Of a DNA stretch of 64,000 nucleotides, positions 1-64,000 are shown piece by piece. Positions within the stretch are counted from its first letter, which is position 1, and each line of letters begins with the position of its first letter. Source of the stretch: an uncultured Opitutia bacterium (lineage in GTDB: Bacteria > Verrucomicrobiota > Verrucomicrobiia > Opitutales > Opitutaceae); NCBI GenBank assembly GCA_903881475.1, contig CAIRTK010000028.1:6194-70193 (forward strand), in the 5' to 3' direction. A program made the position numbers and the translations under genes. The notes beneath the pieces were generated by a model that saw only the letters and a list, made by a program, of their open reading frames with translations, did not search any database and had not been told where the DNA came from.

Positions 1-1
1 C

Positions 2-610
2 GACAATGCCGGGCTCGCCGTTCGCTACCAATTCACCGGCGGTAAACTCAAGGGCCTGTTCCTGATCGCGGACGTAAAGTACTTCAGCAAGTCGCTCGTC
101 AACCTCGGGTCCGGCAAGAGCCTGATCCCGGGACCCGCCAGTGCGACCTCCGGGGGCACGCTGAGCATGTATTACGTTCCTTCCACCAACCGGACCTACA
201 TCACAGATCCAAAAATCGCCGGTGAGGACAAAATCACCGCCACGCCCGTGATCAATGCGCCGTTTCCGGTCAACGGCTTGCTGCCGATTCCAACCCAGCC
301 GGCCAACGCGACCATCAATTATCCGGTGGATGCCAACGGCGTCGCCTTGCCGCTGATTTCGGGCAGCGGCAGCTCGGCCGTCTATTCGGGCGAGCCCGAG
401 GGTGTCTTTGTGGACGACGGCCGGGAATACAACTACAACGCCCCGGCGGCGGTCGTGGACATTGGCGCCGGGTACGAATGGAATACCGGACGCCTCACCA
501 ATACCCTGCGCGTCAACGTCAAGAATCTCCTGAACCGCCAATACACCTGGGGTTCCGGCGTCCCCGGACTGCCCTTGCAGCTACTTGTGACCTACGATCT
601 GCACTACTGA
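2..610 (+). CDS. Outer-membrane beta-barrel protein, C-terminal part (TonB-dependent-receptor-like); 5' end cut by window edge
   Basis: Frame 2 is open from base 2 (hand translation DNAGLAVRYQFTGGKLKGLFLIADVKYF...) and joins the listed 167..610 ORF. The C-terminus ...NLLNRQYTWGSGVPGLPLQLLVTYDLHY ends in an aromatic residue, as OM barrels do. The gene lies upstream of hexuronate genes. Confidence 0.55.
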   Translation, partial: DNAGLAVRYQFTGGKLKGLFLIADVKYFSKSLVNLGSGKSLIPGPASATSGGTLSMYYVPSTNRTYITDPKIAGEDKITATPVINAPFPVNGLLPIPTQPANATINYPVDANGVALPLISGSGSSAVYSGEPEGVFVDDGREYNYNAPAAVVDIGAGYEWNTGRLTNTLRVNVKNLLNRQYTWGSGVPGLPLQLLVTYDLHY

Positions 611-803
611 TTGTCGCTGGGTCGGAACTGGGCGAGGGATGGATGCTTTACATCCGTCCCCTTCCCAACATTACGGCGCTCGTTATCCGGCGTGCGCCAA
701 AGAGCCGCCACCGCCAACAATCAATGATTGAACCACCCTCGAGTTTGGCGCATGCGGCACCCTGCGCCCGCAGACCACCATCTGATGACCAGCTGACATT
801 TCC

Positions 804-2651
804 ATGGACCGACCCATCAATCGTTTTCTTCTAAAGCATGACCTGCGCATCGCGCAGAATCCGTGCATCAGCCCCGATTTTTGCCTCGATTGGGCGGCCC
901 TGATTCCAAAGTTGCGCCCCGGGCTGCCCGAACGGGCCTTGGCCAAGAGCAGCTTTGTCACGGCCGATGGCAGCTGGGTGCTCTTTGAGGACGGCCAGAC
1001 CGGTGATTGCGCCTGGATCCTGCACTCGCCCGCGGGCACCCAGGCCCGGGAGGTTCTGGCCGAGGGTGTCGCCGTTGATCGCGAGCACTGCGCCTTTCCC
1101 GCCTCGTGGGAAAACCTGCTTCGTCTCAAGAACCTGATCCTGGCCCACGATCCCGACTCGACGATTTTTCCCACCACGGGCGGAAACCTGGCCCGCGGCA
1201 CGATCGGCGTCGGGGCACGTTTCACCACGTTGCACTGGCCCGCCGTCGAATGGGCGATGAGCGTGCTGGATTTGGGGATGACGGCTAATCAGAACAGCAT
1301 CCCGCGGGAGCTCGTCTTTGACTTGGACACCATGCTGCAGGGCCGGCTCGACACCGTTCCCTTCCCGTTCATCGGGACGAATGTCCCCGAGGGGCATCAG
1401 GGACAGAGCGTGGAGGGAATGAGCCACGGCGCGGTGCTGTCCAAGCTGAAAACCGGGTTCCATCGCCGCCGGCTGGCCTGGAGTTTCAACGCCGACCACC
1501 AGCCCATTGGCGGCAAGTTCGACAGCCGGGAGGACGCCCTGGTGCGGGGCTGCCTCCTGGCCAGTTACATCACCTTTGACCTCTCGCCCGAACTGGCGCT
1601 GAACCAGCCGGCCGAGTTGTCGGCCATCCCCCCCGAACTGGTCCGGCAGGTCGGCGCCCGCGTCGCGGAAGTCGGGCTGGTGCTGCAGCCCGCGGAATTC
1701 GAGCGGCTGCTCTGCCTCGTGTGGCCCGCGATGGTCAAGATGCAGCGGCGCGACGGGAAATACCGCGCGGCGCGCCACGCGGCCTTTGCCTCCGACGTTG
1801 GCCGGCGGTACCTGCGCGAGCTTTCCATCGACGAGCTTCCCGGCCTGACGACGCCGGAAACCACGGCCGTCATGCTCGCCCTGTGCGAGCGGCTGGGCAT
1901 GCCGGTGAACTTTATCGCCCCCGCGTTCGGCTTTCAAAAGAACACGCCCTATGCCGACAACGCCGCCCTGCGGGCCATGGTCGGGCGGCAATGGGACGTA
2001 TGCCGGCAGTTTGGGGTCAGCATCGGCTTTCATTCCGGCTCGGGAAAATCCGCGGAAAACTACCGCGTGCTCGGCGAGATCACCGGCAGCCGGCTCGAGA
2101 TCAAGACCAGCGGGCGCTATACCTACGAAATGGGCCGGGCGCTGCACGGCTCGCCCGATGCCGCGGACCAGGCCCTGTGGCGCGACTGGTACCAGTTTAC
2201 CCTCGATCTGGGCGTGGCCGGCGCCTTCAGCCCCGATGCCACCGAGCAAAAAATGGCCCGCGTCTTCATCGTGACCGCGCTCGCCGCCGCCGGACGGCCG
2301 GCCGAGGTCTTTGCCGACGCCGGGACCTGCCGCGCCGCCCTCGAGGCCCTGCCCCGCTCGCCCGACCACATGTTCTTTTTCGAGTATAATTTTCTCTACG
2401 TGCTCGCCGCCGGCGGGCGGCCGGACAAGGCCGCGCTGGGCGACCATACGGCCGCCGGTTACCAGCAGCGCGCCCGCTTCTACCAGATCAGTCCCGAGGC
2501 CAGACTGCGCTATGCAAGGAATGTGGCCGATTACCTGCTTTTCCTGGCCGAGCATACCGGGCTGGCCCCGCAGGCCCGTTGCTCGGCGTCGCGCCAGTTG
2601 CTCGGAAGCTACGCCACCTACGACGCGATGCTGGCCGATATCTCCCGCTGA
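804..2651 (+). CDS. Large TIM-barrel-like enzyme, possibly UxaE-type tagaturonate/fructuronate epimerase relative
   Basis: A 615-aa ORF ends 3 nt before uxaC. Segments ANQNSIPREL, SFNADHQP and FHSGSGKSAENY...LEIKTSGRYTYE resemble my recollection of UxaE motifs (QQSxRE, ADADH, HSGSDK, IKTAGTSYLE). The protein is longer than classical UxaE, so the assignment is tentative. Confidence 0.45.
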   Translation: MDRPINRFLLKHDLRIAQNPCISPDFCLDWAALIPKLRPGLPERALAKSSFVTADGSWVLFEDGQTGDCAWILHSPAGTQAREVLAEGVAVDREHCAFPASWENLLRLKNLILAHDPDSTIFPTTGGNLARGTIGVGARFTTLHWPAVEWAMSVLDLGMTANQNSIPRELVFDLDTMLQGRLDTVPFPFIGTNVPEGHQGQSVEGMSHGAVLSKLKTGFHRRRLAWSFNADHQPIGGKFDSREDALVRGCLLASYITFDLSPELALNQPAELSAIPPELVRQVGARVAEVGLVLQPAEFERLLCLVWPAMVKMQRRDGKYRAARHAAFASDVGRRYLRELSIDELPGLTTPETTAVMLALCERLGMPVNFIAPAFGFQKNTPYADNAALRAMVGRQWDVCRQFGVSIGFHSGSGKSAENYRVLGEITGSRLEIKTSGRYTYEMGRALHGSPDAADQALWRDWYQFTLDLGVAGAFSPDATEQKMARVFIVTALAAAGRPAEVFADAGTCRAALEALPRSPDHMFFFEYNFLYVLAAGGRPDKAALGDHTAAGYQQRARFYQISPEARLRYARNVADYLLFLAEHTGLAPQARCSASRQLLGSYATYDAMLADISR

Positions 2652-2653
2652 CC

Positions 2654-4078
2654 ATGCCGACCTTCATCCACGAGAATTTTTTGCTGCAGACTCCCGTGGC
2701 GCGGGACCTGTATCACAACTTTGCGAAGGCCCAGCCGATCTTCGACTACCACTGCCACGTTTCGCCCCGGCTCATTGCGGACAACCACCGCTTTGCCGAC
2801 CTGACGGAGATCTGGCTTGGCGGGGATCACTACAAATGGCGGGCCATGCGCGCCAATGGCGTCAGCGAGCGTCTCTGCACCGGCGATGCTTCGCCGCGGG
2901 AAAAATTCGATGCGTGGTGCGCCACGGTCCCCCACACGCTGCGCAACCCGCTCTATCACTGGTCACACCTGGAGCTCGCGCGGTATTTTGGGATCGACCT
3001 GCCCATCAACCCGCAGAATGCCGACGTCATCTGGCAGACCGCCAACCGGGTGCTGGCCGATCTGCGCGTGCATGACATCCTGGCCGCGCATCGCGTGGCG
3101 GTCGTTTGCACCACCGACGATCCGGCCGATTCACTCGCGGATCACGAGCGGATCCAAAAATTGGGACTCAAGACGCGCGTCTATCCCGCCTTCCGGCCGG
3201 ACAAGGCGCTCGGGGTGAACGAGCCCGTGGGATTCAATGCCTGGCTGGAACGCCTTGCGCAGGTTTCAAACCGTCCGGTCAACACCCTGGATGACCTGCT
3301 GGCTGCGCTCGAGCAGCGCCACAGCGATTTTCACCGGCTCGGCTGCCGGTTGTCCGATCACGGTCTGGATACCGCGCTGGCCCATCCCTGCACCCACGCG
3401 GAAGCCAAGGCCGTGTTTGCCGCGGCGCGTTCCGGTCAGGCCGCCGCACCCGACGCCTGGGCCCGCTACGGTTCCTTCCTGATGCTCGAGTTCGGCCGCT
3501 GGGACGCCCGCCGGGGCTGGACCAAGCAGCTGCACCTCGGGGCGCTGCGAAACAACAACTCGCTACGCCGGCAGCAGCTCGGCGCCGATACCGGCTTCGA
3601 CAGCATTGGGGACTTTCCCCAGGTGCGCGCGCTGGGCCAGTACCTTGATGCGCTGGATCGAACGGGCGAACTGCCGCGCACCATCATTTATAACGCCAAT
3701 CCCGCCGACAACTATGCCTTCGCCACGATGGCGGGCAATTTCCAGGACGGATCCGTCGCGGGCAAACTGCAGTTCGGCTCCGGCTGGTGGTTCCTCGACC
3801 AAAAGGAGGCCATCGAATGGCAGATCAACGCCCTGTCGAATAACGGGCTGCTGAGCCGTTTCATCGGCATGCTGACCGACTCCCGCAGCTTTCTCAGCTA
3901 TCCGCGGCACGAATATTTTCGGCGGGTGCTCTGCAACCTTCTCGGAGCCGAGATGGAGCGCGGCGAGATCCCCGATGACCGCGAACTGGTCGGCCGCATG
4001 GTCGCGAACATCTGCTTCGCCAACGCCCGGGATTACTTCCGCCTCGAGCTCGATCCCGCTTACCAGGCGCGCGCCTAG
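2654..4078 (+). CDS. uxaC: Glucuronate isomerase (uronate isomerase)
   Basis: ATG at 2654 gives MPTFIHENFLLQTPVARDLYHNFAKAQPIFDYHCHVSP..., the typical UxaC N-terminus with the DYHCH motif. At 474 aa it is full length. Confidence 0.93.
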   Translation: MPTFIHENFLLQTPVARDLYHNFAKAQPIFDYHCHVSPRLIADNHRFADLTEIWLGGDHYKWRAMRANGVSERLCTGDASPREKFDAWCATVPHTLRNPLYHWSHLELARYFGIDLPINPQNADVIWQTANRVLADLRVHDILAAHRVAVVCTTDDPADSLADHERIQKLGLKTRVYPAFRPDKALGVNEPVGFNAWLERLAQVSNRPVNTLDDLLAALEQRHSDFHRLGCRLSDHGLDTALAHPCTHAEAKAVFAAARSGQAAAPDAWARYGSFLMLEFGRWDARRGWTKQLHLGALRNNNSLRRQQLGADTGFDSIGDFPQVRALGQYLDALDRTGELPRTIIYNANPADNYAFATMAGNFQDGSVAGKLQFGSGWWFLDQKEAIEWQINALSNNGLLSRFIGMLTDSRSFLSYPRHEYFRRVLCNLLGAEMERGEIPDDRELVGRMVANICFANARDYFRLELDPAYQARA

Positions 4079-4186
4079 GCCACACGGATCCTTGCGTCAG
4101 TTTCGGCCCGCCTGATCGCTGCTCCGGCTGAGACTCCCAGCCCGCGATGGCAGGCCCGGCCAAAACCCACGGGGCGAGCTCCGACC

Positions 4187-4603
4187 TTACCGAATATCAA
4201 ATTCGGCGACCGCGACCTGCTGGCCGTCAATGAGGCACTCGGCCCGAATGTGGCCGACGCCCAACGCCGAGGCCGGCTGGGTGGCAAAACGCGTGTTGGG
4301 GGCGCTCCGAAAATAGGCCCAATCGTTTTCGCGGTGTCCGACCAGCTTCCCGTCCTTGTACCAGTTCCAGACGACTTCCCTCGAGCCAGCCTCCTTCGTG
4401 ACGTCATCCCACGTGAGGCTGACGTAGAAACGGATCACGTCGCTCGTGGAGAAGGTGGACATCGGCACCAGGTTTCCGCTGAGAAAATTCGGCAGCGTCG
4501 TCACGCCGCTATTGACCGCCCGCATGCCCGTGACGCAGCCCTGAAACGAGAGGCTGATCGCGCCCAAAAGAATTAAAACGACCAAAGACTTGGCAATTTT
4601 CAT
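4187..4603 (-). CDS. Small lipoprotein, function unknown
   Basis: MKIAKSLVVLILLGAISLSFQGC has a signal peptide followed by a lipobox-like SFQGC. It is a clean 138-aa ORF in an otherwise non-coding gap. Confidence 0.65.
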   Translation of the reverse strand: MKIAKSLVVLILLGAISLSFQGCVTGMRAVNSGVTTLPNFLSGNLVPMSTFSTSDVIRFYVSLTWDDVTKEAGSREVVWNWYKDGKLVGHRENDWAYFRSAPNTRFATQPASALGVGHIRAECLIDGQQVAVAEFDIR

Positions 4604-4809
4604 AGTTAAGACCCTCCCCGTTCACGTTGTTCCTGGCTAGGCCCGGCACAAGGCAAACCGGGGTGATCGGCACCCCTGAATTTCAGTACGGGCATGCTGC
4701 GTACAGTCCGGGCTCACGGGTTGAGGACTGCCAAAAAAGCCCGCGGCCAGCGGGCCTGCGCCTCAAACCGGCGGTTGACTGACACCCTTGGCCATAGTCG
4801 CATGCCGTC

Positions 4810-5640
4810 ATGAGGGCTCTCGTTGTCTTCCTGCTCGCGATTGGGTTCGTTTCCCGGTCGATCGCGCAGAGTGACGATCATGCCGTTCGTGTGGAAAAGC
4901 AGCTTTTGCAGGAAGGCGTGGTGCGGCTCGTGATTACCAGCGACCACCTGAGCGAATCGACGGTTGTCCTCACCGCCACGCTCGAGAACATGGACTCGTC
5001 CGTCGCGATGCCGTTCATTCTTGAACTAAAGGGCGTAGGCTCGAGGGAGCTGTGTGTGTTCAAGATCCATGATCCGTCCCAATCGTGGCACTACAAGTAC
5101 CACTTCGAATGGAAATACGGCCTCAGAGGAGGCCACCCGGACCCGGACGCCGTTTACAGGCTGCCCTATCAAGACAACGAGTACCATGTCGTGATGCAGG
5201 GGAACCGGGGAGCCTTTAGCCATCAGGCCGGGTCGATCAACGAATTCGCCTATGACTTCGCCATGCCGATCGGCAGCACGGTGTGCGCCGCGCGCGGCGG
5301 CGTTGTGATCGGTGTCCGGCAAGATTCCGACGTCGGGGGATCCGACGAGAAATTTAAACTGAGCGACAACTATGTCTTGGTGCGCCATAGCGACGGAACC
5401 TACGCTGAATATATCCACTTGAAGAAGAACGGGGCGCTGGTCGCCCTGGGTGACACGGTCGCAGCGGGCCAGCCCATCGGCCTTTCCGGGGTGACGGGCC
5501 ACACCACGGGACCTCACCTTCATTTTGCGGTCTTCCGGCTGGTGGACAAACCCGGAGGCTTTGAGCGTCAATCCCTTCCCGTGCGGGTCCGGACCAAGGC
5601 TGTAGTGCTGGACGAACTCAAACAGGGAAACACCTATTAG
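4810..5640 (+). CDS. M23 family metallopeptidase (secreted)
   Basis: Signal peptide MRALVVFLLAIGFVSRSIAQ. The C-terminal LytM/M23 signature is NYVLVRHSDGTYAEYIHL...GQPIGLSGVTGHTTGPHLHFAV. Confidence 0.88.
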   Translation: MRALVVFLLAIGFVSRSIAQSDDHAVRVEKQLLQEGVVRLVITSDHLSESTVVLTATLENMDSSVAMPFILELKGVGSRELCVFKIHDPSQSWHYKYHFEWKYGLRGGHPDPDAVYRLPYQDNEYHVVMQGNRGAFSHQAGSINEFAYDFAMPIGSTVCAARGGVVIGVRQDSDVGGSDEKFKLSDNYVLVRHSDGTYAEYIHLKKNGALVALGDTVAAGQPIGLSGVTGHTTGPHLHFAVFRLVDKPGGFERQSLPVRVRTKAVVLDELKQGNTY

Positions 5641-5730
5641 GGGTGACTCACATCGTCCGACAGCAGGGAGTCAGATCAAAGCCATGGGTCAGCTTCCGGT
5701 CCGCACCTCTCTTCCCACCGACTTAATATT

Positions 5731-5815
5731 TGGTGCCCGAGGGGGGACTCGAACCCCCACGCTTTTAGGCACAGGCTTCTGAGACCTGCGTGTCTACCAA
5801 TTCCACCACCCGGGC
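5731..5815 (-). tRNA. tRNA-Leu (anticodon CAG), class II with long variable arm, CCA encoded
   Basis: The reverse complement is GCCCGGGTGGTGGAATTGGTAGACACGCAGGTCTCAGAAGCCTGTGCCTAAAAGCGTGGGGGTTCGAGTCCCCCCTCGGGCACCA. It has a 7-bp acceptor stem, anticodon loop CTCAGAA, T-arm GGGGG-TTCGAGT-CCCCC and a 13-nt variable arm. Confidence 0.93.
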
Positions 5816-5894
5816 ATTAGCGGGACGGGCAAAAGACACACCCGGCGCCCCCGGAGCAAGTAAATTGAGTGGGGAAGAAACCCGACCCGATGGA

Positions 5895-6033
5895 TTGAAT
5901 CTGGAACTCAGGGACTCTGGCCAATCACCCCACACCCGAGGCTTTTCATGGATCCGGGTGCCCTCCGGGTTAAGGCTCCTGTAGTTGGCCCTCCGAACCA
6001 TTCCTGCTCTCCATCCCTGAGTTCCAGATTCAA
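5895..6033. repeat. 20-bp perfect inverted repeat flanking a 99-nt spacer (139-nt stem-loop/MITE-like unit) in the tRNA-Leu/eda intergenic region
   Basis: TTGAATCTGGAACTCAGGGA at 5895-5914 is the exact reverse complement of TCCCTGAGTTCCAGATTCAA at 6014-6033. Confidence 0.85.
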
Positions 6034-6095
6034 CGATCTCCCCACCAAAAACGGGATTCCCTTCTCCCGCCGCCAGCCCTACACCCTTTCCGCCC

Positions 6096-6734
6096 ATGAA
6101 AAAAGACGCCGTCCTCGCCAAGATCAAAGCCGAGAAGGTCATCGCCCTCATCCGCGCCGACAACCCCGACGGGTTGCTCGACTGTGCCAAGGCGCTCGCC
6201 GACGGCGGCCTCACCAGCATCGAGCTCACCATGACCACGCCCGGCGCCATCCGCATGCTTGAGAAGGCAACCACTGAGCTACCCGATTTCCTCTTCGGCC
6301 TCGGCACTGTCCTCGATGCCGAGACCGCCCGCGCCGGCATCCTCGCCGGGGCAAAGTTCATCGTCACCCCCGCCCTGCGCCCCGAGGTCATCACCCTCTG
6401 CCGCCGCTACAGCATTCCGGTGTTCAGCGGCGCCTTCACGCCGACCGAGATCGTCCAGGCCTGGGAGGCCGGCGCCGACGCCGCCAAGGTGTTTCCCGCC
6501 GAATTCTTCGGCCCCGCCTACATCAAGTCCGTCAAGGCCCCGCTCCCGCAGATCGAGCTCGTGCCCACCGGCGGCGTGACCCCCGAGACCGTCGGCGAGT
6601 ATATCCGCGTCGGCGCATTCGCCACCGCCGCCGGCAGCTCGCTCGTTGAGGCCAAGGCCCTGAAGGAGAAAAACTGGGCCGCCATCACCGCCCGCGCCAA
6701 GGCCTTTGTCGCCGCCGTCGCCGCGGTAAAATGA
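6096..6734 (+). CDS. eda: 2-dehydro-3-deoxyphosphogluconate (KDPG) / 4-hydroxy-2-oxoglutarate aldolase
   Basis: 212 aa. The run ...VIALIRADNPDGLLDCAKALADGGLTSIELTMTTPGA...FIVTPAL...VKVFPA...PTGGV is typical of Eda, and the hexuronate-pathway context fits. Confidence 0.9.
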   Translation: MKKDAVLAKIKAEKVIALIRADNPDGLLDCAKALADGGLTSIELTMTTPGAIRMLEKATTELPDFLFGLGTVLDAETARAGILAGAKFIVTPALRPEVITLCRRYSIPVFSGAFTPTEIVQAWEAGADAAKVFPAEFFGPAYIKSVKAPLPQIELVPTGGVTPETVGEYIRVGAFATAAGSSLVEAKALKEKNWAAITARAKAFVAAVAAVK

Positions 6735-6851
6735 CGCGCATGGCGCGCGGACGCCACGCTTTGGGCGATAGAGCTGTAAGCTTTCAGCCAAACCCCCAAG
6801 CCGCAGCCCACCTTCCGGCTTAAGGCCCGCCGCCTGACGCCTTCCCTCCCC

Positions 6852-7352
6852 ATGCCCGCCTCCACCAGCAACCTGATCCCCGCCCTGCTGTTGCCGTGGT
6901 TCGCCTGGCGCATGTACCGTCGCTTCCATCGCAACGTGGGCCGGCAGCCTCTGCACTCCGGGCGCCTGATCAGCGGCATCGTGATCTTCGGACTCATCAG
7001 CGTGCCCCTGCTGGCCGTGACGTGGCCCGTGCCGCGCCTCCTGGCAGGCTTCGGTGGCGGCCTCGTGCTGGGCGGACTGCTCGCCTTGGTTGGCCTGCAC
7101 CTGACGGTCTTCGCGACCAACGCCGGCGGGCCGCACTTCTATACCCCCAACACCTACATCGGCGTGGGGCTTTCCCTGCTGCTGGCCGGGCGCGTCCTCT
7201 ATCGCATCGGGGTGCTCTATTTCTCCGATGCCGCGGTCACCGCTTCCTCGGCGGCTTTCATGCAAAGCCCGCTGACGCTGCTCATGATCGGCCTGACCGC
7301 CGGCTACTACCTCGCCTACAACACCGGCGTGCTCATCCGGAGCCGCCGCTGA
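6852..7352 (+). CDS. Integral membrane protein, function unknown (about 4 TM segments)
   Basis: A 166-aa ORF with hydrophobic stretches ISGIVIFGLISVPLLAV, LLAGFGGGLVLGGLLALVGL, IGVGLSLLLAG and LLMIGLTAGYYLAY. Confidence 0.55.
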   Translation: MPASTSNLIPALLLPWFAWRMYRRFHRNVGRQPLHSGRLISGIVIFGLISVPLLAVTWPVPRLLAGFGGGLVLGGLLALVGLHLTVFATNAGGPHFYTPNTYIGVGLSLLLAGRVLYRIGVLYFSDAAVTASSAAFMQSPLTLLMIGLTAGYYLAYNTGVLIRSRR

Positions 7353-7602
7353 CCGGCTGCAGACAATTTCCGTCCGGCCACGAAGGGCCGGCGCGGCAGA
7401 GCCTTGAACCCGGAAGGTTGGCCACAGAGAGGCCCAAGGGCTCCATGACTCCGGCTCAAACCTACCGCGCGCCGATAGGCGCAATGAAGGTTTCTTCGCA
7501 GCCCCTACGCCCTTGTGCCTCTTCGTGGCCAAAATCAGGTCGGCTCGTGGCTAAAGGCCAATCCGGCATCCTTGCGTCGGCCGCTACGGATCGCGCGGCG
7601 TT

Positions 7603-8352
7603 CTACAGGTACTTCGTGATGTCCGGGACCTTCTTCACGCGGCGGTGCGCGGCATCGCGGACGAAGTAGGGATCCTCCGCCTGCGTGGCTTCGACCTCCT
7701 CGTCACCGTCCGTTTCCTCATCTTCCTCGATTTCCTCGCCCTCGGCGTCGGTGAAGATCCAGTCCTGCTCCGCGTCGAAGGCGTGGGACATGCGGCGGGC
7801 CAGCGGATCCAGCACGAGCGCCGGGTTCTTCACGCGGCCGGCCTTCACCAGCTCGAACAGGCAGGGATAGAACTGCCCGTCAAAGTGCGCGCGAAACCCG
7901 CTCAGCCACTTGTTGGCCACCCCCTCGCGGCGCGTCAGCAACACCACATCGGAAAAATGCACGCAGGCCTCGAACCAGGCGAGCAGCGGCGGATGTTTCT
8001 CCGCGAGCTGGCAGTTCACGATGCAGAGGATGCGCCCCAGCTCCGCGCCCTGCGCCTCGAGCCAGGTCTTGAGGGTCTCGAGCTGGTCCACCGGGCTGCG
8101 CCGTCCGTCCGTCACAAAAAAAACGTGCGTCGCCCCGGCTGGTAGCGGGGCGATGATGAACCCGTCCTGCCACGTCCAGCGCGCGAGGCCCGGCAGCTTC
8201 GCGTCGAACTCGGACGGCGCCTCGTCGGCCGACAGCAGGACCGCCGCATGGCCGCCCTCGGCCAGTCCGCCCTCGATGAGATCGGCCAGCACTTCGCGCC
8301 GGCCGGAGCCGGCCGCACCCAGAATCAGGTAAACGAGGGGTTTGTCAGACAT
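7603..8352 (-). CDS. P-loop NTPase-like protein (CobW/G3E-like fold suspected) with degenerate Walker A and acidic C-terminal tail
   Basis: ATG at 8352 gives MSDKPLVYLILGAAGSGRREVLADLIEGG.... The part of the listed ORF upstream of this ATG is made of an intergenic repeat (HPCNPWLKF). The C-terminal tail is EGEEIEEDEETDGDEEVE. Confidence 0.55.
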   Translation of the reverse strand: MSDKPLVYLILGAAGSGRREVLADLIEGGLAEGGHAAVLLSADEAPSEFDAKLPGLARWTWQDGFIIAPLPAGATHVFFVTDGRRSPVDQLETLKTWLEAQGAELGRILCIVNCQLAEKHPPLLAWFEACVHFSDVVLLTRREGVANKWLSGFRAHFDGQFYPCLFELVKAGRVKNPALVLDPLARRMSHAFDAEQDWIFTDAEGEEIEEDEETDGDEEVEATQAEDPYFVRDAAHRRVKKVPDITKYL

Positions 8353-8425
8353 GCGATTTTCACCACGAAGAACCCGGACACCCCAACCCGCAATCCCAGA
8401 CCCAACAAAAACCCAGCCCGGAAAT

Positions 8426-8649
8426 TTTAACCACGGATTGCACGGATGGGCACGGATCCGGAATTCCAATCCTCGGGCCTCAAGCCACGTTGCCAGGGAT
8501 CATGGAAATCAAACCGGCAGGATCAGCCTGGAGATAACAAACCCCACCGATCGACCTTTGCCCGGAGGTATTATCCGGATCGAATCCGTGAAATCCGTGG
8601 TTAAAACGGATTGGGGCATGGATTCGCGCCGATCCGTGTCCATTCGCGG
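8426..8649. repeat. Cluster of ATCCGTG-type intergenic repeat units (family A)
   Basis: TTTTAACCACGGATTGCACGGATGGGCACGGATCCGG lies at 8426-8461, and TTATCCGGATCGAATCCGTGAAATCCGTGGTTAAAACGG at 8571-8618 in the opposite orientation. A GATCCGTGTCCATTCGCGG fragment lies at 8631-8649. Related copies are at 20673-20714 and 28488-28668. Confidence 0.85.
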
Positions 8650-8661
8650 GGAAGCCCGTCA

Positions 8662-9759
8662 TCAGAACTTGAACGTCCGGTTCTGCGCCGACTGCCGCAG
8701 CCAGTGATCGACCAGCACGAGCGCCGTCATCGCCTCGATGATCGGCACGGCGCGCGGGAGGACGCAGGGGTCGTGCCGGCCGCGCGCCGCCAGTTCGGTT
8801 TCGGCCCCGTGGATGTCCACGGTCTGCTGCGGCTGCAGGATCGTGGCGGTGGGCTTGAAGGCGACGCGGAAGACCAGCTCCTCGCCGTTGCTGATGCCGC
8901 CCTGCACGCCGCCGGAGCGGTTCGTCACCGTGCGCACGCGGCCATCGCGGTTCTCGAAGGCGTCGTTGTGCTCGGATCCCTTGAGTCGCGTGCCGGCAAA
9001 GCCGCTGCCGATTTCAAAGCCCTTCGTCGCGGGCAGCGAGAGCATCGCCTTCGCCAGGTCCGCTTCCAGCCGGTCGAACACCGGCTCGCCCAGCCCGGGC
9101 GGGACGCCGCGCACGCGGCACTCGATCACGCCGCCCACAGAATCGCCCTCGCTGCGCACCGCCTTGATGCGCTCGATCATCGCCGCCGCGGTCGCCGGAT
9201 GCGGGCAGCGCACCGCCGTGGCGTCCACCTCGGCCAGGGTGGGAAATTTTTCGAGCGCGGCCACCGGCGCCATGATGTCGTGCACTTGCGTGACAAACGC
9301 CCGGGTCTCGACGCCGCCGGCCAGCGCGAGGATTTTCTTCGCGATGGCACCGGCCGCCACCCGCCCGATCGTCTCGCGCGCGGAACTCCGGCCGCCGCCG
9401 CGATGGTCGCGCACCCCGTACTTGGCCTGGTAGGTGTAATCGGCGTGGGACGGGCGGAACTTCTCGCGCATCTCGTCGTAGGCGCCAGGACGCTGGTCGG
9501 AATTGTGCACCAGCAGCGAGATCGGCGTGCCCATGGTGCGACCCTCGAACAGGCCCGCGAGGATCTCGACCCGGTCGGCCTCCTTGCGCGGCGTGACGAT
9601 GTCGCTCTGCCCGGGCCGGCGGCGGTCGAGCTCGGCCTGGATTTCCTCCGCGGAGACCGGCAGGCCGGGCGGGCAGCCGTCGATCACGACGCCCACGGCC
9701 GCCCCGTGGCTTTCGCCCCAGGTGGTGATGGTGAAAAGTTTTCCGAAGCTGTTCGGCAT
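8662..9759 (-). CDS. aroC: Chorismate synthase
   Basis: ATG at 9759 gives [34 protein letters not shown]...RRRPGQS...[18 protein letters not shown]. This is the canonical AroC sequence at 365 aa. Confidence 0.95.
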
Positions 9760-9990
9760 CGCGACCGCGCAGCGTTGGCCGCCTGCCCGGCACCGGCAAG
9801 CGGCAAATCGGGCGCGGACCCGCCACCACACCCGCCCCGGCCGATGGCGGCCCGCCCTGAAAGACCAAAGGATTAGGCAACTTTTCCCCTCCCGCACCGT
9901 CATAGCACATCACCGTTTACAACCCGGAGCCTTTCACCTCTTATCCCCGTTCCCCGGCCCGGCCGGCCAATCTTCCACCGCCTCCCCTGC

Positions 9991-12036
9991 ATGAGCCTGA
10001 GCTTTTTCCGCCTGAGTTTTGCCGCCTGCCTGCTGCCAGCCGCCTTCAGCGCGAATGCCCAGACCCCGCCGCCGGCCGCCACTCCGGCCCGCGCCCCCGC
10101 CGCCAGCGAGGAACTCGTCGGACCCATCAAGCTCGCCGACGCCGACATCGACACCGTGCTTGGCGCCCTGGAGATCTACACCGGCCGCACCATCCTCCGG
10201 CCGCAGGCGCTGCCCACCGCGAATTACACGCTCAAGCTCAACAAGCAGGTACCCAAATCCGAGGTCATCACCGCCCTCGAGACTTTGCTCGCCCTGAACG
10301 GCGTCGGCATCTCCCCCCTCGGCGACAAGTTCCTGAAGGTCGTCGCCCTCAACCAGGTCAAGACCGAGGCGCCCGAGATGATCGACGGTTCCACGCTCGG
10401 CCTCCCCGCCAGCGGCCGGATCGCCACCAAGCTCTTCCAGCTCGAGTTTCTGCGCGTCAATGAATTCGTCCCGCAGATCGCGCCCATGATGTCGCCCGGC
10501 GTCGCCAACGGCATCGTGCCCCTCGACAAGGCCAACGCCGTCCTCATCACCGACAGCGTCAGCAACCTCCAGCGCGTCGAGAACCTGATCGGCCTGATCG
10601 ACCAGCCCAACGCCCGCGGCCTCTCCCCGAAGTTCTACCCGCTCCACGGCGGCGCGAAGGCCAGCGACCTCGTCAACAAGCTCCACCTGCTCTTCCAAGG
10701 CCCGCTGCAGGCCCAGCTGGGGTCCGCGACCACCTACAGCGCCGACGACCGCACCAACCAGATCATCCTCCTCGCCGATCCCCGGCAGTATGCCCTCTTC
10801 GACGACCTCATCGCCAAGCTCGATACCGTCGCCGAGCCCAACACCCGCAACGAGATCATCTACTTGAAGCACGCGACCGCCAAGGATGTCGCCTCCCTGC
10901 TCAGCCAGCTCGTGTCCGGGCAGAACAACGCCACCCAGAAGGCCAACAGCGCCGGCTCCGTGCGCCCCACCGCGCCGGGCCAGCCGGCCCAGCCCCCGGC
11001 GGCGCCCAACGCCGCCTCTGCCGCCGTCATCGCCAGCCTGTCCGAAAGCACCAACCAGTTCAGCAGCCTGATCACCGTGCTGGCCGACGACCGCAGCAAC
11101 GCCGTCATCGTGTCCGGCACCGTGGACGACATCCGCCTCATCCGCGACCTCGTGAGCAAGATCGACATCGTCCTGGCCCAGGTCCGCATCGAAGTCGTCA
11201 TCGCCGAGGTCACCCTCAGCGACACGGACACCAGCGGCGTCAATGCCCTCAACCTCACCTTCGGCCCGGGCGGTTCCGGCGGCACCCATATCACCAATTT
11301 CGACACCGGCACCTCCGCCAACGGCATCGCGGGCTGGAACATCACCGGCGGCGTGGTCAACCCCCTTGCCTTCCAGGCAGCGCTCGGCAACACCGGCTCC
11401 AAGAACCTCGTGAAGATCCTGTCCGCCCCGACCATCGTCACGACCCATAACAAGCAGGCGACGATGACCGTCACCCAGCAGCAGCCCGTCATCACCGGGA
11501 CAACCTCCACGCCCACCACCGGCGCCACCACAACCTCCAGCGGTTTCTCCACCAGCTCCCAGGTCACCTACAAGGACATCGGCATCACCCTCAAGGTCAC
11601 TCCGCTCATCGGCGATGACGGCAACATCCAGCTGGATGTCGACCAGACCGTCGACGACGTCATCAGCAACGTCACCATCGACGGCAACCAGCAGCCCGTC
11701 ATCGGCCACCGCGAGGCCACCGGCTCCGTGACCGTGCAGGACGGGAAAATGATCGTGCTCGGCGGCCTGCAGCGCAGCTCGCGCAGCTTGTCCCGCACCA
11801 AGCTCGGCTTCCTCTTCGAAATCCCGATCATCAGCCAGCTCCTCGGCGGCCGGAACAACGACATCGAGCGCACCGAGCTGCTGCTCTTCATCCGGCCCCA
11901 CGTCCTGCGCCCGGAGGAAAGCACCGCCGACACGCAGAAGAAGATCAACGACCTCTCCAACAAGGAGCAGGTGAACCAATATCTGGTCGATCCGACGAAG
12001 CAGCCGAAGGAAAGCCTGATCGACAAGCTCAAGTAG
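9991..12036 (+). CDS. gspD: Type II secretion system secretin GspD
   Basis: Signal peptide MSLSFFRLSFAACLLPAAFSANAQ. N0/N1-type repeats are present (DTVLGALEIYTGRTIL, ALETLLALNGV, RVENLIGLIDQP). The C-terminal secretin core is VKILSAPTIVTTHNKQATM...YKDIGITLKVTPLIGDDGNIQL...GGLQ. Confidence 0.9.
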   Translation: MSLSFFRLSFAACLLPAAFSANAQTPPPAATPARAPAASEELVGPIKLADADIDTVLGALEIYTGRTILRPQALPTANYTLKLNKQVPKSEVITALETLLALNGVGISPLGDKFLKVVALNQVKTEAPEMIDGSTLGLPASGRIATKLFQLEFLRVNEFVPQIAPMMSPGVANGIVPLDKANAVLITDSVSNLQRVENLIGLIDQPNARGLSPKFYPLHGGAKASDLVNKLHLLFQGPLQAQLGSATTYSADDRTNQIILLADPRQYALFDDLIAKLDTVAEPNTRNEIIYLKHATAKDVASLLSQLVSGQNNATQKANSAGSVRPTAPGQPAQPPAAPNAASAAVIASLSESTNQFSSLITVLADDRSNAVIVSGTVDDIRLIRDLVSKIDIVLAQVRIEVVIAEVTLSDTDTSGVNALNLTFGPGGSGGTHITNFDTGTSANGIAGWNITGGVVNPLAFQAALGNTGSKNLVKILSAPTIVTTHNKQATMTVTQQQPVITGTTSTPTTGATTTSSGFSTSSQVTYKDIGITLKVTPLIGDDGNIQLDVDQTVDDVISNVTIDGNQQPVIGHREATGSVTVQDGKMIVLGGLQRSSRSLSRTKLGFLFEIPIISQLLGGRNNDIERTELLLFIRPHVLRPEESTADTQKKINDLSNKEQVNQYLVDPTKQPKESLIDKLK

Positions 12037-12052
12037 GCCGCGCGCCGCCGTA

Positions 12053-13777
12053 ATGATCGCGACCGCCCCTGCGTCCCTGCCCGAGTCCCTCGCCGCCCGC
12101 CTCACCGAGGAGCAGCGCCAGGCCGTCGCCGAGTCCCCGCGCGAGAAGCGCCTCGCGACCCTCGCCGCCGCGCTGAAGCTCTCCGAGCCCGAGGCCCTCA
12201 CCGGCCTCGCCGGGGCCGCCGGCCTGGACATCGCCACCAACCTCGAGCCCGACCTCGCCGCCCGCGGCCTCCTGCCGGCCCGGCTCGTGCACGATTACCA
12301 GGTCATTCCGATCCGCTTCGGCGTGCCCGCCGGGGAGCCGGACGCACCCGCCGCCCTTTCCACGCAACCCCTGCACCTGGCCACCGCCTGGCCGCCCGAT
12401 GACGTGATGGCCGACTGGCTCCGCACCTTCACGCCGCGGCCGCCCGTGTGGCATCTCGCCGTGCCGGAGCGCGTGCACCAGCTCATCATCGAGAATTTCG
12501 GCGTCGGCTCCGGCTCGCTCGAGGACGGCGACGACTCCTATGTCGCGCCGGAAACCGCGTCGCAGACCGAGGAGGTCGTGGACGAGGACGCCGCCGTGGT
12601 GCGCTTCGTCACCGACGTGATCTCGCAGGCGGTCGAGGATCAGGCGACCGACATCCATTGGGAGCCGCAGGAGGGCCAGCTGCGCATCCGGTACCGCGTC
12701 GACGGCCTGCTCGTCCCCGTGCCTGTGCCGCAGAACCTCCTGCGCTTCCAGGACGCCATCATCTCGCGCCTCAAGATCATGGCGCGCCTCAACATCTCGG
12801 AGAAGCGCCTGCCGCAGGACGGCCGCATCAATTTCAGAGCCAACGGCACGACGCTCGACATCCGCGTCTCGACCATCCCCACGATCTACGCCGAGTCCAT
12901 CTCGCTCCGGCTCCTGAACCAGAAGAAGGAGGCCTACACGATGGACCGCATCGGCATGAGCGCCGAGGAGCAGGCGCAGATCACGCAGATCCTCGACTAC
13001 CCGCACGGCATCGTGCTCGTGACGGGCCCCACCGGCTCCGGCAAGAGCACCTCCCTGAACGCGTTCCTGCGGAAGATCAACTCCACGGACCTCCGCATCA
13101 TCACCATCGAGGACCCGATCGAATACGAGGTGCCCGGCGTGAACCAGATGCAGGTGCGCCCGGAGATCGGGCTCACCTTCGCCGATGCGCTCCGGCACGT
13201 GCTCCGGCAGGATCCCGACGTGATCATGGTCGGTGAAATCCGCGACAAGGACACCGCCGAGATCGCCATCCGCGCCTCGCTCACCGGCCACTTGGTGTTC
13301 TCCACGCTCCACACCAACGACGCGCCCGGCGCCATCACCCGCCTCATCGACATGGGCATCGAGCCGTTTCTCGTCGCCTCCGCCATCGAACTCGTCATCG
13401 CCCAGCGCCTGGTCCGCCGCCTCTGCCCGCAGTGCGCGCGGCCCGCCCCGGTCTCAAAGGTGAAGCTGATCGAGAGCCTCGCCATCCTCGGGTGCAACGC
13501 GTCCGAGGCCGAGCTCATCACGGAGCTCAACACGCCCGTCGGCTGCGACCGGTGCCGCGGCACCGGCTACCGCGGCCGCATCGGCATCTTCGAGATCTTC
13601 CGGCTCAACGACGAGATGCACGAGCTGGTGCTGAAGCACGAAAGCACGCGCACCCTCGCCGAGACCGCCCGCCGCAACGGCATGCGCACCCTCGGCCAGA
13701 GCGGCTGGGAAAAGGTGAAGGCCGGCTACACCACCCTGGACGAAGTCCTGCGCGTGATCACGGTGACGGAGAAATGA
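12053..13777 (+). CDS. gspE: Type II secretion ATPase GspE
   Basis: Contains a T2SSE N-domain, Walker A GPTGSGKST, Walker B/Asp box IMVGEIRD, His box TGHLVFSTLHTN and the tetracysteine CPQC...CDRC motif. Confidence 0.93.
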   Translation: MIATAPASLPESLAARLTEEQRQAVAESPREKRLATLAAALKLSEPEALTGLAGAAGLDIATNLEPDLAARGLLPARLVHDYQVIPIRFGVPAGEPDAPAALSTQPLHLATAWPPDDVMADWLRTFTPRPPVWHLAVPERVHQLIIENFGVGSGSLEDGDDSYVAPETASQTEEVVDEDAAVVRFVTDVISQAVEDQATDIHWEPQEGQLRIRYRVDGLLVPVPVPQNLLRFQDAIISRLKIMARLNISEKRLPQDGRINFRANGTTLDIRVSTIPTIYAESISLRLLNQKKEAYTMDRIGMSAEEQAQITQILDYPHGIVLVTGPTGSGKSTSLNAFLRKINSTDLRIITIEDPIEYEVPGVNQMQVRPEIGLTFADALRHVLRQDPDVIMVGEIRDKDTAEIAIRASLTGHLVFSTLHTNDAPGAITRLIDMGIEPFLVASAIELVIAQRLVRRLCPQCARPAPVSKVKLIESLAILGCNASEAELITELNTPVGCDRCRGTGYRGRIGIFEIFRLNDEMHELVLKHESTRTLAETARRNGMRTLGQSGWEKVKAGYTTLDEVLRVITVTEK

Positions 13778-13925
13778 TGCGTGCTCCGCCGCAGGGAAAT
13801 TGGGCGATTGCAGCTGGGAGATGGAAATCCTGCTCTCTGCCTGCGGAAGCTCTCCTGATTCAGCACTTCCATCTCCCATCGCCAATCTCCCAACTCCGCC
13901 GGCCGCTTGGCGGCCGGTTTTCCTG

Positions 13926-15152
13926 ATGCCCCGCTTCACCTACAGTGCCCGCGACCACAGCGGGAAAAACATCGCCGACGTACTGGAGGCGCCGAGCCGC
14001 AAGGACGCGCTCCGGCTCCTCGCGGCGCGCGGGCTGCAGGTCGTCGCGGTCCAGGAGGCCGGCGGCGGGCGGGCGGCCCGGAGCGTGGTCGGTGCGGCGG
14101 CGCCGCCCGTCGAACTCACGCGCAAGCACCGGCTGCCGTTTCTCGAGGCGCTGCATGACCTCCTGACCAGCGGCATGTCGGCGGGCGAGGCGGTGCGGCT
14201 GCTCTCGGTGCGCATCAAGGAGCCCGGGCTGCGCACCCTCAGCGGCGGCTTGTGGGAGCGCCTGAGCGAGGGCGCGCCGCTTTCGCGCGCCATGGGGGAG
14301 TTTCCCGCCGTGTTCGATCCCTCCACCGTCAGCCTCATCCAGGCGGGCGAGGCCACCGGCTCGCTCAAGGACACGCTCGAACGGCTGATCGCCCACCTGA
14401 GCGAGCAACGCGACCTCCGGGCCAAGCTGCTCTCCGCCCTCGCGTACCCGGTCCTGCTGATCGTCGTGGCCTGCGGCCTCGTGCTCTTCTTCCTCTTTTT
14501 CCTGCTGCCGCGCCTGCAGACGCTCTTCGCCTCGCTCCATGGCGAGCTGCCCCTTTCCACCAAGATCCTCGTCGGGGGCGCGAATTTCGCCCTACACTAC
14601 GGCCCGTTTATCGCGGTGGCCGCGGTGCTGGGGGGAATTTCCTTCTGGCGCTGGCGGCAGACGGAGGCCGGGCGCCTCGCGACCGACGCGTGGCTGCTGC
14701 GGCTGCCGCTCATCGGCCCGTTCGTCGTTTCCCAGACGGTGCTGGCGTTCAGCCAGACGCTCGGTGTGCTGCTGGCCAACGGCATCACCGCGGTCGAGGC
14801 GCTCCGCATGACCGAGCGGCAGCTCGCGAACCGCGTGCACCGGCGGGCGTTTCACGACGCGACCGACCGCGTCGTCGAGGGCGAGGCCCTCTCCAGTTCC
14901 CTGGGCCGCACGGGCTGTTTCCCCGACCTGGTGCTCGACCGGCTGACCGTCGGCGAGAACACCGGCAATGTCGTGCCCAGCCTCCACGAGATCGCCCGCA
15001 ATTATCAGCGCATCATTTCCGGCCAGCTCAACGTCTTCGTGAACGTCATCGCCACCGTCGTCCTGCTGGCGGTGTTTGTGGTGGTCGGCTTCATCGCCTT
15101 CGCGATCGTGAGCGCAGTCTTCAAGGTCAGCTCCAGCTTCAAGCTGGGGTGA
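13926..15152 (+). CDS. gspF: Type II secretion inner-membrane platform protein GspF
   Basis: ATG at 13926 gives MPRFTYSARDHSGKNIADVLEAPSRKDALRLLAARGLQVV, the typical GspF/PilC start. There are two T2SSF-type repeats and three TM segments. The upstream part of the listed ORF is repeat DNA. Confidence 0.9.
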   Translation: MPRFTYSARDHSGKNIADVLEAPSRKDALRLLAARGLQVVAVQEAGGGRAARSVVGAAAPPVELTRKHRLPFLEALHDLLTSGMSAGEAVRLLSVRIKEPGLRTLSGGLWERLSEGAPLSRAMGEFPAVFDPSTVSLIQAGEATGSLKDTLERLIAHLSEQRDLRAKLLSALAYPVLLIVVACGLVLFFLFFLLPRLQTLFASLHGELPLSTKILVGGANFALHYGPFIAVAAVLGGISFWRWRQTEAGRLATDAWLLRLPLIGPFVVSQTVLAFSQTLGVLLANGITAVEALRMTERQLANRVHRRAFHDATDRVVEGEALSSSLGRTGCFPDLVLDRLTVGENTGNVVPSLHEIARNYQRIISGQLNVFVNVIATVVLLAVFVVVGFIAFAIVSAVFKVSSSFKLG

Positions 15153-15182
15153 CGATCGCCCCGCCCGGGGGCGGGCGGAGAT

Positions 15183-15279
15183 CGCAGTTCGGAGCTCGCA
15201 GTTTGGGCCAAAGCCATCGGGTTCAGCTTCGCGTCAGCGTTGCCTGGCGATCGGCCCAAACTGCGAGCTCCGAACTGCG
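15183..15279. repeat. 27-bp perfect inverted repeat with 43-nt spacer between convergent genes (possible bidirectional terminator/REP-like element)
   Basis: CGCAGTTCGGAGCTCGCAGTTTGGGCC at 15183-15209 is the exact reverse complement of GGCCCAAACTGCGAGCTCCGAACTGCG at 15253-15279. Confidence 0.9.
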
Positions 15280-15297
15280 AACCCGGCTTTCGACGGT

Positions 15298-17169
15298 TTA
15301 CGGCACTTCGTAAATCTCGACCAGCACCACGCCCGAGGCCCCGCCCACGCCGAGCGCTTCCGCGGAATAGACCCCCGGATCGAGCGTCACGAGCAGAACC
15401 GCATCCAAGCTGGCCGGATCCAATGAAAAGGCCCCGAGGCTGGCCGCGAGATTGCTGATGAGGGTTGAACCGCCCCAATTGTCATTGGTCAGGGTGGTGC
15501 CCTGCGGCAGATTAAGCTGGAGCTGCGGATCAGACATGAAGCCGGTGACGCCGTAGGTGCCGAGGGTCGGGCCCACCGCGCGGATCATCAGCGTTTTGGC
15601 GGTGGAGCCGCCGATCACAAAGCCCGCGATCAGCGGGTTGTCGTTGGACATGCTCGCCCGCGCCGAGAGGTTGATGAGCCGCGGGGTCGTCGGACTGAAG
15701 ACCGAGGGATTGGCGTCGTAGATTTCCGCCAGCACGGTTCCGGTCGTGTTGTTCACCCCGCTTACACTCGCCGAATACACCCCGGCTGGCAGGGTCGCGA
15801 CGAGGGCTGAATCCTTGCTGGTAGTGCTCGGCAGGGCGAATGCGCCCACGGCCGCCGCCACGCTCATCACGGTGGGATCGCCGCCCCAGTTGTCATTCGT
15901 CAGCAGCGGCACCGTCGCGCCCGAGGGGATGATGTTGAGGATCGGATCCGCCATCACTCCGGGAACACCATAGCTGGCGAGCGTCGGACCGATCCCGCGA
16001 ATCAGCAGCTGCTTGCTGCCGGAGGTGCCGGCGCCGCCCGTCACGAAGCCGGCAAACAGCACGTTGGCCCCCGTGCCGGAGACAATGCGGACCGAGACAT
16101 TGATGAGGCGGCCGGGATTGGCGGTGTTGACCACCGTCAGGCCGGCGGCGGTGCTGGTCACCGCGCCGGATCCGTTGCTCACGGTTACCGTGTACCCGGC
16201 CGCATCGCTGGCCTGGGCGTTGGAGATGAGATACTGGCTGGAGGTGGCCCCGGAGATGGGGCTGCCGCCTTTGGTCCACTGGTAGGTCAGGCCTCCGCCG
16301 GTCGCGCCCACGCTGAAGACCACCGAACCGCCCGTGGCCACCGTATGGCCCTGCGGCTGGCTCGTGATCACCGGCGCACTCGAGGCAGTGACGGTCAGCA
16401 CAGCCCCTGTGCTTGTGACGGTACCCGCCGAGTTGGTCACGACTGCGGTGTAAGTCCCCGCATCCGACGGCTGCACGTTGTTCAGCGTCAGGGCCGAACC
16501 GGTCTCGCCGGTGATCGCCACGCCGCCCTTGTCCCACTGGATGGTCGGCGCCGGATTGCCCGACGCCCCGACATAAAAAGTCGCCGTGCCACCAGTGGTC
16601 AGGGCCAGGCTTTGCGGCTGGGCCGTGATGGTGGGGGCCGACGTCGCCCCCGACGAGACGGTGATGGTGTAGAAATACGAATGGGTGTTGCCCGTGCCAT
16701 TCAGGCCCTGCCACGCCGTAAGGGTAACCAGATAGGCCCCGGCCGTCGTGGGAGTGCCGCTGAGCAGCAAGTTCGTCGTGTTGATTGTGCCCGAGGAGGT
16801 CAGCCCCGAATAATTCATCCCCGGCGGAAACGAGCCCGTGACCGACCATGACTGGGTCGCCGTTTCAGTGCCCGTCAGCGACAGGGCCACGACCACCGCT
16901 GTCCCCGTCGTGACACTGATGCCCGAGGCGGAGCCGCTGGAGGTGACCAGTTGCGCGGTGGTCGCACCCGCCAGGGAGTCGACGGCCCCGAGCGACGCCG
17001 CAGCCAGGGCCGCGGACTTCAGCACCGCGCCCGCCGGCGAGGCGGCGACCATTTCCTCCACCGCAGCGGCCACGCGCAGCACGGGCGTGCGCTGCAGCAA
17101 GGCGATGAGCAGGCCGGTCGGCACATTGAACCAATGCAGCCAGCGCTGCAGCGAGGAGGATAGTTTCAT
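15298..17169 (-). CDS. Secreted/surface Ig-repeat protein: He_PIG-like domain, two I-set Ig domains and two tandem ~130-140-aa C-terminal modules
   Basis: The two Ig repeats are APTITAQPQSLALTTGGTATFYVGASGNPAPTIQWDKGG...DAGTYTAVVTNSAGTVTS and APVITSQPQGHTVATGGSVVFSVGATGGGLTYQWTKGG...DAAGYTVTVSNGSGAVTS. The duplicated C-terminal module follows the pattern RLIN(V/L)S.R...(L/I)(F/I)AGFV.GG...K.L(L/M)IR..GPTL..YGV.G...DP.L......NDNWGG...GAF.L.....D....TL..GVYSA...G....G..L.EIY. The start is either ATG 17169 (MKLSSS) or GTG 17187. Confidence 0.8.
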   Translation of the reverse strand: MKLSSSLQRWLHWFNVPTGLLIALLQRTPVLRVAAAVEEMVAASPAGAVLKSAALAAASLGAVDSLAGATTAQLVTSSGSASGISVTTGTAVVVALSLTGTETATQSWSVTGSFPPGMNYSGLTSSGTINTTNLLLSGTPTTAGAYLVTLTAWQGLNGTGNTHSYFYTITVSSGATSAPTITAQPQSLALTTGGTATFYVGASGNPAPTIQWDKGGVAITGETGSALTLNNVQPSDAGTYTAVVTNSAGTVTSTGAVLTVTASSAPVITSQPQGHTVATGGSVVFSVGATGGGLTYQWTKGGSPISGATSSQYLISNAQASDAAGYTVTVSNGSGAVTSTAAGLTVVNTANPGRLINVSVRIVSGTGANVLFAGFVTGGAGTSGSKQLLIRGIGPTLASYGVPGVMADPILNIIPSGATVPLLTNDNWGGDPTVMSVAAAVGAFALPSTTSKDSALVATLPAGVYSASVSGVNNTTGTVLAEIYDANPSVFSPTTPRLINLSARASMSNDNPLIAGFVIGGSTAKTLMIRAVGPTLGTYGVTGFMSDPQLQLNLPQGTTLTNDNWGGSTLISNLAASLGAFSLDPASLDAVLLVTLDPGVYSAEALGVGGASGVVLVEIYEVP

Positions 17170-17399
17170 GGGGAAATACTTCTGCACAGACCGCGGGACA
17201 AACCTTGGGTGTCGGATAAAAATCCGCCTCTTCGGTTTTGCGGAATAGACGGCACTTATGAACGGATTGTTACCCTCCCCAAGCCGAGTTCAGCACCCGT
17301 GGGGCCGCCACTCTGCTAGCAGTGGTCATGCCGCGGCCACCGCCAGAGGGCAAAATCGGCGCCAAAGCGAGGGTGGTGTTGGAGCAGCCAGGCACGGGC

Positions 17400-17630
17400 T
17401 CAGTTGCAGCCGCAGCCGCTGCCGCCCACGCCGCGGCCGCCGTTGGCCGATTCCCGGGAAAAATAGATATGCTCCGACATTGCGGTACCCAGCGGATCGC
17501 GGTCCGGTCGCATGGCATAGCTGGCCAGGGTGGCGCGCTCCCACGGCTGGACGTTGACGCTGGTGCAGCCGGTGAAAAGCCCGGTCAGCAGGACAAGGAG
17601 CAGGAACGGGATGAGACGTGGGGATTTCAT
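17400..17630 (-). CDS. DUF4266-like small lipoprotein
   Basis: MKSPRLIPFLLLVLLTGLFTGC provides a lipobox. The C-terminus is glycine-rich and ends GGSGCGCN. At 76 aa it matches my recollection of the DUF4266 family, which travels with DUF3570. Confidence 0.75.
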   Translation of the reverse strand: MKSPRLIPFLLLVLLTGLFTGCTSVNVQPWERATLASYAMRPDRDPLGTAMSEHIYFSRESANGGRGVGGSGCGCN

Positions 17631-17684
17631 GGTATGGGCAATTGGAATGAGGTGGAACGCGTTGGACAGAAGAGGGCACGGGTT

Positions 17685-18275
17685 TCATTGTCTGTCTTTC
17701 TCGGCCAGCAGGGTTTCGACCTGGGTGCGCAGCTCCTTCTCGGTGGCGCTGCCGTGAAAACCCGCATGCACGAAGCGGACGCGGCCGTCGCGGCCCAGCA
17801 CATAGGAGGTCGGCATCGCGGGTACCTTCACCTTGCTCACGAGCTGTTTTTGCTGGTCGAGCAGCGTGGCAAAGGACGGATGGAATTTCTTCAGGAACCC
17901 TTCGTAGTCGACTGTCCGGTCGTCCACGCTCACCGCCACCACGACCAGCCCGCGCGCCGCGTAATCGGCCTGGATCCGGGCATAGACCGGAAACGACGCC
18001 TTGCACGGCGCACACCACGAGGCCCAGAAATCCACGATGGTCACGTGACCAGCCGTCACGGGCAGCGGACCGCCGGTCAGCCCGGCTGTGGCCAGCGCGG
18101 GGAAGGCCTCGCCAGGCTTCAGCTCGGCGCGCACCGCCGGCACCGCCAGCGCGGCGAACAGTAGCATGACGACCGTAGCAGTCGAAGTAAGGAGGCTGGC
18201 GCGAGGCGCCAGGGCCGGCCCAGCCCCGTCACTTGGGCTGCTACGGTTCGGTGCGGAATTAAGTTGCGGCGACAT
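17685..18275 (-). CDS. TlpA/ResA-like membrane-anchored thiol:disulfide oxidoreductase (thioredoxin fold)
   Basis: ATG at 18275 gives MSPQLNS.... The TM anchor is TATVVMLLFAALAVPAV and the active site is DFWASWCAPCKASFP. It overlaps the apbE stop by 17 nt. The longer listed ORF (to 18842) is antisense-free but has no support. Confidence 0.85.
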   Translation of the reverse strand: MSPQLNSAPNRSSPSDGAGPALAPRASLLTSTATVVMLLFAALAVPAVRAELKPGEAFPALATAGLTGGPLPVTAGHVTIVDFWASWCAPCKASFPVYARIQADYAARGLVVVAVSVDDRTVDYEGFLKKFHPSFATLLDQQKQLVSKVKVPAMPTSYVLGRDGRVRFVHAGFHGSATEKELRTQVETLLAEKDRQ

Positions 18276-19254
18276 AGTTGAAGAATCCCCGCGTCTGCGC
18301 GCGGGCGTTGGCGGTGTGGAGCAGGCCCTCGGCGCCGGGAAAGGACTGGATGAAATCCACGCCTCTCGGCACGCCCAGCACGAAGGCCGTGGTCGAGAGG
18401 ACGCCGGCCTGCAGGCAGGTGGCCGCGATGACCGTCGCCTGCTGGCACCCATTCGCCACCGGCCAGCCGGTGCGCGGATCGATGATGTGGCCGTAGCGCT
18501 TGCCCCCGAGGGTGAAGCACCGGAGATAGTCACCCGACGAGGCGATGCCCCGGCTGCCCTGCAGCGCCACGCTGGCCGAGGGCGTGCCCGGTTTCGCCGG
18601 ATCCTCCAGCCCGATATGCCACGCCGGCCGGCCCGGCGGCGCACCCAGCGCGCGCAGGTCGTGGCCGAAATCGACGAGCACATTGGCGAGACCGTGGTCC
18701 AGCGCGATCTGCGCGACAACATCCACGGCGTATTCCTTGCCAAAGCCGCCGAAATCGAGCGCCATGCCGGGCTCGGGCAGGAACACCTTGCCCGCGGCGC
18801 GCTGCAGCTTCGCCCAGCCCGTGAGGCGCCGGGCCTCGGCAATCTGCGCCTCCCCGGGGATCACGGGGTGCTCCGCCTTGTAATTCCACAGGCGGATCAG
18901 CGGGAGCGCCGTGGGATCGAGCACGCCCTGGGTCATGAAGTGCAGGGTCTCGCAGAGCTTCAACATCTGCTCCATCTCGGGATCGATCGCGATCCACTCG
19001 CGCCCCGCCGCAGCGTTGATGCGGCTCACCAGGCTGTCCGGCCGGAAGCGGGAATACCTGGCCTCGAAGGCCCCCACCCAAGCGACCGCGGCCTGCTCAA
19101 ACCGCGCAGCCTGCCCGGGGTCCTTCGTCGCGTATTGGACCTCGCAGTTCGTGCCGAGCGCGGGAAAGGTCAGCCGGTGCAGCGGGATGTCCACGCCCAC
19201 GGCGCCGGCAGGCAGCGTCGGAGTCTGGCGGCGGGATTCGGTGAGCAGGGCCAT
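18259..19254 (-). CDS. apbE: FAD:protein FMN transferase (ApbE family)
   Basis: 331 aa. The runs ...ALGTNCEVQY...YSRFRPDSLVSRINAAAG...DPTALPLIRLWNY...ALDFGGFGKEYAVD...IASSGDYLRCF...GKRYGHIIDPRTGWP are typical ApbE blocks. Confidence 0.9.
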   Translation of the reverse strand: MALLTESRRQTPTLPAGAVGVDIPLHRLTFPALGTNCEVQYATKDPGQAARFEQAAVAWVGAFEARYSRFRPDSLVSRINAAAGREWIAIDPEMEQMLKLCETLHFMTQGVLDPTALPLIRLWNYKAEHPVIPGEAQIAEARRLTGWAKLQRAAGKVFLPEPGMALDFGGFGKEYAVDVVAQIALDHGLANVLVDFGHDLRALGAPPGRPAWHIGLEDPAKPGTPSASVALQGSRGIASSGDYLRCFTLGGKRYGHIIDPRTGWPVANGCQQATVIAATCLQAGVLSTTAFVLGVPRGVDFIQSFPGAEGLLHTANARAQTRGFFNYVAAT

Positions 19255-19264
19255 GGCGCGGAGC

Positions 19265-20419
19265 TTACCAGGAGAACTTCACGCCAGCGGTAGTGATGGC
19301 GGCCCGCGGATAGGCGCTGGAGGACGTGACGTGATCCGTGCCGTGCATCTGATACTCCTCGTAAGCGACATTGAACTCCCAGGAGGCGTTGACGGTCCAG
19401 ATCGCCTTCAGGCCGTAGTTATAGCTGCGGAAGGCGGAAAGCCGGTAGTCGGCGGAGTAAAACGGGCCAGCCGGGTTCGGCAGCTGGGACGGCGTGTAGC
19501 TGACGCCATCAAACGAAACAGCGTAGAAATTGGCCGCGGTCTGTTCGTAAAGCCGGAGGCCCGGCCGCAGGATGAGATGCTCCCCGATCTTTTGGAACCA
19601 CGCGAGGTCGACCGTGTGCGCCGTTGTGCCAAAGGTGTCGTGGTAAAACCGGTAGCTTGCCTCCACCGCCCCGTTCAACTTGGGCACCGACCGGTTGATC
19701 GCGGCGTAGGCGGTCCATTTGCTGCGCTGGTCCGGCCGGTTTTCCGCGTAAAGCAGCGGCAGGTACAGGCCGGGGAATACCTCCGTCCTTTTTTCCACGA
19801 CGCGGTAGGGATCGGCCAGATAACCCGTACTCCGGCCATAGCCGACGTTGAACGTGAGCGAGGTCAGCGGGTCGAGGAGCTGGGTGACGCCCGTAATGAG
19901 ATCCAGGCCGTGCTTCGGCTTCACGGTGTCGAGATAGCGCAGGGTCACCCGGTCATCCGTGCCCGCGGCACCAAGGAGCAGCGAGGTGTTCTTCTGGTTG
20001 AAATCGGTCAGCGTATTCACCGACCAGCCGTTGGAAACGTAATCGCTCTCCCGGCTGTAGGCATAGCCGGCGGTGACATTGAGGCCCGAAAACTGGCGGG
20101 AAAGATCCATGCTCCACGCCTTGCGCCGGTCGGAGGTATAGGAAAGCGGCACCGGGCCGCCCGGGGTGGCCGGCGGCGCCCCGTTCGGCGTTGCCCCCGC
20201 GATCGCATCGATCGCGCTCTGCAGTTTCAAGTGCATGTCCGGGCCGAGGTCCTGTTGCACCAGCCCGTATTGCGCCTGGACCGCCACGCGGCCGTCCGCC
20301 TCGCGGTAGTCCTCGTAATCGTAGGTCACGGAGTCCTCTGCCCGGGCCATCCGGGGAGCAAGCCAAGCCAGTAAACCGGCCACCGCCAGCGCGCGACACG
20401 GGACGTGCATTGACCTCAT
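19265..20419 (-). CDS. DUF3570-like predicted outer-membrane beta-barrel protein
   Basis: The start is taken at MRSMHVPCRALAVAGLLAWLAPRMARAED, which includes a signal peptide. The sequence has an alternating beta pattern, is rich in Y/G/T and ends with the terminal GVKFSW. The ORF portion upstream of 20419 runs into a palindromic repeat. It contains DAIAGAT at 20189-20209. Confidence 0.72.
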   Translation of the reverse strand: MRSMHVPCRALAVAGLLAWLAPRMARAEDSVTYDYEDYREADGRVAVQAQYGLVQQDLGPDMHLKLQSAIDAIAGATPNGAPPATPGGPVPLSYTSDRRKAWSMDLSRQFSGLNVTAGYAYSRESDYVSNGWSVNTLTDFNQKNTSLLLGAAGTDDRVTLRYLDTVKPKHGLDLITGVTQLLDPLTSLTFNVGYGRSTGYLADPYRVVEKRTEVFPGLYLPLLYAENRPDQRSKWTAYAAINRSVPKLNGAVEASYRFYHDTFGTTAHTVDLAWFQKIGEHLILRPGLRLYEQTAANFYAVSFDGVSYTPSQLPNPAGPFYSADYRLSAFRSYNYGLKAIWTVNASWEFNVAYEEYQMHGTDHVTSSSAYPRAAITTAGVKFSW

Positions 20420-20514
20420 ATGGAGCGGAGTCCAAACAACCCTCCGGCCGTTGGCGAGTGAGAAGCATGCGGGCAGAGTAACAAACCGGTCAGAAATGCC
20501 CGCAGTGGCATGGT

Positions 20515-20604
20515 CTGTCATTGCGAGGAGCCCGCACGAAGCGGGCGACGAAGCAATCTATCCAGCTGGATCGCCGCGCCCGGCTGCGCCGGGCTCGCGA
20601 TGAC
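20515..20604. repeat. ~90-bp palindromic element (TGTCATTGCGAG...CTCGCGATGACA termini)
   Basis: The termini TGTCATTGCGAG (20515-20526) and CTCGCGATGACA (20593-20604) are inverted and match at 11 of 12 positions. There is an internal hairpin CCCGCACGAAGCGGG. A family A repeat unit follows at 20673-20714. Confidence 0.8.
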
Positions 20605-20766
20605 AAGGCAAACTGTACCACCACCTGAAAATGGGTTCCGATCTGGACCATCCGGTTTCTGGTCCGAATGGTCTTATCCGGATCGAATCCGTGTAATCCG
20701 TGGTCAAAAATTCCTCAGGATTGCTGCTCCGTTGCCTCCGGTAAATTCCAGCCCGACCGGCTCCGG

Positions 20767-21297
20767 TCAGCGCATGATCTCCACCGACGAGACGCGGATC
20801 GAGGCATTGAGCTGCATCGGGCTTGCGCGGTCGGACTGCAGGCTGAACTGCTCGATCCCGATGTAGGGCGAGCGCTTGGTCAGCTCGAGGTAGAAGCGCT
20901 TCAGCGACTCCCAGTCGGTCTTCTGCAGGTTGAACTGCACCGTATGCACCGCGAACTGGCCGCTCCGCTCGCTCTGCGGCGTGTCGTTGGTGAACCGCAC
21001 CCCCTGGCTCCGCGCAAGGGCGTTCAGTTCGCCGACCAGGCGTGTGTCGTCGAGCGTCCGCGCGGGATCCAGGTTCTTCACCGCCTGCTGGGCATGGGCC
21101 TCGATGGCCGCACGGTCCCGCAGCCACTGCTGCTGGTCCGCCAGGGCGACCGTCGTCGCCCGCTGCGTCCGCCAGAAGGCCGCCGCGCGCTTGCTGAACG
21201 CCGACAGCAGCATGACCGCGACCAGCGCCGTGATCGCCACGAGCAGCAGCTTCTCGCGCAGGAGCCGCTGGAGGAAATAGGCCTTGAAGGATCTCAT
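20767..21297 (-). CDS. gspM: GspM-like T2SS assembly protein (bitopic)
   Basis: 176 aa with a single N-terminal TM segment (KLLLVAITALVAVMLLSAF). It is the last gene of the pseudopilin operon and its ATG overlaps the upstream stop as ATGA. The call rests on position and topology, not on a recognised motif. Confidence 0.55.
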   Translation of the reverse strand: MRSFKAYFLQRLLREKLLLVAITALVAVMLLSAFSKRAAAFWRTQRATTVALADQQQWLRDRAAIEAHAQQAVKNLDPARTLDDTRLVGELNALARSQGVRFTNDTPQSERSGQFAVHTVQFNLQKTDWESLKRFYLELTKRSPYIGIEQFSLQSDRASPMQLNASIRVSSVEIMR

Positions 21298-22439
21298 GAC
21301 GCGGCGGCGGGCTTCAGCGCCTCGGGGTGGAAGGTGATGACGAGGGTGAACGTCATAACGTTGTCCCGTGTGCGCTGGTCGCGCACCTCGACCTTCTCGC
21401 AGGCCGGCAGGTCGCCGAGCGCCGAGCGGAACGTGGAAACCTCGGCGGGCGACGTCGTCTGCGCGTCCACCTTCAGCGTGTACAGCCCGTCCGTCGTGGC
21501 GCGCAGGAACTGGATGGAGACCGGCCGGATCGTGCCGCTCACGAGCGAGATCATCTCGAGCGGCAGAAGGCGCTTGGTCGAGAGTTCGTTGATGTGGGTG
21601 GCGAGGCTCTGCTGCGTCATGATCTGGTCCACGACCGGCTGCTGGGCCGCGACCTTCAGCTCGCGGCCCTTCTGCCAGAAGCCGGCGCCGTACAGGGCCG
21701 CCCAGCCGAGCACGATCAGGCCGATCGCCGCCGCACAGCCGAGGAATCCGCGCCAGAGCATCACGTCGCGGGCCCGCGCCCGGCGCAGCGCGGCGAGTTC
21801 CGCCTTGTCCCGCACGTCCATCGTCGCGGCCAGCGCCGCGGGCAGCCGCGAAACCCGCGACTCCGCCCGGAAGACAAATTCATCCTCGCTGCCCGCGGCC
21901 GCCACCGGCTCCGGCGGCGCGCCCAGCTCGATGACTTCCCGGCTGCCGCCGGCGGCGCGCAGCAGTTCGTCCCGCACGCGGGTCTTTTCCGCGTCATCGG
22001 CCGCGGCCGGGAGCGGCCGGAACAGCACCGCCGCGGGCACCGTCCCTTGGTCCCAGTGGATCGCGGTCAGCCCGTCGGCCGAGGTCACCAGCAGCGTGGT
22101 CGCCGGGGAAACCTCGCCGCCGAGCAGCGCGGCAAACGCCGGCAGCACGAGTTCGGCGCCGTTCCATGACTCCACCTGCTCGCGGGTGAAGCGCCGGCGG
22201 TAGGCCGCAAAGACCAGGGCCCGCTCCGCCCCGGGCACCCAGAAGAAGCCATGGTACAGTTGCGCGGGCGGAAAGGGCGCCAGCGCCTCCAGCCCCAGTT
22301 CCGCCTGGACCGCCGCCTCGGCGGGCGTCGCCGCCGGGGCCATGGGAATGGCCCGGGCGAAGAACAGCGCATCGGGCAGCAGCACCACCTTGGCGGCGGG
22401 TACGCCGGCCTTGGGCGGGTTGGGGGAAGGCTGGGTCAT
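21294..22439 (-). CDS. gspL: GspL-like T2SS assembly protein (cytoplasmic domain, one TM segment, periplasmic domain)
   Basis: 381 aa with a central TM segment FLGCAAAIGLIVLGWAALYGAGFW. It is translationally coupled (ATGA) to gspK upstream and gspM downstream. The call rests on position and topology. Confidence 0.5.
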   Translation of the reverse strand: MTQPSPNPPKAGVPAAKVVLLPDALFFARAIPMAPAATPAEAAVQAELGLEALAPFPPAQLYHGFFWVPGAERALVFAAYRRRFTREQVESWNGAELVLPAFAALLGGEVSPATTLLVTSADGLTAIHWDQGTVPAAVLFRPLPAAADDAEKTRVRDELLRAAGGSREVIELGAPPEPVAAAGSEDEFVFRAESRVSRLPAALAATMDVRDKAELAALRRARARDVMLWRGFLGCAAAIGLIVLGWAALYGAGFWQKGRELKVAAQQPVVDQIMTQQSLATHINELSTKRLLPLEMISLVSGTIRPVSIQFLRATTDGLYTLKVDAQTTSPAEVSTFRSALGDLPACEKVEVRDQRTRDNVMTFTLVITFHPEALKPAAAS

Positions 22440-23617
22440 GCGGATGGGACAGCGGGCGGAGGAGTTGGAATCGCAGGATTTTCCTGAATTTCCAAGAGAG
22501 TAAATGGATAGTTGAGCTGCGGCGGCGGAGTCGCGGCGGTCGAGGTGCTGGAACTGGCGGACGTGGACGTGGAGGCCGCGGTGGCGGTGGATGTGACCGT
22601 GGTCGTCGTGCCAGACGTGGCGGACCGGGTGGAGGTTGCATTCGTCTGCACGATCGTGGCGCCACCCTGCGGCGCCACCACCGCGGTCAGGCGGAACTCC
22701 TCGCGGCCCTCGCGGATCGTCACGTTCACCCGCAGCGCCCGGACCTGGATGCCGGCCAGCGGCGGCAGGGCCGCCGAGCCCAGCACGGTGCTGGCCTGCA
22801 GCGCCGTGGTGAACCAGCTCGGGCCCTGCGAGGCATAGGTGCCGGTCCCGGCGAGAAAGTCGTTAAAGCGCTGCTGCTGCGAAAGGTCGGGGAAGCCGAT
22901 GGCGGACAGCACGTCCGGCGTGGCCGCATTGAGGTTGGCCTGCTGGTAATTATAGAGGGAAAATGTCGCGACAAACCGCCGCCACAGGTCGTTGGGCCGG
23001 CCCTGCTCGTCGTAGAACATCTCGCGGGCGTAATCGATCGCCGCCAGTTCCGAATACGACCGCAGCGGGCGCGACGGCGGCAGATAGGGCAGCGCGGATT
23101 GCTCGTAATCCGGCGCCTGGCCCGTGGCAGGCACATAATTCGGCTGCATCCAGCCCAGCAGTGCGTCCGTGAGATGCTCCGCGTCGGCCTGCTTGAGCGA
23201 CCAGGCCTTGAACAGGTTGGTCAGCGTCCCGGCATCGACCCGCGACAGGGAGATCTTGCCGCTCTCGTCCTGCAGGGTGACTTCCGCCGTGCACCCTTCG
23301 CGCGGCGTCCAGCCCGCCCACCCGAGCGGATCGCCCCAGCCTTCCGCGGGACTGTGCAGCGCCCCGTTGGCCTGGCGGAAGTCCTCGAGCGTCGCCAGCG
23401 TGACCTCGAGGGCCGAATACGCCTCCCGCCGCAGGCGCCGCGCCGAAGCCTCGCGCGCCTCGACCAGCAGGTCTGTGCTCGCCTGCTCGATGAAGAGCAC
23501 CAGCGCAAACGACGTGAATAGCAGCGTCACCAGGACAATGATGAGCACCGAGCCCGACTCTTTCCGGGTGGAGCGCGCGCTCCCGGCCGAATCCTGGCAT
23601 GACAGTCCTCGGTTCAT
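22436..23617 (-). CDS. gspK: T2SS minor pseudopilin GspK
   Basis: The N-terminal hydrophobic helix GSVLIIVLVTLLFTSFALVLF is followed by the region ...SGKISLSRVDAGTLTNLF...DALLGW...L.SYSELAAI, typical of the GspK crossover/helix-hairpin-helix region. The C-terminal tail is S/T-rich. Confidence 0.8.
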   Translation of the reverse strand: MNRGLSCQDSAGSARSTRKESGSVLIIVLVTLLFTSFALVLFIEQASTDLLVEAREASARRLRREAYSALEVTLATLEDFRQANGALHSPAEGWGDPLGWAGWTPREGCTAEVTLQDESGKISLSRVDAGTLTNLFKAWSLKQADAEHLTDALLGWMQPNYVPATGQAPDYEQSALPYLPPSRPLRSYSELAAIDYAREMFYDEQGRPNDLWRRFVATFSLYNYQQANLNAATPDVLSAIGFPDLSQQQRFNDFLAGTGTYASQGPSWFTTALQASTVLGSAALPPLAGIQVRALRVNVTIREGREEFRLTAVVAPQGGATIVQTNATSTRSATSGTTTTVTSTATAASTSTSASSSTSTAATPPPQLNYPFTLLEIQENPAIPTPPPAVPSA

Positions 23618-23619
23618 GG

Positions 23620-24282
23620 TCAGAAATTGGGCATGCCGGCCGTCGGGGCGCTGAGCACGATGACGGTTTCCCGCGTCATCTTCCCGTAGGCGAATTTCAG
23701 GCGCAGGCGCTGCGGGGTCTGCAGCTGGCCGGTGTTATCCTTCCGGATCGCGGTCTCCGTCTTCCACGTCTTGAAGTCGGAGTCGTAATAATCGTAGGCC
23801 AGCGCGGTGACGAGCGGCGTGATGACGAGCTCGCGCGGCGGGTCGTCGCCAAATTTTTTCTCCAGGCGCGACTGCCACAGCAGCACGAGCCCCTGGCTGT
23901 CGCGCGCCTGCAGCGAGCACACTACCTCCGGCAGCGGCCGGTCCGGCCAGTTGAAGAGGCGGCACCCGGCCGTCAGCTCGAAGGTCAGAAGGTTGTCCGA
24001 CTGTCCGCTCAGCGGGCGGACCTCCTGCGCCGTGATGGGCGCGCCGCCGGCGACGGCATAGGGTGGCAGCGCAGCCGCGCGGAGTTGCTGGTCGAGAAAG
24101 CGCGTGACCGCCCGCACATGCCGGTCGAACAGGCGGACATCCGTGTTGCGGCCCCAGAGCTCGCCCATCGAGAACACAAACACGTTGAGCGAAACCAGCA
24201 CCAGCGCCGTCAGCGCCAGCGCGAGGAGGATTTCGAGCAGGGTGAAACCGGCGCGGATTTTCGATTTCGTCACTCTGAGCAC
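23620..24282 (-). CDS. gspJ: T2SS minor pseudopilin GspJ-like
   Basis: The prepilin N-terminus VLRVTKSKIRAG|FTLLEILLALALTALVLV follows GTG 24282 (alternative GTG 24273). An ATG at 24465 is ATGA-coupled to the gspI stop, but it would add a 72-aa leader made of repeat DNA. Confidence 0.7.
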   Translation of the reverse strand: MLRVTKSKIRAGFTLLEILLALALTALVLVSLNVFVFSMGELWGRNTDVRLFDRHVRAVTRFLDQQLRAAALPPYAVAGGAPITAQEVRPLSGQSDNLLTFELTAGCRLFNWPDRPLPEVVCSLQARDSQGLVLLWQSRLEKKFGDDPPRELVITPLVTALAYDYYDSDFKTWKTETAIRKDNTGQLQTPQRLRLKFAYGKMTRETVIVLSAPTAGMPNF

Positions 24283-24381
24283 AGCGAAGTCCAAGCACTG
24301 GGGCCTGGCTCGACATCCAGCCGGAGTACGTTGCGAGTTTAGACCGCGCCCAGCTGGATTCTTGACTTCGTTCAGAATGAC
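24269..24381. repeat. Palindromic element inserted between gspI and gspJ (GTCACTCTGAGC...GTTCAGAATGAC)
   Basis: GTCACTCTGAGCACAGCGAAGTCCAAG (24269-24295) is an imperfect inverted repeat of CTTGACTTCGTTCAGAATGAC (24361-24381). It translates as the familiar VILNEVKNP-type repeat peptide. Confidence 0.75.
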
Positions 24382-24461
24382 AAAGCGGGATTGCAGACCC
24401 ACTCCGGATTCCGACCCCATCTGCCATCTACTAAATTCCAACTTCCCGGCTGCGGCCTTTT

Positions 24462-24908
24462 TCATGGGTTCGCCCCCTGCAGCCCCTTGATGCGGTTCTG
24501 CGCATTCTGGCGCAGCGTGGAGTTCGCCACCGGGTCGGCCCAGGTCGGGCGGTCCACATTGAAATGCTCGGTCACCGTCTGCAGTCCGCCCCCGGTGGGT
24601 TCCGTCAACTCGCACACAAACGTCACGAGGAACAGGTCGGCGGTGTTGGTGGCCTCGATGGTGGCGTGCCATTTCACATGGCGGCCGCCGAGGGAATCGT
24701 AATCCCCGCCCTGCTCCGCCTTGTCGTGGTCGGGCTCCGCCAGCAGCTGGGCCCGGGCGAAGCTGACGTCCTGGTCGTACTGGTTGCCGCGCTGGGCCTG
24801 CTCGTAGGCGTTGAGGACGTTTACATACCCCGCGCCCAGCACGACGGCGGCGAACGCGAAGATCGCGAGCGCGACCATGACCTCAAGCAGGGTGAAGGCG
24901 CGGCGCAT
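24462..24908 (-). CDS. gspI: T2SS minor pseudopilin GspI
   Basis: MRRA|FTLLEVMVALAIFAFAAVVLGAGY... at 148 aa. It starts 1 nt after the gspH stop. Confidence 0.8.
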   Translation of the reverse strand: MRRAFTLLEVMVALAIFAFAAVVLGAGYVNVLNAYEQAQRGNQYDQDVSFARAQLLAEPDHDKAEQGGDYDSLGGRHVKWHATIEATNTADLFLVTFVCELTEPTGGGLQTVTEHFNVDRPTWADPVANSTLRQNAQNRIKGLQGANP

Positions 24909-24909
24909 G

Positions 24910-25614
24910 TCAGGTCGGGTTGTCCCCGCGCGCCAGCACCTGGGCGCAGGTCCACGGGTCGATGGCCAGGATGCGGGCGGACCCGCCGGCGCGGAACTGC
25001 ACCCGGCAAGCCGTGCAGGTGCCGTCGGGATAAAACGTGACGGAGGGCATCGTCTGGGTGTCCACGAGCGTGCCGCCGATCAGGATCGTGCTGCCGCCAG
25101 TCTGCGCCGACAAAAATTCCACCGTCAGGTCCTGCGCTGGCGGCACCGGCAGGGATTTCTTCACGGTGCCGTCGTCCAGCACGAACGCCTTCTCCTTGGG
25201 ATCGAAGCTCAGCCGCACCTCCTGCTCGGACTTGAGCGCGGCCTGGCGCGACTTCAGGACAGCCTGCCAGAACACATCCTCCGCCGTGGCGGGTTTGTCC
25301 CCGATCAACTGGGCCGAGCCGGTCACCAGCGCACCGGCCAGCAGCGCCATAAGCGCCAGCGCGAGGAGAATCTCCAGCAGCGTGAACGCTGCGCGGCGCG
25401 GCGCGGCTGCGGACGTTTCCCGGGTCGGGCGAGTTGCCTGGCCGCCATCGCCCCGGCGGAGAAGGATCCCCGACGAGCCGCCCCCTTGACCAGAGCCATC
25501 GGCTGAAAGCGGATCGCTGATCTCTGCCTTCTGACTTCTGGCCTCCGGCCCCCGGCCTCTGACCTCCGTCAGCGGCAAGCCGCCCACCCTCCCCCGGCAA
25601 TGGACCAGGCGCAT
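24910..25614 (-). CDS. gspH: T2SS minor pseudopilin GspH-like with anomalously long pre-FTLLE leader (start uncertain)
   Basis: The mature-type N-terminus AA|FTLLEILLALALMALLAGALV begins at 25386. Hand translation finds in-frame start codons upstream only at ATG 25614, GTG 25587 and TTG 25575. Confidence 0.65.
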   Translation of the reverse strand: MRLVHCRGRVGGLPLTEVRGRGPEARSQKAEISDPLSADGSGQGGGSSGILLRRGDGGQATRPTRETSAAAPRRAAFTLLEILLALALMALLAGALVTGSAQLIGDKPATAEDVFWQAVLKSRQAALKSEQEVRLSFDPKEKAFVLDDGTVKKSLPVPPAQDLTVEFLSAQTGGSTILIGGTLVDTQTMPSVTFYPDGTCTACRVQFRAGGSARILAIDPWTCAQVLARGDNPT

Positions 25615-25624
25615 CGGCAAACCC

Positions 25625-26074
25625 TCACCAGTTGCCGATATCGTCCGCGGTGCCCTCGGTCTTGTCGGGGCCCTTGGAGAAGATGTCATAGCCGTTCTTG
25701 TTATGGACGCCGGGATAGCGGTAGATGTAGGGCTCGCCCCACGGATCGAGGGGGATCTTGGAGTCGGAGAAATAGGGACCGGTCCACTGGCCCTCCTTGC
25801 CGCTCGGCGCGGTGATCAGGGCCTGGAGGCCCTCCGCGGTCGAGGGATAGTCGCCCATCTTGATGCGGTAGCTGGTGAGCGGGAGCTTGATGGACTCGCG
25901 CACGAAGAGCTTGGCGGTCGAGGTCTGGGCATCGCCGAAAATGCTGTCGAGGTTGGTGACCGCCAGGCCGACGAGCAGCCCGAGGATGGCCAGGGCGATC
26001 ATGATCTCCAGGAGCGTGAAACCCCGGCGCAGCGCGCGGAGGGGAGAGCGGGACGAGCGGGGTGACAGAAGCAT
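25625..26074 (-). CDS. gspG: T2SS major pseudopilin GspG
   Basis: ATG at 26074 gives MLLSPRSSRSPLRALRRG|FTLLEIMIALAILGLLVGLAV. The C-terminal GspG signature is GPYF...DPWGEPYIYRYPG...YDIFSKGPD. Confidence 0.92.
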   Translation of the reverse strand: MLLSPRSSRSPLRALRRGFTLLEIMIALAILGLLVGLAVTNLDSIFGDAQTSTAKLFVRESIKLPLTSYRIKMGDYPSTAEGLQALITAPSGKEGQWTGPYFSDSKIPLDPWGEPYIYRYPGVHNKNGYDIFSKGPDKTEGTADDIGNW

Positions 26075-26320
26075 GGCAGGATTAAAGGGCGCAGGATGCG
26101 CGGATGTCGAGACGCCCGCAGCTCGGAAAGGTTGCGGCGAAGTCCACATAGATGACTTAGGAATTAAATATGTGAACGATATCTCCTCTTAATCTATCGA
26201 CGCGAACTTCTATCCGGCAGGTTTCCATCCTGTGATCGATTGATTTCTCGCGTTCGCTATTGCCGAAAAATCTTCCCGCTCATCGCGACATTACTAACAT
26301 CTTACCCGTTAACTCGCGCT

Positions 26321-28240
26321 ATGGCCAAGTCACCCCTGATTCTGCTGCTGATAGTTCTATCGATCTCAACCCCTTGCGCAGCGGCTGTGCCCTCGCCTCA
26401 GCTACCTCTGGAGTTCTTCAGTCGCGGGATTGCCGTTTCCAATGCGGAGGTCTCACCAGAAGGTAAGTATATTGCTTATCAGGCGACCTTTGAAAAAGAC
26501 ACCGCAATGGCGGTTTTGAATTTGGAAACCCACAAAACTGAGGTGCTTGAGATTCCCCTGCGTGGTGACCCAGTGCATCATTTTCTGAATGTGCATATTA
26601 CTTGGGTAAGCCCTAAGCGGGTTGTCTATAATTCACCTGGATTGGGCATGGGGGCAATGGATGCCGACGGAACCCACTACAAAGATCTAAATTGGTGGCG
26701 AAACGGCGTCATGCACTCCTTTGAGGATGCGGACTCCGGCGATATTCTGACGCCAGACTTTGCTTATTTTCCGAATATTTGGCGCCTGAGCACGCGGGTT
26801 GATGTTGGTGCGGTTGAGGGGCAATATCTTCTAAATCCTGGCGATGTTATTGGGTGGTTGGCAGATGGCGCCGGCGTAGTGCGTATTGGCATTCGCGAAA
26901 CAGCAGGAAAATACTCAGTCATCTATCGAGACAGCGAAAAGGGTGAATGGCGCGTCCTGTACGGCCTCGAGCATCTCGATTTCCATACCAACATTCTTGG
27001 CCTCAAAGGTGACGGGAAAACACTCTACCTCAGTCTGCCAACTTCCGATAATAAATCGGGTATTTATGCCTATGATATCGCGAGCCAGCACTTGGGTGAG
27101 CTAATTCTGTCCCACAAAAATTACGATATCATGCCGCCAAAGAACGCGGTTGGCTATCTGGACGGGATACCAATGCAGGGAGTCGTCTTGGCGCGATTGA
27201 GTCACCAAATACTTGGTGTTCGTTATGTCACATCGCGCCCTCATACTCTCTGGCTCGATCCGACACTAGCGACGGTGCAGGCAACCGTCGACGCAGCTTT
27301 ACCGAATCGGATAAATACCATCAGAAGTTTTAGTGATGACCTGCAGCAACTCGCGATCCTCTCATGGACCGCAAATGATCCCGGAAGATACTATCTGTTT
27401 GATTTGAAAAAGAAATCACTGAGTCCGCTCTGGTCCCGGACCCCGTGGATCAACGCAAATCAGATGGCTCCGGTGTATCCCATCCGTTATAAAACAACTG
27501 ATGGTACTATGATTGAAGGTTATCTGACTGTGCCGGCAGGCCATGAACCCAAGAATCTGCCACTGATCGTTTACCCCCATGGAGGTCCGTTCCAGCGCGA
27601 CATACTTGAATTCGATCCATTCGTTCAATTTCTCGCGAACCGCGGCTATGCGATTATTCAAAGCAATTTTCGCGGCTCAGTCGGCTATGGCGAAGACTTT
27701 AGACGCAGTGGGGTGGGCGAATTCGGTGGCAAGGTTCAGGAGGATATTGCGGATGGTGCACGTTGGGCCATCGCTCAAGGCGTGGCCGACCCGAAACGAA
27801 TCGCGATTATGGGCGGCAGTTTCGGGGGATATTGCGTCCTGATGGGTCTGATCCAGCATCCTGAACTCTACCGCTGCGGAATCGATATTGCCGGAGTCTA
27901 CGACTGGGTCGCATTGCAAAAGCACCGGACCAAGGGAACCGCCCAGTCAAGCGGCCTGATCAATGACACGGGAAATGAGGAAAAGGATGAGGCGGCCCTG
28001 AACGCAATTTCTCCGATTACTCAGGTCGACAAGATCATGGCTCCAGTATTGATCGTCCACGGCAAGGATGACGATGTTGTTCCTTACAGCCAGTCAACCG
28101 CCTTGATTGCCGAACTCGAAAAGCGGCATCGGCCATATGAAGTGCTCGTGCATAGCAACGAATTACATGGATTTCGCGGATATGAAGATGTCCATGAGCT
28201 ATTCGGCCGTATTGAAAGTTTCCTTGGAAAGCACATGTGA
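26321..28240 (+). CDS. S9 family serine peptidase (prolyl oligopeptidase / dipeptidyl-peptidase-like), secreted
   Basis: ATG at 26321 gives the signal peptide MAKSPLILLLIVLSISTPCAAA. It has an N-terminal beta-propeller-like region, the nucleophile elbow IMGGSFGGYCV, then VHGKDDDVV and NELHGF. G+C is markedly lower than in the neighbouring DNA. Confidence 0.88.
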   Translation: MAKSPLILLLIVLSISTPCAAAVPSPQLPLEFFSRGIAVSNAEVSPEGKYIAYQATFEKDTAMAVLNLETHKTEVLEIPLRGDPVHHFLNVHITWVSPKRVVYNSPGLGMGAMDADGTHYKDLNWWRNGVMHSFEDADSGDILTPDFAYFPNIWRLSTRVDVGAVEGQYLLNPGDVIGWLADGAGVVRIGIRETAGKYSVIYRDSEKGEWRVLYGLEHLDFHTNILGLKGDGKTLYLSLPTSDNKSGIYAYDIASQHLGELILSHKNYDIMPPKNAVGYLDGIPMQGVVLARLSHQILGVRYVTSRPHTLWLDPTLATVQATVDAALPNRINTIRSFSDDLQQLAILSWTANDPGRYYLFDLKKKSLSPLWSRTPWINANQMAPVYPIRYKTTDGTMIEGYLTVPAGHEPKNLPLIVYPHGGPFQRDILEFDPFVQFLANRGYAIIQSNFRGSVGYGEDFRRSGVGEFGGKVQEDIADGARWAIAQGVADPKRIAIMGGSFGGYCVLMGLIQHPELYRCGIDIAGVYDWVALQKHRTKGTAQSSGLINDTGNEEKDEAALNAISPITQVDKIMAPVLIVHGKDDDVVPYSQSTALIAELEKRHRPYEVLVHSNELHGFRGYEDVHELFGRIESFLGKHM

Positions 28241-28290
28241 CCACAGGAGCAGTCATTTCAATGCTCTCGCGATCCTAAAGGAGTCGCCGT

Positions 28291-28366
28291 TGGTGCCCCC
28301 GTCCGGAATTGAACCGGAATATGTCGTTTAGGAAACGACCGCTCTATCCATTTGAGCTACGGGGAC
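28291..28366 (-). tRNA. tRNA-Arg (anticodon CCT), CCA encoded
   Basis: The reverse complement is GTCCCCGTAGCTCAAATGGATAGAGCGGTCGTTTCCTAAACGACATATTCCGGTTCAATTCCGGACGGGGGCACCA. It folds as a cloverleaf with anticodon loop TTCCTAA. Confidence 0.9.
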
Positions 28367-28487
28367 GGGACGACGCGCGGGCCTTGCCTGATACCCGCAC
28401 TTCGAGGCCTTTTCCCAAAGCAGAGTTTCGCCGGGCTGTCCCTTTCAAAATTTGCCGGATCGGGCTCACTCCTTCAAGGCATCGGGA

Positions 28488-28668
28488 TTTTTAACCACGG
28501 ACTGCAAGGATTCGATCCGGATAAAACCATTCAAACCGGGTCCGCTCATCTTCGCTCATTTCCACTAATCCGGATGAGTGAAAATTAGTGTTCATTCGTG
28601 GTTAAATGCCTTCGGAGTCAGGGTTCGAAATTCCCCATCCGTGCCATCCGTGAAATCCGTAGTTAAAC
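28488..28668. repeat. Three family A (ATCCGTG / CCACGGAT) repeat units in mixed orientation
   Basis: TTTTTAACCACGGACTGCAAGGATTCGATCCGGATAAAACC lies at 28488-28528, ...GTTCATTCGTGGTTAAATGCC at about 28590-28610 and CCATCCGTGCCATCCGTGAAATCCGTAGTTAAAC at 28635-28668. Confidence 0.8.
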
Positions 28669-28762
28669 TTCCGTCGATCGGCTCATCCGGAGGATTCGCC
28701 CTACCCCGGGCCATGGGACCATAGGGCTTGTGCCCGGACCCGGTTCCCCAAAAAGTGACCCC

Positions 28763-30421
28763 ATGTTCAGTACTGTCCTGCCCGTCGCTGCGGTGGCTTT
28801 GCTGCTGAGCATGACGTGCTGGAGTGTGGGCTCCGCCCTCGTGTCCTCGGAGAGTCCCCTCGTCGGCATGCTCTGCGGCTGGTGCTGTTTCCTGCTGCTC
28901 TGCGCCATCCCGTGGGTCGCCGGGCTGTCGGCCGCCGCGGTGCGGCCCGGCCTCTGGCTTTTCTTTGCCGCCGGGATTGTCGCCACCGTCCGCGGCCGGC
29001 GCTGGCGGGAATTCCTCTGCGCCGCGGTCTGCACCGCCGCCATGACCGCCCTGCTCTGCGCGCCGTTCCTGCGGTTTCCTGGGTTGCTGGCGTACGGGGC
29101 CCACGGCCTGGACATGTGGGGCTATGTCTCGACCGCGGACTGGCTGCAGGATCATTCCATCCGCACCCTGCCGGAGATCGGGTTCTCGCCCATGCGGTTC
29201 AACTGGACCTGGCATGTCCTGCTCACGCGGGAACGCCCGCTGATCTACGAGTCGCTGGCGTGCCTGGGCTCCGGCACCGCGCTGATCCCCACGCAGGCCT
29301 ACCTCGCCTACCCCGTCGCCCTGCTGTCCAGCCTCGCCATGGCCCTCAGCCGCGAGCCGCGCGTGTTTCAGCTGAAGCACTGGTCCCTCGCCCTGCTTCC
29401 GGCCATCGTCCTCTGTTTCCATCCGCTGATCATCCTGCCGTGGATCGCCGGGTTTTTCGGCGGTTCAATCACCGCCCTGTTCACGGCCCTGGCCTTCGCG
29501 GGCGCCGTCGCGGCCCGGGAAGGACGCGAGCGGACCGAAGCGCTGGCGCTGGCCGCGCTGATGCTCGGTTTCTGCGCCGGCCTCTATAGCTTGAAATTCC
29601 TCTACGTCGCCCTGCTCGTCGGCGGCGTCCCGCTGCTCGCGCCCGGGGTCGCCCTGCTGCTGCGGCACGACTTCGGGCCGCTGCGGACCGCCCGGCCCGG
29701 CTGGCTGGCCGTCACGACCCTCGCCGTCTTCGCGGCTCTGACGGTTGCCCTAGTCATGCTGGGCCGGGACCAGAAGGTGGACACCGGCCTTGAGCAGCTG
29801 CCGACGACGGCGGCGGGGCATTTCCTGGGAATTTTCGGCGGCTCCAGTCCCTACTACTGGCTGGGCTATGCGCCGGGCGGACCGTTCGACCGCAGTGCCT
29901 GGCACAACCCCGTCGGGCTGGCCGCGCTGCTTGTCATGACAACCCTGTTCATCCTCGTGACGCGCGCCCGCTGGAGGGCCGATCGCGACATCCGGCTGCC
30001 CCTGCTCGCCATCCTGTGCGCGGGGCTCGTCGCGCAGACTGCGGGCGATGAACTGATCATGGCGAAGGCGCTGGCGGTCTTCGGGTTCACCCTGCTGATC
30101 GTGCTCGCGGCGATTTCCACCGAGTTGCGGCATCGGGCGCTGGGGCTGACCGCCTTGGTCATCTGCTGCCTGCCCGTCCTGCGCACCGTCCGGGAAATGA
30201 AGCAGTTCGTCTACGACCCCTATATCACCTGCACCGAGGAGAACGTCGCCGACGTGCGCGATGGCCAGGACTGGCGGATCATGAGCTACCTGCACTTTCA
30301 GGAAGAGCGCGCCGGGATCGACTGGGCACGCTATCCCCGCAGCTATTACTCGTTGACCCAGTTCCTGCCCATCGCGCTCAAGCAGCAGCTCGCGCAGAAA
30401 TACCACATGCCGCCGCCGTGA
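28763..30421 (+). CDS. Large polytopic membrane protein, function unknown (GT-C-like glycosyltransferase architecture is a guess)
   Basis: About 552 aa from MFSTVLPVAAVALLLS. There are at least 12 hydrophobic segments and a soluble ~70-aa C-terminus. No diagnostic motif was recognised. Confidence 0.6.
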   Translation: MFSTVLPVAAVALLLSMTCWSVGSALVSSESPLVGMLCGWCCFLLLCAIPWVAGLSAAAVRPGLWLFFAAGIVATVRGRRWREFLCAAVCTAAMTALLCAPFLRFPGLLAYGAHGLDMWGYVSTADWLQDHSIRTLPEIGFSPMRFNWTWHVLLTRERPLIYESLACLGSGTALIPTQAYLAYPVALLSSLAMALSREPRVFQLKHWSLALLPAIVLCFHPLIILPWIAGFFGGSITALFTALAFAGAVAAREGRERTEALALAALMLGFCAGLYSLKFLYVALLVGGVPLLAPGVALLLRHDFGPLRTARPGWLAVTTLAVFAALTVALVMLGRDQKVDTGLEQLPTTAAGHFLGIFGGSSPYYWLGYAPGGPFDRSAWHNPVGLAALLVMTTLFILVTRARWRADRDIRLPLLAILCAGLVAQTAGDELIMAKALAVFGFTLLIVLAAISTELRHRALGLTALVICCLPVLRTVREMKQFVYDPYITCTEENVADVRDGQDWRIMSYLHFQEERAGIDWARYPRSYYSLTQFLPIALKQQLAQKYHMPPP

Positions 30422-30529
30422 AAGCCCATGGCCGATCGCCAAAACGCCTCCCAAACCGACCTTTTCCCTCCCAAAATCACAGATTGACAAGCCCGGCTCC
30501 AAATCCACTGTCTGCCCTCCCTTTCCGCC

Positions 30530-30724
30530 ATGAGCACCACCGAAACGACCCAACAGACCCTCACGCCCGCCGAGATCCCGTTCACGACCCCCTTGGTCAT
30601 GAAGAACTTCGTCACCGACACGGGCAAGATCCTGCCACGCAAGTACACCCATCTGACCGCGAAGCACCAGCGCGCCATCACCAAGACGATCAAGCACTCG
30701 CGCAACATGCTGCTCGCGCAGTAA
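30530..30724 (+). CDS. rpsR: 30S ribosomal protein S18
   Basis: ...KNFVTDTGKILPRKYTHLTAKHQRAITKTIKHSRNMLL matches the S18 core (GKI.PRR.TG..AK.QR.L..AIK.AR). Confidence 0.88.
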   Translation: MSTTETTQQTLTPAEIPFTTPLVMKNFVTDTGKILPRKYTHLTAKHQRAITKTIKHSRNMLLAQ

Positions 30725-30751
30725 CGGTTGCGATTGCCTGACATCCCTTTC

Positions 30752-30780
30752 GGCCGGAGTCTTTGGCTCCGGCCTTTTTT
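30752..30780 (+). terminator. Rho-independent terminator after rpsR
   Basis: GGCCGGAG-TCTT-TGGCTCCGGCC is followed by TTTTTT. Confidence 0.7.
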
Positions 30781-30785
30781 GTGCC

Positions 30786-31784
30786 ATGACGGCCCCGTCT
30801 TCCGCCCGTATCTACCGCGGCACCCCGCGTAATCTCGCCCGGCTCGCGCGCCTGCTCCGGGCGGGCGAACTCGTCGCCGTGCCGACCGAGACGGTTTACG
30901 GCCTCGCGGCCAACGCCCTCGATGCCCGGGCCTGCGCGAGGATTTTCACGGCCAAGGGTCGCCCCGCCAGCGACCCGCTCATCGTCCATATCCATTCGCT
31001 CGCCCAGTTGGCGGAGGTCGCCGAGCCCAACGCCGCGGCCCTGCGCCTCGCGGCCAAATTCTGGCCCGGCGCGCTGACCCTGGTCCTGCCGAAAAAGGCG
31101 GCCGTGCCCGGCATCGTGTCCGCCGGCCTGCCGAGCGTGGCCGTGCGCATGCCCAGCCATCCGCTGTTCCGCCGCCTGCTCAAACTCGCCGGCGTGCCTC
31201 TCGCCGCGCCCAGCGCCAATCCGTTCGGCTACGTCAGCCCGACGTCCGCCGCGCATGTCCGCGCCGGGCTCGGGAAGAAAATCCGCCACATCCTCGACGG
31301 CGGCCCGTGCACCATCGGCTTGGAATCCACCATCGTGGACCTGCGCCATCCGCGCGCGCCGCGCCTGCTTCGGCCCGGCGCCGTGACGCAGGCCCAGCTC
31401 GAGCGCGTCCTCGGCCGGCCGGTGCGCCCCGCCGGCCAGGCCGCCGCCAAGCCGGCGGCCGCCCAACTGGCGCCGGGTCTGCTCGCCCGGCACTACAGCC
31501 CGCGCACCCCGGTCGTGCTGCATCAGAAGCTTTCAACCACCGCAGCCAGGCGCGGTCCGGTCGATGAGGCCTGGGTTTTCCTGGCGAAGCCCCGCACCCT
31601 CACGGCCAAAAACATCTTCTGGCTCGACGCGCAGGGCCGGCTGCCAGGCGTCGCGCGGCGGCTGTTTCATGTGCTCCGCCTGCTCGACGGAATGAAATTC
31701 ACGCGCCTGCATGTCGAACTCGCGCCCGGCGCGGGCCTCGCCACCGCGATCAACGACCGCCTGCGTCGCGCGGCGGCGAAGTAG
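30786..31784 (+). CDS. tsaC: L-threonylcarbamoyladenylate synthase (Sua5/YrdC long form)
   Basis: The YrdC motif is VAVPTETVYGLAANALDARACARIFTAKGRPASDPLIVHI, followed by ...SANPFGYVSPT. A C-terminal Sua5 domain is present. 332 aa. Confidence 0.9.
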   Translation: MTAPSSARIYRGTPRNLARLARLLRAGELVAVPTETVYGLAANALDARACARIFTAKGRPASDPLIVHIHSLAQLAEVAEPNAAALRLAAKFWPGALTLVLPKKAAVPGIVSAGLPSVAVRMPSHPLFRRLLKLAGVPLAAPSANPFGYVSPTSAAHVRAGLGKKIRHILDGGPCTIGLESTIVDLRHPRAPRLLRPGAVTQAQLERVLGRPVRPAGQAAAKPAAAQLAPGLLARHYSPRTPVVLHQKLSTTAARRGPVDEAWVFLAKPRTLTAKNIFWLDAQGRLPGVARRLFHVLRLLDGMKFTRLHVELAPGAGLATAINDRLRRAAAK

Positions 31785-31902
31785 CGCAGGCCTTCTGACC
31801 CGGGTGGAACGCGTTGCCCCCAACGCGTTGGTTTGAAATGCGGAGCGGAAAGCGTCTTGAGGGCAAGCCGCCTCCACCCCGGAAGCCGGCAGGATGCCTG
31901 CG

Positions 31903-32993
31903 CTACACGAGCGCCGACTTCAGCTCCGCCAGCAGCCGCTCGTTCTGCGCCCGCGAGCCGACCGTGATGCGCAGCCACTCCGGCATCCCGTAGGATTTCA
32001 TCGGCCGGACGATCACCCCGCGGCGCTGCAGCGCGTCGAAGACGCGCGCGCCATCCCCGACCTTCACCATGATGAAATTGGCCACGCTCGGCACGAACTC
32101 GCGCGCCAGCGCCCGGAAGCCGGCCTCCAGCTGCTGCAGCCCGGCGCGGTTTTCCCGGATGCATTTCTCGGTGAACTCCCGGTCGTCGAGCGCCGCCAGG
32201 GCCGCCGCCTGGCCGATCGCATTCACGTTGAACGGCTGCCGCACGCGGTTGAGCAGCGCGATGATGTCCGCGCCCGCATAGCCGTAGCCCACGCGCAGCG
32301 ACGCGAGCCCGTAGATCTTGGAAAACGTCCGCAGGCAGACGACCTTCCGGCCCTCGCGGATGAGCGGCCGCAGGTCCGGCGCCGGCTCGACGTACTCCGC
32401 GTACGCCTCGTCGAAGACCGCCACGACGTGGTCCGGCAGCGCCCGCGCAAACGCCAGCATGTCCGCCTCCGCATTGGCGTGCCCGTGGGATTGTTCGGAC
32501 TGCAGACATACACCAGCCGGGTGCGCGGCGTGATGGCCGCCGCGATGTGGCCGAGATCGTGGCGGTAGTTCACCAGCGGCACCTCGATCGCCTTCGCCCC
32601 GAACACGAGCGTGACCAGCTTGTAGACGACAAACGCCGGCGCCGCCATGACGACCTCGTCGCCAGGCCGCAGCAGCGCATGGCCGAGCAACTCGATGATC
32701 TCGTTCGAGCCGTTGCCCACGATGAACTGGTCCGCGCCGAGCCCTTTGATCTCCGCCAGCTTCTGCCGCAGCGCAAAGCACCCGCCGTCCGGGTAAAGCT
32801 CCCCCTGCGTCAGCGCCTGCTGCGCCGCCGCCAGCGCGCGCGGCGAGGGCCCGAACGGGTTTTCATTCGAGGCCAGCTTGATGATGCCCGCCGGGTCGAG
32901 CCCGAGCTCGCGCGCGACATCCTCAATCGGCTTGCCGGGCTCATAGACCGGCTGCGTCAGCACCACGGGATTGACCAGAGACTCGAACTTCAT
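31903..32993 (-). pseudogene. hisC: Histidinol-phosphate aminotransferase interrupted by a 1-nt frameshift (or assembly error)
   Basis: The N-terminal ORF 32223..32993 reads ...KLASNENPFGPSP...LVYVCSPNNPTGT and then turns to nonsense. The C-terminal ORF 31903..32781 is in another frame and reads ANAEADMLAF...VFDEAYAEY...RTFSKIYGLASLRVGYGY.... The two frames join at CCCACGGGCACGCCAATGCG (32472-32489) if one base is added after GGCAC. Confidence 0.85.
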
Positions 32994-33209
32994 CCTGCCA
33001 TGAGAACAGAATTCACCGTGCCCGCGAACTCACAATTTTGGCCAAGCTCGAAGGTCGAAACCCGAAATCCGAAGGAAATCCCCATGGGCTGGAACGCCTA
33101 ATTCCCAAAGCGATCTGTTCCTCCTGACTTGGAGCTTTCCGAGTGGATTCCTCCGGCCTTCCCTCGAATTTCGGATTTCAACCTTGGAATTTCCCGACAA
33201 AGTCGGGGA

Positions 33210-33800
33210 TTAAATCCGGCTCGGCACCCGCACGACCTGCATCCCCGCCGCCAGTGCACCCTTGATCCCCGGCTCGGCATCCTCGAACACGAGGCAGCGG
33301 CCGGGCGTCACGCCCAGCTGCTCGGCCGCCAGCAAAAACATGTCCGGCGACGGCTTGCCGTGCACCACGTCGTCCGCCGTCACCACCGCGCGGAACAGCG
33401 GGGCAAGGCCCGTGATCTCGAGCGAACGGCTCACAATCACGCGCGGACCGCCCGAGGCGATCGCCAGCGGATGCGTCGCATGCATCCGGCGGGCAAACGA
33501 CACGACCGGCTCGATCAGGCGCGCCTCGGCCTGCAGTTCGGTGAAGAAAGCCTCCTTGGTATGAAACACATGGTCCGGGTCGAGTTTCAGCCCGTAGTGT
33601 TCGCCAAACAGCTCAGCCACCCGGCGGGTCGGCACGCCGCCCAGCGCGTAAAAATAATCCTCGTCCAGCGCATGCGGCAGCCCGGCGGCCCGCATCGCCC
33701 GGTCCCACGCCCGGTAGTGCAGCGGCATCGTGTCGATCAGCGTGCCATCGAGGTCAAAGATGTAGCCGTCAAAATCACCAGCGGGAATGTCGAGTTGCAT
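33210..33800 (-). CDS. HAD-superfamily hydrolase (beta-phosphoglucomutase-like subfamily IA)
   Basis: Motif I is YIFDLDGTLIDT, followed by ...IASGG, then ...HGKPSPDMF and ...VFEDAEPGIKGALAAGM. Confidence 0.85.
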   Translation of the reverse strand: MQLDIPAGDFDGYIFDLDGTLIDTMPLHYRAWDRAMRAAGLPHALDEDYFYALGGVPTRRVAELFGEHYGLKLDPDHVFHTKEAFFTELQAEARLIEPVVSFARRMHATHPLAIASGGPRVIVSRSLEITGLAPLFRAVVTADDVVHGKPSPDMFLLAAEQLGVTPGRCLVFEDAEPGIKGALAAGMQVVRVPSRI

Positions 33801-33818
33801 GGAGGCGCGTGGCGCGAA

Positions 33819-33906
33819 GCTGGGAGTTGGAAGATGGGAGATGGAAACTCAAGCTCCTTAGCCTGCCGGCTAAAACGGCTTCTCCATCTCCCAACTTCCA
33901 ACTCCC
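33819..33906. repeat. 24-bp inverted repeat (GGGAGTTGGAAGATGGGAGATGGA / TCCATCTCCCAACTTCCAACTCCC), family D
   Basis: The arms lie within 33819-33847 and 33880-33906 and carry one mismatch. A related GGGAGATGGAA/TTCCATCTCCC pair lies at 13816-13878, between gspE and gspF. Confidence 0.85.
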
Positions 33907-33932
33907 GGTTTCTACCGGCCCAAGGAGCGCGG

Positions 33933-34490
33933 CTACCGCCCCGCCACCGCGCTCCGCCGCTCGAGCAACAGCGTGTCGCGCCACTCCCCCGCCCGCGGGC
34001 CATGGGTCATCTTCCCCACCCGCTCGCGACGCCCCACAGTCCGGAAGCCGTGCCGCGCATGCAGCGCCAGGCTGGCGGCGTTTTCCGGGAAAATTCCCGC
34101 CTGCAGCGTCCAGATCCCGGCCGCTTCCGTGCGGGCGATCAACTCACTCATCAGCGCCGAGCCGACCCCGCGCCCGCGCGCGGCGGCGGCCACATACAGG
34201 CTGACCTCCGCCACGCCGGCATAGACACAGCGGTCCGAAACAGATGCCACCGTCGCCCAGCCCACCACCCCTCCCGGGTGTGGTTGCCCTGAGCCGGCCG
34301 AAGGGCCGGCTTCATCGCGGGCCACCAGCGCGCAGGCCATAACTTTTCCTTCGGCAAAATCCGCAAAACTATCCGGCGGAGCGCCGGCAAACGTCGCATG
34401 CCCCGTCGCAATCCCCTCGCCATAGATTACCGCCACCGCCGGCCAGTCCGCCGCGGTCATCGTCGTGATCCGAATTTCAGCTGGGCCCAT
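33933..34490 (-). CDS. arsN1: GNAT N-acetyltransferase of the phosphinothricin/arsinothricin acetyltransferase type (PAT/ArsN1-like)
   Basis: IRITTMTAADWPAVAVIYGEGIATGHATF...YVAAAARGRGVGSALM...ENAASLALHARHGFR.VG...GEWRDTLLLER resembles PAT. It is the last gene of an ars operon. Confidence 0.75.
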   Translation of the reverse strand: MGPAEIRITTMTAADWPAVAVIYGEGIATGHATFAGAPPDSFADFAEGKVMACALVARDEAGPSAGSGQPHPGGVVGWATVASVSDRCVYAGVAEVSLYVAAAARGRGVGSALMSELIARTEAAGIWTLQAGIFPENAASLALHARHGFRTVGRRERVGKMTHGPRAGEWRDTLLLERRSAVAGR

Positions 34491-34496
34491 GGGACG

Positions 34497-35552
34497 TTAC
34501 GCTGCACGCCCCAGCCGCCGTTTCCAAGCCAGTGCTACGCTGACCAGGCCGATGAGCGCCGGCACCTCCACCAGCGGACCCACCACGGCCGCAAAGGCCG
34601 CCCCCGATGCGAGCCCGAACACCCCCACGGCCACCGCGATCGCCAGCTCGAAATTGTTGCCCGCCGCGGTGAAGGCCAGCGTGGCCGCCCGCTCATAATC
34701 CGTGCCCGCCCGGAGGCTCATCCAGAACGTCGCGAAGAACATGAGCGCAAAATAAACCACCAGCGGCACCGCGATCCGCAAGACATCCAGCGGGATCCGC
34801 AGCACGGTGTCGCCCTTCAGGCTGAACATCACGAAGATCGTGAACAGCAGCGCCGCCAGGGTGAACGGGCTGATGGCCGGGAGAAATTTGCCGTCGTACC
34901 ACGTCACCCGCTTCCCGCGCCGGAGGGTAAACCGGGTCAGCCATCCGGCGAGGAACGGAACCCCGAGGTAGATGAACACACTCCGCGCCACGCTCAGGAT
35001 CGTGATGCTCGACAAGTCGAGCGCGCCGGTCTGCACACCCACCAGCGGCGGCAACACCCGCAGAAACAGCCAGGCAAGCGGCGCGTAAAAGAATACCTGG
35101 AAAAGCGCGTTGAACGCCACGAGGCCCGCGCAGTACTCCCGGCTCCCGCCCGCGAGGTCGTTCCAGACGATCACCATCGCGATGCAGCGGGCCAGGCCGA
35201 TCATCACCAGCCCCGCAAAATACTCCGGCCGGTCACGCAGGAACAGGACCGCCAGCCCGAACATCAGCACCGGCCCAACCAGCCAGTTTTGCACCAAAGA
35301 GAGCGCTAACACTTTCCGGTCCCGGAACACGTCACGCAGCTCTTCGTAACGCACTTTCGCCAGCGGCGGATACATCATCACGATCAGCCCGATCGCGATC
35401 GGCACTGAAGTCGTCCCGATGCTCCAAGCGGTGAGGGCCTGCGGAATCGCGGGCAGATACCGCCCGGCCAGCACGCCGGCAGCCATCGCGAGAAAGATCC
35501 AGGCGGTGAGGTAGCGGTCGAGAAACGAGAGGCGGGAGGAGACGGAGTTCAT
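34497..35552 (-). CDS. acr3: Arsenite efflux permease, ACR3 family
   Basis: [23 protein letters not shown]...[19 protein letters not shown]...C-containing TM (LARCIAMV). 351 aa. Confidence 0.92.
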
Positions 35553-35558
35553 CAGAGG

Positions 35559-36050
35559 TCAGCAACAGCCTTCGGCGCCGGCTTCTTTCCCGCAGCAGCC
35601 CGAACCCGCGCCGCAGTCGTCCTGCCCCTCGCCGACCCCGCAGAGCTCCTTCGCGAGGCAGTCCGTGTGCTTGGAACCAAGCTGTACGTTCAGTTCAAGC
35701 GGTCCACCCGTGATCGCCTCGACCGGAAACTGCGAAACCACACCGTTCTCGAACTCGATTTCCACCGGCAGATCATCCGAAGGCAGGATCGAATGGGCGA
35801 GCCCCAGGATGGACTTGAGTTTGCCGGCCGTCAGCCGGTGACCGTCGTCCTGGTCCGAGCCGGTCCAGGTCTGCAGCACACAGCTCTCGCTTGCGCGAAA
35901 GGTGCCGCCGCAGTCGACAAATTTCTTCGCCACATGCCCGACCTCGGTCACGTGGAAGTGCCGCGGCACCGCTCCGCCGCTTTGCAGGGAAATGATGAGC
36001 TGGGCGTCGGGATGAGCGCCCAGGTGGGCCTTGAATTTGCTGAGTTTCAT
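35559..36050 (-). CDS. DUF6428-like ars-operon protein with Cys-rich C-terminal tail
   Basis: MKLSKFKAHLGAHPDAQLIISLQSGGAVPRHFHVTEVG... matches my recollection of DUF6428. The tail is ...HTDCLAKELCGVGEGQDDCGAGSGCCGKEAGAEGCC. It lies between arsC and acr3. Confidence 0.7.
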   Translation of the reverse strand: MKLSKFKAHLGAHPDAQLIISLQSGGAVPRHFHVTEVGHVAKKFVDCGGTFRASESCVLQTWTGSDQDDGHRLTAGKLKSILGLAHSILPSDDLPVEIEFENGVVSQFPVEAITGGPLELNVQLGSKHTDCLAKELCGVGEGQDDCGAGSGCCGKEAGAEGCC

Positions 36051-36157
36051 GATGGGAGTGGGTTTTGGTTTCTAACGTGTGGCTCTCTGATCTTTTTATT
36101 CTGAGCGCAGCGGAGAGGTCGGGCGGATTATCCCTAATCCGCCGCACCCGCCGGCCT

Positions 36158-36670
36158 TCATGCCTTCATCGCCGCCTCGCCCTCCAGCTTGGCCTGGTCA
36201 CCAACGGCCCGCACCGCCACGCCGTCAAACAGCCTGGCTTCGGGCAGTGCGCAGAACAGTTCGGCGCGCGCCGCAATCTGGGACGCCACCTGCACAAACG
36301 CCCAGTATTTCTGCTCCTCCGTGCCCTCGACCGCCGCCGGATCAGGCGAGCCCCAGTGCGCGAGCACCGGCACGCCCGGCCAGATCGGGCAGGCCTCGCG
36401 GGCGTTGTCGCAGACCGTGATGACAAAATCGAACTTCACGCCGCGAAATTCGTCCCACGACTTCGAGCGGGCAGCCGTGGCGTCGAGGTTGTAGCGCTCG
36501 CGCAGCACGCGAACCGCGAGCGGGTTCACCCGCCCCGCGGGCGTGGACCCGGCGCTGAAAACCTCGAAGCGCCCGCGGCCTTTTTCGCGCAGCAGGTATT
36601 CGCCGAGGATGGAGCGGGCGGAATTGCCCGTGCAGAGGATCAGGATCTTGAGCGGGGATTGGGTCGTCAT
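36158..36670 (-). CDS. arsC: Arsenate reductase, LMW-PTPase (thioredoxin-coupled) type
   Basis: ATG at 36670 gives MTTQSPLKILILCTGNSARSILGE, which contains the CX5R P-loop. VITVCDNAREACP supplies the Cys82/Cys89-equivalent pair. Confidence 0.9.
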   Translation of the reverse strand: MTTQSPLKILILCTGNSARSILGEYLLREKGRGRFEVFSAGSTPAGRVNPLAVRVLRERYNLDATAARSKSWDEFRGVKFDFVITVCDNAREACPIWPGVPVLAHWGSPDPAAVEGTEEQKYWAFVQVASQIAARAELFCALPEARLFDGVAVRAVGDQAKLEGEAAMKA

Positions 36671-36678
36671 GGGAAAAT

Positions 36679-37053
36679 TCAGCGGGCCGCCGGCTTCGCC
36701 GTGGCGCAGCCGCATGGGCCGGTCGCGGCGAGCTTGGGCGCGAGTTTTTGCAGGCGGGCGAGGTCCCGCTGGAAGGCCGGATGCTCCCGCGCACAGTCCT
36801 GCAGGCAGGCGAGGTTGGTCCGCAGTTCACGCGACGGCTTCGCCGGCAGCTCGTAGATCATCCAGTTGCCCTGCCGCTCGCACTCCACCAGCCCGCGCGA
36901 CCGCAGGTAGGCGAGGTGCTTCGAGATCTTCACCTGCGGCTCGCGCAGGATTTCCTGGAAGTGACATACGCAGAGCGGCCCCTGCGCGAGGATGTTGAGC
37001 AGCCGCAGCCGCGTCTCGTCGCAGAGGCATTCGTAGATCCTGATCAGCTCCAT
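36679..37053 (-). CDS. arsR: ArsR/SmtB family metalloregulator
   Basis: MELIRIYECLCDETRLRLLNILAQGPLCVCHFQEIL.... It has a wHTH domain with the CVC metalloid site, and extra Cys residues occur in the C-terminal tail (GPCGCA). Confidence 0.9.
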   Translation of the reverse strand: MELIRIYECLCDETRLRLLNILAQGPLCVCHFQEILREPQVKISKHLAYLRSRGLVECERQGNWMIYELPAKPSRELRTNLACLQDCAREHPAFQRDLARLQKLAPKLAATGPCGCATAKPAAR

Positions 37054-37062
37054 GCCGAATCT

Positions 37063-37082
37063 ATATTCCTATCAAGGAATAT
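37063..37082. promoter_or_regulatory. Candidate ArsR operator: perfect AT-rich palindrome ATATTCCT-ATCA-AGGAATAT
   Basis: It lies 10 nt upstream of the arsR start codon, in a locally AT-rich patch of an otherwise GC-rich genome. Confidence 0.5.
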
Positions 37083-37222
37083 GAATCAAGCCGAATCGGA
37101 CCGCCGGTCCTGATGTAGGGCGGGGTCGCTGACCCCGCCAAACCTCCGCCAACCTTTCCGCGAATATCGCGGAAAGCATGCGCGGAAAAACCAGGCGGCG
37201 TCAGCGACCCGCCCTGCAGGTC

Positions 37223-38689
37223 TCAGTGCCCCGCGCGCGGGTTCTGCTTCTCGGCGCGCTTGAGCTCGGCCAGCGAGCGCGTCTTGAGGCGCGCGGCACC
37301 GCGGGTGACCTTCGTCTTGATGAGCGGGCCCTTCGCGAGGCGCTTTTTCGCGGCGGCGACGGCGCGCTTGTAGCGTGGCATCCACGGCCCAAGCGCGACC
37401 AGCATCTCGTCCACCATCTGCCAGATTTCGGGCGGATTGCAGACGGCGCCGACGAGCGGGTCCATCATGAAGGCCTGGCGCAGCAGCGTGTCGTCGCCGG
37501 CGACGGCCGCCTCGACGCCGAGGCGCTGGACCGAGATCGAGGCGTTGCACACCGCGGCACAGCCGAGCGGCAGGTCGCCGTACTGGATCATGTTGATGCC
37601 GTGGCGATCCACGAATCCGGGGGCCTCAATGATGGCGTCGGGCGGAAGATTCGTGATCGTGCCGCGGTTCGGCAGGTTGAAATGCCCGCGGTAAACCCGG
37701 CCCGTCTCCAGCGCCTCGAGGATGCGGCTGCCGTGCTCCTCGCTGCGGTTTTCCTGCGTGTAGCGGAGTGGCTCGTGTTTCTTCTTCCCCCCGAACTCAG
37801 CCTCGAACCAGTTCCGGCCCTCGGTGCAGACGCGCAGGTAGCCGCCCGTCTCGCCGCCGATCCAGACGTTCATGTTGCTCCAGCGCCTGATCTCGTCGGG
37901 ACGCTTCCGGTACCACGGCACGTATTCGCTGAGGTGGCCGTTCGACTCGGTCGAGTAGTAGCCGAAGCGCCGCAGCATATCGATGCGGACCTTCTCCTCG
38001 TTCTTGTAAACCGGGTGCCGCTCAAAGGCCGCCAGCAGCTCCGGCGTGCGCTCCTTGCCGTCGGTCTTGACCGACACGAACCACGTCTGGTGGTTGATGC
38101 CGGCGCAGATGATGTCGACGTCCTTCTTCTCGCGGCCCAGCACCTGGGCGATCTGGTAGTGCCCGTGCTGCACGCCGTGGCAAAGGCCCACGCAGCGCAC
38201 GCCGCCGTACTTGTTCGCGGCCCAGGTCATCATCGCCATCGGGTTCGCGTAGTTGAGGAGCAGGCAGTCCGGCGCCGCCACCTCGCGGATGTCGCGGCAG
38301 AAATCAAGCAGCGCCGCGATGCCGCGCTGCGCGTACATGATGCCGCCGGCGCAGAGCGTATCGCCCACGCACTGGTCCACGCCGTACTTCAGCGGGATGT
38401 CCACGTCGTGCGCAAACGCCTCGAGCCCGCCGATGCGCACCACCGTAAACACATACTTCGCCCCGCGGAGCGCATCGCGGCGGTTCAGGGTCGGCGTGAT
38501 TTTGGTCGTCAGGCCGTTGGCAGCGATGTCACTGCGGCAGATCTCCGTCACCATTTTCAGGTTGCGGGGGTTGATGTCGGTGAAGGCGAACTCCACGTGC
38601 GCGAATTCCGGCACGGCCAGGAGGTCGGCCAGCAGCCGGCGGGTGAAGCCGATGGAACCGGCTCCGATGAAGGTGATCTTGAAGGGCAT
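37223..38689 (-). CDS. Glycoside hydrolase family 4 (NAD+/Mn2+-dependent alpha-galactosidase/alpha-glucosidase type)
   Basis: MPFKITFIGAGSIGFTRRLLADL (Rossmann), followed by ...DINPRNL, then ...GVDQCVGDTLCAGGI, then ...NYANPMAMMTWA and ...GLCHGVQH. A basic ~45-aa C-terminal tail is present. Confidence 0.88.
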   Translation of the reverse strand: MPFKITFIGAGSIGFTRRLLADLLAVPEFAHVEFAFTDINPRNLKMVTEICRSDIAANGLTTKITPTLNRRDALRGAKYVFTVVRIGGLEAFAHDVDIPLKYGVDQCVGDTLCAGGIMYAQRGIAALLDFCRDIREVAAPDCLLLNYANPMAMMTWAANKYGGVRCVGLCHGVQHGHYQIAQVLGREKKDVDIICAGINHQTWFVSVKTDGKERTPELLAAFERHPVYKNEEKVRIDMLRRFGYYSTESNGHLSEYVPWYRKRPDEIRRWSNMNVWIGGETGGYLRVCTEGRNWFEAEFGGKKKHEPLRYTQENRSEEHGSRILEALETGRVYRGHFNLPNRGTITNLPPDAIIEAPGFVDRHGINMIQYGDLPLGCAAVCNASISVQRLGVEAAVAGDDTLLRQAFMMDPLVGAVCNPPEIWQMVDEMLVALGPWMPRYKRAVAAAKKRLAKGPLIKTKVTRGAARLKTRSLAELKRAEKQNPRAGH

Positions 38690-38864
38690 GGGAAACTTGC
38701 GGTTAGACCATCGCGGGCAAGGGGCCCGCGAACGCCGAACTGATTACGGAGTGCGGCACCGGATTTCTATACAATAGTTGGCCCGGCATTGAAAAAAACC
38801 CGCCGGGATTTGCCGTCAGGGCTTGATTAGCTTCCCTATAAATCAAAAGGTGCTGCCCGATTAA

Positions 38865-41270
<2,406 letters not shown>

Positions 41271-41318
41271 GGGGCGCAAGCTCGAAGCTCAAAACTCGAA
41301 ATCCGAAAATAAATTCTA

Positions 41319-41372
41319 AGCCCCAGTCCGAATCGAAGCTCCGGCTTCGTTCTTCCGGTCTGGGGCTTTTTC
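41319..41372 (+). terminator. Terminator hairpin after katG, nested inside a larger inverted repeat (family C, 41271-41410)
   Basis: The stem AGCCCCAG...CTGGGGCT has an inner GAAGC-TCCG-GCTTC hairpin and is followed by TTTTT. The outer arms are GGGGCGCAAGCTCGAAGCTCAAAACTCGAAATCCGAAAA and TTTTCGGATTTCGAACTTCGGGTTTCGAGCTTCCGCGCCCC. It lies between convergent genes. Confidence 0.6.
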
Positions 41373-41415
41373 GGATTTCGAACTTCGGGTTTCGAGCTTC
41401 CGCGCCCCGCGCGGC

Positions 41416-43083
41416 TTAGCGCCTGGCGCCGCGGTGCAGCCGGCTCGTGGGCTTGACGGCCGCCGCCACGGTCTCCGCCAGCGCCTTCTCGTCAAAGAGC
41501 GCGGAGTAAATATAGGGGAAGCCCTCGATCTTTTTCCGCTCCACCGCCATGCCCATGTAGCGTTCGATCGAGCGCGCGTCGCGCACGTCGTCCTCGGTCA
41601 CGAGGGTGAAGGCATCGCCGGTATTGTGCGCCCGGCCCGTGCGGCCGATGCGGTGCACGTAGTCCTCGGCGTTCTCGGGCACGTCGTAGTTCACCACGTG
41701 CGAGACGCCCGCGATGTCGAGGCCGCGCGCCGCGATGTCCGTCGCGACCAGTACCTCGAACTTGCCGCTCTTGAAGCCGTCGAGCGCCTCGATGCGCTCG
41801 CGCTGGCTGCGGTCGGAGTGCATCACGCCCACGGTGTGGCCCTTGGCCTGGAGCCGGTGCGCGATGCGGTCCGCGCCCATGCGCGTGCGGGAGAAAATGA
41901 TCACGCTCTTGAACTCGGTCTGCTCCAGCAGCAGCTGCAGGAGGTCGAACTTCTGCGAGGCCACCACGGGGTAGAATGCGTGCGACACCGTTTCCGCCGG
42001 CGAACGCTGGCGGCCGATCTCGACCTTCACGGGATTCTTCAGCGCCCAGGCCGCCAGCGAGGCGATCTCGGGCGGCAGCGTCGCGGTGAAGAACAGTGTC
42101 TGCCGGGTCGCCGGCGTCTTCTGCACGATCCGCTTCACGTCGGGCAGGAAGCCCATGTCGAGCATCCGGTCCACCTCGTCGAGCACGAGGATGTCCACGT
42201 CCTTGAGCGAGACGTTCCCCTGCTCCATGTGGTCGAGCAGCCGGCCCGGCGTCGCGGCGAGGATGTCCATGCCGCGCTTCAAATCCTCGAGCTGTTTCCC
42301 GTAACCCACGCCGCCGTACACGATGGTGACGTTGAGGTCGGTGAACTTGGCGAATTTCTGGAAGGCCTCCTCGACCTGCAGCGCGAGCTCGCGCGTGGGC
42401 TCGAGGATGAGGCAGCGCAGTTTGCCGTGCGTGCCCAGCCGCTGGATGATCGGCAGCGCGAACGCCGCGGTCTTGCCCGTGCCGGTCTGGGCCGAGCCGA
42501 TGACATCGCCGCCCTGCAGCACGACCGGGATGGCCTGCGCCTGGATCGGCGTCGGGGAAACGTAGCCCATCTCCTGCACGGCAAAGGCGAGCGCGTCGCA
42601 GAGGCCGAGCTTGGAAAATTCCGTGTCCATCTTCGGCACGTCCACGTGCACCACGGGTTTCACCGGCGCGGAGCGCGGATGGTCAAAGGTCTTGTCGATC
42701 ATCGGCCGCTCGCGCTCGCCGCGCGGACCGCCGCGGCCGGCACCGCCGGAACGGGACTGGAAGCCGCCGCGACCGCCGCCGCCGTGGGACGACGCATTGT
42801 CCCGGCCACCGCCTTGGGGACCGCCCCGGCCACCGCCGCCACTGCGGCCGCCCTGGTCGCTGCGCGGGCCGCGGTCATCGCGGCGCGGACGTGAGTCCGA
42901 CGCGCCGGCCGGGTGGGAAGAAGGGCCGCCGTGATGCGGCTTGGGGCCGGACCCGCGCTCCGGGCGCGGCGAGGATTGCGGCTTGGCGGGCGAAGCGGAC
43001 GGGGCGCTGGCGGCGGGCGCGGTTGAGGAGGAACGGGAAGGCGCGATCGTTTGGCGCAGCTTCGACAGAAATTTCTTCAGCAT
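41416..43083 (-). CDS. DEAD-box ATP-dependent RNA helicase (RhlE-like core) with ~155-aa N-terminal RGG/low-complexity extension
   Basis: Q-motif region TPIQAQAIP, motif I AQTGTGKTAAF, Ia PTRELA, II LVLDEVDRMLDMGF (DEVD variant), III FTAT and VI HRIGRTGRA. The N-terminus is ...RSGGGGRGGPQGGGRDNASSHGGGGRGGFQSRSGGAGRGGPRGE. Confidence 0.92.
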   Translation of the reverse strand: MLKKFLSKLRQTIAPSRSSSTAPAASAPSASPAKPQSSPRPERGSGPKPHHGGPSSHPAGASDSRPRRDDRGPRSDQGGRSGGGGRGGPQGGGRDNASSHGGGGRGGFQSRSGGAGRGGPRGERERPMIDKTFDHPRSAPVKPVVHVDVPKMDTEFSKLGLCDALAFAVQEMGYVSPTPIQAQAIPVVLQGGDVIGSAQTGTGKTAAFALPIIQRLGTHGKLRCLILEPTRELALQVEEAFQKFAKFTDLNVTIVYGGVGYGKQLEDLKRGMDILAATPGRLLDHMEQGNVSLKDVDILVLDEVDRMLDMGFLPDVKRIVQKTPATRQTLFFTATLPPEIASLAAWALKNPVKVEIGRQRSPAETVSHAFYPVVASQKFDLLQLLLEQTEFKSVIIFSRTRMGADRIAHRLQAKGHTVGVMHSDRSQRERIEALDGFKSGKFEVLVATDIAARGLDIAGVSHVVNYDVPENAEDYVHRIGRTGRAHNTGDAFTLVTEDDVRDARSIERYMGMAVERKKIEGFPYIYSALFDEKALAETVAAAVKPTSRLHRGARR

Positions 43084-43244
43084 TGTCGGGAGTTAAAAGA
43101 ACCAGAGTCGGCGAAACGGCGGCGTTTGCAACCCCGGAAAGCCCCTCCCTACCGGATGGCGGAAGCCGGAGACCGGATGGTTTTCCGATCCGCTCCTCCC
43201 GCCACGGTCCGCGCTTGGATTGATCGGATCAAGGGCGGGCAGGT

Positions 43245-43268
43245 ACGTTTGGGCGGCCGCCCAAACGT
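43245..43268. repeat. 24-nt perfect palindrome ACGTTTGGGCGGCCGCCCAAACGT in a divergent promoter region
   Basis: It is self-complementary by hand check and is flanked by a further GCGGGC/GCCCGC pairing. Confidence 0.85.
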
Positions 43269-43373
43269 CGGCCCGCCGGCGGGCTGAATCCCCTCCGGTT
43301 TCCGCCTTCCGAAATCCGCAATTGCAGCGCGCCGGGACCCGGCGCAGATTCAGCCGCCTTCCGGCTATTTTGC

Positions 43374-44807
43374 ATGAACAACGACGTCCTCTGGCTGGTC
43401 CGCCTCGGCCTTGATCAGGGCCTCTTGAAGCTCGAACACTGCATCGCCGTCCGCGCCGCCCTCGGCGACGGGGCCGAAATCGGGGATTTCGCCCAAAAAC
43501 TCATCGACGACGCCCATGTCGACGACATCGGCGCCCTGGAAAAAATCGCCGGCCTTGCCATGGTCAAGGGCCAGAAAGGACCGCCCGCCGGCGATCCCTT
43601 CGAGGAGAGCGAGAGCAACGCCCCCTTTGTCCGCGAGCCCGCGCCCGCGCCGACCGTCGCGCAGAAAAAAGCCGCCGCCGCGGCCTCTGCCGGGCCGGTG
43701 CCCGAGTTCGAATTCGACACCATCGGCATGCTGGATGACGCGGCCCTCGCCGCCGGCCTCCGCGGTCTGCTCCGGGCCACCGGCCGCCACCTCGCCAGCG
43801 ACCTCCACCTCTCGACCGGCACCCGCCCCTTCATCCGCAAGAACCGCCAGCTCGTTTTCATCTCGGACTACAAGCTCACCGCCGACGACGCCCTGCGCCT
43901 CAACACCGCGCTGCTGACCGAGGCGCAGAAGAAGACCTTCCTCATGACCAAGGACTACGACTACGCCCTCGCCCTCAGCGCCACCGACCGGTACCGCGTG
44001 AACCTCATGTTCCACAAGAACGGCGCGGCCGGCGCCTACCGCATGGTGCCGGAAAAGGTGCGCACCCTCGAGGACCTCGGCTACTCGGCGCACATCGACA
44101 CGCTCAAGAAACTCCTCTCCTACCACAACGGGCTCATCCTCATCACCGGCCCCGTGGGCTCCGGCAAGACCACCACCCTCGCCTCGATGGTCTCCTACCT
44201 CAACGAGACGCGCACCGACCACATCATCACGGTCGAGGACCCCATCGAGGTCGTCCAGCCCGCCAAGGGCTGCAATGTCACCCAGCGCGAGGTCGGCCCG
44301 CACACCAAGTCGTTCTTCACCGCGCTCAAGGGCGCGCTCCGCGAGGACCCCGATGTCATCGTCATCGGCGAGCTCCGCGACCTTGAGACCATCGAGATGG
44401 CCATCACCGCTTCCGAGACCGGCCACCTTGTCATCGGCACGATGCATACCAGCGACGCCGCCACCACCCTCAACCGCCTGCTCGACGTCTTCCCGCCTGC
44501 GCAGCAGACGCAGATCCGCGCCAGCGTGGCCGAGAGCCTCCGCGGCGTCGTCTGCCAGCGCCTCCTCCCCTCCACCGACGGCGGCCTGACCCTCGCCTGC
44601 GAGATCCTCATCAGCAACACCGCCATCCAGAACCTCATCCGCGAGGGCAAGTCCCAGGGCATCCGCAACACGATGGAGACCGGCGTCCGCGAGGGCATGT
44701 GCCTCATGGACAATGTCGTTTACGCGCTCTGGCAGGAAAAGAAGGTCACCGCCGAGAACGCCCTGGCCAACATCACCAACCGCGTCCTGCGGGCGAAAAT
44801 TTCCTGA
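43374..44807 (+). CDS. PilT/PilU-family hexameric ATPase paralog with ~125-aa N-terminal extension
   Basis: The core has LHLSTGTRPFIR, Walker A GPVGSGKTTT, IVIGELRD and GHLVIGTMHT. The N-terminal extension reads MNNDVLWLVRLGLDQGLLKLEHCIAVRAALG... Confidence 0.85.
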   Translation: MNNDVLWLVRLGLDQGLLKLEHCIAVRAALGDGAEIGDFAQKLIDDAHVDDIGALEKIAGLAMVKGQKGPPAGDPFEESESNAPFVREPAPAPTVAQKKAAAAASAGPVPEFEFDTIGMLDDAALAAGLRGLLRATGRHLASDLHLSTGTRPFIRKNRQLVFISDYKLTADDALRLNTALLTEAQKKTFLMTKDYDYALALSATDRYRVNLMFHKNGAAGAYRMVPEKVRTLEDLGYSAHIDTLKKLLSYHNGLILITGPVGSGKTTTLASMVSYLNETRTDHIITVEDPIEVVQPAKGCNVTQREVGPHTKSFFTALKGALREDPDVIVIGELRDLETIEMAITASETGHLVIGTMHTSDAATTLNRLLDVFPPAQQTQIRASVAESLRGVVCQRLLPSTDGGLTLACEILISNTAIQNLIREGKSQGIRNTMETGVREGMCLMDNVVYALWQEKKVTAENALANITNRVLRAKIS

Positions 44808-44809
44808 CC

Positions 44810-45886
44810 ATGGCCGCCATCGACCAACTCCTCCGCACCATGCTCGACAAGGGCGGCTCCGACCTGCACCTCACCGTCGGGCTCCCGCCGAAGGCCCGCA
44901 TCTCCGGCACGCTCCAGGCCATCGGCCCGGATCCGGTGGACGCCGGCACCATGGAACGGCTGCTCAAGGAGATCGTCCCGGAGCGCCGGTGGACGGATTT
45001 TCTCGACCGCAAGGACCTCGACCTGGCGCACGAGATTCCCGGCCTCGCGCGCTTCCGTGGCAACTTTCTCTACAACCACTGGGGTCAGGCCGCGGTCTTC
45101 CGCCAGATTCCCGCCAAGATCGTCGCCTTCGACGAGCTCAAGCTCCCCGAGGCGCTGAAAAAACTCTGCCACCTCACCGAGGGCCTCGTCGTCGTCACCG
45201 GCCCCACCGGCTCCGGCAAGTCGACCACGCTCGCGGCGATGATCGACTACATCAACGCGAACTTCGCCCGGCACATCATCACCATCGAGGACCCCATCGA
45301 GTTCGTCCACCAGGCCAAGAAGTCCACCATCGTCCACCGCGAGGTCGGCGAGCACACCGACTCGTTCGCCGCCGCGCTGAAGGGCGCCATGCGCCACGAT
45401 CCCGACATCGTGCTCCTCGGTGAAATGCGCGAGATGGAGACCATCAAGCTCGCGCTCAGCTGCGCCTCGATGGGCATGCTCGTCTTCGGCACGCTGCACA
45501 CCAACAACGCCCCGAAGACGATCGACCGCATCATCAACACCTTCCCCGCCGAGGAGCAGAACCAAGTGCGCGTCATGCTCTCGAGCTGCCTCGCCGGCGT
45601 CGTCGCCCAACTCCTCTGCAAGCGCATCCCCAAGGGCCGCTGCGCCGTGCATGAGATTTTGCTCACGCACGAGGCGCTGCCCAACACCATCCGCAGCGGC
45701 CAGATCGCCAACATCCGCTCCCTCATCGAGGGCGGCGGCTCCGACGGCATGGTCACGATGGACAACAGCCTCATGGCCCGCGTGAAGGACAACACCATCG
45801 AGGCCAAGGAGGCCTACATGAAGGCCTCCAACAAGGCCCTTTTCCTCCCGCTCCTCAAACCGGGCGACCTCGACGGCGGACATTGA
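44810..45886 (+). CDS. pilT: Type IV pilus retraction-type ATPase PilT
   Basis: ATG at 44810 gives MAAIDQLLRTMLDKGGSDLHLTVGLPPKARISG. Also GPTGSGKSTT, ITIEDPIEF, VLLGEMRE, FGTLHTNNAPKTIDRII and AHEIL. Confidence 0.92.
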   Translation: MAAIDQLLRTMLDKGGSDLHLTVGLPPKARISGTLQAIGPDPVDAGTMERLLKEIVPERRWTDFLDRKDLDLAHEIPGLARFRGNFLYNHWGQAAVFRQIPAKIVAFDELKLPEALKKLCHLTEGLVVVTGPTGSGKSTTLAAMIDYINANFARHIITIEDPIEFVHQAKKSTIVHREVGEHTDSFAAALKGAMRHDPDIVLLGEMREMETIKLALSCASMGMLVFGTLHTNNAPKTIDRIINTFPAEEQNQVRVMLSSCLAGVVAQLLCKRIPKGRCAVHEILLTHEALPNTIRSGQIANIRSLIEGGGSDGMVTMDNSLMARVKDNTIEAKEAYMKASNKALFLPLLKPGDLDGGH

Positions 45887-46007
45887 GGATTTCTGCGATC
45901 TTTTATTAAACGCAAAGAGGCGAAGACGCTAAGTCCAGACCCGGTGAGCGTTGGTTTTCTTCCGATCGAACTTTGCGCCTTCGCGACTTTGCGTTTATCA
46001 GTTTCGG

Positions 46008-46799
46008 ATGCCCTCCAGTCCCACTTTCGTGCTCCGCCACGTCGCCCTGGTCTCGCGCAACTTGGCGCGGCTGCTGCCGTTTTACCGCGATACGCTCGGC
46101 CTCGTCGCCCGGCAGCCTGATGCCCGCACGCTCACCCTGCATTTTTCCCCGGAGTCCCCGGCTGTCATCACGTTCACCGAGGATCCGGCGGCCCTCGAGC
46201 CCGCCGAGCGCGTGGCCGGACTTTTCCACATCGCCCTGCTTGTGCCCGACCGGCCGGCGCTTGCCGTCGTCCTGGCCCGCCTGATCGAGCGCCGCCAGGC
46301 CATCGAGGGCCTGTCCGACCACGGCGTCAGCGAGGCCATCTATCTCTCCGACCCGGACGGCAACGGCCTTGAAATCTACCGCGACCGGCCGCGCGCCGAC
46401 TGGCCGATGGACGGCGAGCACGTCGCGATGTTCACCCGCGCGCTCGACCACCGCGGCCTGCTTCGCGAACTGCCGGCCCCGCCGCCCGCGGCTCCCCTCG
46501 CGCACGCCACGCTCGGCCACGTCCACCTGCAGGTCAGCTCACTCGCGCCGGCCCAGAAATTCTATACCAGCGAACTCGGCGTTGCCATCCGCCAGCTCAG
46601 CTACCCCGGCGCGGTATTCCTCGCCGCCGACGGTTACCATCACCACATCGCGCTCAACACCTGGGGTGATCCCGCCCGCCGCCCCGCCGGCCAACTCACC
46701 GGCCTGACCGGCTTCACCGCCGCGACATCGCGCGTCACCGCTCCGCGCACCCTCGCCGATCCCGACAGCATCGCCGTCACCCTTGAGCCGTTGGCCTGA
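46008..46799 (+). CDS. Two-domain VOC (glyoxalase/extradiol dioxygenase-like) family protein
   Basis: Two VOC modules are visible: LRHVALVSRNLARLLPFYRDTLGL...FHIALLV...GVSEAIYLSDPDGNGLEIY and LGHVHLQVSSLAPAQKFYTSELG.... The upstream part of the listed ORF is repeat DNA. Confidence 0.8.
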   Translation: MPSSPTFVLRHVALVSRNLARLLPFYRDTLGLVARQPDARTLTLHFSPESPAVITFTEDPAALEPAERVAGLFHIALLVPDRPALAVVLARLIERRQAIEGLSDHGVSEAIYLSDPDGNGLEIYRDRPRADWPMDGEHVAMFTRALDHRGLLRELPAPPPAAPLAHATLGHVHLQVSSLAPAQKFYTSELGVAIRQLSYPGAVFLAADGYHHHIALNTWGDPARRPAGQLTGLTGFTAATSRVTAPRTLADPDSIAVTLEPLA

Positions 46800-46989
46800 T
46801 CGGCAGAAGTGCCTGGCTGGTAGCCGCCGACGTAAGGAGGCTGCAGCGCGGCAGTGCCGGTAGGGCGCGTTATCCCTAACGCGCCGGTTGGAGCCAAACC
46901 CGGCGGATGAAGGATAATCCGCCCTACCCTTCAATCATGCGTCAGCCATCCGGTTTCCGGTATCCGCAATCCGCCATTGACAGTTCCGC

Positions 46990-47430
46990 TCACGCCCCGC
47001 CCGCCGTCGACTGCGGCACGACCCCCGTGACCTTCCAGTCGTTCCCTTCCTTCACCAGCAGCCAGTTGTAGGCCTCGCTCGTACCCGCGCCAAACACCCG
47101 CACCGGCACCACCGCCACCACGCCGTTGTCGCTCGGCAGGGCGAAATCCGCGCGCGTGTTCTTCCAGACCGCCGGGTACTTCCGGGTGATCAGCGACACA
47201 AACCGGGCCGGCGGCACCACCGCCTGAAAGGGCGCCGCAGCGGCCGCGTAGGCTTTTTCCCAATCCTCCGCCCGGAAGGCCGCAAGCTGAGCCGTCACCA
47301 CGGCCACGAGCTGCTCGCGCACCGACGGCTTGCTCAGGCGCAGCCGGTCACCGCCGGTTTCCTGTGCGCGGACGGCCGCCACGCCGGTCAGCAGCATCAG
47401 CGCCACAAGCCATGATTTCATGGCGCCCAA
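46990..47430 (-). CDS. Small secreted protein, unknown function (DUF4864-like guess)
   Basis: The signal peptide is MGAMKSWLVALMLLTGVAAVRAQ. The protein is 146 aa and no motif was recognised with certainty. Confidence 0.55.
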   Translation of the reverse strand: MGAMKSWLVALMLLTGVAAVRAQETGGDRLRLSKPSVREQLVAVVTAQLAAFRAEDWEKAYAAAAAPFQAVVPPARFVSLITRKYPAVWKNTRADFALPSDNGVVAVVPVRVFGAGTSEAYNWLLVKEGNDWKVTGVVPQSTAGGA

Positions 47431-47491
47431 CGTGCACAGGGGTCGGGCGGGCGCAAGGGTGTGAGCCGAGTCAAAATCAACAGCCTTGGCC

Positions 47492-47548
47492 GTAGCGCAG
47501 GCATCCTGCCTGCCTCAGATCCGGAAGCTGGCAGGATGCCTGCGCTAC
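47492..47548. repeat. Family B palindromic repeat (GTAGCGCAGGCATCCTGCCTGC ... GCAGGATGCCTGCGCTAC)
   Basis: This copy is a full hairpin unit. Further copies or half-copies lie at 31879-31906, 48361-48382, 48473-48496 and 63065-63090. Confidence 0.9.
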
Positions 47549-47614
47549 TATGCAACCCGCCGTTGACTTCACCCGCCGGCTCGGCGTGCTTGGCCGCCGG
47601 CCCCGCCTTTTCTC

Positions 47615-48355
47615 ATGAGCAAAAACATCCCCGTCGCCCTGCAGCTCTGGTCCGTCCGCGAGGACACCGCCCGTGATTTCGCCGCCACCGTCGGCGCCGT
47701 GGCCCGGATGGGTTACACCGGCGTGGAGATCGCCGGCTTCGGCAACACCGACGCCAAGGGCGCCAAGGCCGCGCTCGACGCCGCCGGCCTGAAGGTCGCC
47801 GGCATCCACGCCGGCATCGGCCAGCTCCGCTCAGACCTTAACCGCTGCGTGGACGAGGCCCTGCTCCTCGGCTCGCGCCATGTCATCTGCCCCTACTGGC
47901 CCCGCGAGCACTACCATTCCGGCGCCGCCTGCACGCGCATCGGCGAGGAACTCGGCGCCATCGGCGCGACGTTTCGCGCGCACGGCCTGCAGTTCGCCTT
48001 TCACAACCACGCCTTTGAAATGGCGGTGGTCGACGGCCGCCGGGTGTTCGACTGGATCCTCGACGCCGCCGCGCCCCGCGACGTCGGTTGCCAGGCCGAC
48101 GTTTACTGGGTGCAGGTCGGCGGGAAGAATCCCGTCGAGTTCATCCGGGAGCAGGGCCGCCGCATCCGCACGATCCACCTCAAGGACGAGAAGGAACTCG
48201 GCACCGGCCCGATCAATTTCGCCGAGGTGTTCGCCACCGTCGAGGCCATCGGCGCCGTCGAGTGGTACGTGGTGGAGGTCGAGCAATACTCCCACGTGCC
48301 GATGGAATCCGTCCGCCTTTCGTTCGAACAGCTGAAGAAGTGGGGCAAGGCGTGA
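47615..48355 (+). CDS. Sugar phosphate isomerase/epimerase (xylose-isomerase-like TIM barrel)
   Basis: LQLWSVRED...GYTGVEIAGF...FHNHAFE...DVYW...HLKD pattern. 246 aa. Confidence 0.82.
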   Translation: MSKNIPVALQLWSVREDTARDFAATVGAVARMGYTGVEIAGFGNTDAKGAKAALDAAGLKVAGIHAGIGQLRSDLNRCVDEALLLGSRHVICPYWPREHYHSGAACTRIGEELGAIGATFRAHGLQFAFHNHAFEMAVVDGRRVFDWILDAAAPRDVGCQADVYWVQVGGKNPVEFIREQGRRIRTIHLKDEKELGTGPINFAEVFATVEAIGAVEWYVVEVEQYSHVPMESVRLSFEQLKKWGKA

Positions 48356-48492
48356 GATGAGTAGCGCAGGCATCCTGCCTGCATCCGTTTGATCGGGTTC
48401 CTTGTGCTGCCCACCAGAATGACCCGTTGCGCATTGCATGCCGCTGGCAGCGGAAGTCAGCGACCTTGACGAGGGCAGGCTGGAAGCCTGCG

Positions 48493-51390
48493 CTACTTGG
48501 CGAGCGCGTTGCGCACCGCGGTCGCCAGGTCCGTCAGCCGGTAGGGCTTGGGCACGATGCCGCAGAACCCGTGGGCCCGGAAATTCGCCAGCACCGGGTC
48601 GCCGGAGTAGCCGCTGGAAACGATGGCGCGCACCGCCGGGTCGAGCTTGAGCAGCTCCTGCATCGCCTCAAGACCGCCCATCGCGCCCGGCACGGTCAGG
48701 TCCATCATCACGACATCGTAGGGCTGGCCCGCGCGCTGCGCCGCCGCGAACTCCGCCAGCAGGGCCGCGCCATCGGCGACGGCCTTGACCGTGAGCCCGA
48801 GCCGGCCCAGCAGGACCTCCGCCATCGCCCGGATCGGTTCCTCGTCGTCCATGAACAGGATCCGGCCCGCCAACGGTTCGAGCGGCGAGCGGCCCTCCGG
48901 CGGGGTCGCCGGTGCCACCCGCGCGGCGGGCAGCCAGAGGCGGAACGTCGTGCCCTTGCCGAGCTCGGATTCCACCGCCACGTGGCCCTGATGCTTGCGG
49001 ACAATGGAATAAACCGTCGCGAGCCCCAGACCGCTGCCCTGCTCCTTGGTGGTGAAATAAGGCTCGAAGATCCGCGTGAGGTGCTCCGGCGAAATGCCCG
49101 CCCCCGTGTCGCTGAGGACCAGCCCGACGTACCGGCCGGCCCGCAGCGGGGGCTGCTGGCCGTCGGCCAGCTCCTCGTTGCGCAGCGCCACGCGCACCAC
49201 GCCGCCGTGGCGCATGGCCTGCATGGCGTTCATCACCAGGTTCTGCACCACCTGGCCGATCTGGCTGCGGTCGACATCCGCCGCCCAGAGTTCCTCCGGC
49301 ATCTCGAACTCCGCGCGCACGGCCGTGCCGTGCAGGGCAAACTCCGCGGCCTCGCGCACCACCTCGGGCAGCCGCACGGCCATGCGGATCGGATCCCCGC
49401 CTTTGGCAAAGGTGAGGAGCTGCTGCGTGAGGTCCCGGGCCCGCAGCGCCCCGCGCTCTGCCTCTTGCAGCCACCGGTCGGCCGTGGGGCTCTTGTCCGG
49501 GTCAAGCTGCGCCAGCGTCACGTTGCCCATGATCACGGCCAGGATGTTGTTGAAGTCATGCGCGATGCCGCCCGCCAGGATGCCGACCGACTCGAGCTTC
49601 GAGGCCCGCTCCAGCTCCGCCTCGAGCCGCGAACGGTCCGTCACATCGCGCAGCACGAGCACGGCCCCGATCCCCTGCCCGGTCTCGTCCCGCATCGGGG
49701 CGCAGCAGCCCTCGACCACCCCGCGCCCGCCCAGCCGGCCCAGCAGCAGGGTCTGGGGCGGCAAATCCAGCACCCGGCCCGCGGCCAGCGCGGCGGCCAC
49801 GGGGGGCGTGATCATCGCCCCCGTCCGCGCATGGCGCAGCGCACACACCTCGCTGATGGGCCGGCCGGCCGCCGCGGCCGCCGTCCAGCCGGTGATGGCG
49901 GTTGCCGCCTGGTTGATGAAAAGGACGATGCCCTGCGGGTCGGTCGTGACCACGCCCTCCGCCATGGCGCGGAAAGTCACGGCCAGGCGCTCGCGCTCCG
50001 CGGCCAGCGCCCCTTCCGCCGCCTTGGTCTGCGTGAGGTCGAGCAGCACCAGGGGCGTGCGTTCGTAATGCGGCCGTCCGTCCACCACCGGAATCCACCA
50101 GTGGCTGTGCACATGGTGCGGAACCCCATCCAGCGCGAGCAGGGTCATTTCAGCCTCGGATTCATTCCGGCCGCTCCACGCCGCCAGGAACGACTGGCGG
50201 CGCGCGGTCCAGCCCGAGGGCGGGATGATCCGGCCGAGGTTGGCCACGAGTTCCTCCAGCGTGCCCGCGGCCATCAGCCGGAGCGCGGCCGCATTGGCCC
50301 CGATGATGGGCAGCCGGGCCAGGGCGGCGGCCATCTCCTCCTCATGGTCGCCGGCCCACGCGGCCAGGTCCGTCACCCCCGCGGCCCGCAGCCCGTCCAT
50401 CCACGCGATGGTGGCGCGGTAGTCATATTCCACGATCCCGATCGGCGAATTCTCAAACAGCAGCCGGTAGCGCGATTCGCTTTCGTGCAGCGCCGCCTGC
50501 GCTCGCTCGCGCTCGGTCAGGTCCTTCGCAATGCCCAGCACCTGTTCCCGCCCTTGGGCGGTAAAGACCAGCGTGGTCATTTCCACCCGCAGCAGCCGGC
50601 CGTCCCGGCAGCGATGGGTGAAGATCCCGGGCAGATTCGGGCCCGGCTGCATCGCCCGCACCGCGTTCTTCAGGTACTCCCACTCGTTCTCCGGCCGGAT
50701 GTCCGGCAGCGTCATGCGCATGAACTCCTCCCGGGCATAGCCGTACAGCGCGACCGCCGCGTCGTTAACCGAGAGAAACTTCAGCGTCTCCCGGTCATAG
50801 ATCCACATCGGATAGGGGTTCGCCAGAAACAGCCCGCGGTAGCGTTCCTCGCTCTCGCGCAGTGCGACCTCCGCCTGCTTGCGGGCGGTGATATCCGTGA
50901 CAAAGCCCTGGATCGCGACCAGCCGCCCGACGGAGTCGCGCACCGCGCGCACGTTCTCGGAAATCCACCGCGTGGTGCCGTCGGGCCGGCGGATCTCCGA
51001 CTCGAAGTCCGTGAGGATCTCGCGGGAACCGAGCTGGGCGAGAAATTCAGCCCGGCGGCCCGGACGCACATAGATGCTGGCGGTCTGGGCGGCCGACACG
51101 CGCAGCAGCTCCTCCACGCTGCCGTAGCCGAGGATGCGGGTCATCGCCGGGTTGGCCGTGCGAAACCCGCCCTCCACCGGGTTCTCATAGATGCCCTCGA
51201 CCGCATTCTCGAACAGGAACCGGTGCAGGTCGTCCTGCGCACCCCGGCGGACACTGACCCGGCGGAGCCACCAGCCTAGGCCCGCTGCCAGCAATACTGC
51301 CGCCCCGCCTGCCAACCAGCCCGGACCCGGCTGACCCAGGGCGAGGACAGACCACCGGGCGTCGGACAAAAGCGTGGGGGCAGGTGTCAT
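48493..51390 (-). CDS. Hybrid sensor histidine kinase: TM anchor, multiple PAS domains, HisKA, HATPase_c and a C-terminal receiver
   Basis: Start taken at MTPAPTLLSDARW.... H-box GGIAHDFNNIL, N-box NLVMNAMQAM, G-boxes DTGAGI and GSGLGLATV, and receiver ILFMDDEEPI...DVVMMDLTVPG. Several PAS-like blocks are present (GIYENP.., RESEERYRGLF.., HESESRYRLLFENSP..). Confidence 0.9.
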   Translation of the reverse strand: MTPAPTLLSDARWSVLALGQPGPGWLAGGAAVLLAAGLGWWLRRVSVRRGAQDDLHRFLFENAVEGIYENPVEGGFRTANPAMTRILGYGSVEELLRVSAAQTASIYVRPGRRAEFLAQLGSREILTDFESEIRRPDGTTRWISENVRAVRDSVGRLVAIQGFVTDITARKQAEVALRESEERYRGLFLANPYPMWIYDRETLKFLSVNDAAVALYGYAREEFMRMTLPDIRPENEWEYLKNAVRAMQPGPNLPGIFTHRCRDGRLLRVEMTTLVFTAQGREQVLGIAKDLTERERAQAALHESESRYRLLFENSPIGIVEYDYRATIAWMDGLRAAGVTDLAAWAGDHEEEMAAALARLPIIGANAAALRLMAAGTLEELVANLGRIIPPSGWTARRQSFLAAWSGRNESEAEMTLLALDGVPHHVHSHWWIPVVDGRPHYERTPLVLLDLTQTKAAEGALAAERERLAVTFRAMAEGVVTTDPQGIVLFINQAATAITGWTAAAAAGRPISEVCALRHARTGAMITPPVAAALAAGRVLDLPPQTLLLGRLGGRGVVEGCCAPMRDETGQGIGAVLVLRDVTDRSRLEAELERASKLESVGILAGGIAHDFNNILAVIMGNVTLAQLDPDKSPTADRWLQEAERGALRARDLTQQLLTFAKGGDPIRMAVRLPEVVREAAEFALHGTAVRAEFEMPEELWAADVDRSQIGQVVQNLVMNAMQAMRHGGVVRVALRNEELADGQQPPLRAGRYVGLVLSDTGAGISPEHLTRIFEPYFTTKEQGSGLGLATVYSIVRKHQGHVAVESELGKGTTFRLWLPAARVAPATPPEGRSPLEPLAGRILFMDDEEPIRAMAEVLLGRLGLTVKAVADGAALLAEFAAAQRAGQPYDVVMMDLTVPGAMGGLEAMQELLKLDPAVRAIVSSGYSGDPVLANFRAHGFCGIVPKPYRLTDLATAVRNALAK

Positions 51391-51499
51391 ACCGATGGCG
51401 GAAGTCGCGCCAATATTCGGGCGGCGCCCGTTTTGTCGAGGGGCAAAGCCCGTCCGCGGCTTGACTTTGCGCCCCGGGGCGCCGCCTTGGGGCGGCATC

Positions 51500-51976
51500 A
51501 TGCCGCCGCTCATCCGTCCCGCCACCCCCGCCGATGTCCCGCTGCTGCTCGCGCTCATCCGGGGCCTCGCCACCTATGAGAAGCTGCTGCACGAGGTCGA
51601 GGCCACCGAGGAGAGGCTCACCGCCGCGCTCTTCGGCCCGCGACCCGCCGCCGAGTGCGTGCTCGCCTTCACCGGCGGCGGCGCCCCCGCCGGGTGCGCG
51701 GTGTTCTTCACCAACTACTCGACGTTTCTCGCCAAGCCCGGCCTCTACCTCGAGGACCTGTTCGTCCTGCCGGAATTCCGCGGCCAGGGCATCGGCAAGG
51801 CGCTGCTGCTCCACCTCGCCCGCCTCGCCCACCAGCGCGGCTGCGGCCGCATGGAATGGACCGTGCTCGACTGGAACCAGCCGGCCATCGACTTCTATGA
51901 ATCGCTCGGGGCCGTGCGGCTGACCGACTGGACGATCTGCCGCCTGAGCGGAGCGGCGCTCGCCCGGCACGCCTGA
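51500..51976 (+). CDS. GNAT family N-acetyltransferase
   Basis: ATG at 51500 gives MPPLIRPATPADVPLLLALIRGLATYE.... The acetyl-CoA site is LFVLPEFRGQGIGKALLLHLARLA. Confidence 0.85.
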   Translation: MPPLIRPATPADVPLLLALIRGLATYEKLLHEVEATEERLTAALFGPRPAAECVLAFTGGGAPAGCAVFFTNYSTFLAKPGLYLEDLFVLPEFRGQGIGKALLLHLARLAHQRGCGRMEWTVLDWNQPAIDFYESLGAVRLTDWTICRLSGAALARHA

Positions 51977-52045
51977 CGCCCTCGCCCGCAATTCATGCGG
52001 GGAGGGATTGCAGTATGTCCGGCGACTGACCTAGCATCCCACCGC

Positions 52046-52387
52046 ATGACTCCTGTGCCCCCGCCCAACGCCGCCATCGCCGAGCTGAGCTCTTCCCTCG
52101 GCGAGGACTCGGCGCGCGAGCTGGTGGAGATGTTCCTGGGCAATTTTCCCACCGTGCTGGCGGAGCTTAACTCCGGTGACCGCGAACAGCGCCGGCGGGC
52201 CGCCCACAGCCTGAAAAGCAGCTCGCACATCGTGGGGGCGGACCGGCTCTCCGGCCGCATGGCCGAGCTGGAGGCCCGGCTGACGCTGCCCAGCGGCTCG
52301 GTCTCCCATGAGGACGTGACCGGCACGATCGAGGAATTCGAGCGGATCGCCGTCGCCCTGCGGGCCTATGCGCGCCAGGGCGCCTAG
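52046..52387 (+). CDS. Hpt (histidine phosphotransfer) domain protein
   Basis: ATG at 52046. It is a helical 113-aa protein with the phosphorylatable-His motif AAHSLKSSSHIVGA. Confidence 0.8.
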   Translation: MTPVPPPNAAIAELSSSLGEDSARELVEMFLGNFPTVLAELNSGDREQRRRAAHSLKSSSHIVGADRLSGRMAELEARLTLPSGSVSHEDVTGTIEEFERIAVALRAYARQGA

Positions 52388-53088
52388 CTCTTCACCAGCC
52401 CGGCCTGGACGCACCAGCGCACGAGGCTCGCCACTTCGCGGACCCCGACTTTTTCCATGATGTTCGCCCGGTGCTTTTCCACCGTGCGCACGCTCAGGTT
52501 CAGGCGGGAGGCGATTTCCTTGGAGGAAAAGCCCTCGCTCACCAGCAGCACGACCTCGATCTCGCGCCCGGAGAGCACTGACACGGCCTCCACCGAGGGC
52601 GCGGGCGCCGCGGGCTTGGTGGACGGCGGCGTGTGGGGCAGATTGCCCGCCGCGATCGCGTCAGCCGTGACGATCTTGGGCGCCACGTTGGTCGCAAAAA
52701 ACATGCCGCCGCTCATCACCGCCTCGATCGCCTGCATCACATAGCTGAGCGGCTCGGCCTTGTCCACGAAGCCATGCACGCCCTGCGCAATCAGCCGCGC
52801 GGGCAATTCGCCGTCCGGATGGCCGGTCAGCACCAGGATGCGCGTCGCCGGAAGTTTCGCGCGCACCTCCCGCACGATGTCGAGGCCGTGCATGCCGGGC
52901 AGAAACAAATCGAGCAGGAGCAGCGCGGGGCGTTCCTTCAGGCAAAAATCCAAGCCCACCTTGCCGTCGGCAAATTCGCCCGCCACGACCAGGCCGCGCA
53001 TCCGGCTCAGGGCCATGCTGAGCATATGGCGGAAAACAGCTTCGTCCTCGATGATGACTGCGCGGGTGGCCACGGACTGATGACACAA
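52384..53088 (-). CDS. Two-component response regulator, NarL/FixJ (LuxR HTH) family
   Basis: The receiver is AVIIEDE...LLLLDLFLPGMHG...VLTG. The C-terminal HTH is LSGREIEVVLLVSEGFSSKEIASRLNLSVRTVEKHRANIMEK. Confidence 0.9.
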   Translation of the reverse strand: MCHQSVATRAVIIEDEAVFRHMLSMALSRMRGLVVAGEFADGKVGLDFCLKERPALLLLDLFLPGMHGLDIVREVRAKLPATRILVLTGHPDGELPARLIAQGVHGFVDKAEPLSYVMQAIEAVMSGGMFFATNVAPKIVTADAIAAGNLPHTPPSTKPAAPAPSVEAVSVLSGREIEVVLLVSEGFSSKEIASRLNLSVRTVEKHRANIMEKVGVREVASLVRWCVQAGLVKS

Positions 53089-53214
53089 TCCCCGCGCGGG
53101 GTGGTTTCAAGTCTATAGGTAAACCGTCCCGCGCCCGGCCCGCCGCTGCGGCGGTTTAATCACCCGCGGCTGATTTCGCCCGCCGGCACAGGGACCGGCG
53201 GAGTAACGCCCCGG

Positions 53215-53835
53215 CTACCTACCCGCCCGGGCGTAATCGTGCAGGAAACGTCGCAGCGCTCGAAAATCCTCCGGCAGAAATACGTCGTAATGTTCCGCCA
53301 GTTCGGCAGCGCCTTCTGGCTGCCAGGTCCGGGCCAAAAACCGGCGATGCTGTTCCGGCGTGAGCGCCACCCAGTGCGGACAATCCACGCAGTGCGTCCC
53401 GCTCACGCGGCCTCGGGTGCGCGCCAGTTCCTGCCGGCGGCAGGTCCCGTCGGGCGCGACTGCCCGAAACGAGTCCCGGCAGGTCTTGAACTCCGGATAA
53501 AAGCACGCCTTCACCAGTTGGCGGACCGGCGCCGCCAGCGCGTTCCGCTCCGCCGCCGCCCCGCCGCCGAGCACCCGTTCCACCAGCGGCGCGACTTCCG
53601 CGTCGGGCATTTCCCCCGGCGCGCCGCGTTCCGCCGGCGCCAGCGGCCGCCGCAGTCCGCGTTCGAGCACCAGCGCCCACAGCCGCGCGGCCAATTCCAT
53701 CCGCTCGGCCGGTGCTGGCACTGGCGCCGCATTCTGCCGGAAATAACGGTCAAGCACCGTGCTCACGAGCCCGGCAAAAGTGCTTCCAGCCATGTCCATG
53801 CCCGGAACATCAGACGAAGGCCCCATCGGGCGCAA
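53215..53835 (-). CDS. Hypothetical protein with C-terminal cysteine cluster
   Basis: A 206-aa ORF containing CFYPEFKTC...GTC...HCVDCPHW. No family was recognised and the start is uncertain. Confidence 0.5.
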   Translation of the reverse strand: MRPMGPSSDVPGMDMAGSTFAGLVSTVLDRYFRQNAAPVPAPAERMELAARLWALVLERGLRRPLAPAERGAPGEMPDAEVAPLVERVLGGGAAAERNALAAPVRQLVKACFYPEFKTCRDSFRAVAPDGTCRRQELARTRGRVSGTHCVDCPHWVALTPEQHRRFLARTWQPEGAAELAEHYDVFLPEDFRALRRFLHDYARAGR

Positions 53836-53927
53836 ATTTTACCGCGCGTCGGATCCTAAACCTCCGGTTCCCGGTATCGCTCGTCCGAAATTCCAGGATT
53901 TCCAGTCGCCGGCCCGGCCGTCACTGT

Positions 53928-54857
53928 GTGCGCCCTGTGACCGCACCCGCCGCATCCTCCCGCACCGCGCTGCTCCTCGCGTTTGCCGCGATCTATCTGA
54001 TCTGGGGCAGCACCTACCTCGCGATTCGCGTGGCGGTGGAGACGCTCCCGCCGTTCACGATGGCCGGGGCGCGCTTTGTGGTGGCCGGCCTGCTGTTGTA
54101 CGGCTGGCTGGCGCTGCGGGGACGGGCGCGGACGACACCGCGCCAATGGCTCGACAATGCCGTCATCGGCGCGCTGCTCCTCGCCGGCGGCAATGGGCTC
54201 GTGGTCTGGGCCGAGCAGAAGATTCCCTCGGGCCTGACCACGCTGCTCCTTTCCATCAACCCGCTGTTCATGGTGCTGCTGGACGCGGCGCTGCCGCAGG
54301 GCATCCGTCCGGCCTGGCCCACCTTCCTCGGTCTCGCGCTGGGCTTCGGCGGCCTCGTGCTGCTGCTGGGCGGGGGCGTGCCTGACGGCGGTGCCATCGA
54401 TGCCTGGCGTTGCCTCGGGTTGCTCGCGTCGTGCCTCACATGGACCACCGGCTCCCTCTATTCCCGCCACCTCCGGAATCCCGCCGAGCCGATGACCGCA
54501 GCGACCCTGCAGATGCTCCTCGGCGGCGCGCTCATGCTGCTCATCGGCTTTGGCCGCGGTGAGCTCGCTGATCTCCATCCTGGCATCGTGTCGCATCGCT
54601 CGATCGCCGCGTGGGGCTACCTCGTGGTTGCCGGCTCCCTCATCGCCTTCCCGGCTTATATCTACCTGATCAAGCATAGCACGCCGGCCCGGGTCTCCAC
54701 CTATTCCTATGTCAATCCGGTGGTCGCCGTCTTTCTCGGCTGGCTGATCCTGGGCGAGTCCGTCACGGGACGCACGCTGGTGGCCTCGGCGGTGATCGTC
54801 ACAGCGGTCGCCATCATCACCACCCAGCGCGGCAAGGCCGCGCCGAAAAATTCCTGA
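53928..54857 (+). CDS. EamA/DMT-superfamily transporter
   Basis: LLLAFAAIYLIWGSTYLAIRVAV... and 10 TM-like segments arranged as two EamA halves. No ATG lies near the first TM, so GTG 53928 (or 53937) is taken as the start. Confidence 0.78.
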   Translation: MRPVTAPAASSRTALLLAFAAIYLIWGSTYLAIRVAVETLPPFTMAGARFVVAGLLLYGWLALRGRARTTPRQWLDNAVIGALLLAGGNGLVVWAEQKIPSGLTTLLLSINPLFMVLLDAALPQGIRPAWPTFLGLALGFGGLVLLLGGGVPDGGAIDAWRCLGLLASCLTWTTGSLYSRHLRNPAEPMTAATLQMLLGGALMLLIGFGRGELADLHPGIVSHRSIAAWGYLVVAGSLIAFPAYIYLIKHSTPARVSTYSYVNPVVAVFLGWLILGESVTGRTLVASAVIVTAVAIITTQRGKAAPKNS

Positions 54858-54858
54858 C

Positions 54859-55563
54859 ATGAAACCCTCCATCGCGCTCGTGGGAGATTTTTCGCCCGAC
54901 GTGGTCGCGCATCGCGCGATCCCGCGGGCGCTCGAGCTCGCCGGTGCCGCCGAACACCGGGAAGTGGCCTGGAACTGGGTGCACACGGCCTCGATCCAGG
55001 AGGCGGCCCGCGACCTCGCTGGTTATGCCGCCCTGTGGGTCGTGCCCGCCAGCCCCTATGCAAGCATGACCGGCGCGCTCGCGGCCATTCGCTGGGCGCG
55101 CGAAACCCGGCGGCCCATCGTGGGTTCCTGCGGCGGCTTCCAGCACATGCTGATCGAGTTCGCCCGGACCCGCGCCGGGCTGAACGAGGCGGATACCGCC
55201 GAGACGAATCCGGAAGGGCGGGAACAGGTCGTCTCGCAGCTGGCCTGCTCGCTGGTGGGACAGTCCGGCAGCCTGCGCTTCACGCCTGGCAGCCGACTGC
55301 AAGAAATTTACGGCCGCGACACGGCCACCGAGGGCTACAACTGCAGCTATGGGCTGAACGAAGCCTATCGGGCGGCACTTGAGGCCGCGGGCCTGCAGTT
55401 CACCGCCTTCGACGAAACCGGGCAGATCCGTGCCGCCGAGTTGCCGCGGAGCGTCCATCCGTTTTTCATCGGCACGCTCTTCCAGTCCGAGCGCGCCGCC
55501 CTGCGCGGCGAAATCCCGCCCCTCGCCCGGGCCCTGGTGAGAGCGGCCCACACCATCCCATGA
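54859..55563 (+). CDS. Stand-alone class-I glutamine-amidotransferase-like protein related to the CTP synthase C-terminal domain
   Basis: PIVGSCGGFQHMLIEFAR.. supplies the nucleophile-elbow Cys. ..VHPFFIGTLFQSE aligns with CTP synthase HP.F...QFHPE. The gene starts 1 nt after the EamA stop and overlaps the next gene as ATGA. Confidence 0.72.
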   Translation: MKPSIALVGDFSPDVVAHRAIPRALELAGAAEHREVAWNWVHTASIQEAARDLAGYAALWVVPASPYASMTGALAAIRWARETRRPIVGSCGGFQHMLIEFARTRAGLNEADTAETNPEGREQVVSQLACSLVGQSGSLRFTPGSRLQEIYGRDTATEGYNCSYGLNEAYRAALEAAGLQFTAFDETGQIRAAELPRSVHPFFIGTLFQSERAALRGEIPPLARALVRAAHTIP

Positions 55564-55994
55564 ACCCGATCCAGATCGCCCTCGCCCAGTCCGACACCGA
55601 CATCGCCCGTTGTTTTCCTGTCATGGCCCAGCTGCGACCGCACCTAGCGGAGGACGGGTTTGTCGCCCGCGTCCGCCGCATGCAGGCGGAAGGGTTCCAC
55701 CTCGCCGCCGTCACCGAGGACGGCACGGTGCGTGCGGTCGCCGGCTACCGGTATCATGAAAAGCTTTTCTCGGGCCGCACGCTCTACGTGGATGACCTCG
55801 TGAGCGACACGAGCCACCGCTCGCGCGGCCATGGGGCCCGGCTGCTCGACTGGCTCGCCGGCCAGGCCCGCGAACGGCAGTGCGATGTGCTGGAACTCGA
55901 CTCCGGCGTGCAGCGGTTCGACGCCCACCGGTTTTACTTCCGTGAGCGGATGAAGATCTCCTCCTACCACTTCATCCGGCCGCTCAGGGAGTGA
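55560..55994 (+). CDS. GNAT family N-acetyltransferase
   Basis: ...LYVDDLVSDTSHRSRGHGARLLDWLAGQARERQCDVLELDSGVQRFDAHRFY. Confidence 0.85.
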   Translation: MNPIQIALAQSDTDIARCFPVMAQLRPHLAEDGFVARVRRMQAEGFHLAAVTEDGTVRAVAGYRYHEKLFSGRTLYVDDLVSDTSHRSRGHGARLLDWLAGQARERQCDVLELDSGVQRFDAHRFYFRERMKISSYHFIRPLRE

Positions 55995-56748
55995 GCCAGG
56001 ATTTCAGGGTCGCGGCGTCGCGCAGGAAGCACTCGGGCGCGTCGCGCTCGACAAACTCCAGCATCGCATAGCGGTCGCCCGCGGCCCCGGCGGCGATGGC
56101 GAGGAACTCCCGCCAGCGCTCCGCGCCATCGGCCAGCGGCAGGCGCACGGTTGAGGCCGGGTGCCAGTGATAGACGTGCAGGTGCGTCACCACCGGCAGC
56201 AGCGAGCGCAGATCCCGCACACAGCCGGCCGTGTCGCGTTCCAGCGGCGGCTGCCAGTAGCTGAAGAGATTTGGGTGGCCGACTTCGCCCAGGAGCCACC
56301 GGGCGGATTCCGCCGTGTCCGTCAGTGTGCCGTTATGAAACTCCAGGGACACGCTCACCCGCGCCGCCGCCGCCAAGGCCGCGATGCGGGACAGATCGGA
56401 CACGACCTGCGCCCGCTGTTCTAGGCTGGCCGAGGCCGATCCGACGGCACCGGCCCAGACGCGCACCGTCGGCGCGCCCAACTCAATGGCGCTGTCCAGC
56501 ACCGACCCGAAAGACAGGCCCGCGGCCTCGCTCTGACCGGCGCGATAATAGCTGCCATAAGCCGCGACCGACAGCCCCGCTTCCAGGGTGAGTTCGCGCG
56601 CTTCCCGGGCCCGGGCGATGTTGCCATGCGGCACATGGATGTCGCCACCCCATTCGATTCCCCGCAGGCCGGCCTGGCGCACGAGCGCGGTAACCTGCGC
56701 CGGAGACAGCGCACGAAAGGTGATCGAGACCAGTCCCGGGTGAATCAT
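55984..56748 (-). CDS. Sugar phosphate isomerase/epimerase (TIM barrel) family protein
   Basis: ATG at 56748 gives MIHPGLVSITFRALSPAQV...GIEWGGD...VRVWAG...SLEFHNGTL.... Confidence 0.78.
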   Translation of the reverse strand: MIHPGLVSITFRALSPAQVTALVRQAGLRGIEWGGDIHVPHGNIARAREARELTLEAGLSVAAYGSYYRAGQSEAAGLSFGSVLDSAIELGAPTVRVWAGAVGSASASLEQRAQVVSDLSRIAALAAAARVSVSLEFHNGTLTDTAESARWLLGEVGHPNLFSYWQPPLERDTAGCVRDLRSLLPVVTHLHVYHWHPASTVRLPLADGAERWREFLAIAAGAAGDRYAMLEFVERDAPECFLRDAATLKSWLTP

Positions 56749-56802
56749 GCGCGCAGCTTGGCCCGCGGGACAGTGCGGGCCAAGCCTGCACATCGCGCAT
56801 CG

Positions 56803-58917
56803 TCAGGCGCCAAAGGCGAGGACCGCCTTGAAAAACAAGAGGATGCCGCCGACCAGCGCGCAGCAGCCAAGGAAACCCAGCGTGTCCACCCGGTCCCACT
56901 TGGTGAATTCCCAGTTGGATTTCGGGAAGAGCTTGCGGTCGTCGTAGCGGGCGGGATTCGCGTAGCTTTGCTGCACTGCCACCGCGTCCTCCTCCAGGGT
57001 CGCCGACACCGGCGTCTTCAACCGTACGTAGAATCGCGCCACCCGGACCGGATCCGTTGGCGACGTGAGGAGGCTGACCACGATCAGGATCAGCACCGGC
57101 AGCACGGCATCAACCAGATAGCGCGTCGTCATCAGGCCGGCGGGCGTGAAGGCCGTGATATCCACCCCCAGCAGGGAAAGGACATACACCTCGACCCGGA
57201 ACAGTCCCACCCCGGTCCGGGGCGAGCTCAGGTCATGGGGATTGGTGTGCACCACCCCTTCCTCAAAGTACACGGAGACCGGCTCGATGACCTGAACCCG
57301 GGTGACCGGCTCGCCGACGGCCGCGGCCTGTCCGGCGGCCACATCGTCGGCGGTCGCCCGGCGGGTGTGGGTGACCGTCCGCTCCCGCGTCATGGCGGTC
57401 AGCGCCGCCGACCGGGCCAGGGCGGGAATGGCCGGCACAATCCAGGGAATGACCGCCACGAACAGCAGCGTCGCCACCACCTGCACGCGCACCGCGGTCT
57501 CGGTCAGCCGGCGCCAGAGGAAGATCAGCGTGATGGGCACGCCCCACACCACCAGCAGCACGATCGCGAACTTCAGCAGCGCCACGACGCTGTTGAGGTA
57601 GAGGCCGATGCCCATGCCCAGCGCCAGCATCACCGGCACGGTCAGGCGGGCGATCACCATGTAATGCCGCTCGGACTTCCCGGGAAACAGCGGCTCGTAC
57701 AGGTTCTTGACCACCAGCCCGGCCAGCACGACGGAGCCGGCGCCGAGCAGCGCGAGTTTGCCGCCGAGGATGCCGACGATCATCAGGCCGATAAGGCCGA
57801 CCGGCAGCAGGGCGCGGGTCAGCAGGCCCCAGGTCTGGTCGGGATCCGACAGGTTGGGCCCGAACAGGGCGATCGCGATCAGGCCGCAGAAGCACCAGGC
57901 AATCGTGACGAACCGCTTGCTGAAGCCGCCCGTGACCGCGCCGATGCGCGCCGCGTATTCGCTCTTGGCCGAGCCGGCGATGGTCATGCTGGCCTGCGAG
58001 CCGACGATGCCGACGAGCTGGACCAGCAGGAGCGCCGCGATGGAGTACCACGTGTACTCGCTGGCATTGCCGCCGCCGAACACGTTGAACATCACCTCGG
58101 GCACCCTGGCGTGCAGCCCCGCCACCCCGCCGATCCGGGCGAGGCCAAACGGAATCAGCACGAGCGAGATCAGGATCACCAGCACGGCCTGCACCGCGTC
58201 CACGACCGCCGAGGCCTTGAGCCCGCCCAGCATCACGAACACCGCGACCAGCACGGAGGACGCGAGATAGAACGGCACGGGCGAAAGGTAGGACACATAG
58301 GGCTGCAGCTCGCCGCGGTCATAGAAGCCCTTGAGCACCTCGTAGCGCGCGGCTTTTTCCGGCGACAGCGAGGCCGCGAGCCGCTCCTTGCGCAGCACGG
58401 AGAATTCCTGGAAATTGCCCACCTCCTCCCGGTCCGCGGCGGTGTAGGCCGACGGCGGCTTGACCATCATGGGCTGGAGGGTTTTCAGCGCGACGACGTT
58501 GCCGCCCGCAATGCCGACGACGGCCATCAGGATGGTGCTCACGGCATAAAGCGTGGCGAGAAACCGCCGGCCAAACCGGTCCTGAAAGAGGTCCGCCATC
58601 GTCGTCAGCCGCACCCGGCGGAACCAGACGTTCGTGAACCAGTAATACGGCGTCAGGAACAGCGTGATCAGCGCCAGCCAAGCCCCGCCCGCGCCCTGCC
58701 GGTAAACCGAGCTCGCCGTGGTCGTGGCCTGCCCCGGGTCGGTCATGTTGCCGAAGCTGAGGAAAAACTGGAACCACTTGCCCAGCGAACGGCCGCCGAG
58801 GAAGAAATCGTTCTCCCCTTTGACGTTGCCGGAATGGACCTTGCCGATGACCAGCACGGCGAGCACGTAGGCGATCAAAATGAGCGAATCGATCCAGTGC
58901 AGGCCGAACAAAGTCAT
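56803..58917 (-). CDS. Sodium:solute symporter (SSF) family transporter, long form (704 aa)
   Basis: N-terminus IDSLILIAYVLAVLVIG...DFFLGGRSLGKW. Many TM segments are present. Confidence 0.85.
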   Translation of the reverse strand: MTLFGLHWIDSLILIAYVLAVLVIGKVHSGNVKGENDFFLGGRSLGKWFQFFLSFGNMTDPGQATTTASSVYRQGAGGAWLALITLFLTPYYWFTNVWFRRVRLTTMADLFQDRFGRRFLATLYAVSTILMAVVGIAGGNVVALKTLQPMMVKPPSAYTAADREEVGNFQEFSVLRKERLAASLSPEKAARYEVLKGFYDRGELQPYVSYLSPVPFYLASSVLVAVFVMLGGLKASAVVDAVQAVLVILISLVLIPFGLARIGGVAGLHARVPEVMFNVFGGGNASEYTWYSIAALLLVQLVGIVGSQASMTIAGSAKSEYAARIGAVTGGFSKRFVTIAWCFCGLIAIALFGPNLSDPDQTWGLLTRALLPVGLIGLMIVGILGGKLALLGAGSVVLAGLVVKNLYEPLFPGKSERHYMVIARLTVPVMLALGMGIGLYLNSVVALLKFAIVLLVVWGVPITLIFLWRRLTETAVRVQVVATLLFVAVIPWIVPAIPALARSAALTAMTRERTVTHTRRATADDVAAGQAAAVGEPVTRVQVIEPVSVYFEEGVVHTNPHDLSSPRTGVGLFRVEVYVLSLLGVDITAFTPAGLMTTRYLVDAVLPVLILIVVSLLTSPTDPVRVARFYVRLKTPVSATLEEDAVAVQQSYANPARYDDRKLFPKSNWEFTKWDRVDTLGFLGCCALVGGILLFFKAVLAFGA

Positions 58918-59023
58918 GGGGTAAGGAAGAGCCGAGGGGTGGGATGGTTCCCGGAAAGGAGTCCCATTACGCAGATCCGTTTTGCGTCAAGCAAGCCCCG
59001 CCTGCGTCAAAAACCGCGGGCGG

Positions 59024-60661
59024 TCAGCCCTTGAGATCGTTGTCCTTCGTCTCCGGCAGCCACAGCAGGCCCACGACCAGGGACATCGCGGCCACGCCGA
59101 TCGGATACCACAGGCCCGCATAGATGTCGCCCGTGAACACCACGATGCTCGCGGCGATCAGCGGCAGGAATCCGCCGAACCAGCCGTTGCCGATGTGGTA
59201 CGGCAGCGACATCGACGTATAGCGGATCCGCGTCGGAAACAGCTCCACCAGGAACGCCGCGATCGGCCCATAAACCATCGCGACATACACCATCAGCAGC
59301 GTAAGCAGCGCGATCACCGCCACCCGGTCCACCCGCGCCGGGTCGGCGGCCTTCGGGTAGCCCGCGGGGGCGAGCGCGGCCTCGTAGGCCTTCGCGTCGA
59401 ATCCCTTCACCTCCGCCCCGCCGACACTCAGCACCAGCGCCGCGTCCGCCGGGGCCGGGGCCAGCGTGAAGGGAATGCCGCGGCCGTTGAGATAGTTCCT
59501 CGCCTGCCCCGTTTCCGAGGCCGCGAGCTTGAGACCAATGATTTTTCCCGCGGCGTCCTGCACGGCTTTCAGCGTCAGCGCGAACCGGCCGCGATACTCG
59601 GCCGTGTGCAGCACGACCGGGGTCCGGGCCATGGCCTCGGCCAGCGCCGGGTTGGCCGCGCGGGTCAGCCCGTGGAAAACCGGCTGGTAGGTCAGCACGG
59701 CCAGCAGGCAGCCCGCGAGCATGATGAACTTGCGGCCGATGCGGTCGGACAGCCAGCCGAACAGGATCAGGAACGGGGCGCCCAGGATCAGCGCCGCCGC
59801 GATCAGCAGGTAGGTGTTCTCGTAATCGAGCCTCAGCGTCGTGCTGAGAAAATACAGCGCATAGAATTGGCCGGCGTACCAGACCACGCCCTGCCCCGCC
59901 GTCGCGCCGAACAGCGCCTTCAGCACCAGCTGCGCGTTGCCCCAGCGGGCGAAGCTCTCGGTCAGCGGCGCCTTCGAGGTTTTTCCCTGCGCCTTCATCT
60001 CCGCAAACACCGGCGATTCCTCCAGCTTCAGGCGGATGTAGATGGAGACGGCCAGCAGCACCACCGAGACTAGGAACGGCGCGCGCCAGCCCCAGGCGGC
60101 GAAGCTCTCCGGCGTCATCAGGTGACGCGTGAGATAAATCACCGCGAGCGAGAGGAAAAAACCGAGGGTCGCCGTGAGCTGGATCCAGCTCGTGAACAAC
60201 CCGCGCTTGCCGGCCGGCGCATGCTCCGCGACATACGTGGCCGCGCCGCCATATTCGCCACCGAGCGCCAGGCCCTGGGCGATCCGGAGCACGACGAGGC
60301 ACACGGGCGCCCAGAAGCCGATCGTGGCGTACGTGGGCAGCACGCCGACGAGCGCCGTCGCAAGGCCCATCACGACGATCGTGACCAGAAACGTGTACTT
60401 CCGCCCGATCAGGTCGCCGATCCGGCCGAACACCAGCGCCCCGAACGGGCGCACGGAAAAGCCCACGCCGAACAGCGCGAGGCTGGAGAGAAAGCCCGCG
60501 GTCTCATTGCCCGGCGGAAAGAACAGCCGGCCGAAGAAGGCCGCGAGCGTGCCATAGATGTAGAAGTCGTACCACTCGAAGACCGTGCCCAGCGAGGAGG
60601 CGAAGACGACGAGCCGGTGTTTCTGGTCCAGCGTGGCAGAGGAACGGGCGGGGTGACTCAT
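59024..60661 (-). CDS. MFS transporter, metabolite:H+ symporter (MHS) family, with ~100-aa central insertion
   Basis: SSLGTVFEWYDFYIYG...RPFGALVFGRIGDLIGRK...GGEYGGAATYVAEHAP. Confidence 0.88.
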   Translation of the reverse strand: MSHPARSSATLDQKHRLVVFASSLGTVFEWYDFYIYGTLAAFFGRLFFPPGNETAGFLSSLALFGVGFSVRPFGALVFGRIGDLIGRKYTFLVTIVVMGLATALVGVLPTYATIGFWAPVCLVVLRIAQGLALGGEYGGAATYVAEHAPAGKRGLFTSWIQLTATLGFFLSLAVIYLTRHLMTPESFAAWGWRAPFLVSVVLLAVSIYIRLKLEESPVFAEMKAQGKTSKAPLTESFARWGNAQLVLKALFGATAGQGVVWYAGQFYALYFLSTTLRLDYENTYLLIAAALILGAPFLILFGWLSDRIGRKFIMLAGCLLAVLTYQPVFHGLTRAANPALAEAMARTPVVLHTAEYRGRFALTLKAVQDAAGKIIGLKLAASETGQARNYLNGRGIPFTLAPAPADAALVLSVGGAEVKGFDAKAYEAALAPAGYPKAADPARVDRVAVIALLTLLMVYVAMVYGPIAAFLVELFPTRIRYTSMSLPYHIGNGWFGGFLPLIAASIVVFTGDIYAGLWYPIGVAAMSLVVGLLWLPETKDNDLKG

Positions 60662-60736
60662 GGGGGTGCCCTACCCCAGTGGGTTCGCCGGCCCGGCGCA
60701 AGCTGGCGATGTTTGGGGCCAATTCCGTCGGCACGA

Positions 60737-60829
60737 GGTGGAACGCGTTGCCCTCAACGCGTTGTGCACGGCAGACTGGTTTGAATGTAGACGGAGCCAA
60801 ACAACGCATTGAGGGCAACGCGTTCCACC
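60737..60829. repeat. 28-bp inverted repeat GGTGGAACGCGTTGCCCTCAACGCGTTG / CAACGCATTGAGGGCAACGCGTTCCACC (family G)
   Basis: The arms lie at 60737-60764 and 60802-60829 with one mismatch. A single copy lies at 31803-31831 and a fragment at 17651-17665. Confidence 0.85.
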
Positions 60830-60841
60830 GTTCCGACCTGC

Positions 60842-61864
60842 TCAGCGCCCGGTCGCCATCGGGCCGCCGGTTTCCTGCTTCAGGCTGCGTGTCATCAGCG
60901 CGCGGATTGCGCCGGCCGGGGCCTTGTTCTCGAAAAGGATCCCATGCATCTCGCGGAGGATCGGCGCCTCGATCTGCTTCGCGAGGCAGAGCCCGTGGAA
61001 GGACTGCGCGGTCTTGTAGCCCTCGACGACCGTCTTCCGGTTCGCCATCAGCGCGGCCACGCTCTTGCCGCCGCCCACCTCAAAGCCGAACTCGCGGTTC
61101 CGGCTCCACGCGCCGTGGCACGTCGCCACCAGGTCGCCGAATCCACTGAGACCGTAAAAGGTCTCCGGCCGGGCCCCGAGCGCCACGCCGACGCGCACCA
61201 TCTCGGCCAGGGCGCGGGTGAGCAGCGCGGCCCGGGAGTTGTCGCCGAGCCTCAATCCATCGCAGCAGCCGGCGGCGATGGCATAGATGTTCTTCAGGCT
61301 GCCGCCAAACTCCACGCCCGGCAGGTCGTCGCTGGTGTAAACCCGCAGGGTCGCGCCGCTCAGCGCCGCCTGCAGCTCCTGCACGGCGGCACTGGCCGGC
61401 GCCACGGCCAGCACCATCGCCGCGGGCAGCCCGCGCGCGACCTCAGCGGCGTTGGTCGGCCCGGTGAGCGAGCCCGCGTGGCCGCCCGGCAGCATCTCCG
61501 CGATCACCTGCGAGGGCCGCAGGTGCGTGCCCAGTTCCAGGCCCTTGGCCAAGCTGATCACGAGCGGCGGATGCGCCCGGCCCAGGTGTTCCCGGAGGCG
61601 GGCCGAGGTTTCCCGCAACGCCTGCGCGGGGCAGGCCAGCAGCACCACCTCCGTTTCGGCCAGCGCCGGGGCCAGGTCATGATCAATGCGGAGTGCGGGC
61701 GGCAGCGCGATGCCCGGCAGATAATCCGCGTTCTCGCGCGCGGCCGCCAGCGCCTGGGCCTGCTCGGCCCGGCGTGGCGCCAGCGTGACTTCCTGGCCAG
61801 CCCGCGCCAGGTGGATGGCAAAGGCCGTGCCCCAGGCCCCGGCGCCGATGACGGTGAATTTCAT
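60842..61864 (-). CDS. gpsA: NAD(P)H-dependent glycerol-3-phosphate dehydrogenase
   Basis: ATG at 61864 gives MKFTVIGAGAWGTAFAIHLA.... Also SLAKGLE, GPTNAAEVA, GSLKNIYAIAAG and SRNREFG. Confidence 0.93.
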   Translation of the reverse strand: MKFTVIGAGAWGTAFAIHLARAGQEVTLAPRRAEQAQALAAARENADYLPGIALPPALRIDHDLAPALAETEVVLLACPAQALRETSARLREHLGRAHPPLVISLAKGLELGTHLRPSQVIAEMLPGGHAGSLTGPTNAAEVARGLPAAMVLAVAPASAAVQELQAALSGATLRVYTSDDLPGVEFGGSLKNIYAIAAGCCDGLRLGDNSRAALLTRALAEMVRVGVALGARPETFYGLSGFGDLVATCHGAWSRNREFGFEVGGGKSVAALMANRKTVVEGYKTAQSFHGLCLAKQIEAPILREMHGILFENKAPAGAIRALMTRSLKQETGGPMATGR

Positions 61865-61875
61865 GGCGGGAAGGA

Positions 61876-63012
61876 TCAGTCGGCCTGCGGACGCAGCAGG
61901 CAGGTGCCGAGGTGCGGGCGCGCCGCACTGGCGGCGAGATCGTGATAGGTCACCGCACCCTTGACGAAATAGTGGCAGACCATCGCGCGGCGGGAACGCC
62001 GGACATCCCGCCGTGGCGCGCCCCCGTGGATGAGGTTCGCATGCCAGAGGAACACATCGCCCTTCCGGGCGTGAAAGTAAGCGGGCGCACAACCTTCCCG
62101 CTCGAGCATCCGCTGGATAAAGGGCTCGTATTTCTCCGCGTAGGCCACGTAGCCGGCCGCGGCAAATTCGCCCGGTTCAATGCCCACTTCCCGGCTGAAA
62201 ACATAGGGCAGGCGGTGACTGCCCGGGTAATAGACCAGCGGACCGCTGTCGGGATGGATATCCTCAAACGCGACCCACGCCGCCGTCAGATAGCCGAGCG
62301 GATAGGTCGTCATGTGGATCGAGTCGGAATGGGCCGCCTGCTGGGTGCCCTTGTGCGAGGCGATGGACTGGAACGGCGCGGGTTCGCGGTCCATCAGCAG
62401 GCGCACCAGGCGGAGGATTTCGGGGTGCCGCAGCACCGGGCACAGCCCGGCAACCTTGAGATGCGGATCCAGGTAACGGCCGGGCCAGGGATCGTCGGCC
62501 GAGATCTTGTCGGTCGGCAACGTGATCGCGCCGTTCCGGATCGCCTGCTCATAGCCGGCCCAGCCCTCGTCGAGCAGATGCTCCGCCACCGCGCCGGGCA
62601 GCACGAGAAAACCGTCGCGGACCCATTGGCGGCAAAGCCCGGCGTCGGCCGCGGTGATTGCGCCGCGGCGCAGCCTTTCCTCCACCAGCTCCGCCCATTC
62701 CGGCCGGTCCAGCCAGGGATGCGGACCGGCGTAAGGAAAATGCTCCGCGCGATAGGCCGGCAGCGCCGTTTCGTCGACCGGCTGCTCGCCGAAAAACGGC
62801 TCCGTCCGCTCCGGCTGGCGGCCCAGCCGACCCTCGGCGTGGCCGAACTTTTCGAAATGATCGCGGCCCGAGGCAAACTGCCCGGCGGCGATGCCCGCGC
62901 GCACATCGGCATTCATGGCGAGGTACTCCCGCTCGCTGAACCGCCGGCCGAGAACGGTTTCGACCCCGTCTTCGGTCGCAGCGGATGAAAGGGGCGGCGA
63001 CGCTCGTAGCAT
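61876..63012 (-). CDS. Phytanoyl-CoA dioxygenase (PhyH)-like Fe(II)/2-oxoglutarate oxygenase family protein
   Basis: AHSDSIH supplies the HxD. ...FLWHANLIHGG supplies the distal His, and ...RRS supplies the Arg. The N-terminal YL.MN.DV....G.F.SG..HF..FG..EGR motif is present. Confidence 0.7.
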   Translation of the reverse strand: MLRASPPLSSAATEDGVETVLGRRFSEREYLAMNADVRAGIAAGQFASGRDHFEKFGHAEGRLGRQPERTEPFFGEQPVDETALPAYRAEHFPYAGPHPWLDRPEWAELVEERLRRGAITAADAGLCRQWVRDGFLVLPGAVAEHLLDEGWAGYEQAIRNGAITLPTDKISADDPWPGRYLDPHLKVAGLCPVLRHPEILRLVRLLMDREPAPFQSIASHKGTQQAAHSDSIHMTTYPLGYLTAAWVAFEDIHPDSGPLVYYPGSHRLPYVFSREVGIEPGEFAAAGYVAYAEKYEPFIQRMLEREGCAPAYFHARKGDVFLWHANLIHGGAPRRDVRRSRRAMVCHYFVKGAVTYHDLAASAARPHLGTCLLRPQAD

Positions 63013-63142
63013 GGCACCCGAGGTTGAACGCCGCTACCCGGGGGTCAATCGGACATTGGTAACGGTAGCGCAGCATCCTGCCTGCGCTACGTTCCCGGCC
63101 CTGGTCCGAGAGAATCCCTCCGTTGCGCGGCGGGCGCGCAAC

Positions 63143-64000
63143 TTACCGGAGAAAGGCCGGGATCTTTTCCCCGGCGACCATCTGCTCAAAGGTTTCGCGG
63201 GCGTTGATGAGCTCGAAGGCGCTGCCATTCACCAGGACTTCCGCGGGCATGCCGCGCGTATTGTAGCGGCTGGCCATCACCCGGCCATAGGCCCCGGCGC
63301 TCATGAAGGCCACCAGCTCCCCTTCGCCGATGTCCTGGATCTGCCGGTCCTTCGCGAAGCAGTCGCCGCTCTCGCAGACTGGGCCGACGATGTCGGCCAC
63401 AAGGGCGCGCCGCGAGCTGTCCCGGTGCACCGGCACGATCTCATGGTAGGAATCGTACATGGCCGGGCGCACGAGGTCGTTCATCGCCGCATCCACGATC
63501 AGGAAGTTTTTGCCCGCGCCGCGCTTCAGGTGCTCGACGCGCGCCAGCAGCACGCCGGCATTGCCTACCATGAACCGGCCGTGCTCGAGCAGGATCCTCA
63601 GCCCCAGCGGCGCCAGCAGCGGCGTGAGCACCGCGCCATAGGTCTCGGGGGTGAGCGGACGCTGGTCCGCGGGCAGCGCGTCCCACCACGCGGCCTGGCC
63701 GCTGGCCAGCGCATCGCGATAGACAATGCCCATGCCGCCGCCGATGGAGAAGTACTCGATGCCGTGGTTCGCCTTCAGCTCGGCCACCAACGGCGTGACC
63801 TTGGTCACCGCCTCCACGAACGGCCCCACCTCGGTGAGCTGCGAGCCGATGTGCATCTGCACGCCGCGGATGCGGAGATTCTTCAACTTTGCCGCGGCCT
63901 CGTAGGCGGCGGCGGCGTGCCGGAGCGGTATGCCGAACTTGTTGTCGCTTTTGCCCGTCGTGATCTTCGCATGGGTATGGGCGTCGACATCCGGATTGAT
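63143..64000 (-). CDS. lysA: Diaminopimelate decarboxylase, C-terminal ~285 codons (5' end beyond window)
   Basis: The frame is open to base 64000 (INPDVDAHTHAKITTGKSDNKFGI...). Also HIGSQ, SIGGGMGI, EHGRF and GPVCESGD. Confidence 0.93.
   Translation of the reverse strand: MNPDVDAHTHAKITTGKSDNKFGIPLRHAAAAYEAAAKLKNLRIRGVQMHIGSQLTEVGPFVEAVTKVTPLVAELKANHGIEYFSIGGGMGIVYRDALASGQAAWWDALPADQRPLTPETYGAVLTPLLAPLGLRILLEHGRFMVGNAGVLLARVEHLKRGAGKNFLIVDAAMNDLVRPAMYDSYHEIVPVHRDSSRRALVADIVGPVCESGDCFAKDRQIQDIGEGELVAFMSAGAYGRVMASRYNTRGMPAEVLVNGSAFELINARETFEQMVAGEKIPAFLR

Follow-up and report, generated by a model that had tools for sequence, protein, structure and literature searches.

Gene order and domain anatomy of the locus

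The window analysed here is a 64,000-nucleotide stretch of a contig assigned to an uncultured Opitutia bacterium (CAIRTK010000028.1). Its minus strand carries, in this order, genes for a DUF3570 protein, an ApbE FAD:protein FMN transferase, a thioredoxin-like protein, a DUF4266-type lipoprotein and an Ig-repeat protein, which we refer to as the target (Table 1). DUF3570 is a proven ApbE substrate with no known function or partners (PMC8238504). As the sequence-only reading had stated, the DUF3570 protein four genes upstream of the target contains a motif of like form, D-A-I-A-G-A-T (residues 105–111, nt 20189–20209). The ApbE of the window has no recognisable signal peptide (maximum KD9 1.41), and Rfam and promoter/terminator scans over 15–21 kb of the window detected nothing.

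Table 1 Features of the target gene and the upstream cluster (coordinates in the window).
Feature	Coordinates	Strand	Basis
Target CDS, 623 aa	15298..17169	(-)	ORF and translation; orthologue alignment; full-length AF2 pLDDT 84
Leader, residues 1-70	16960..17169	(-)	Orthologue alignment and position table
LLQRTP, near-invariant signature after first hydrophobic stretch	17083..17100	(-)	Orthologue alignment, position table
D-S-L-A-G-A-T, residues 64-70; candidate ApbE site (Thr70) and/or signal peptidase I site (A67-G68-A69/T70)	16960..16980	(-)	
First beta-sandwich (He_PIG-like/Ig-like), residues 71-175	16645..16959	(-)	AF2 strands E73-E172, pLDDT about 79-92
Two I-set/Ig_3 domains, residues ~178-347	16129..16638	(-)	Pfam and AF2
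C-terminal jelly-roll module 1 (RLINVS ... EIYD)	15691..16119	(-)	Internal repeat, AF2, Foldseek
C-terminal jelly-roll module 2 (RLINLS ... EIYEVP, protein end)	15301..15690	(-)	Internal repeat, AF2, Foldseek
DUF4266-type lipoprotein, 76 aa, lipobox LFTGC, C-terminal C-G-C	17400..17630	(-)	ORF translation; PF14086 at the same position in loci L001 and L002
Exported thioredoxin-like protein (TlpA/ResA-type)	17685..18275	(-)	Pfam Redoxin/Thioredoxin_8, NCBIfam ResA/DsbE; start uncertain, Met at 18275 or 18167
ApbE FAD:protein FMN transferase	18259..19254	(-)	Pfam ApbE 1.5e-72; no hydrophobic N-terminal segment
DUF3570 protein, signal peptide, DAIAGAT, C-terminal ...KFSW	19265..20521	(-)	Pfam DUF3570 1.3e-65, translation

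The position of the target beside the ApbE/DUF3570 module, described earlier for this one stretch of DNA, proved to be conserved. Among 63 informative species loci, the cluster lies upstream of the leader-encoding gene and on the same strand in 57, a count that carries an ascertainment caveat in that the loci were found with an alignment of 10 leader sequences and ranked by similarity to the leader of the window. ApbE is included in 46 of these 57 clusters; 40 of the 57 loci have the cluster within 1 kb. The suggested connection with the flanking type II secretion system (T2SS) is weakened by the same comparison and amounts to no more than synteny in part of the lineages; T2SS genes occur in the flanks of 25 of the 57 syntenic loci, and the link persists where there are none, for example beside DsbD-DUF3570-Trx-DUF4266. 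We conclude that the target, with its new leader, is very probably an accessory subunit, specific to the Opitutales, of the extracytosolic redox module made up of DUF3570, ApbE, thioredoxin and DUF4266.

The target protein consists of this leader followed by one Ig-like domain, a pair of I-set Ig domains and a pair of jelly-roll modules. The I-set pair named in the sequence-only reading was recovered in the AlphaFold2 (AF2) model and by Pfam, where Ig_3 (E 2.6e-25, 89.1 bits, cut-off 30) and I-set (E 5.9e-23, 81.2 bits, cut-off 23.7) each matched in two stretches. The He_PIG-like segment proposed ahead of them held as a fold, residues 71–175 being modelled as a beta-sandwich in the full-length prediction, but the label itself is weakly supported: the window segment has no Pfam match to He_PIG (PF05345) at E ≤ 10, and a single orthologue reached E 0.004 (17.9 bits), below the cut-off of 24. 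This first beta-sandwich always stands directly after the leader. The target protein contains no cysteine, and no cofactor motif other than the candidate flavin site was found in it; searches of Pfam and NCBIfam found no flavin-binding domain after the A-G-A-T site. Judged from its sequence, the target is an all-beta 'string' protein of cofactor-less appearance that is presumably exported.

The C-terminal modules had been described as homologous to each other and otherwise unexplained. Their homology was borne out (50% identity, E 2e-35), marking a true tandem duplication, while their nature could be settled at the level of the fold by structure prediction and Foldseek. The tandem modules were modelled as jelly-roll beta-sandwiches (AF2, pLDDT 95.6, pTM 0.91), and the best Foldseek match of the tandem, its nearest solved structure, was the pair of collagen-binding (PPC-type) domains s3a-s3b of ColG collagenase (PDB 5iku; E 3.9e-6, probability 1.0). 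Further matches were the N-terminal domains of DeCLIC, LipL32 and the C-terminal domain of the KP-43 protease, the latter two with probabilities of at least 0.99. TM-scores for the tandem were 0.27–0.31, low values that probably reflect a different placement of one domain against the other. Sequence searches of Pfam, NCBIfam and PDB with the module, as with the leader, gave nothing significant; for PPC (PF04151), the window sequence had no match at E ≤ 10, and one of 29 module-family members reached E 0.013, below threshold. In the module alignment (A4) the acidic positions D62, D107, E136 and D139 are invariant. By their predicted structure, then, the modules are jelly rolls of the PPC/collagen-binding-domain-like type. 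Like ColG s3a-s3b and PPC, they are jelly-roll beta-sandwiches arranged in tandem at the C-termini of exported proteins; unlike them, they fall below the Pfam threshold and share ~8–14% identity with their structural matches. Many exported Opitutaceae proteins terminate in this tandem, which represents a domain family so far without annotation and is a candidate for inclusion in domain databases.

A conserved N-terminal leader ending in A-G-A-T

The leader of about 70 residues is previously undescribed. From its N-terminus it runs through a basic segment (n1), a hydrophobic stretch (h1), the LLQRTP signature, a candidate cleavage site A-x-A/EE near residues 35–37, the segment SP.G.VL(K/R) and an Ala-rich stretch (h2) to the terminal [HNDQ][ST][LM]AGAT. 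Nine positions are invariant in 27 orthologues (L21, L25, Q26, R27, P29, G61, G68, A69 and T70), and across 135 non-redundant leaders conservation reaches 100% at G61, 98% at K/R51 and 93% at L60. No family matched at E ≤ 10 in Pfam and none in NCBIfam. An internal start at Met40, which would create a neat signal peptide of 30 residues, was rejected because orthologues have Leu, Phe, Val or Ile at this position and the 39 residues upstream are conserved as protein. The leader family comprises 410 protein clusters and is N-terminal in every case; all leader proteins with taxonomy seen belong to the Opitutales. A conserved, lineage-specific partner of DUF3570 together with a new leader family of this size offers a concrete handle for experiments.

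Two further properties bear on what the leader may do. Position by position, it is better conserved as a whole than the domain after it, and it is modular: the C-terminal parts that it precedes are unrelated, 29 of 73 long members ending in jelly rolls and 44 not. Dispersed copies of leader proteins, moreover, adjoin a module of RR, CarboxypepD_reg, HK and a 416-aa protein even where no DUF3570 is nearby. One may envisage from these observations a recognition or docking domain for a partner encoded close by, whether DUF3570, the 416-aa protein of the two-component module (each of the two apparently an outer-membrane barrel) or a processing enzyme, with A-G-A-T acting as a processing or hinge site in sorting or assembly and having no part in redox chemistry. 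The 416-aa gene is nevertheless absent from the window, the neighbourhoods examined yielded neither a candidate protease gene nor a sortase-like one, and we know of no N-terminal sorting system with the signature of this leader; we consider a docking role unlikely.

The motif D-S-L-A-G-A-T itself was found exactly where the sequence-only reading had placed it. A lone occurrence is weak evidence given the chance expectation for a protein of the target's composition, which is 0.022 for D..[STA]GA[ST], or a 2% chance per protein; the shorter pattern [STA]GA[ST] occurs four times against 0.93 expected. The caveat that Ala/Gly/Thr-rich proteins hit such motifs by chance was therefore sound for the single sequence, but conservation at a fixed position lifts the motif above chance. 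Of 201 distinct leaders, 183 place G-A-T/S exactly 46 residues from LLQRTP and another 10 have it displaced by about one residue, so that 193 retain the core; the remaining 8 look frameshifted or truncated. At the position of Thr70, 71 of 74 leaders read GAT and 3 GAS; further representatives give 84 GAT and 3 GAS, and in the others [AV]GAT is still present but displaced by one residue. Ser is thus the sole substitute for Thr, in 3 of 74 and 3 of 87. The universal presence of G-A-T/S at a set distance from LLQRTP, combined with synteny in 57 of 63 loci from many species, contradicts the reading of the motif as a chance match in a passenger gene beside the ApbE cluster, which we regard as very improbable.

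Conservation is uneven within the seven residues. Counting Thr70 as +1, position −6 is His in 82, Asn in 28, Asp in 19 and Gln in 6 of the 135 non-redundant leaders and nothing else in any, and position −3 is Ala in 125, Val in 9 and Thr in 1. An expected conservation of the motif among orthologues is thus upheld for the A-G-A-T core, which is present in all orthologues and paralogues with a leader, and fails for the Asp. The DUF3570 sites of the same loci, by comparison, have Asp at −6 in 53 of 53 cases, against ~14% of leaders; they read [IL]-D-[AST]-I-[A/T]-G-A-T-P, so Ala or Thr stands at −3 there too, and because these proteins use it, A-G-A-T-P can be taken as a native form of the site in this clade. 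The likeness is confined to the 7-mer: homology of the leader to the DUF3570 N-terminus was rejected, since the DUF3570 context is strand-like and Pro-rich. Within the leaders, Asp at −6 occurs in 9 of 10 whose cluster lacks its own ApbE versus 3 of 49 with a cluster ApbE, a correlation that may stem from one or two clades only.

Possible signal peptide cleavage or flavinylation at Thr70

The leader contains two segments with features of an export signal. The first, h1 (residues ~14–25), has a KD9 of 2.27, compared with 2.1–2.8 in the classical signal peptides that stand in place of the leader in paralogues without it. The second is arranged like the n, h and c regions of a signal peptide, with a basic K/R51, about 12 Ala/Leu-rich residues (52–63) and a polar c-region of six residues, and its h2 core is weaker than h1 (KD9 1.85). 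At 69/70 the residues of every leader fit signal peptidase I, with −3 occupied by Ala, Val or Thr and −1 by Ala; a leader of 69 residues with a stronger hydrophobic stretch upstream is, on the other hand, atypical for a Sec signal peptide. At the alternative A-x-A site near residue 37, only 72% of leaders carry Ala at −1, and the c-region there contains R27 and R32. It had been asked whether D-S-L-A-G-A-T sits just after the cleavage site; instead, the motif is itself a perfect −3/−1 site at the boundary between leader and first domain.

Several other export or membrane signals were considered and rejected. The leader of the window has a single Arg (LQRWLH) where a Tat signal, S/T-R-R-x-F-L-K ahead of the h-region, would need its pair, and the R9-R10 found in ~70% of leaders is followed by L-[R/H]-W in place of the hydrophobic pair. 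A prepilin-peptidase site, suggested by the resemblance of G/A-T-x-L to G/F-T-L, is contradicted by the absence of Glu at +5 and by a hydrophobic part that precedes the site with none after it. Against a double-glycine (C39/PCAT) leader, with G-A at −2/−1, stand the large size of the proteins and the absence of such a transporter from the neighbourhoods examined. An amphipathic helix at residues 49–66 is not indicated, the hydrophobic moment being low (0.13–0.15).

One explanation for these features is an extended Sec signal peptide built in two parts (n1-h1-n2-h2-c), with a layout like that of ESPR signals. Signal peptidase I would cut between Ala69 and Thr70, destroying the motif before any flavinylation and leaving Thr70 as the mature start of a structural or adhesive, non-redox partner of the DUF3570 module, or of a protein merely co-regulated with it. 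The arrangement from K/R51 through the non-amphipathic Ala/Leu-rich stretch to the c-region is in keeping with this, as are the uniform −3/−1 residues, the mean hydrophobicity of h2, which resembles that of one paralogue's classical signal peptide, and the variable Asp, so different from DUF3570. Residues 1–70 are modelled as low-confidence helix (AF2, pLDDT <50) and the confident fold begins at residues 71–73, right after the site. The leader also occupies the extreme N-terminus in all 410 clusters, replaces an ordinary signal peptide, and heads some proteins with PEP-CTERM-like tails, where it must supply export. Left unaccounted for, however, are the invariant Gly at −2, the Thr/Ser at +1, the restriction of −6 to His, Asn, Asp or Gln and the concentration of Asp in clusters without ApbE. 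The more hydrophobic h1 should be the first of the two to meet the translocon, position-specific conservation inside h2 (G61) is atypical of signal-peptide cores, and the leader has no similarity to the ESPR Pfam family. Weighing both sides, we view cleavage of a bipartite signal peptide as a reasonable possibility, if still a doubtful one.

Alternatively, Thr70 may be flavinylated by ApbE. Several observations argue for this: the heptapeptide is in register with the ApbE motif D-x-x-[S/T]-G-A-[S/T] (PMC12052999); the cluster lies upstream in nearly all loci, mostly with ApbE; h1 is as hydrophobic as classical signal peptides while h2 is weaker; and the target has neither Cys nor another cofactor motif, yet belongs to a redox operon. 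The specificity of signal peptidase would leave the fixed residues at −2 and +1 and the restricted −6 unexplained, and conservation of the leader beyond that of the following domain is unlike an ordinary signal peptide. The missing Asp may be tolerable because replacing Asp by Ala in Klebsiella fumarate reductase is reported to have had minor effects only, and a tag of 7 residues to suffice (PMC12052999), and the occurrence of Asp mostly without a cluster ApbE would fit a relaxed motif that co-evolves with a dedicated enzyme. Other observations speak against flavinylation: the rarity of Asp relative to DUF3570, the textbook signal peptidase I site and the weaker alternative A-x-A site, a low-confidence leader that resembles one removed before the fold begins, the lack of a following flavin-binding domain, a co-encoded ApbE with no hydrophobic N-terminal segment, and the abundance in the target of [ST]GA[ST]-like tetrapeptides, a structural feature of Ig repeats. 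The suggestion of a second ApbE client is accordingly sustained by the conserved core and the neighbouring cluster and undercut by the variable Asp and the local ApbE without recognisable signal peptide. We regard flavinylation of Thr70, as judged from sequence, as quite possible though short of probable; the target may represent a novel type of flavin-tagged protein, and the motif could equally be a mere signal-peptide cleavage site.

Were Thr70 flavinylated, residues ~14–25, as the more hydrophobic stretch, would drive Sec export, and this first stretch would be cut off near A-x-A/E-E at ~35–37 or kept as an anchor. The rest of the leader would be retained as an Ala-rich helix ending in [H/N/D/Q]-[S/T]-[L/M]-A-G-A-T, to which ApbE would add FMN at Thr70 as it would for D-A-I-A-G-A-T-P of the DUF3570 protein encoded upstream. 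A flexible tail at the foot of the Ig string would then carry the FMN, the jelly rolls at the C-terminus would bind an external polymer or surface, and electrons could be exchanged in either direction with the flavinylated DUF3570 protein. A bolder version, which we think improbable, takes the DUF3570 module of Opitutales as a flavin conduit across the outer membrane. Electrons would pass from FMN on a putative DUF3570 barrel to FMN on Thr70 of the retained leader tail, with the Ig-repeat protein at or beyond the cell surface and aimed by its collagen-binding-like jelly rolls; the conduit would parallel the MtrCAB porin-cytochrome complex but do without cytochromes, relying on [H/N/D/Q]-x-x-A-G-A-T as a new, relaxed ApbE site and on an ApbE without signal peptide.

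The outcome matters in either case. If Thr70 is flavinylated, ApbE substrates gain a class with a relaxed motif and no flavin-binding domain, and searches with D-x-x-[S/T]-G-A-[S/T] miss real sites. If it is not, the leader is a new conserved extended signal peptide in Verrucomicrobiota and carries a warning, as all flavinylation-like sites of the form [S/T/A]-G-A-[S/T] also fit the −3/−1 rule of signal peptidase.

Comparison with known systems

Extended signal peptides of the ESPR type are found on autotransporters and on TpsA (two-partner-secretion) exoproteins. The leader resembles them in being a conserved N-terminal signal of considerable length with two parts, and in heading large, beta-rich proteins of the surface that are encoded beside apparent outer-membrane barrels, as judged from sequence ends. 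It differs in having no sequence similarity (no match at E ≤ 10 in Pfam to the ESPR profile, which we take to be PF13018), in being conserved right through to the cleavage site, in its stronger first hydrophobic stretch, and in being seen so far in Opitutales only and tied to a redox cluster.

Described ApbE substrates include the FMN_bind domain of NqrC/RnfG, NqrB/RnfD, DUF2271 and DUF3570 (Meheust et al. 2021, PMC8238504). As in these, the target has a seven-residue site in the same register that ends in G-A-T/S, together with an export signal, and its gene neighbours apbE and a gene for DUF3570, a validated substrate family whose local site shares A-G-A-T(-P). Unlike these, position −6 of the leader is mostly His or Asn in place of Asp and position −3 is Ala or Val in place of Ser or Thr; the target has no flavin-binding domain, and its candidate site, at the end of an N-terminal leader, is at the same time a signal-peptidase site.

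In Proteobacteria, JDVT-CTERM partner proteins are found in DUF3570/DUF4266/TlpA neighbourhoods (Haft 2023 preprint, 10.1101/2023.06.07.544157), a precedent for a sorted partner that favours reading the leader as a bipartite signal peptide. Like the target, these partners are lineage-specific, carry a dedicated sorting signal and occupy the same conserved redox neighbourhood, with which they are read as working; their signal, however, is C-terminal and contains Cys, whereas that of the target is an N-terminal leader.

Gene neighbourhood and its conservation

The two I-set domains claimed by the sequence-only reading are the sole Pfam matches (Ig_3/I-set) in the Ig-repeat protein, which contains no cysteine. 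Its gene belongs to a DUF3570-ApbE-thioredoxin(Trx)-DUF4266-target block inserted between both halves of a type II secretion (T2SS) locus, DUF3570 being a known ApbE substrate family. The same block-within-T2SS layout occurs in eight related loci (L001-L004, L021, L055, L056 and L065). The 230-nt gap between the DUF4266 gene and the target (17170-17399) makes separate transcription possible; consensus scans of this gap gave no sigma-70-like promoter, terminator or Rfam match.

Features of the window and of related loci
Feature	Location	Position	Strand	Remarks
Target CDS	window	15298-17169	-	ORF, 623 aa
DSLAGAT of target	window	16960-16980	-	residues 64-70
DUF4266-type lipoprotein	window	17400-17630	-	upstream of target; lipobox LFTGC, C-terminal C-G-C
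Thioredoxin-like protein, exported	window	between DUF4266 and ApbE	-	upstream of target
ApbE	window	18259-19254	-	upstream of target
DUF3570	window	19265-20521	-	D-A-I-A-G-A-T at 20189-20209
GspD, GspE, GspF	window	9991-15152	+	convergent T2SS half
Pseudopilin, GspK, GspM	window	20767-25689	-	T2SS half upstream of block
Same ApbE gene	L001	3436-4425		
Same ApbE gene	L002	8190-9182		
Four-gene module	L043	5577-9917		
Four-gene module	L001	5460-9783		
Four-gene module	L002	11963-16294		

A genome scan with a profile of the leader (residues 1-70 of the target, with the signature LLQRTP and an A-G-A-T end) retained 78 loci as the best matches to the window's leader, all of them in MAGs or isolates of Opitutales or Opitutaceae (Lacunisphaera, Didemnitutus and Horticoccus among them). 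DUF3570/ApbE/Trx genes lay upstream on the same strand in 57 of the 63 loci with sufficient upstream sequence; the nearest cluster gene was within 1 kb of the leader gene in 40 of these 57, and ApbE was included in 46. Leader genes stand in tandem at several loci, and one orthologue lies immediately upstream of DsbD-DUF3570-Trx-DUF4266 at a locus without a T2SS close by. This synteny ties the leader gene to the DUF3570 module rather than to the T2SS. Independently, a preprint on sorting signals describes a dedicated sorted partner protein, of the JDVT-CTERM type, in DUF3570/DUF4266/TlpA neighbourhoods of Proteobacteria (10.1101/2023.06.07.544157). The target is best regarded as a partner of the DUF3570 module that is specific to its lineage and carries a new leader, and possibly as a new class of ApbE substrate; the two main flavinylation surveys make no mention of Ig-type or Verrucomicrobial substrates (PMC8238504, PMC11334425).

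Six loci had no cluster within 6-10 kb upstream. In the one inspected, L043, the leader gene adjoins a four-gene module that occurs in 41 loci, even where DUF3570 is not nearby, but is missing from the window; it encodes an OmpR-type response regulator, a CarboxypepD_reg protein, a histidine kinase and a ~416-aa protein. Its CarboxypepD_reg protein has a cupredoxin-like C-x2-H-x2-M stretch; the ~416-aa protein carries a signal peptide and ends in ...TVRF, which suggests an outer-membrane barrel. Locus L075 (6077-12291) is rearranged to ApbE, Trx, a 454-aa leader protein (...L-V-G-A-S), DUF3570 and a 448-aa leader protein (...L-A-G-A-T). A few kb downstream of the leader protein at L014, positions 17060-17992 encode an Ice_binding-like protein that bears a VPDSG-CTERM sorting signal and is probably unrelated.

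Conservation of the leader

Searching with the target gave 2386 homologue matches, those with a named source being from Verrucomicrobia or Opitutaceae. Of the 120 best homologues, 74 (613-1084 aa) begin with the leader, and 69 of these have 46 residues from LLQ to Thr; the rest of the 120 carry ordinary signal peptides. Across 27 full-length orthologues (46-90% identity) the first 70 residues are conserved, with L21, L25, Q26, R27, P29, G61, G68, A69 and T70 invariant. The D-S-L-A-G-A-T reported earlier is present; its last three residues are invariant in these orthologues and Asp64 is not. Counting back from Thr70 in 135 non-redundant leaders, position -6 is H (82), N (28), D (19) or Q (6), -5 is S/T/A, -4 is L/M and -3 is A (125), V (9) or T (1); K/R51 occurs in 98% and G61 in 100%, and information per position is higher over the whole leader than in the domain after it.

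GA[ST] is kept in 193 of 201 distinct LLQR[TSA]P-containing segments, the remaining eight appearing frameshifted. When 1.84 billion representatives were scanned in full with HMMER, the leader appeared in 410 clusters, always at the protein N-terminus; all inspected members retain [A/V]-G-A-[T/S]. The leader matched nothing in Pfam or NCBIfam, from which the C-terminal jelly-roll module is also absent.

Taken alone, without this conservation, the motif could be a chance match: for a protein composed like the target, the probability of D..[STA]GA[ST] is 2%, and the target contains four copies of [STA]GA[ST]. Further S-G-A-T sequences, none with Asp at -6, lie at residues ~176-179 (the junction preceding the first I-set domain), 309-312 (a conserved I-S-G-A-T turn of the second) and 419-422 (jelly-roll module 1), indicating that so short a motif arises easily in such proteins. 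For the leader motif, chance and other residual readings together seem quite improbable.

The C-terminal ends joined to the leader are varied. Leader proteins reach 829-1081 aa at L013, L018, L031 and L041; in some, short Arg-rich tails resembling PEP-CTERM-type sorting signals (e.g. ...LAMGRRLFRPRR) replace the jelly-roll modules, and others terminate in ...DVTAQIVVNPAP or ...PPSNAIVTITVE.

Possible flavinylation or cleavage at the A-G-A-T site

One explanation, which we hold tentatively, is that the leader is a retained tail that is flavinylated. ApbE recognizes D-x-x-[S/T]-G-A-[S/T] (PMC12052999), and the leader site is in register with this motif, with Thr replaced by Ser only and -6 confined to Asp-like polar residues; Asp-to-Ala is tolerated by one studied substrate (PMC12052999). 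In these loci the DUF3570 sites have the form [IL]-D-[AST]-I-[A/T]-G-A-T-P, so A-G-A-T-P is native to the clade. The target shares the core motif and the synteny of an ApbE substrate but departs from it with Ala at -3; the Asp, present in the target but in few leaders, and the location of the site point neither way. Asp occupies -6 in 9 of 10 leaders where the cluster lacks its own ApbE vs 3 of 49 where it has one, a pattern that may reflect one or two independent events, or a single clade. In ApbE-free loci (L014, L017, L026, L030, L036, L057), DUF3570 is followed directly by Trx and the leader motif is the canonical I-D-S-M-A-G-A-T.

A serious rival to flavinylation, and only slightly less probable, is that the leader is an extended signal peptide that is cleaved. 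The region contains a complete signal-peptidase site (K/R51, a 12-residue Ala/Leu-rich stretch, a polar c-region, A/V/T at -3 and Ala at -1), the full-length AlphaFold2 model has pLDDT <50 for residues 1-70 and a confident fold from 71-73, Asp is invariant in DUF3570 sites and rare in leaders, and no flavin-binding domain follows the site. Several features complicate the choice: any [S/T/A]-G-A-[S/T] site automatically satisfies the -3/-1 rule, and the first hydrophobic stretch of the leader (KD9, a hydrophobicity measure, 2.27) is more signal-peptide-like than the second (1.85). Candidate cleavage sites fall both at A-G-A|T and near residue 37, after the first stretch; the latter is a partly conserved A-x-A|E-E whose -1 Ala is kept in 72% of leaders and whose c-region includes two Arg. 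A dedicated docking or processing signal is unlikely. Of the earlier proposal that the target is an exported ApbE client, the link to ApbE and the conserved motif core stand; export through the T2SS and flavinylation remain conjectural.

The cluster ApbE itself (in the window and ~50 related loci) has a Pro-rich, non-hydrophobic N-terminus without a lipobox (M-A-L-[IV]-[AS]-Q-S-[HQR]-R-x-P-P-P...), with a maximum KD9 of 1.41 vs 2.5-3.2 in the signal peptides of the DUF3570, Trx and DUF4266 proteins. That this ApbE seems not to be exported sits awkwardly with its presumed modification of an exported DUF3570.

Tandem C-terminal modules

The mutual homology claimed for the two C-terminal modules is borne out (50% identity, E 2e-35). 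AlphaFold2 with 29 sequences predicted two beta-sandwiches, each with short helices (pLDDT 95.6, pTM 0.91), and the top Foldseek match in the PDB was the tandem collagen-binding domains s3a-s3b of ColG (5iku; E 3.9e-6, probability 1.0), followed by DeCLIC jelly-roll N-terminal domains, LipL32 and the KP-43 protease C-terminal domain. A PDB sequence search with the modules gave nothing significant, and Pfam PPC matched one of 29 module members, at E 0.013 only. This fold match without a sequence match identifies the modules, which the sequence-only reading could not assign, as an unannotated family of PPC/CBD-like jelly rolls; by analogy, they may have a binding role.

Judged from the Pfam lists of homologues, the jelly-roll modules also appear to terminate proteins with other N-terminal domains, which would make them a C-terminal module in general use among exported proteins of Opitutaceae. 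Homologues with 50-76% query coverage (e.g. P0051, P0056, P0070, P0080, P0087 and P0096; also L002 16393-18399) carry unrelated sequence at their N-termini instead of the leader and Ig region. Their Pfam content includes PQQ-like and NHL repeats, a GlcG-like domain and peptidyl-prolyl isomerase, and one is named as a matrixin/adamalysin peptidase.

Follow-up and report, generated by a model that had tools for sequence, protein, structure and literature searches.

The locus analysed here, found in a window of 64,000 nucleotides from an Opitutae (Verrucomicrobiota) bacterium, very probably represents, in Opitutae, the DUF3570 flavinylation system that Méheust et al. described (eLife 2021, PMC8238504); the flavin would sit on an outer-membrane barrel, exchange electrons with a dithiol relay and be attached in the cytoplasm. 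The module consists of the following genes and features:

19265-20419, minus strand: DUF3570 gene, 384 aa, ATG start
20339-20419, minus strand: DUF3570 signal peptide, residues 1-27, ending ARA (hydropathy and AxA site)
20189-20209, minus strand: DUF3570 motif D71-A-I-A-G-A-T77, codons GAT GCG ATC GCG GGG GCA ACG
20189-20191, minus strand: T77, the predicted FMN acceptor (homology to published flavinylated sites)
18259-19254, minus strand: apbE, 331 aa, ATG start
17685-18275, minus strand: TlpA-type thioredoxin gene, 196 aa, ATG start
17400-17630, minus strand: DUF4266 lipoprotein gene, 76 aa, ATG start
17565-17579, minus strand: DUF4266 lipobox, LFTG-C22
17403-17417, minus strand: DUF4266 C-terminal Cys-Gly-Cys tail, GCGCN

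As the first-pass annotation had read from the raw letters, the four genes are co-directional and tightly packed, with a 10-nt gap between DUF3570 and apbE, a 17-nt overlap between apbE and tlpA and a 54-nt gap between tlpA and DUF4266. Its family assignments held as well, since a Pfam HMM search matched all four proteins far above threshold: the DUF3570 protein to PF12094 (E = 7.5e-66; 223.1 bits, cut-off 25), ApbE to PF02424 (E = 1.5e-72), the TlpA-type protein to Redoxin PF08534 (E = 2.8e-15) as well as Thioredoxin_8 and AhpC-TSA, and the DUF4266 lipoprotein to PF14086 (E = 2e-21). Among 1,534 homologues of the DUF3570 protein, those of Opitutae were the closest. Of the loci with enough downstream DNA, 69/76 from Opitutae species and 48/55 from metagenomes had ApbE after DUF3570; the corresponding counts were 69/72 and 42/47 for TlpA and 69/70 and 38/40 for DUF4266. 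The neighbourhood census suggested by the first-pass annotation thus revealed the association of DUF3570 with ApbE in both sets.

Flavinylation of DUF3570 by the neighbouring ApbE is already published and is therefore not new here. The DUF3570 protein of Chlorobium luteolum required its cognate ApbE to be flavinylated, and mutating the motif serines abolished the signal (Méheust et al., eLife 2021, PMC8238504), which supports the earlier proposal that the DUF3570 protein is the client of the adjacent ApbE. The statement that the four-gene association recurs was also correct, as 543 clusters of ApbE, DUF3570, a thioredoxin-like protein and DUF4266 have been described, 227 with DsbD and 316 without (PMC8238504), whereas their description as annotated only as DUFs was outdated, flavinylation having been published in 2021. 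Since our result rediscovers published work, it is useful mainly as a check on raw-sequence reading, which here matched the conclusion of a 31,910-genome survey and biochemistry.

ApbE would use FAD to place FMN on the hydroxyl group of the final motif residue, here T77, a step that has been shown for a homologue. A codon-by-codon reading of 20189-20209 bore out the annotated D-A-I-A-G-A-T, which lines up with site 1, the universal one, of the two published for DUF3570. The motif was found in 120/120 close homologues, and in a diversity set of 95 homologues (mutual identity at most ~50%) its columns were occupied by D (70) or N (22), I (71), S (74), T (11) or A (9), G (95), A (87) and T (60) or S (35), followed by P (95). 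Hence, the conservation across a DUF3570 alignment that had been anticipated was found, with G, P and the T/S acceptor each present in 95/95, and the G-A-[TS]-P stretch is the best conserved segment of the family in this set. By chance, 384 aa would contain 0.008 occurrences of the pattern [DN]..[STA]GA[ST].

Two properties of the motif count against our preferred explanation. Position -3 is Ala, which lies outside the published DUF3570 consensus [S/T]GA[S/T] with S/T at -3 (PMC8238504); Ala is a minority state among the diverse homologues (9/95) and the dominant state among Opitutae DUF3570. In addition, the protein has a single site, as compared to two in C. luteolum, where both had to be mutated for loss of the flavin (PMC8238504). 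No second [STA]GA[ST] was found between site 1 and the barrel core, and it was likewise missing in 119/119 Opitutae-like and 65/95 diverse homologues; in homologues with two sites, the second site and long low-complexity inserts share the loop right after strand 3. Both properties would fit a DUF3570 protein that is only a porin or structural barrel, with a motif kept for structural reasons and an adjacent ApbE that serves another client. We consider this most improbable, since the acceptor is invariably T or S within the best conserved stretch of the family, DUF3570 homologues are flavinylated in experiment (PMC8238504), and apbE lies only 10 nt downstream in a conserved gene order.

The Sec signal peptide of the DUF3570 protein, MRSMHVPCRALAVAGLLAWLAPRMARA, was assigned by rule of thumb from hydropathy and the AxA site, its top 11-residue hydrophobic stretch having a mean Kyte-Doolittle hydropathy of 2.3, and the C-terminus GVKFSW provides an aromatic last residue. 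The AlphaFold2 model (mean pLDDT 91.6) is an 18-strand beta-barrel in which long loops alternate with short turns, and the top Foldseek matches of this model were exclusively outer-membrane barrels, with a probability of 1.00 against FadL, OccD, PelB, BcsC and TonB-dependent receptor barrels. The signal peptide, the closed even-stranded barrel and the C-terminal aromatic residue that mark outer-membrane beta-barrels were thus all found, and we infer from the model that DUF3570 is an 18-strand outer-membrane beta-barrel, in agreement with what had been predicted from the signal peptide and the terminal GVKFSW. In the model, the motif occupies the last residues of strand 3 and T77 is the very last of them, on the long-loop side, placing it at the strand end by the loop and not mid-membrane. 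The structural check put forward earlier, for a motif in a loop and not inside a membrane strand, therefore gave a borderline outcome: the motif ends near a loop and off mid-membrane, but its residues form part of strand 3. Since the alternating residues of this strand are polar, the flavin on T77 would probably face the barrel lumen near the outer rim, the extracellular side being placed by the general rule that the long loops of outer-membrane barrels are outside. A barrel or outer membrane is not mentioned for DUF3570 in PMC8238504, and in the literature searched we found no mention of DUF3570 as an 18-strand outer-membrane barrel whose third strand ends, on the long-loop side, in the acceptor Thr; the modelled arrangement is a lead and not a result. 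If the flavin is on an outer-membrane barrel, as it appears, DUF3570 would be the sole outer-membrane client of ApbE and a candidate for a haem-free electron exit from the diderm cell.

The ApbE protein aligns with V. cholerae ApbE (6nxi; E = 1.5e-34), query residue 28 pairing with chain residue 10, and retains SGDY and GHIIDPRTG including the catalytic His, equivalent to V. cholerae His257. The catalytic domain begins at about residue 28, and judging from hydropathy and the domain boundary no signal peptide or lipobox was seen in the ~27 residues that precede it. Assessed in the same manner, the N-termini of linked ApbE proteins from 74 Opitutae and 41 metagenome loci had no hydrophobic segment, lipobox Cys or twin-arginine motif. 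The best 11-residue stretch upstream of the domain had a median hydropathy of 1.04 in the 74 Opitutae loci and 0.76 in the 41 metagenome loci, compared to 2.57 for TlpA and 2.70 for DUF4266. The family-typical signal for an extracytosolic location was thus found neither here nor in the 115 related loci, and the DUF3570-linked ApbE looks cytoplasmic, a lead rather than a result; we found no mention of a missing signal peptide in DUF3570-linked ApbE in the literature searched.

With an ApbE devoid of an export signal, flavinylation would most likely take place in the cytoplasm, on the unfolded DUF3570 precursor before Sec export. A DUF3570 protein without signal peptide was flavinylated in the cytoplasm of E. 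coli while insoluble (PMC8238504), ApbE needs no more than a 7-residue tag, and cytosolic ApbEs are known (PMC12052999). A cytoplasmic-looking ApbE raises the question whether the flavinylated chain is able to pass Sec. According to the standard model of extracytosolic flavinylation the reaction is instead periplasmic, and ApbE would here be exported by an unrecognised route and modify unfolded DUF3570 before its insertion by BAM. This would agree with ApbEs being typically periplasmic lipoproteins and with the failure of a cytosolic E. coli-type ApbE to complement (PMC12052999), and the linked ApbE has a conserved N-terminal peptide (MA[FV][IV][AS]QS[HQ]R.PPP in Opitutae, MVL... elsewhere) that could target or dock. 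Nevertheless, we find periplasmic flavinylation unlikely, considering the short leader, the lack of any of the three export features in the 74 and 41 N-termini and the documented cytosolic ApbEs (PMC12052999).

The TlpA-type protein carries the annotated WCAPC active site (18003-18017, minus strand) and an N-terminal signal or anchor with a hydrophobic segment of mean hydropathy 3.1. With the fold, the CxxC and the export signal all present, it is a TlpA/ResA-type periplasmic thiol-disulfide oxidoreductase, and since its matches to the NCBIfam ResA, DsbE and TlpA equivalog models were all below the cut-offs, it is a member of the family and no named orthologue. The 76-aa DUF4266 lipoprotein ends in GCGCN as described earlier, and the distant loci L080 and L081 share the Cys that follows its signal peptide. 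It would be an outer-membrane lipoprotein whose flexible C-terminal Cys-Gly-Cys forms, together with the TlpA-type thioredoxin, a dithiol relay exchanging electrons with the barrel flavin, and the end use of this relay may be iron reduction, as suggested in the literature. The first-pass annotation had likewise taken the two proteins for redox partners, the same role as proposed for the thioredoxin-like protein and the CXC-tailed DUF4266 in PMC8238504.

A further observation that counts against our explanation is the missing DsbD. When the cluster-linked DsbD of L081 was used in tblastn, the best E in the window was 0.31 and there was no match in 79 Opitutae loci; in the census, DsbD was present in 0/55 evaluable Opitutae loci, and DsbD (PF02683) was found beside the module in 8/31 metagenome loci. 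With DsbD missing near the module, a DsbD/CcdA-type membrane protein whose gene lies elsewhere would serve as reductant. Alternatively, the system could run in the oxidative direction, with the flavin as the electron sink of a sulfhydryl-oxidase-like system, in which dithiols are oxidised via the DUF4266 Cys-Gly-Cys and the flavin takes up the electrons before oxygen or another acceptor receives them. Yeast Erv2p has a C-terminal CGC shuttle, to which the Gly-rich DUF4266 tail ending G-C-G-C-N may be likened, and the missing DsbD would suit this direction. However, thioredoxins with WCxPC, of the TlpA/ResA/CcmG type, normally act as reductants, and DsbD, the supplier of reductant, adjoins the 227 published clusters (PMC8238504) and the 8/31 metagenome loci, which makes the oxidative direction quite improbable.

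Downstream of the module, on the same strand, lies a gene encoding an Ig-repeat protein:

15298-17187, minus strand: Ig-repeat protein, probable start M7 at 17169, Ig_3 and I-set matches, two copies
16960-16980, minus strand: Ig-repeat protein motif D-S-L-A-G-A-T (translation)

The pattern [DN]..[STA]GA[ST] occurs twice in the 16,607 aa of supported ORFs in the window, where 0.35 occurrences are expected by chance, and both flank apbE. An Ig-repeat protein is found at this position in 48/54 Opitutae and 26/30 metagenome loci, and two Verrucomicrobia loci further removed also have it behind the module, in one of them after DsbD. The N-termini of 107 Ig-repeat proteins share L-G-x-x-[HDNQ]-x-x-[AS]-G-A-[TS] (G in 99, A in 105, T/S in 106), located 50-68 residues into the protein, many copies being perfect ApbE motifs such as DAVSGAS and DAVSGAT. 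Conservation is limited to this N-terminal module, and the proteins differ in how many Ig repeats (2-9) and which C-terminal domains they have. From these sequences we propose the Ig-repeat protein, a conserved neighbour with a matching motif, as a candidate fifth component and possible additional ApbE substrate. This is again a lead, and no mention of such a neighbour with a flavinylation-type motif was found in the literature searched.

We speculate that the module may be a flavin-based conduit across the outer membrane, in which the Ig-repeat protein is a further ApbE substrate, its conserved N-terminal segment docked in or on the DUF3570 barrel and its Ig stalk reaching outward, as in the porin-cytochrome complex MtrCAB. 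Conduits of the MtrCAB type consist of an outer-membrane barrel that houses redox cofactors, leads from the periplasm to the outside and has a lipoprotein or surface partner. The likeness is an analogy only, namely an outer-membrane barrel and redox cofactors possibly linking periplasm to outside; the DUF3570 cofactor would be covalent flavin and not haem, the barrel itself would bear it and has 18 strands instead of 26, and the two have no sequence relationship. The -3 residue of the Ig-repeat motif co-varies with that of DUF3570 (A/A in 46/52 pairs, S/S in 21/29), although this is confounded by shared ancestry. In its favour, a D-to-A change hardly affects flavinylation and a 7-aa tag suffices (PMC12052999). 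Against it, the commonest first residue of the motif is His and not Asp (56/107), a few motifs are degenerate (SSAS, SAAS, SKAS), model confidence is low over the first 70 residues (pLDDT 52-61), the Opitutae copies have an ambiguous export signal, and the motif could mark a processing site instead. Taken together, we hold the extended system to be possible but rather doubtful. Still less likely is a broader reading, that the four genes are not the whole module and that the topology accepted for it is wrong on one point: a cytoplasmic ApbE with FMN-bearing precursors threaded through Sec, a flavin at the outer rim or lumen of the barrel and an Ig-repeat fifth protein with a further ApbE site on its conserved N-terminal module would jointly make a flavin/thiol route for electrons through the outer membrane in Verrucomicrobia and relatives. 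As side observations, the apparent flavin site, the apparent enzyme site and the possible Ig-repeat client make the role of the DUF3570 system more testable.

In DUF2271/PepSY-like systems, an orphan apbE likewise lies by a DUF with a flavinylated [S/T]GA[S/T] in an extracytosolic setting (PMC8238504), but the client there, DUF2271, is small and soluble and has a haem membrane protein as partner, whereas the client here would be an outer-membrane barrel with thiol proteins. NqrC/RnfG (FMN_bind) and NqrB/RnfD share the ApbE chemistry and the D-x-x-(s/t)-G-A-(T/S) motif; however, their folds are unrelated to DUF3570 and they are inner-membrane or periplasmic proteins of ion-pumping complexes. 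The cytoplasmic ApbE of Klebsiella pneumoniae, which acts in fumarate reductase maturation (PMC12052999), also has no signal peptide, but its client is cytoplasmic and the client here Sec-exported.

The closest known systems are C. luteolum DUF3570 (ABB24424.1) with its ApbE (ABB24423.1) and the DsbD-type flavinylation clusters (PMC8238504), which are alike in the four Pfam families, the motif and the proposed relay, and the locus found here falls into the published subclass of 316 clusters without adjacent DsbD. By the published description, the present copy differs in having one site instead of two and Ala instead of S/T at -3, in its Opitutae origin and ApbE without signal peptide, and in the Ig-repeat protein with motif downstream and a type II secretion operon upstream:

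20767-26149, minus strand: type II secretion-like operon (gspG, pseudopilins, gspK, L-like, M-like); T2SSG, N_methyl, T2SSK_1st and weak T2SSM matches
9991-15152, plus strand: gspD (secretin), gspE and gspF; Secretin, T2SSE and T2SSF matches

The gspD/gspE/gspF block is convergent with the DUF3570 module, and the type II secretion-like operon lies directly upstream of the module on the same strand, a synteny kept in ~48/79 Opitutae loci and in only 5/80 metagenome loci.

The first-pass annotation had taken the DUF3570 protein to be the flavinylation client of the adjacent ApbE, with thiol partners, in a system that was uncharacterised and known only as DUFs. The inference is supported, yet it is a rediscovery, since DUF3570 flavinylation was published in 2021, when the family was identified as a novel substrate of ApbE (Méheust, Huang, Rivera-Lugo, Banfield and Light, eLife 2021, PMC8238504). 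In that study, 228 ApbE-linked DUF3570 proteins carried two conserved [S/T]GA[S/T] motifs, and the Chlorobium luteolum protein was fluorescent solely with its cognate ApbE, the signal being abolished only when both serines were mutated (PMC8238504). The recurrence of the four-gene association is likewise borne out by published clusters with (n = 227) and without (n = 316) DsbD, for which a hybrid thioredoxin/flavin electron path was proposed and among which 25 contain a VIT1 iron transporter (PMC8238504). The window copy is this DUF3570 system in a single-site, DsbD-less form with Ala at -3, the position three residues before the acceptor. Its barrel topology, signal-less ApbE and Ig-repeat neighbor were not found in the literature searched, and these are the points worth an experiment.

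The four genes, their coordinates and spacing, and the three short motifs within them were confirmed as first annotated; all four genes lie on the minus strand and begin with ATG:

19265-20419, minus strand, DUF3570, ATG start (PF12094, 7.5e-66)
20189-20209, minus strand, D71-A-I-A-G-A-T77 of DUF3570, by codon reading
18259-19254, minus strand, ApbE, ATG start (PF02424, 1.5e-72)
17685-18275, minus strand, TlpA-like thioredoxin, ATG start (Redoxin, 2.8e-15)
18003-18017, minus strand, WCAPC of TlpA, from the sequence
17400-17630, minus strand, DUF4266, ATG start (PF14086, 2e-21)
17403-17417, minus strand, GCGCN, the end of the DUF4266 lipoprotein, from the sequence

From DUF3570 to ApbE the gap is 10 nt, ApbE and TlpA overlap by 17 nt, and a further 54 nt precede DUF4266; Pfam places all four proteins (4/4) far over the thresholds of the families proposed for them, namely DUF3570, ApbE, Redoxin and DUF4266. 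No NCBIfam model covers DUF3570, DUF4266 or the Ig-repeat protein encoded by the next gene downstream, and promoter, terminator and Rfam scans found no regulatory features at the module. The DUF4266 protein combines a lipobox, in which Thr occupies +2, with a flexible tail bearing Cys-Gly-Cys. By composition, the pattern [DN]..[STA]GA[ST] is expected 0.008 times per 384-aa protein and 0.35 times in the supported ORFs of the window (16,607 residues in total), where 2 copies are present, both flanking apbE.

The nearest relatives of the window DUF3570 belong to Opitutae and Opitutaceae (Verrucomicrobiota), with 96% identity at one locus from a MAG labelled "uncultured Opitutae bacterium". Opitutus terrae is among the strains that carry the cluster. 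The motif was kept in 120/120 close homologs, the -3 residue in the Opitutae-like clade being most often Ala. In an alignment of 95 full-length homologs, each representing a 50%-identity cluster, no columns of the family were better conserved than those of the motif, with G, T/S and P each in 95/95.

Residues at the motif columns in the diverse alignment (n = 95 homologs)
D71: D 70, N 22
I73: I 71
A74 (-3): S 74, T 11, A 9
G75: G 95
A76: A 87
T77, the predicted FMN acceptor: T 60, S 35
P78: P 95

By comparison with two-site homologs, the window motif is the universal first site, and T77 would match the first of the two published ones. The second site, where present, lies 20-100 residues downstream within an expanded loop; none was found in the window DUF3570, in 119/119 Opitutae-like proteins or in 65/95 of the diverse ones. 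Homologs P0143-P0225 and the one at locus L080 are longer (430-512 aa), because the loop that immediately follows the first site is expanded by a large low-complexity insert of Ser/Thr/Gly/Pro, often with 1-4 extra [STA]GA[ST] motifs (four in P0189). The number of flavins per barrel seems to vary among lineages.

Co-occurrence of DUF3570 with ApbE had been anticipated, and was found at 69/76 Opitutae and 48/55 metagenome loci. The Opitutae loci were the best 80 of a genome scan seeded with a 23-sequence alignment, which returned only Opitutae, and the non-Opitutae loci came from a single metagenome scan seeded with two-site homologs, without assigned taxonomy.

Genes downstream of DUF3570, at loci with enough downstream DNA
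ApbE: Opitutae species loci as stated; metagenome loci as stated
TlpA: Opitutae species loci 69/72; metagenome loci 42/47
DUF4266: Opitutae species loci 69/70; metagenome loci 38/40
DsbD: Opitutae species loci 0/55; metagenome loci 8/31

The association is far above any background. No DsbD gene was found in the 64-kb window or at 79 Opitutae loci, which puts the window locus in the published subclass of clusters lacking DsbD. At ten retrieved loci (L003, L074, L015, L021, L076, L097, L120, L152, L154 and L160) apbE is skipped, TlpA and/or DUF4266 coming straight after DUF3570; ApbE in these genomes must be encoded at another place or be missing. L003 and L074 lack TlpA as well. At L081, a more distant Verrucomicrobia locus, apbE was called in two pieces of 167 and 130 aa (9224-10223), which suggests a frameshift or pseudogene, and DUF4266 is followed there by DsbD and then an Ig-repeat protein.

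AlphaFold2 modelled DUF3570 from an 85-sequence alignment (mean pLDDT 91.6, pTM 0.84) as 18 beta-strands behind a signal-peptide helix, the connections being by turns very short (2-4 residues) and longer (13, 7, 36 and 11 residues). A Foldseek search of the PDB returned solely outer-membrane barrels, e.g., FadL, OccD, PelB, BcsC, PgaA and TonB-dependent receptor barrels. In such barrels the termini and short turns are periplasmic and the long loops point outward; by this rule strand 3 (residues 62-78) would run outward, with T77-P78 predicted to be its last residues, where the 13-residue loop 2 begins. Since the polar residues H63, K65 and Q67 of strand 3 are in register with D71 and T77, while the alternate positions L64, L66 and I70 are hydrophobic, the flavin is probably oriented toward the lumen, close to the outer rim, as far as strand alternation is a guide. 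The DUF3570 barrel is mentioned neither in PMC8238504 nor in the 2024 AlphaFold follow-up (PMC11334425).

The ApbE of the module appears to lack an export signal. Its catalytic domain aligns from residue 28 onward with the mature Vibrio cholerae ApbE crystal chain, and the 27 residues ahead of it are polar and Pro-rich. Taking the top 11-residue stretch by mean Kyte-Doolittle hydropathy among the 60 residues that precede the domain, the median for ApbE was 1.04 at 74 Opitutae loci and 0.76 at 41 metagenome loci, and only three values reached 2.0, each with a stretch crossing the start codon; the same measure gave 2.57 for TlpA and 2.70 for DUF4266. In DUF3570-linked ApbE at about 115 loci (among L001-L161), inspection of hydropathy and motifs found neither a signal peptide nor a lipobox nor a twin-arginine motif, and ApbE likewise lacks a hydrophobic N-terminus at two more distant Verrucomicrobia loci. 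Conservation extends to the short polar N-terminal peptide, which in Opitutae reads MA[FV][IV][AS]QS[HQ]R.PPP. ApbEs are typically periplasmic lipoproteins, and cytosolic ones are known for cytosolic clients (PMC12052999). That an ApbE without a signal has a Sec-exported barrel as its client suggests that flavinylation precedes export, though this ApbE may itself be exported by an unrecognised route. Flavinylation before export fits the published facts that DUF3570 without its signal peptide was modified in the Escherichia coli cytoplasm while insoluble (PMC8238504) and that a bare 7-residue motif suffices for ApbE (PMC12052999).

The second motif copy in the window lies in the gene that follows the module:

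15298-17187, minus strand, Ig-repeat protein, 629 aa, two Ig domains
16960-16980, minus strand, D-S-L-A-G-A-T of this protein, by translation

A homolog lies downstream of the module at 48/54 Opitutae and 26/30 metagenome loci (seen across L001-L079, L081 and L090-L160), and after the module at two more distant loci, at one of them after DsbD. Only its N-terminal module (LLQRTP ... L-G-x-x-[HDNQ]-x-x-[AS]-G-A-[TS]) is conserved, while the Ig repeats (2-9) and C-terminal domains vary. Across 107 N-termini, nothing is better conserved than the segment of that pattern from L-G onward, which begins 50-68 residues into the protein (G in 99, A in 105, T/S in 106), and in many distant copies the motif is DAVSGAS or DAVSGAT, a textbook form of the ApbE motif. 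His, rather than Asp, is the most frequent first motif residue, but a D-to-A change has only a minor effect on flavinylation (PMC12052999). Between this protein and the neighboring DUF3570 the -3 residues co-vary (Ala/Ala in 46/52 pairs, Ser/Ser in 21/29), a correlation confounded by shared ancestry. AlphaFold2 gave low-confidence helices for the first 70 residues, which may be a signal peptide, an anchor or a docking segment, then a confident Ig domain. The reading of DSLAGAT as no more than a signal-peptide terminus is argued against by a separate, better signal-like segment upstream in distant homologs; the motif could still be a processing site. On balance we regard the Ig-repeat protein as a tentative candidate, at somewhat under even odds, for a fifth component and further ApbE client. 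It is not mentioned in the flavinylation literature searched, and a word-indexed search with its N-terminus returned 26 proteins, mostly fragments. Its C-terminal half (15298-16240, minus strand, residues about 350-629) holds two ~130-aa repeats (RLIN.S.R ... LIAGFV.GG ... IR..GPTL..YGV.G...DP ... NDNWGG) that matched nothing in Pfam or NCBIfam.

WCxPC TlpA-type proteins are normally reductants, and the Cys-Gly-Cys tail of DUF4266 resembles the CGC shuttle arm of Erv2p. We propose that TlpA and the DUF4266 lipoprotein would hand reducing equivalents, via thiol-disulfide exchange as expected from their families, to a flavin that the model would place on an outer-membrane barrel, ApbE having put FMN on the last motif residue as shown for a homolog (PMC8238504).

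A type II secretion-like gene set is split in two around the module:

9991-15152, plus strand, gspD-E-F, convergent with the module
20767-26149, minus strand, gspG...K-L-M, directly upstream of the module across a 347-nt gap

A functional link was considered and downgraded, as this synteny is kept at about 48/79 Opitutae loci and only 5/80 metagenome loci; the adjacency is probably lineage synteny. Further along lies a compositionally distinct segment:

26240-28366, low-GC stretch (0.52 vs about 0.67), with a 666-aa ORF
28291-28366, tRNA-Arg(CCT), adjoining this ORF

The ORF carries a GGSFGG serine-hydrolase-like motif and by eye looks like a prolyl-oligopeptidase/S9 type, and the low-GC stretch at the tRNA may be a horizontally acquired insertion.
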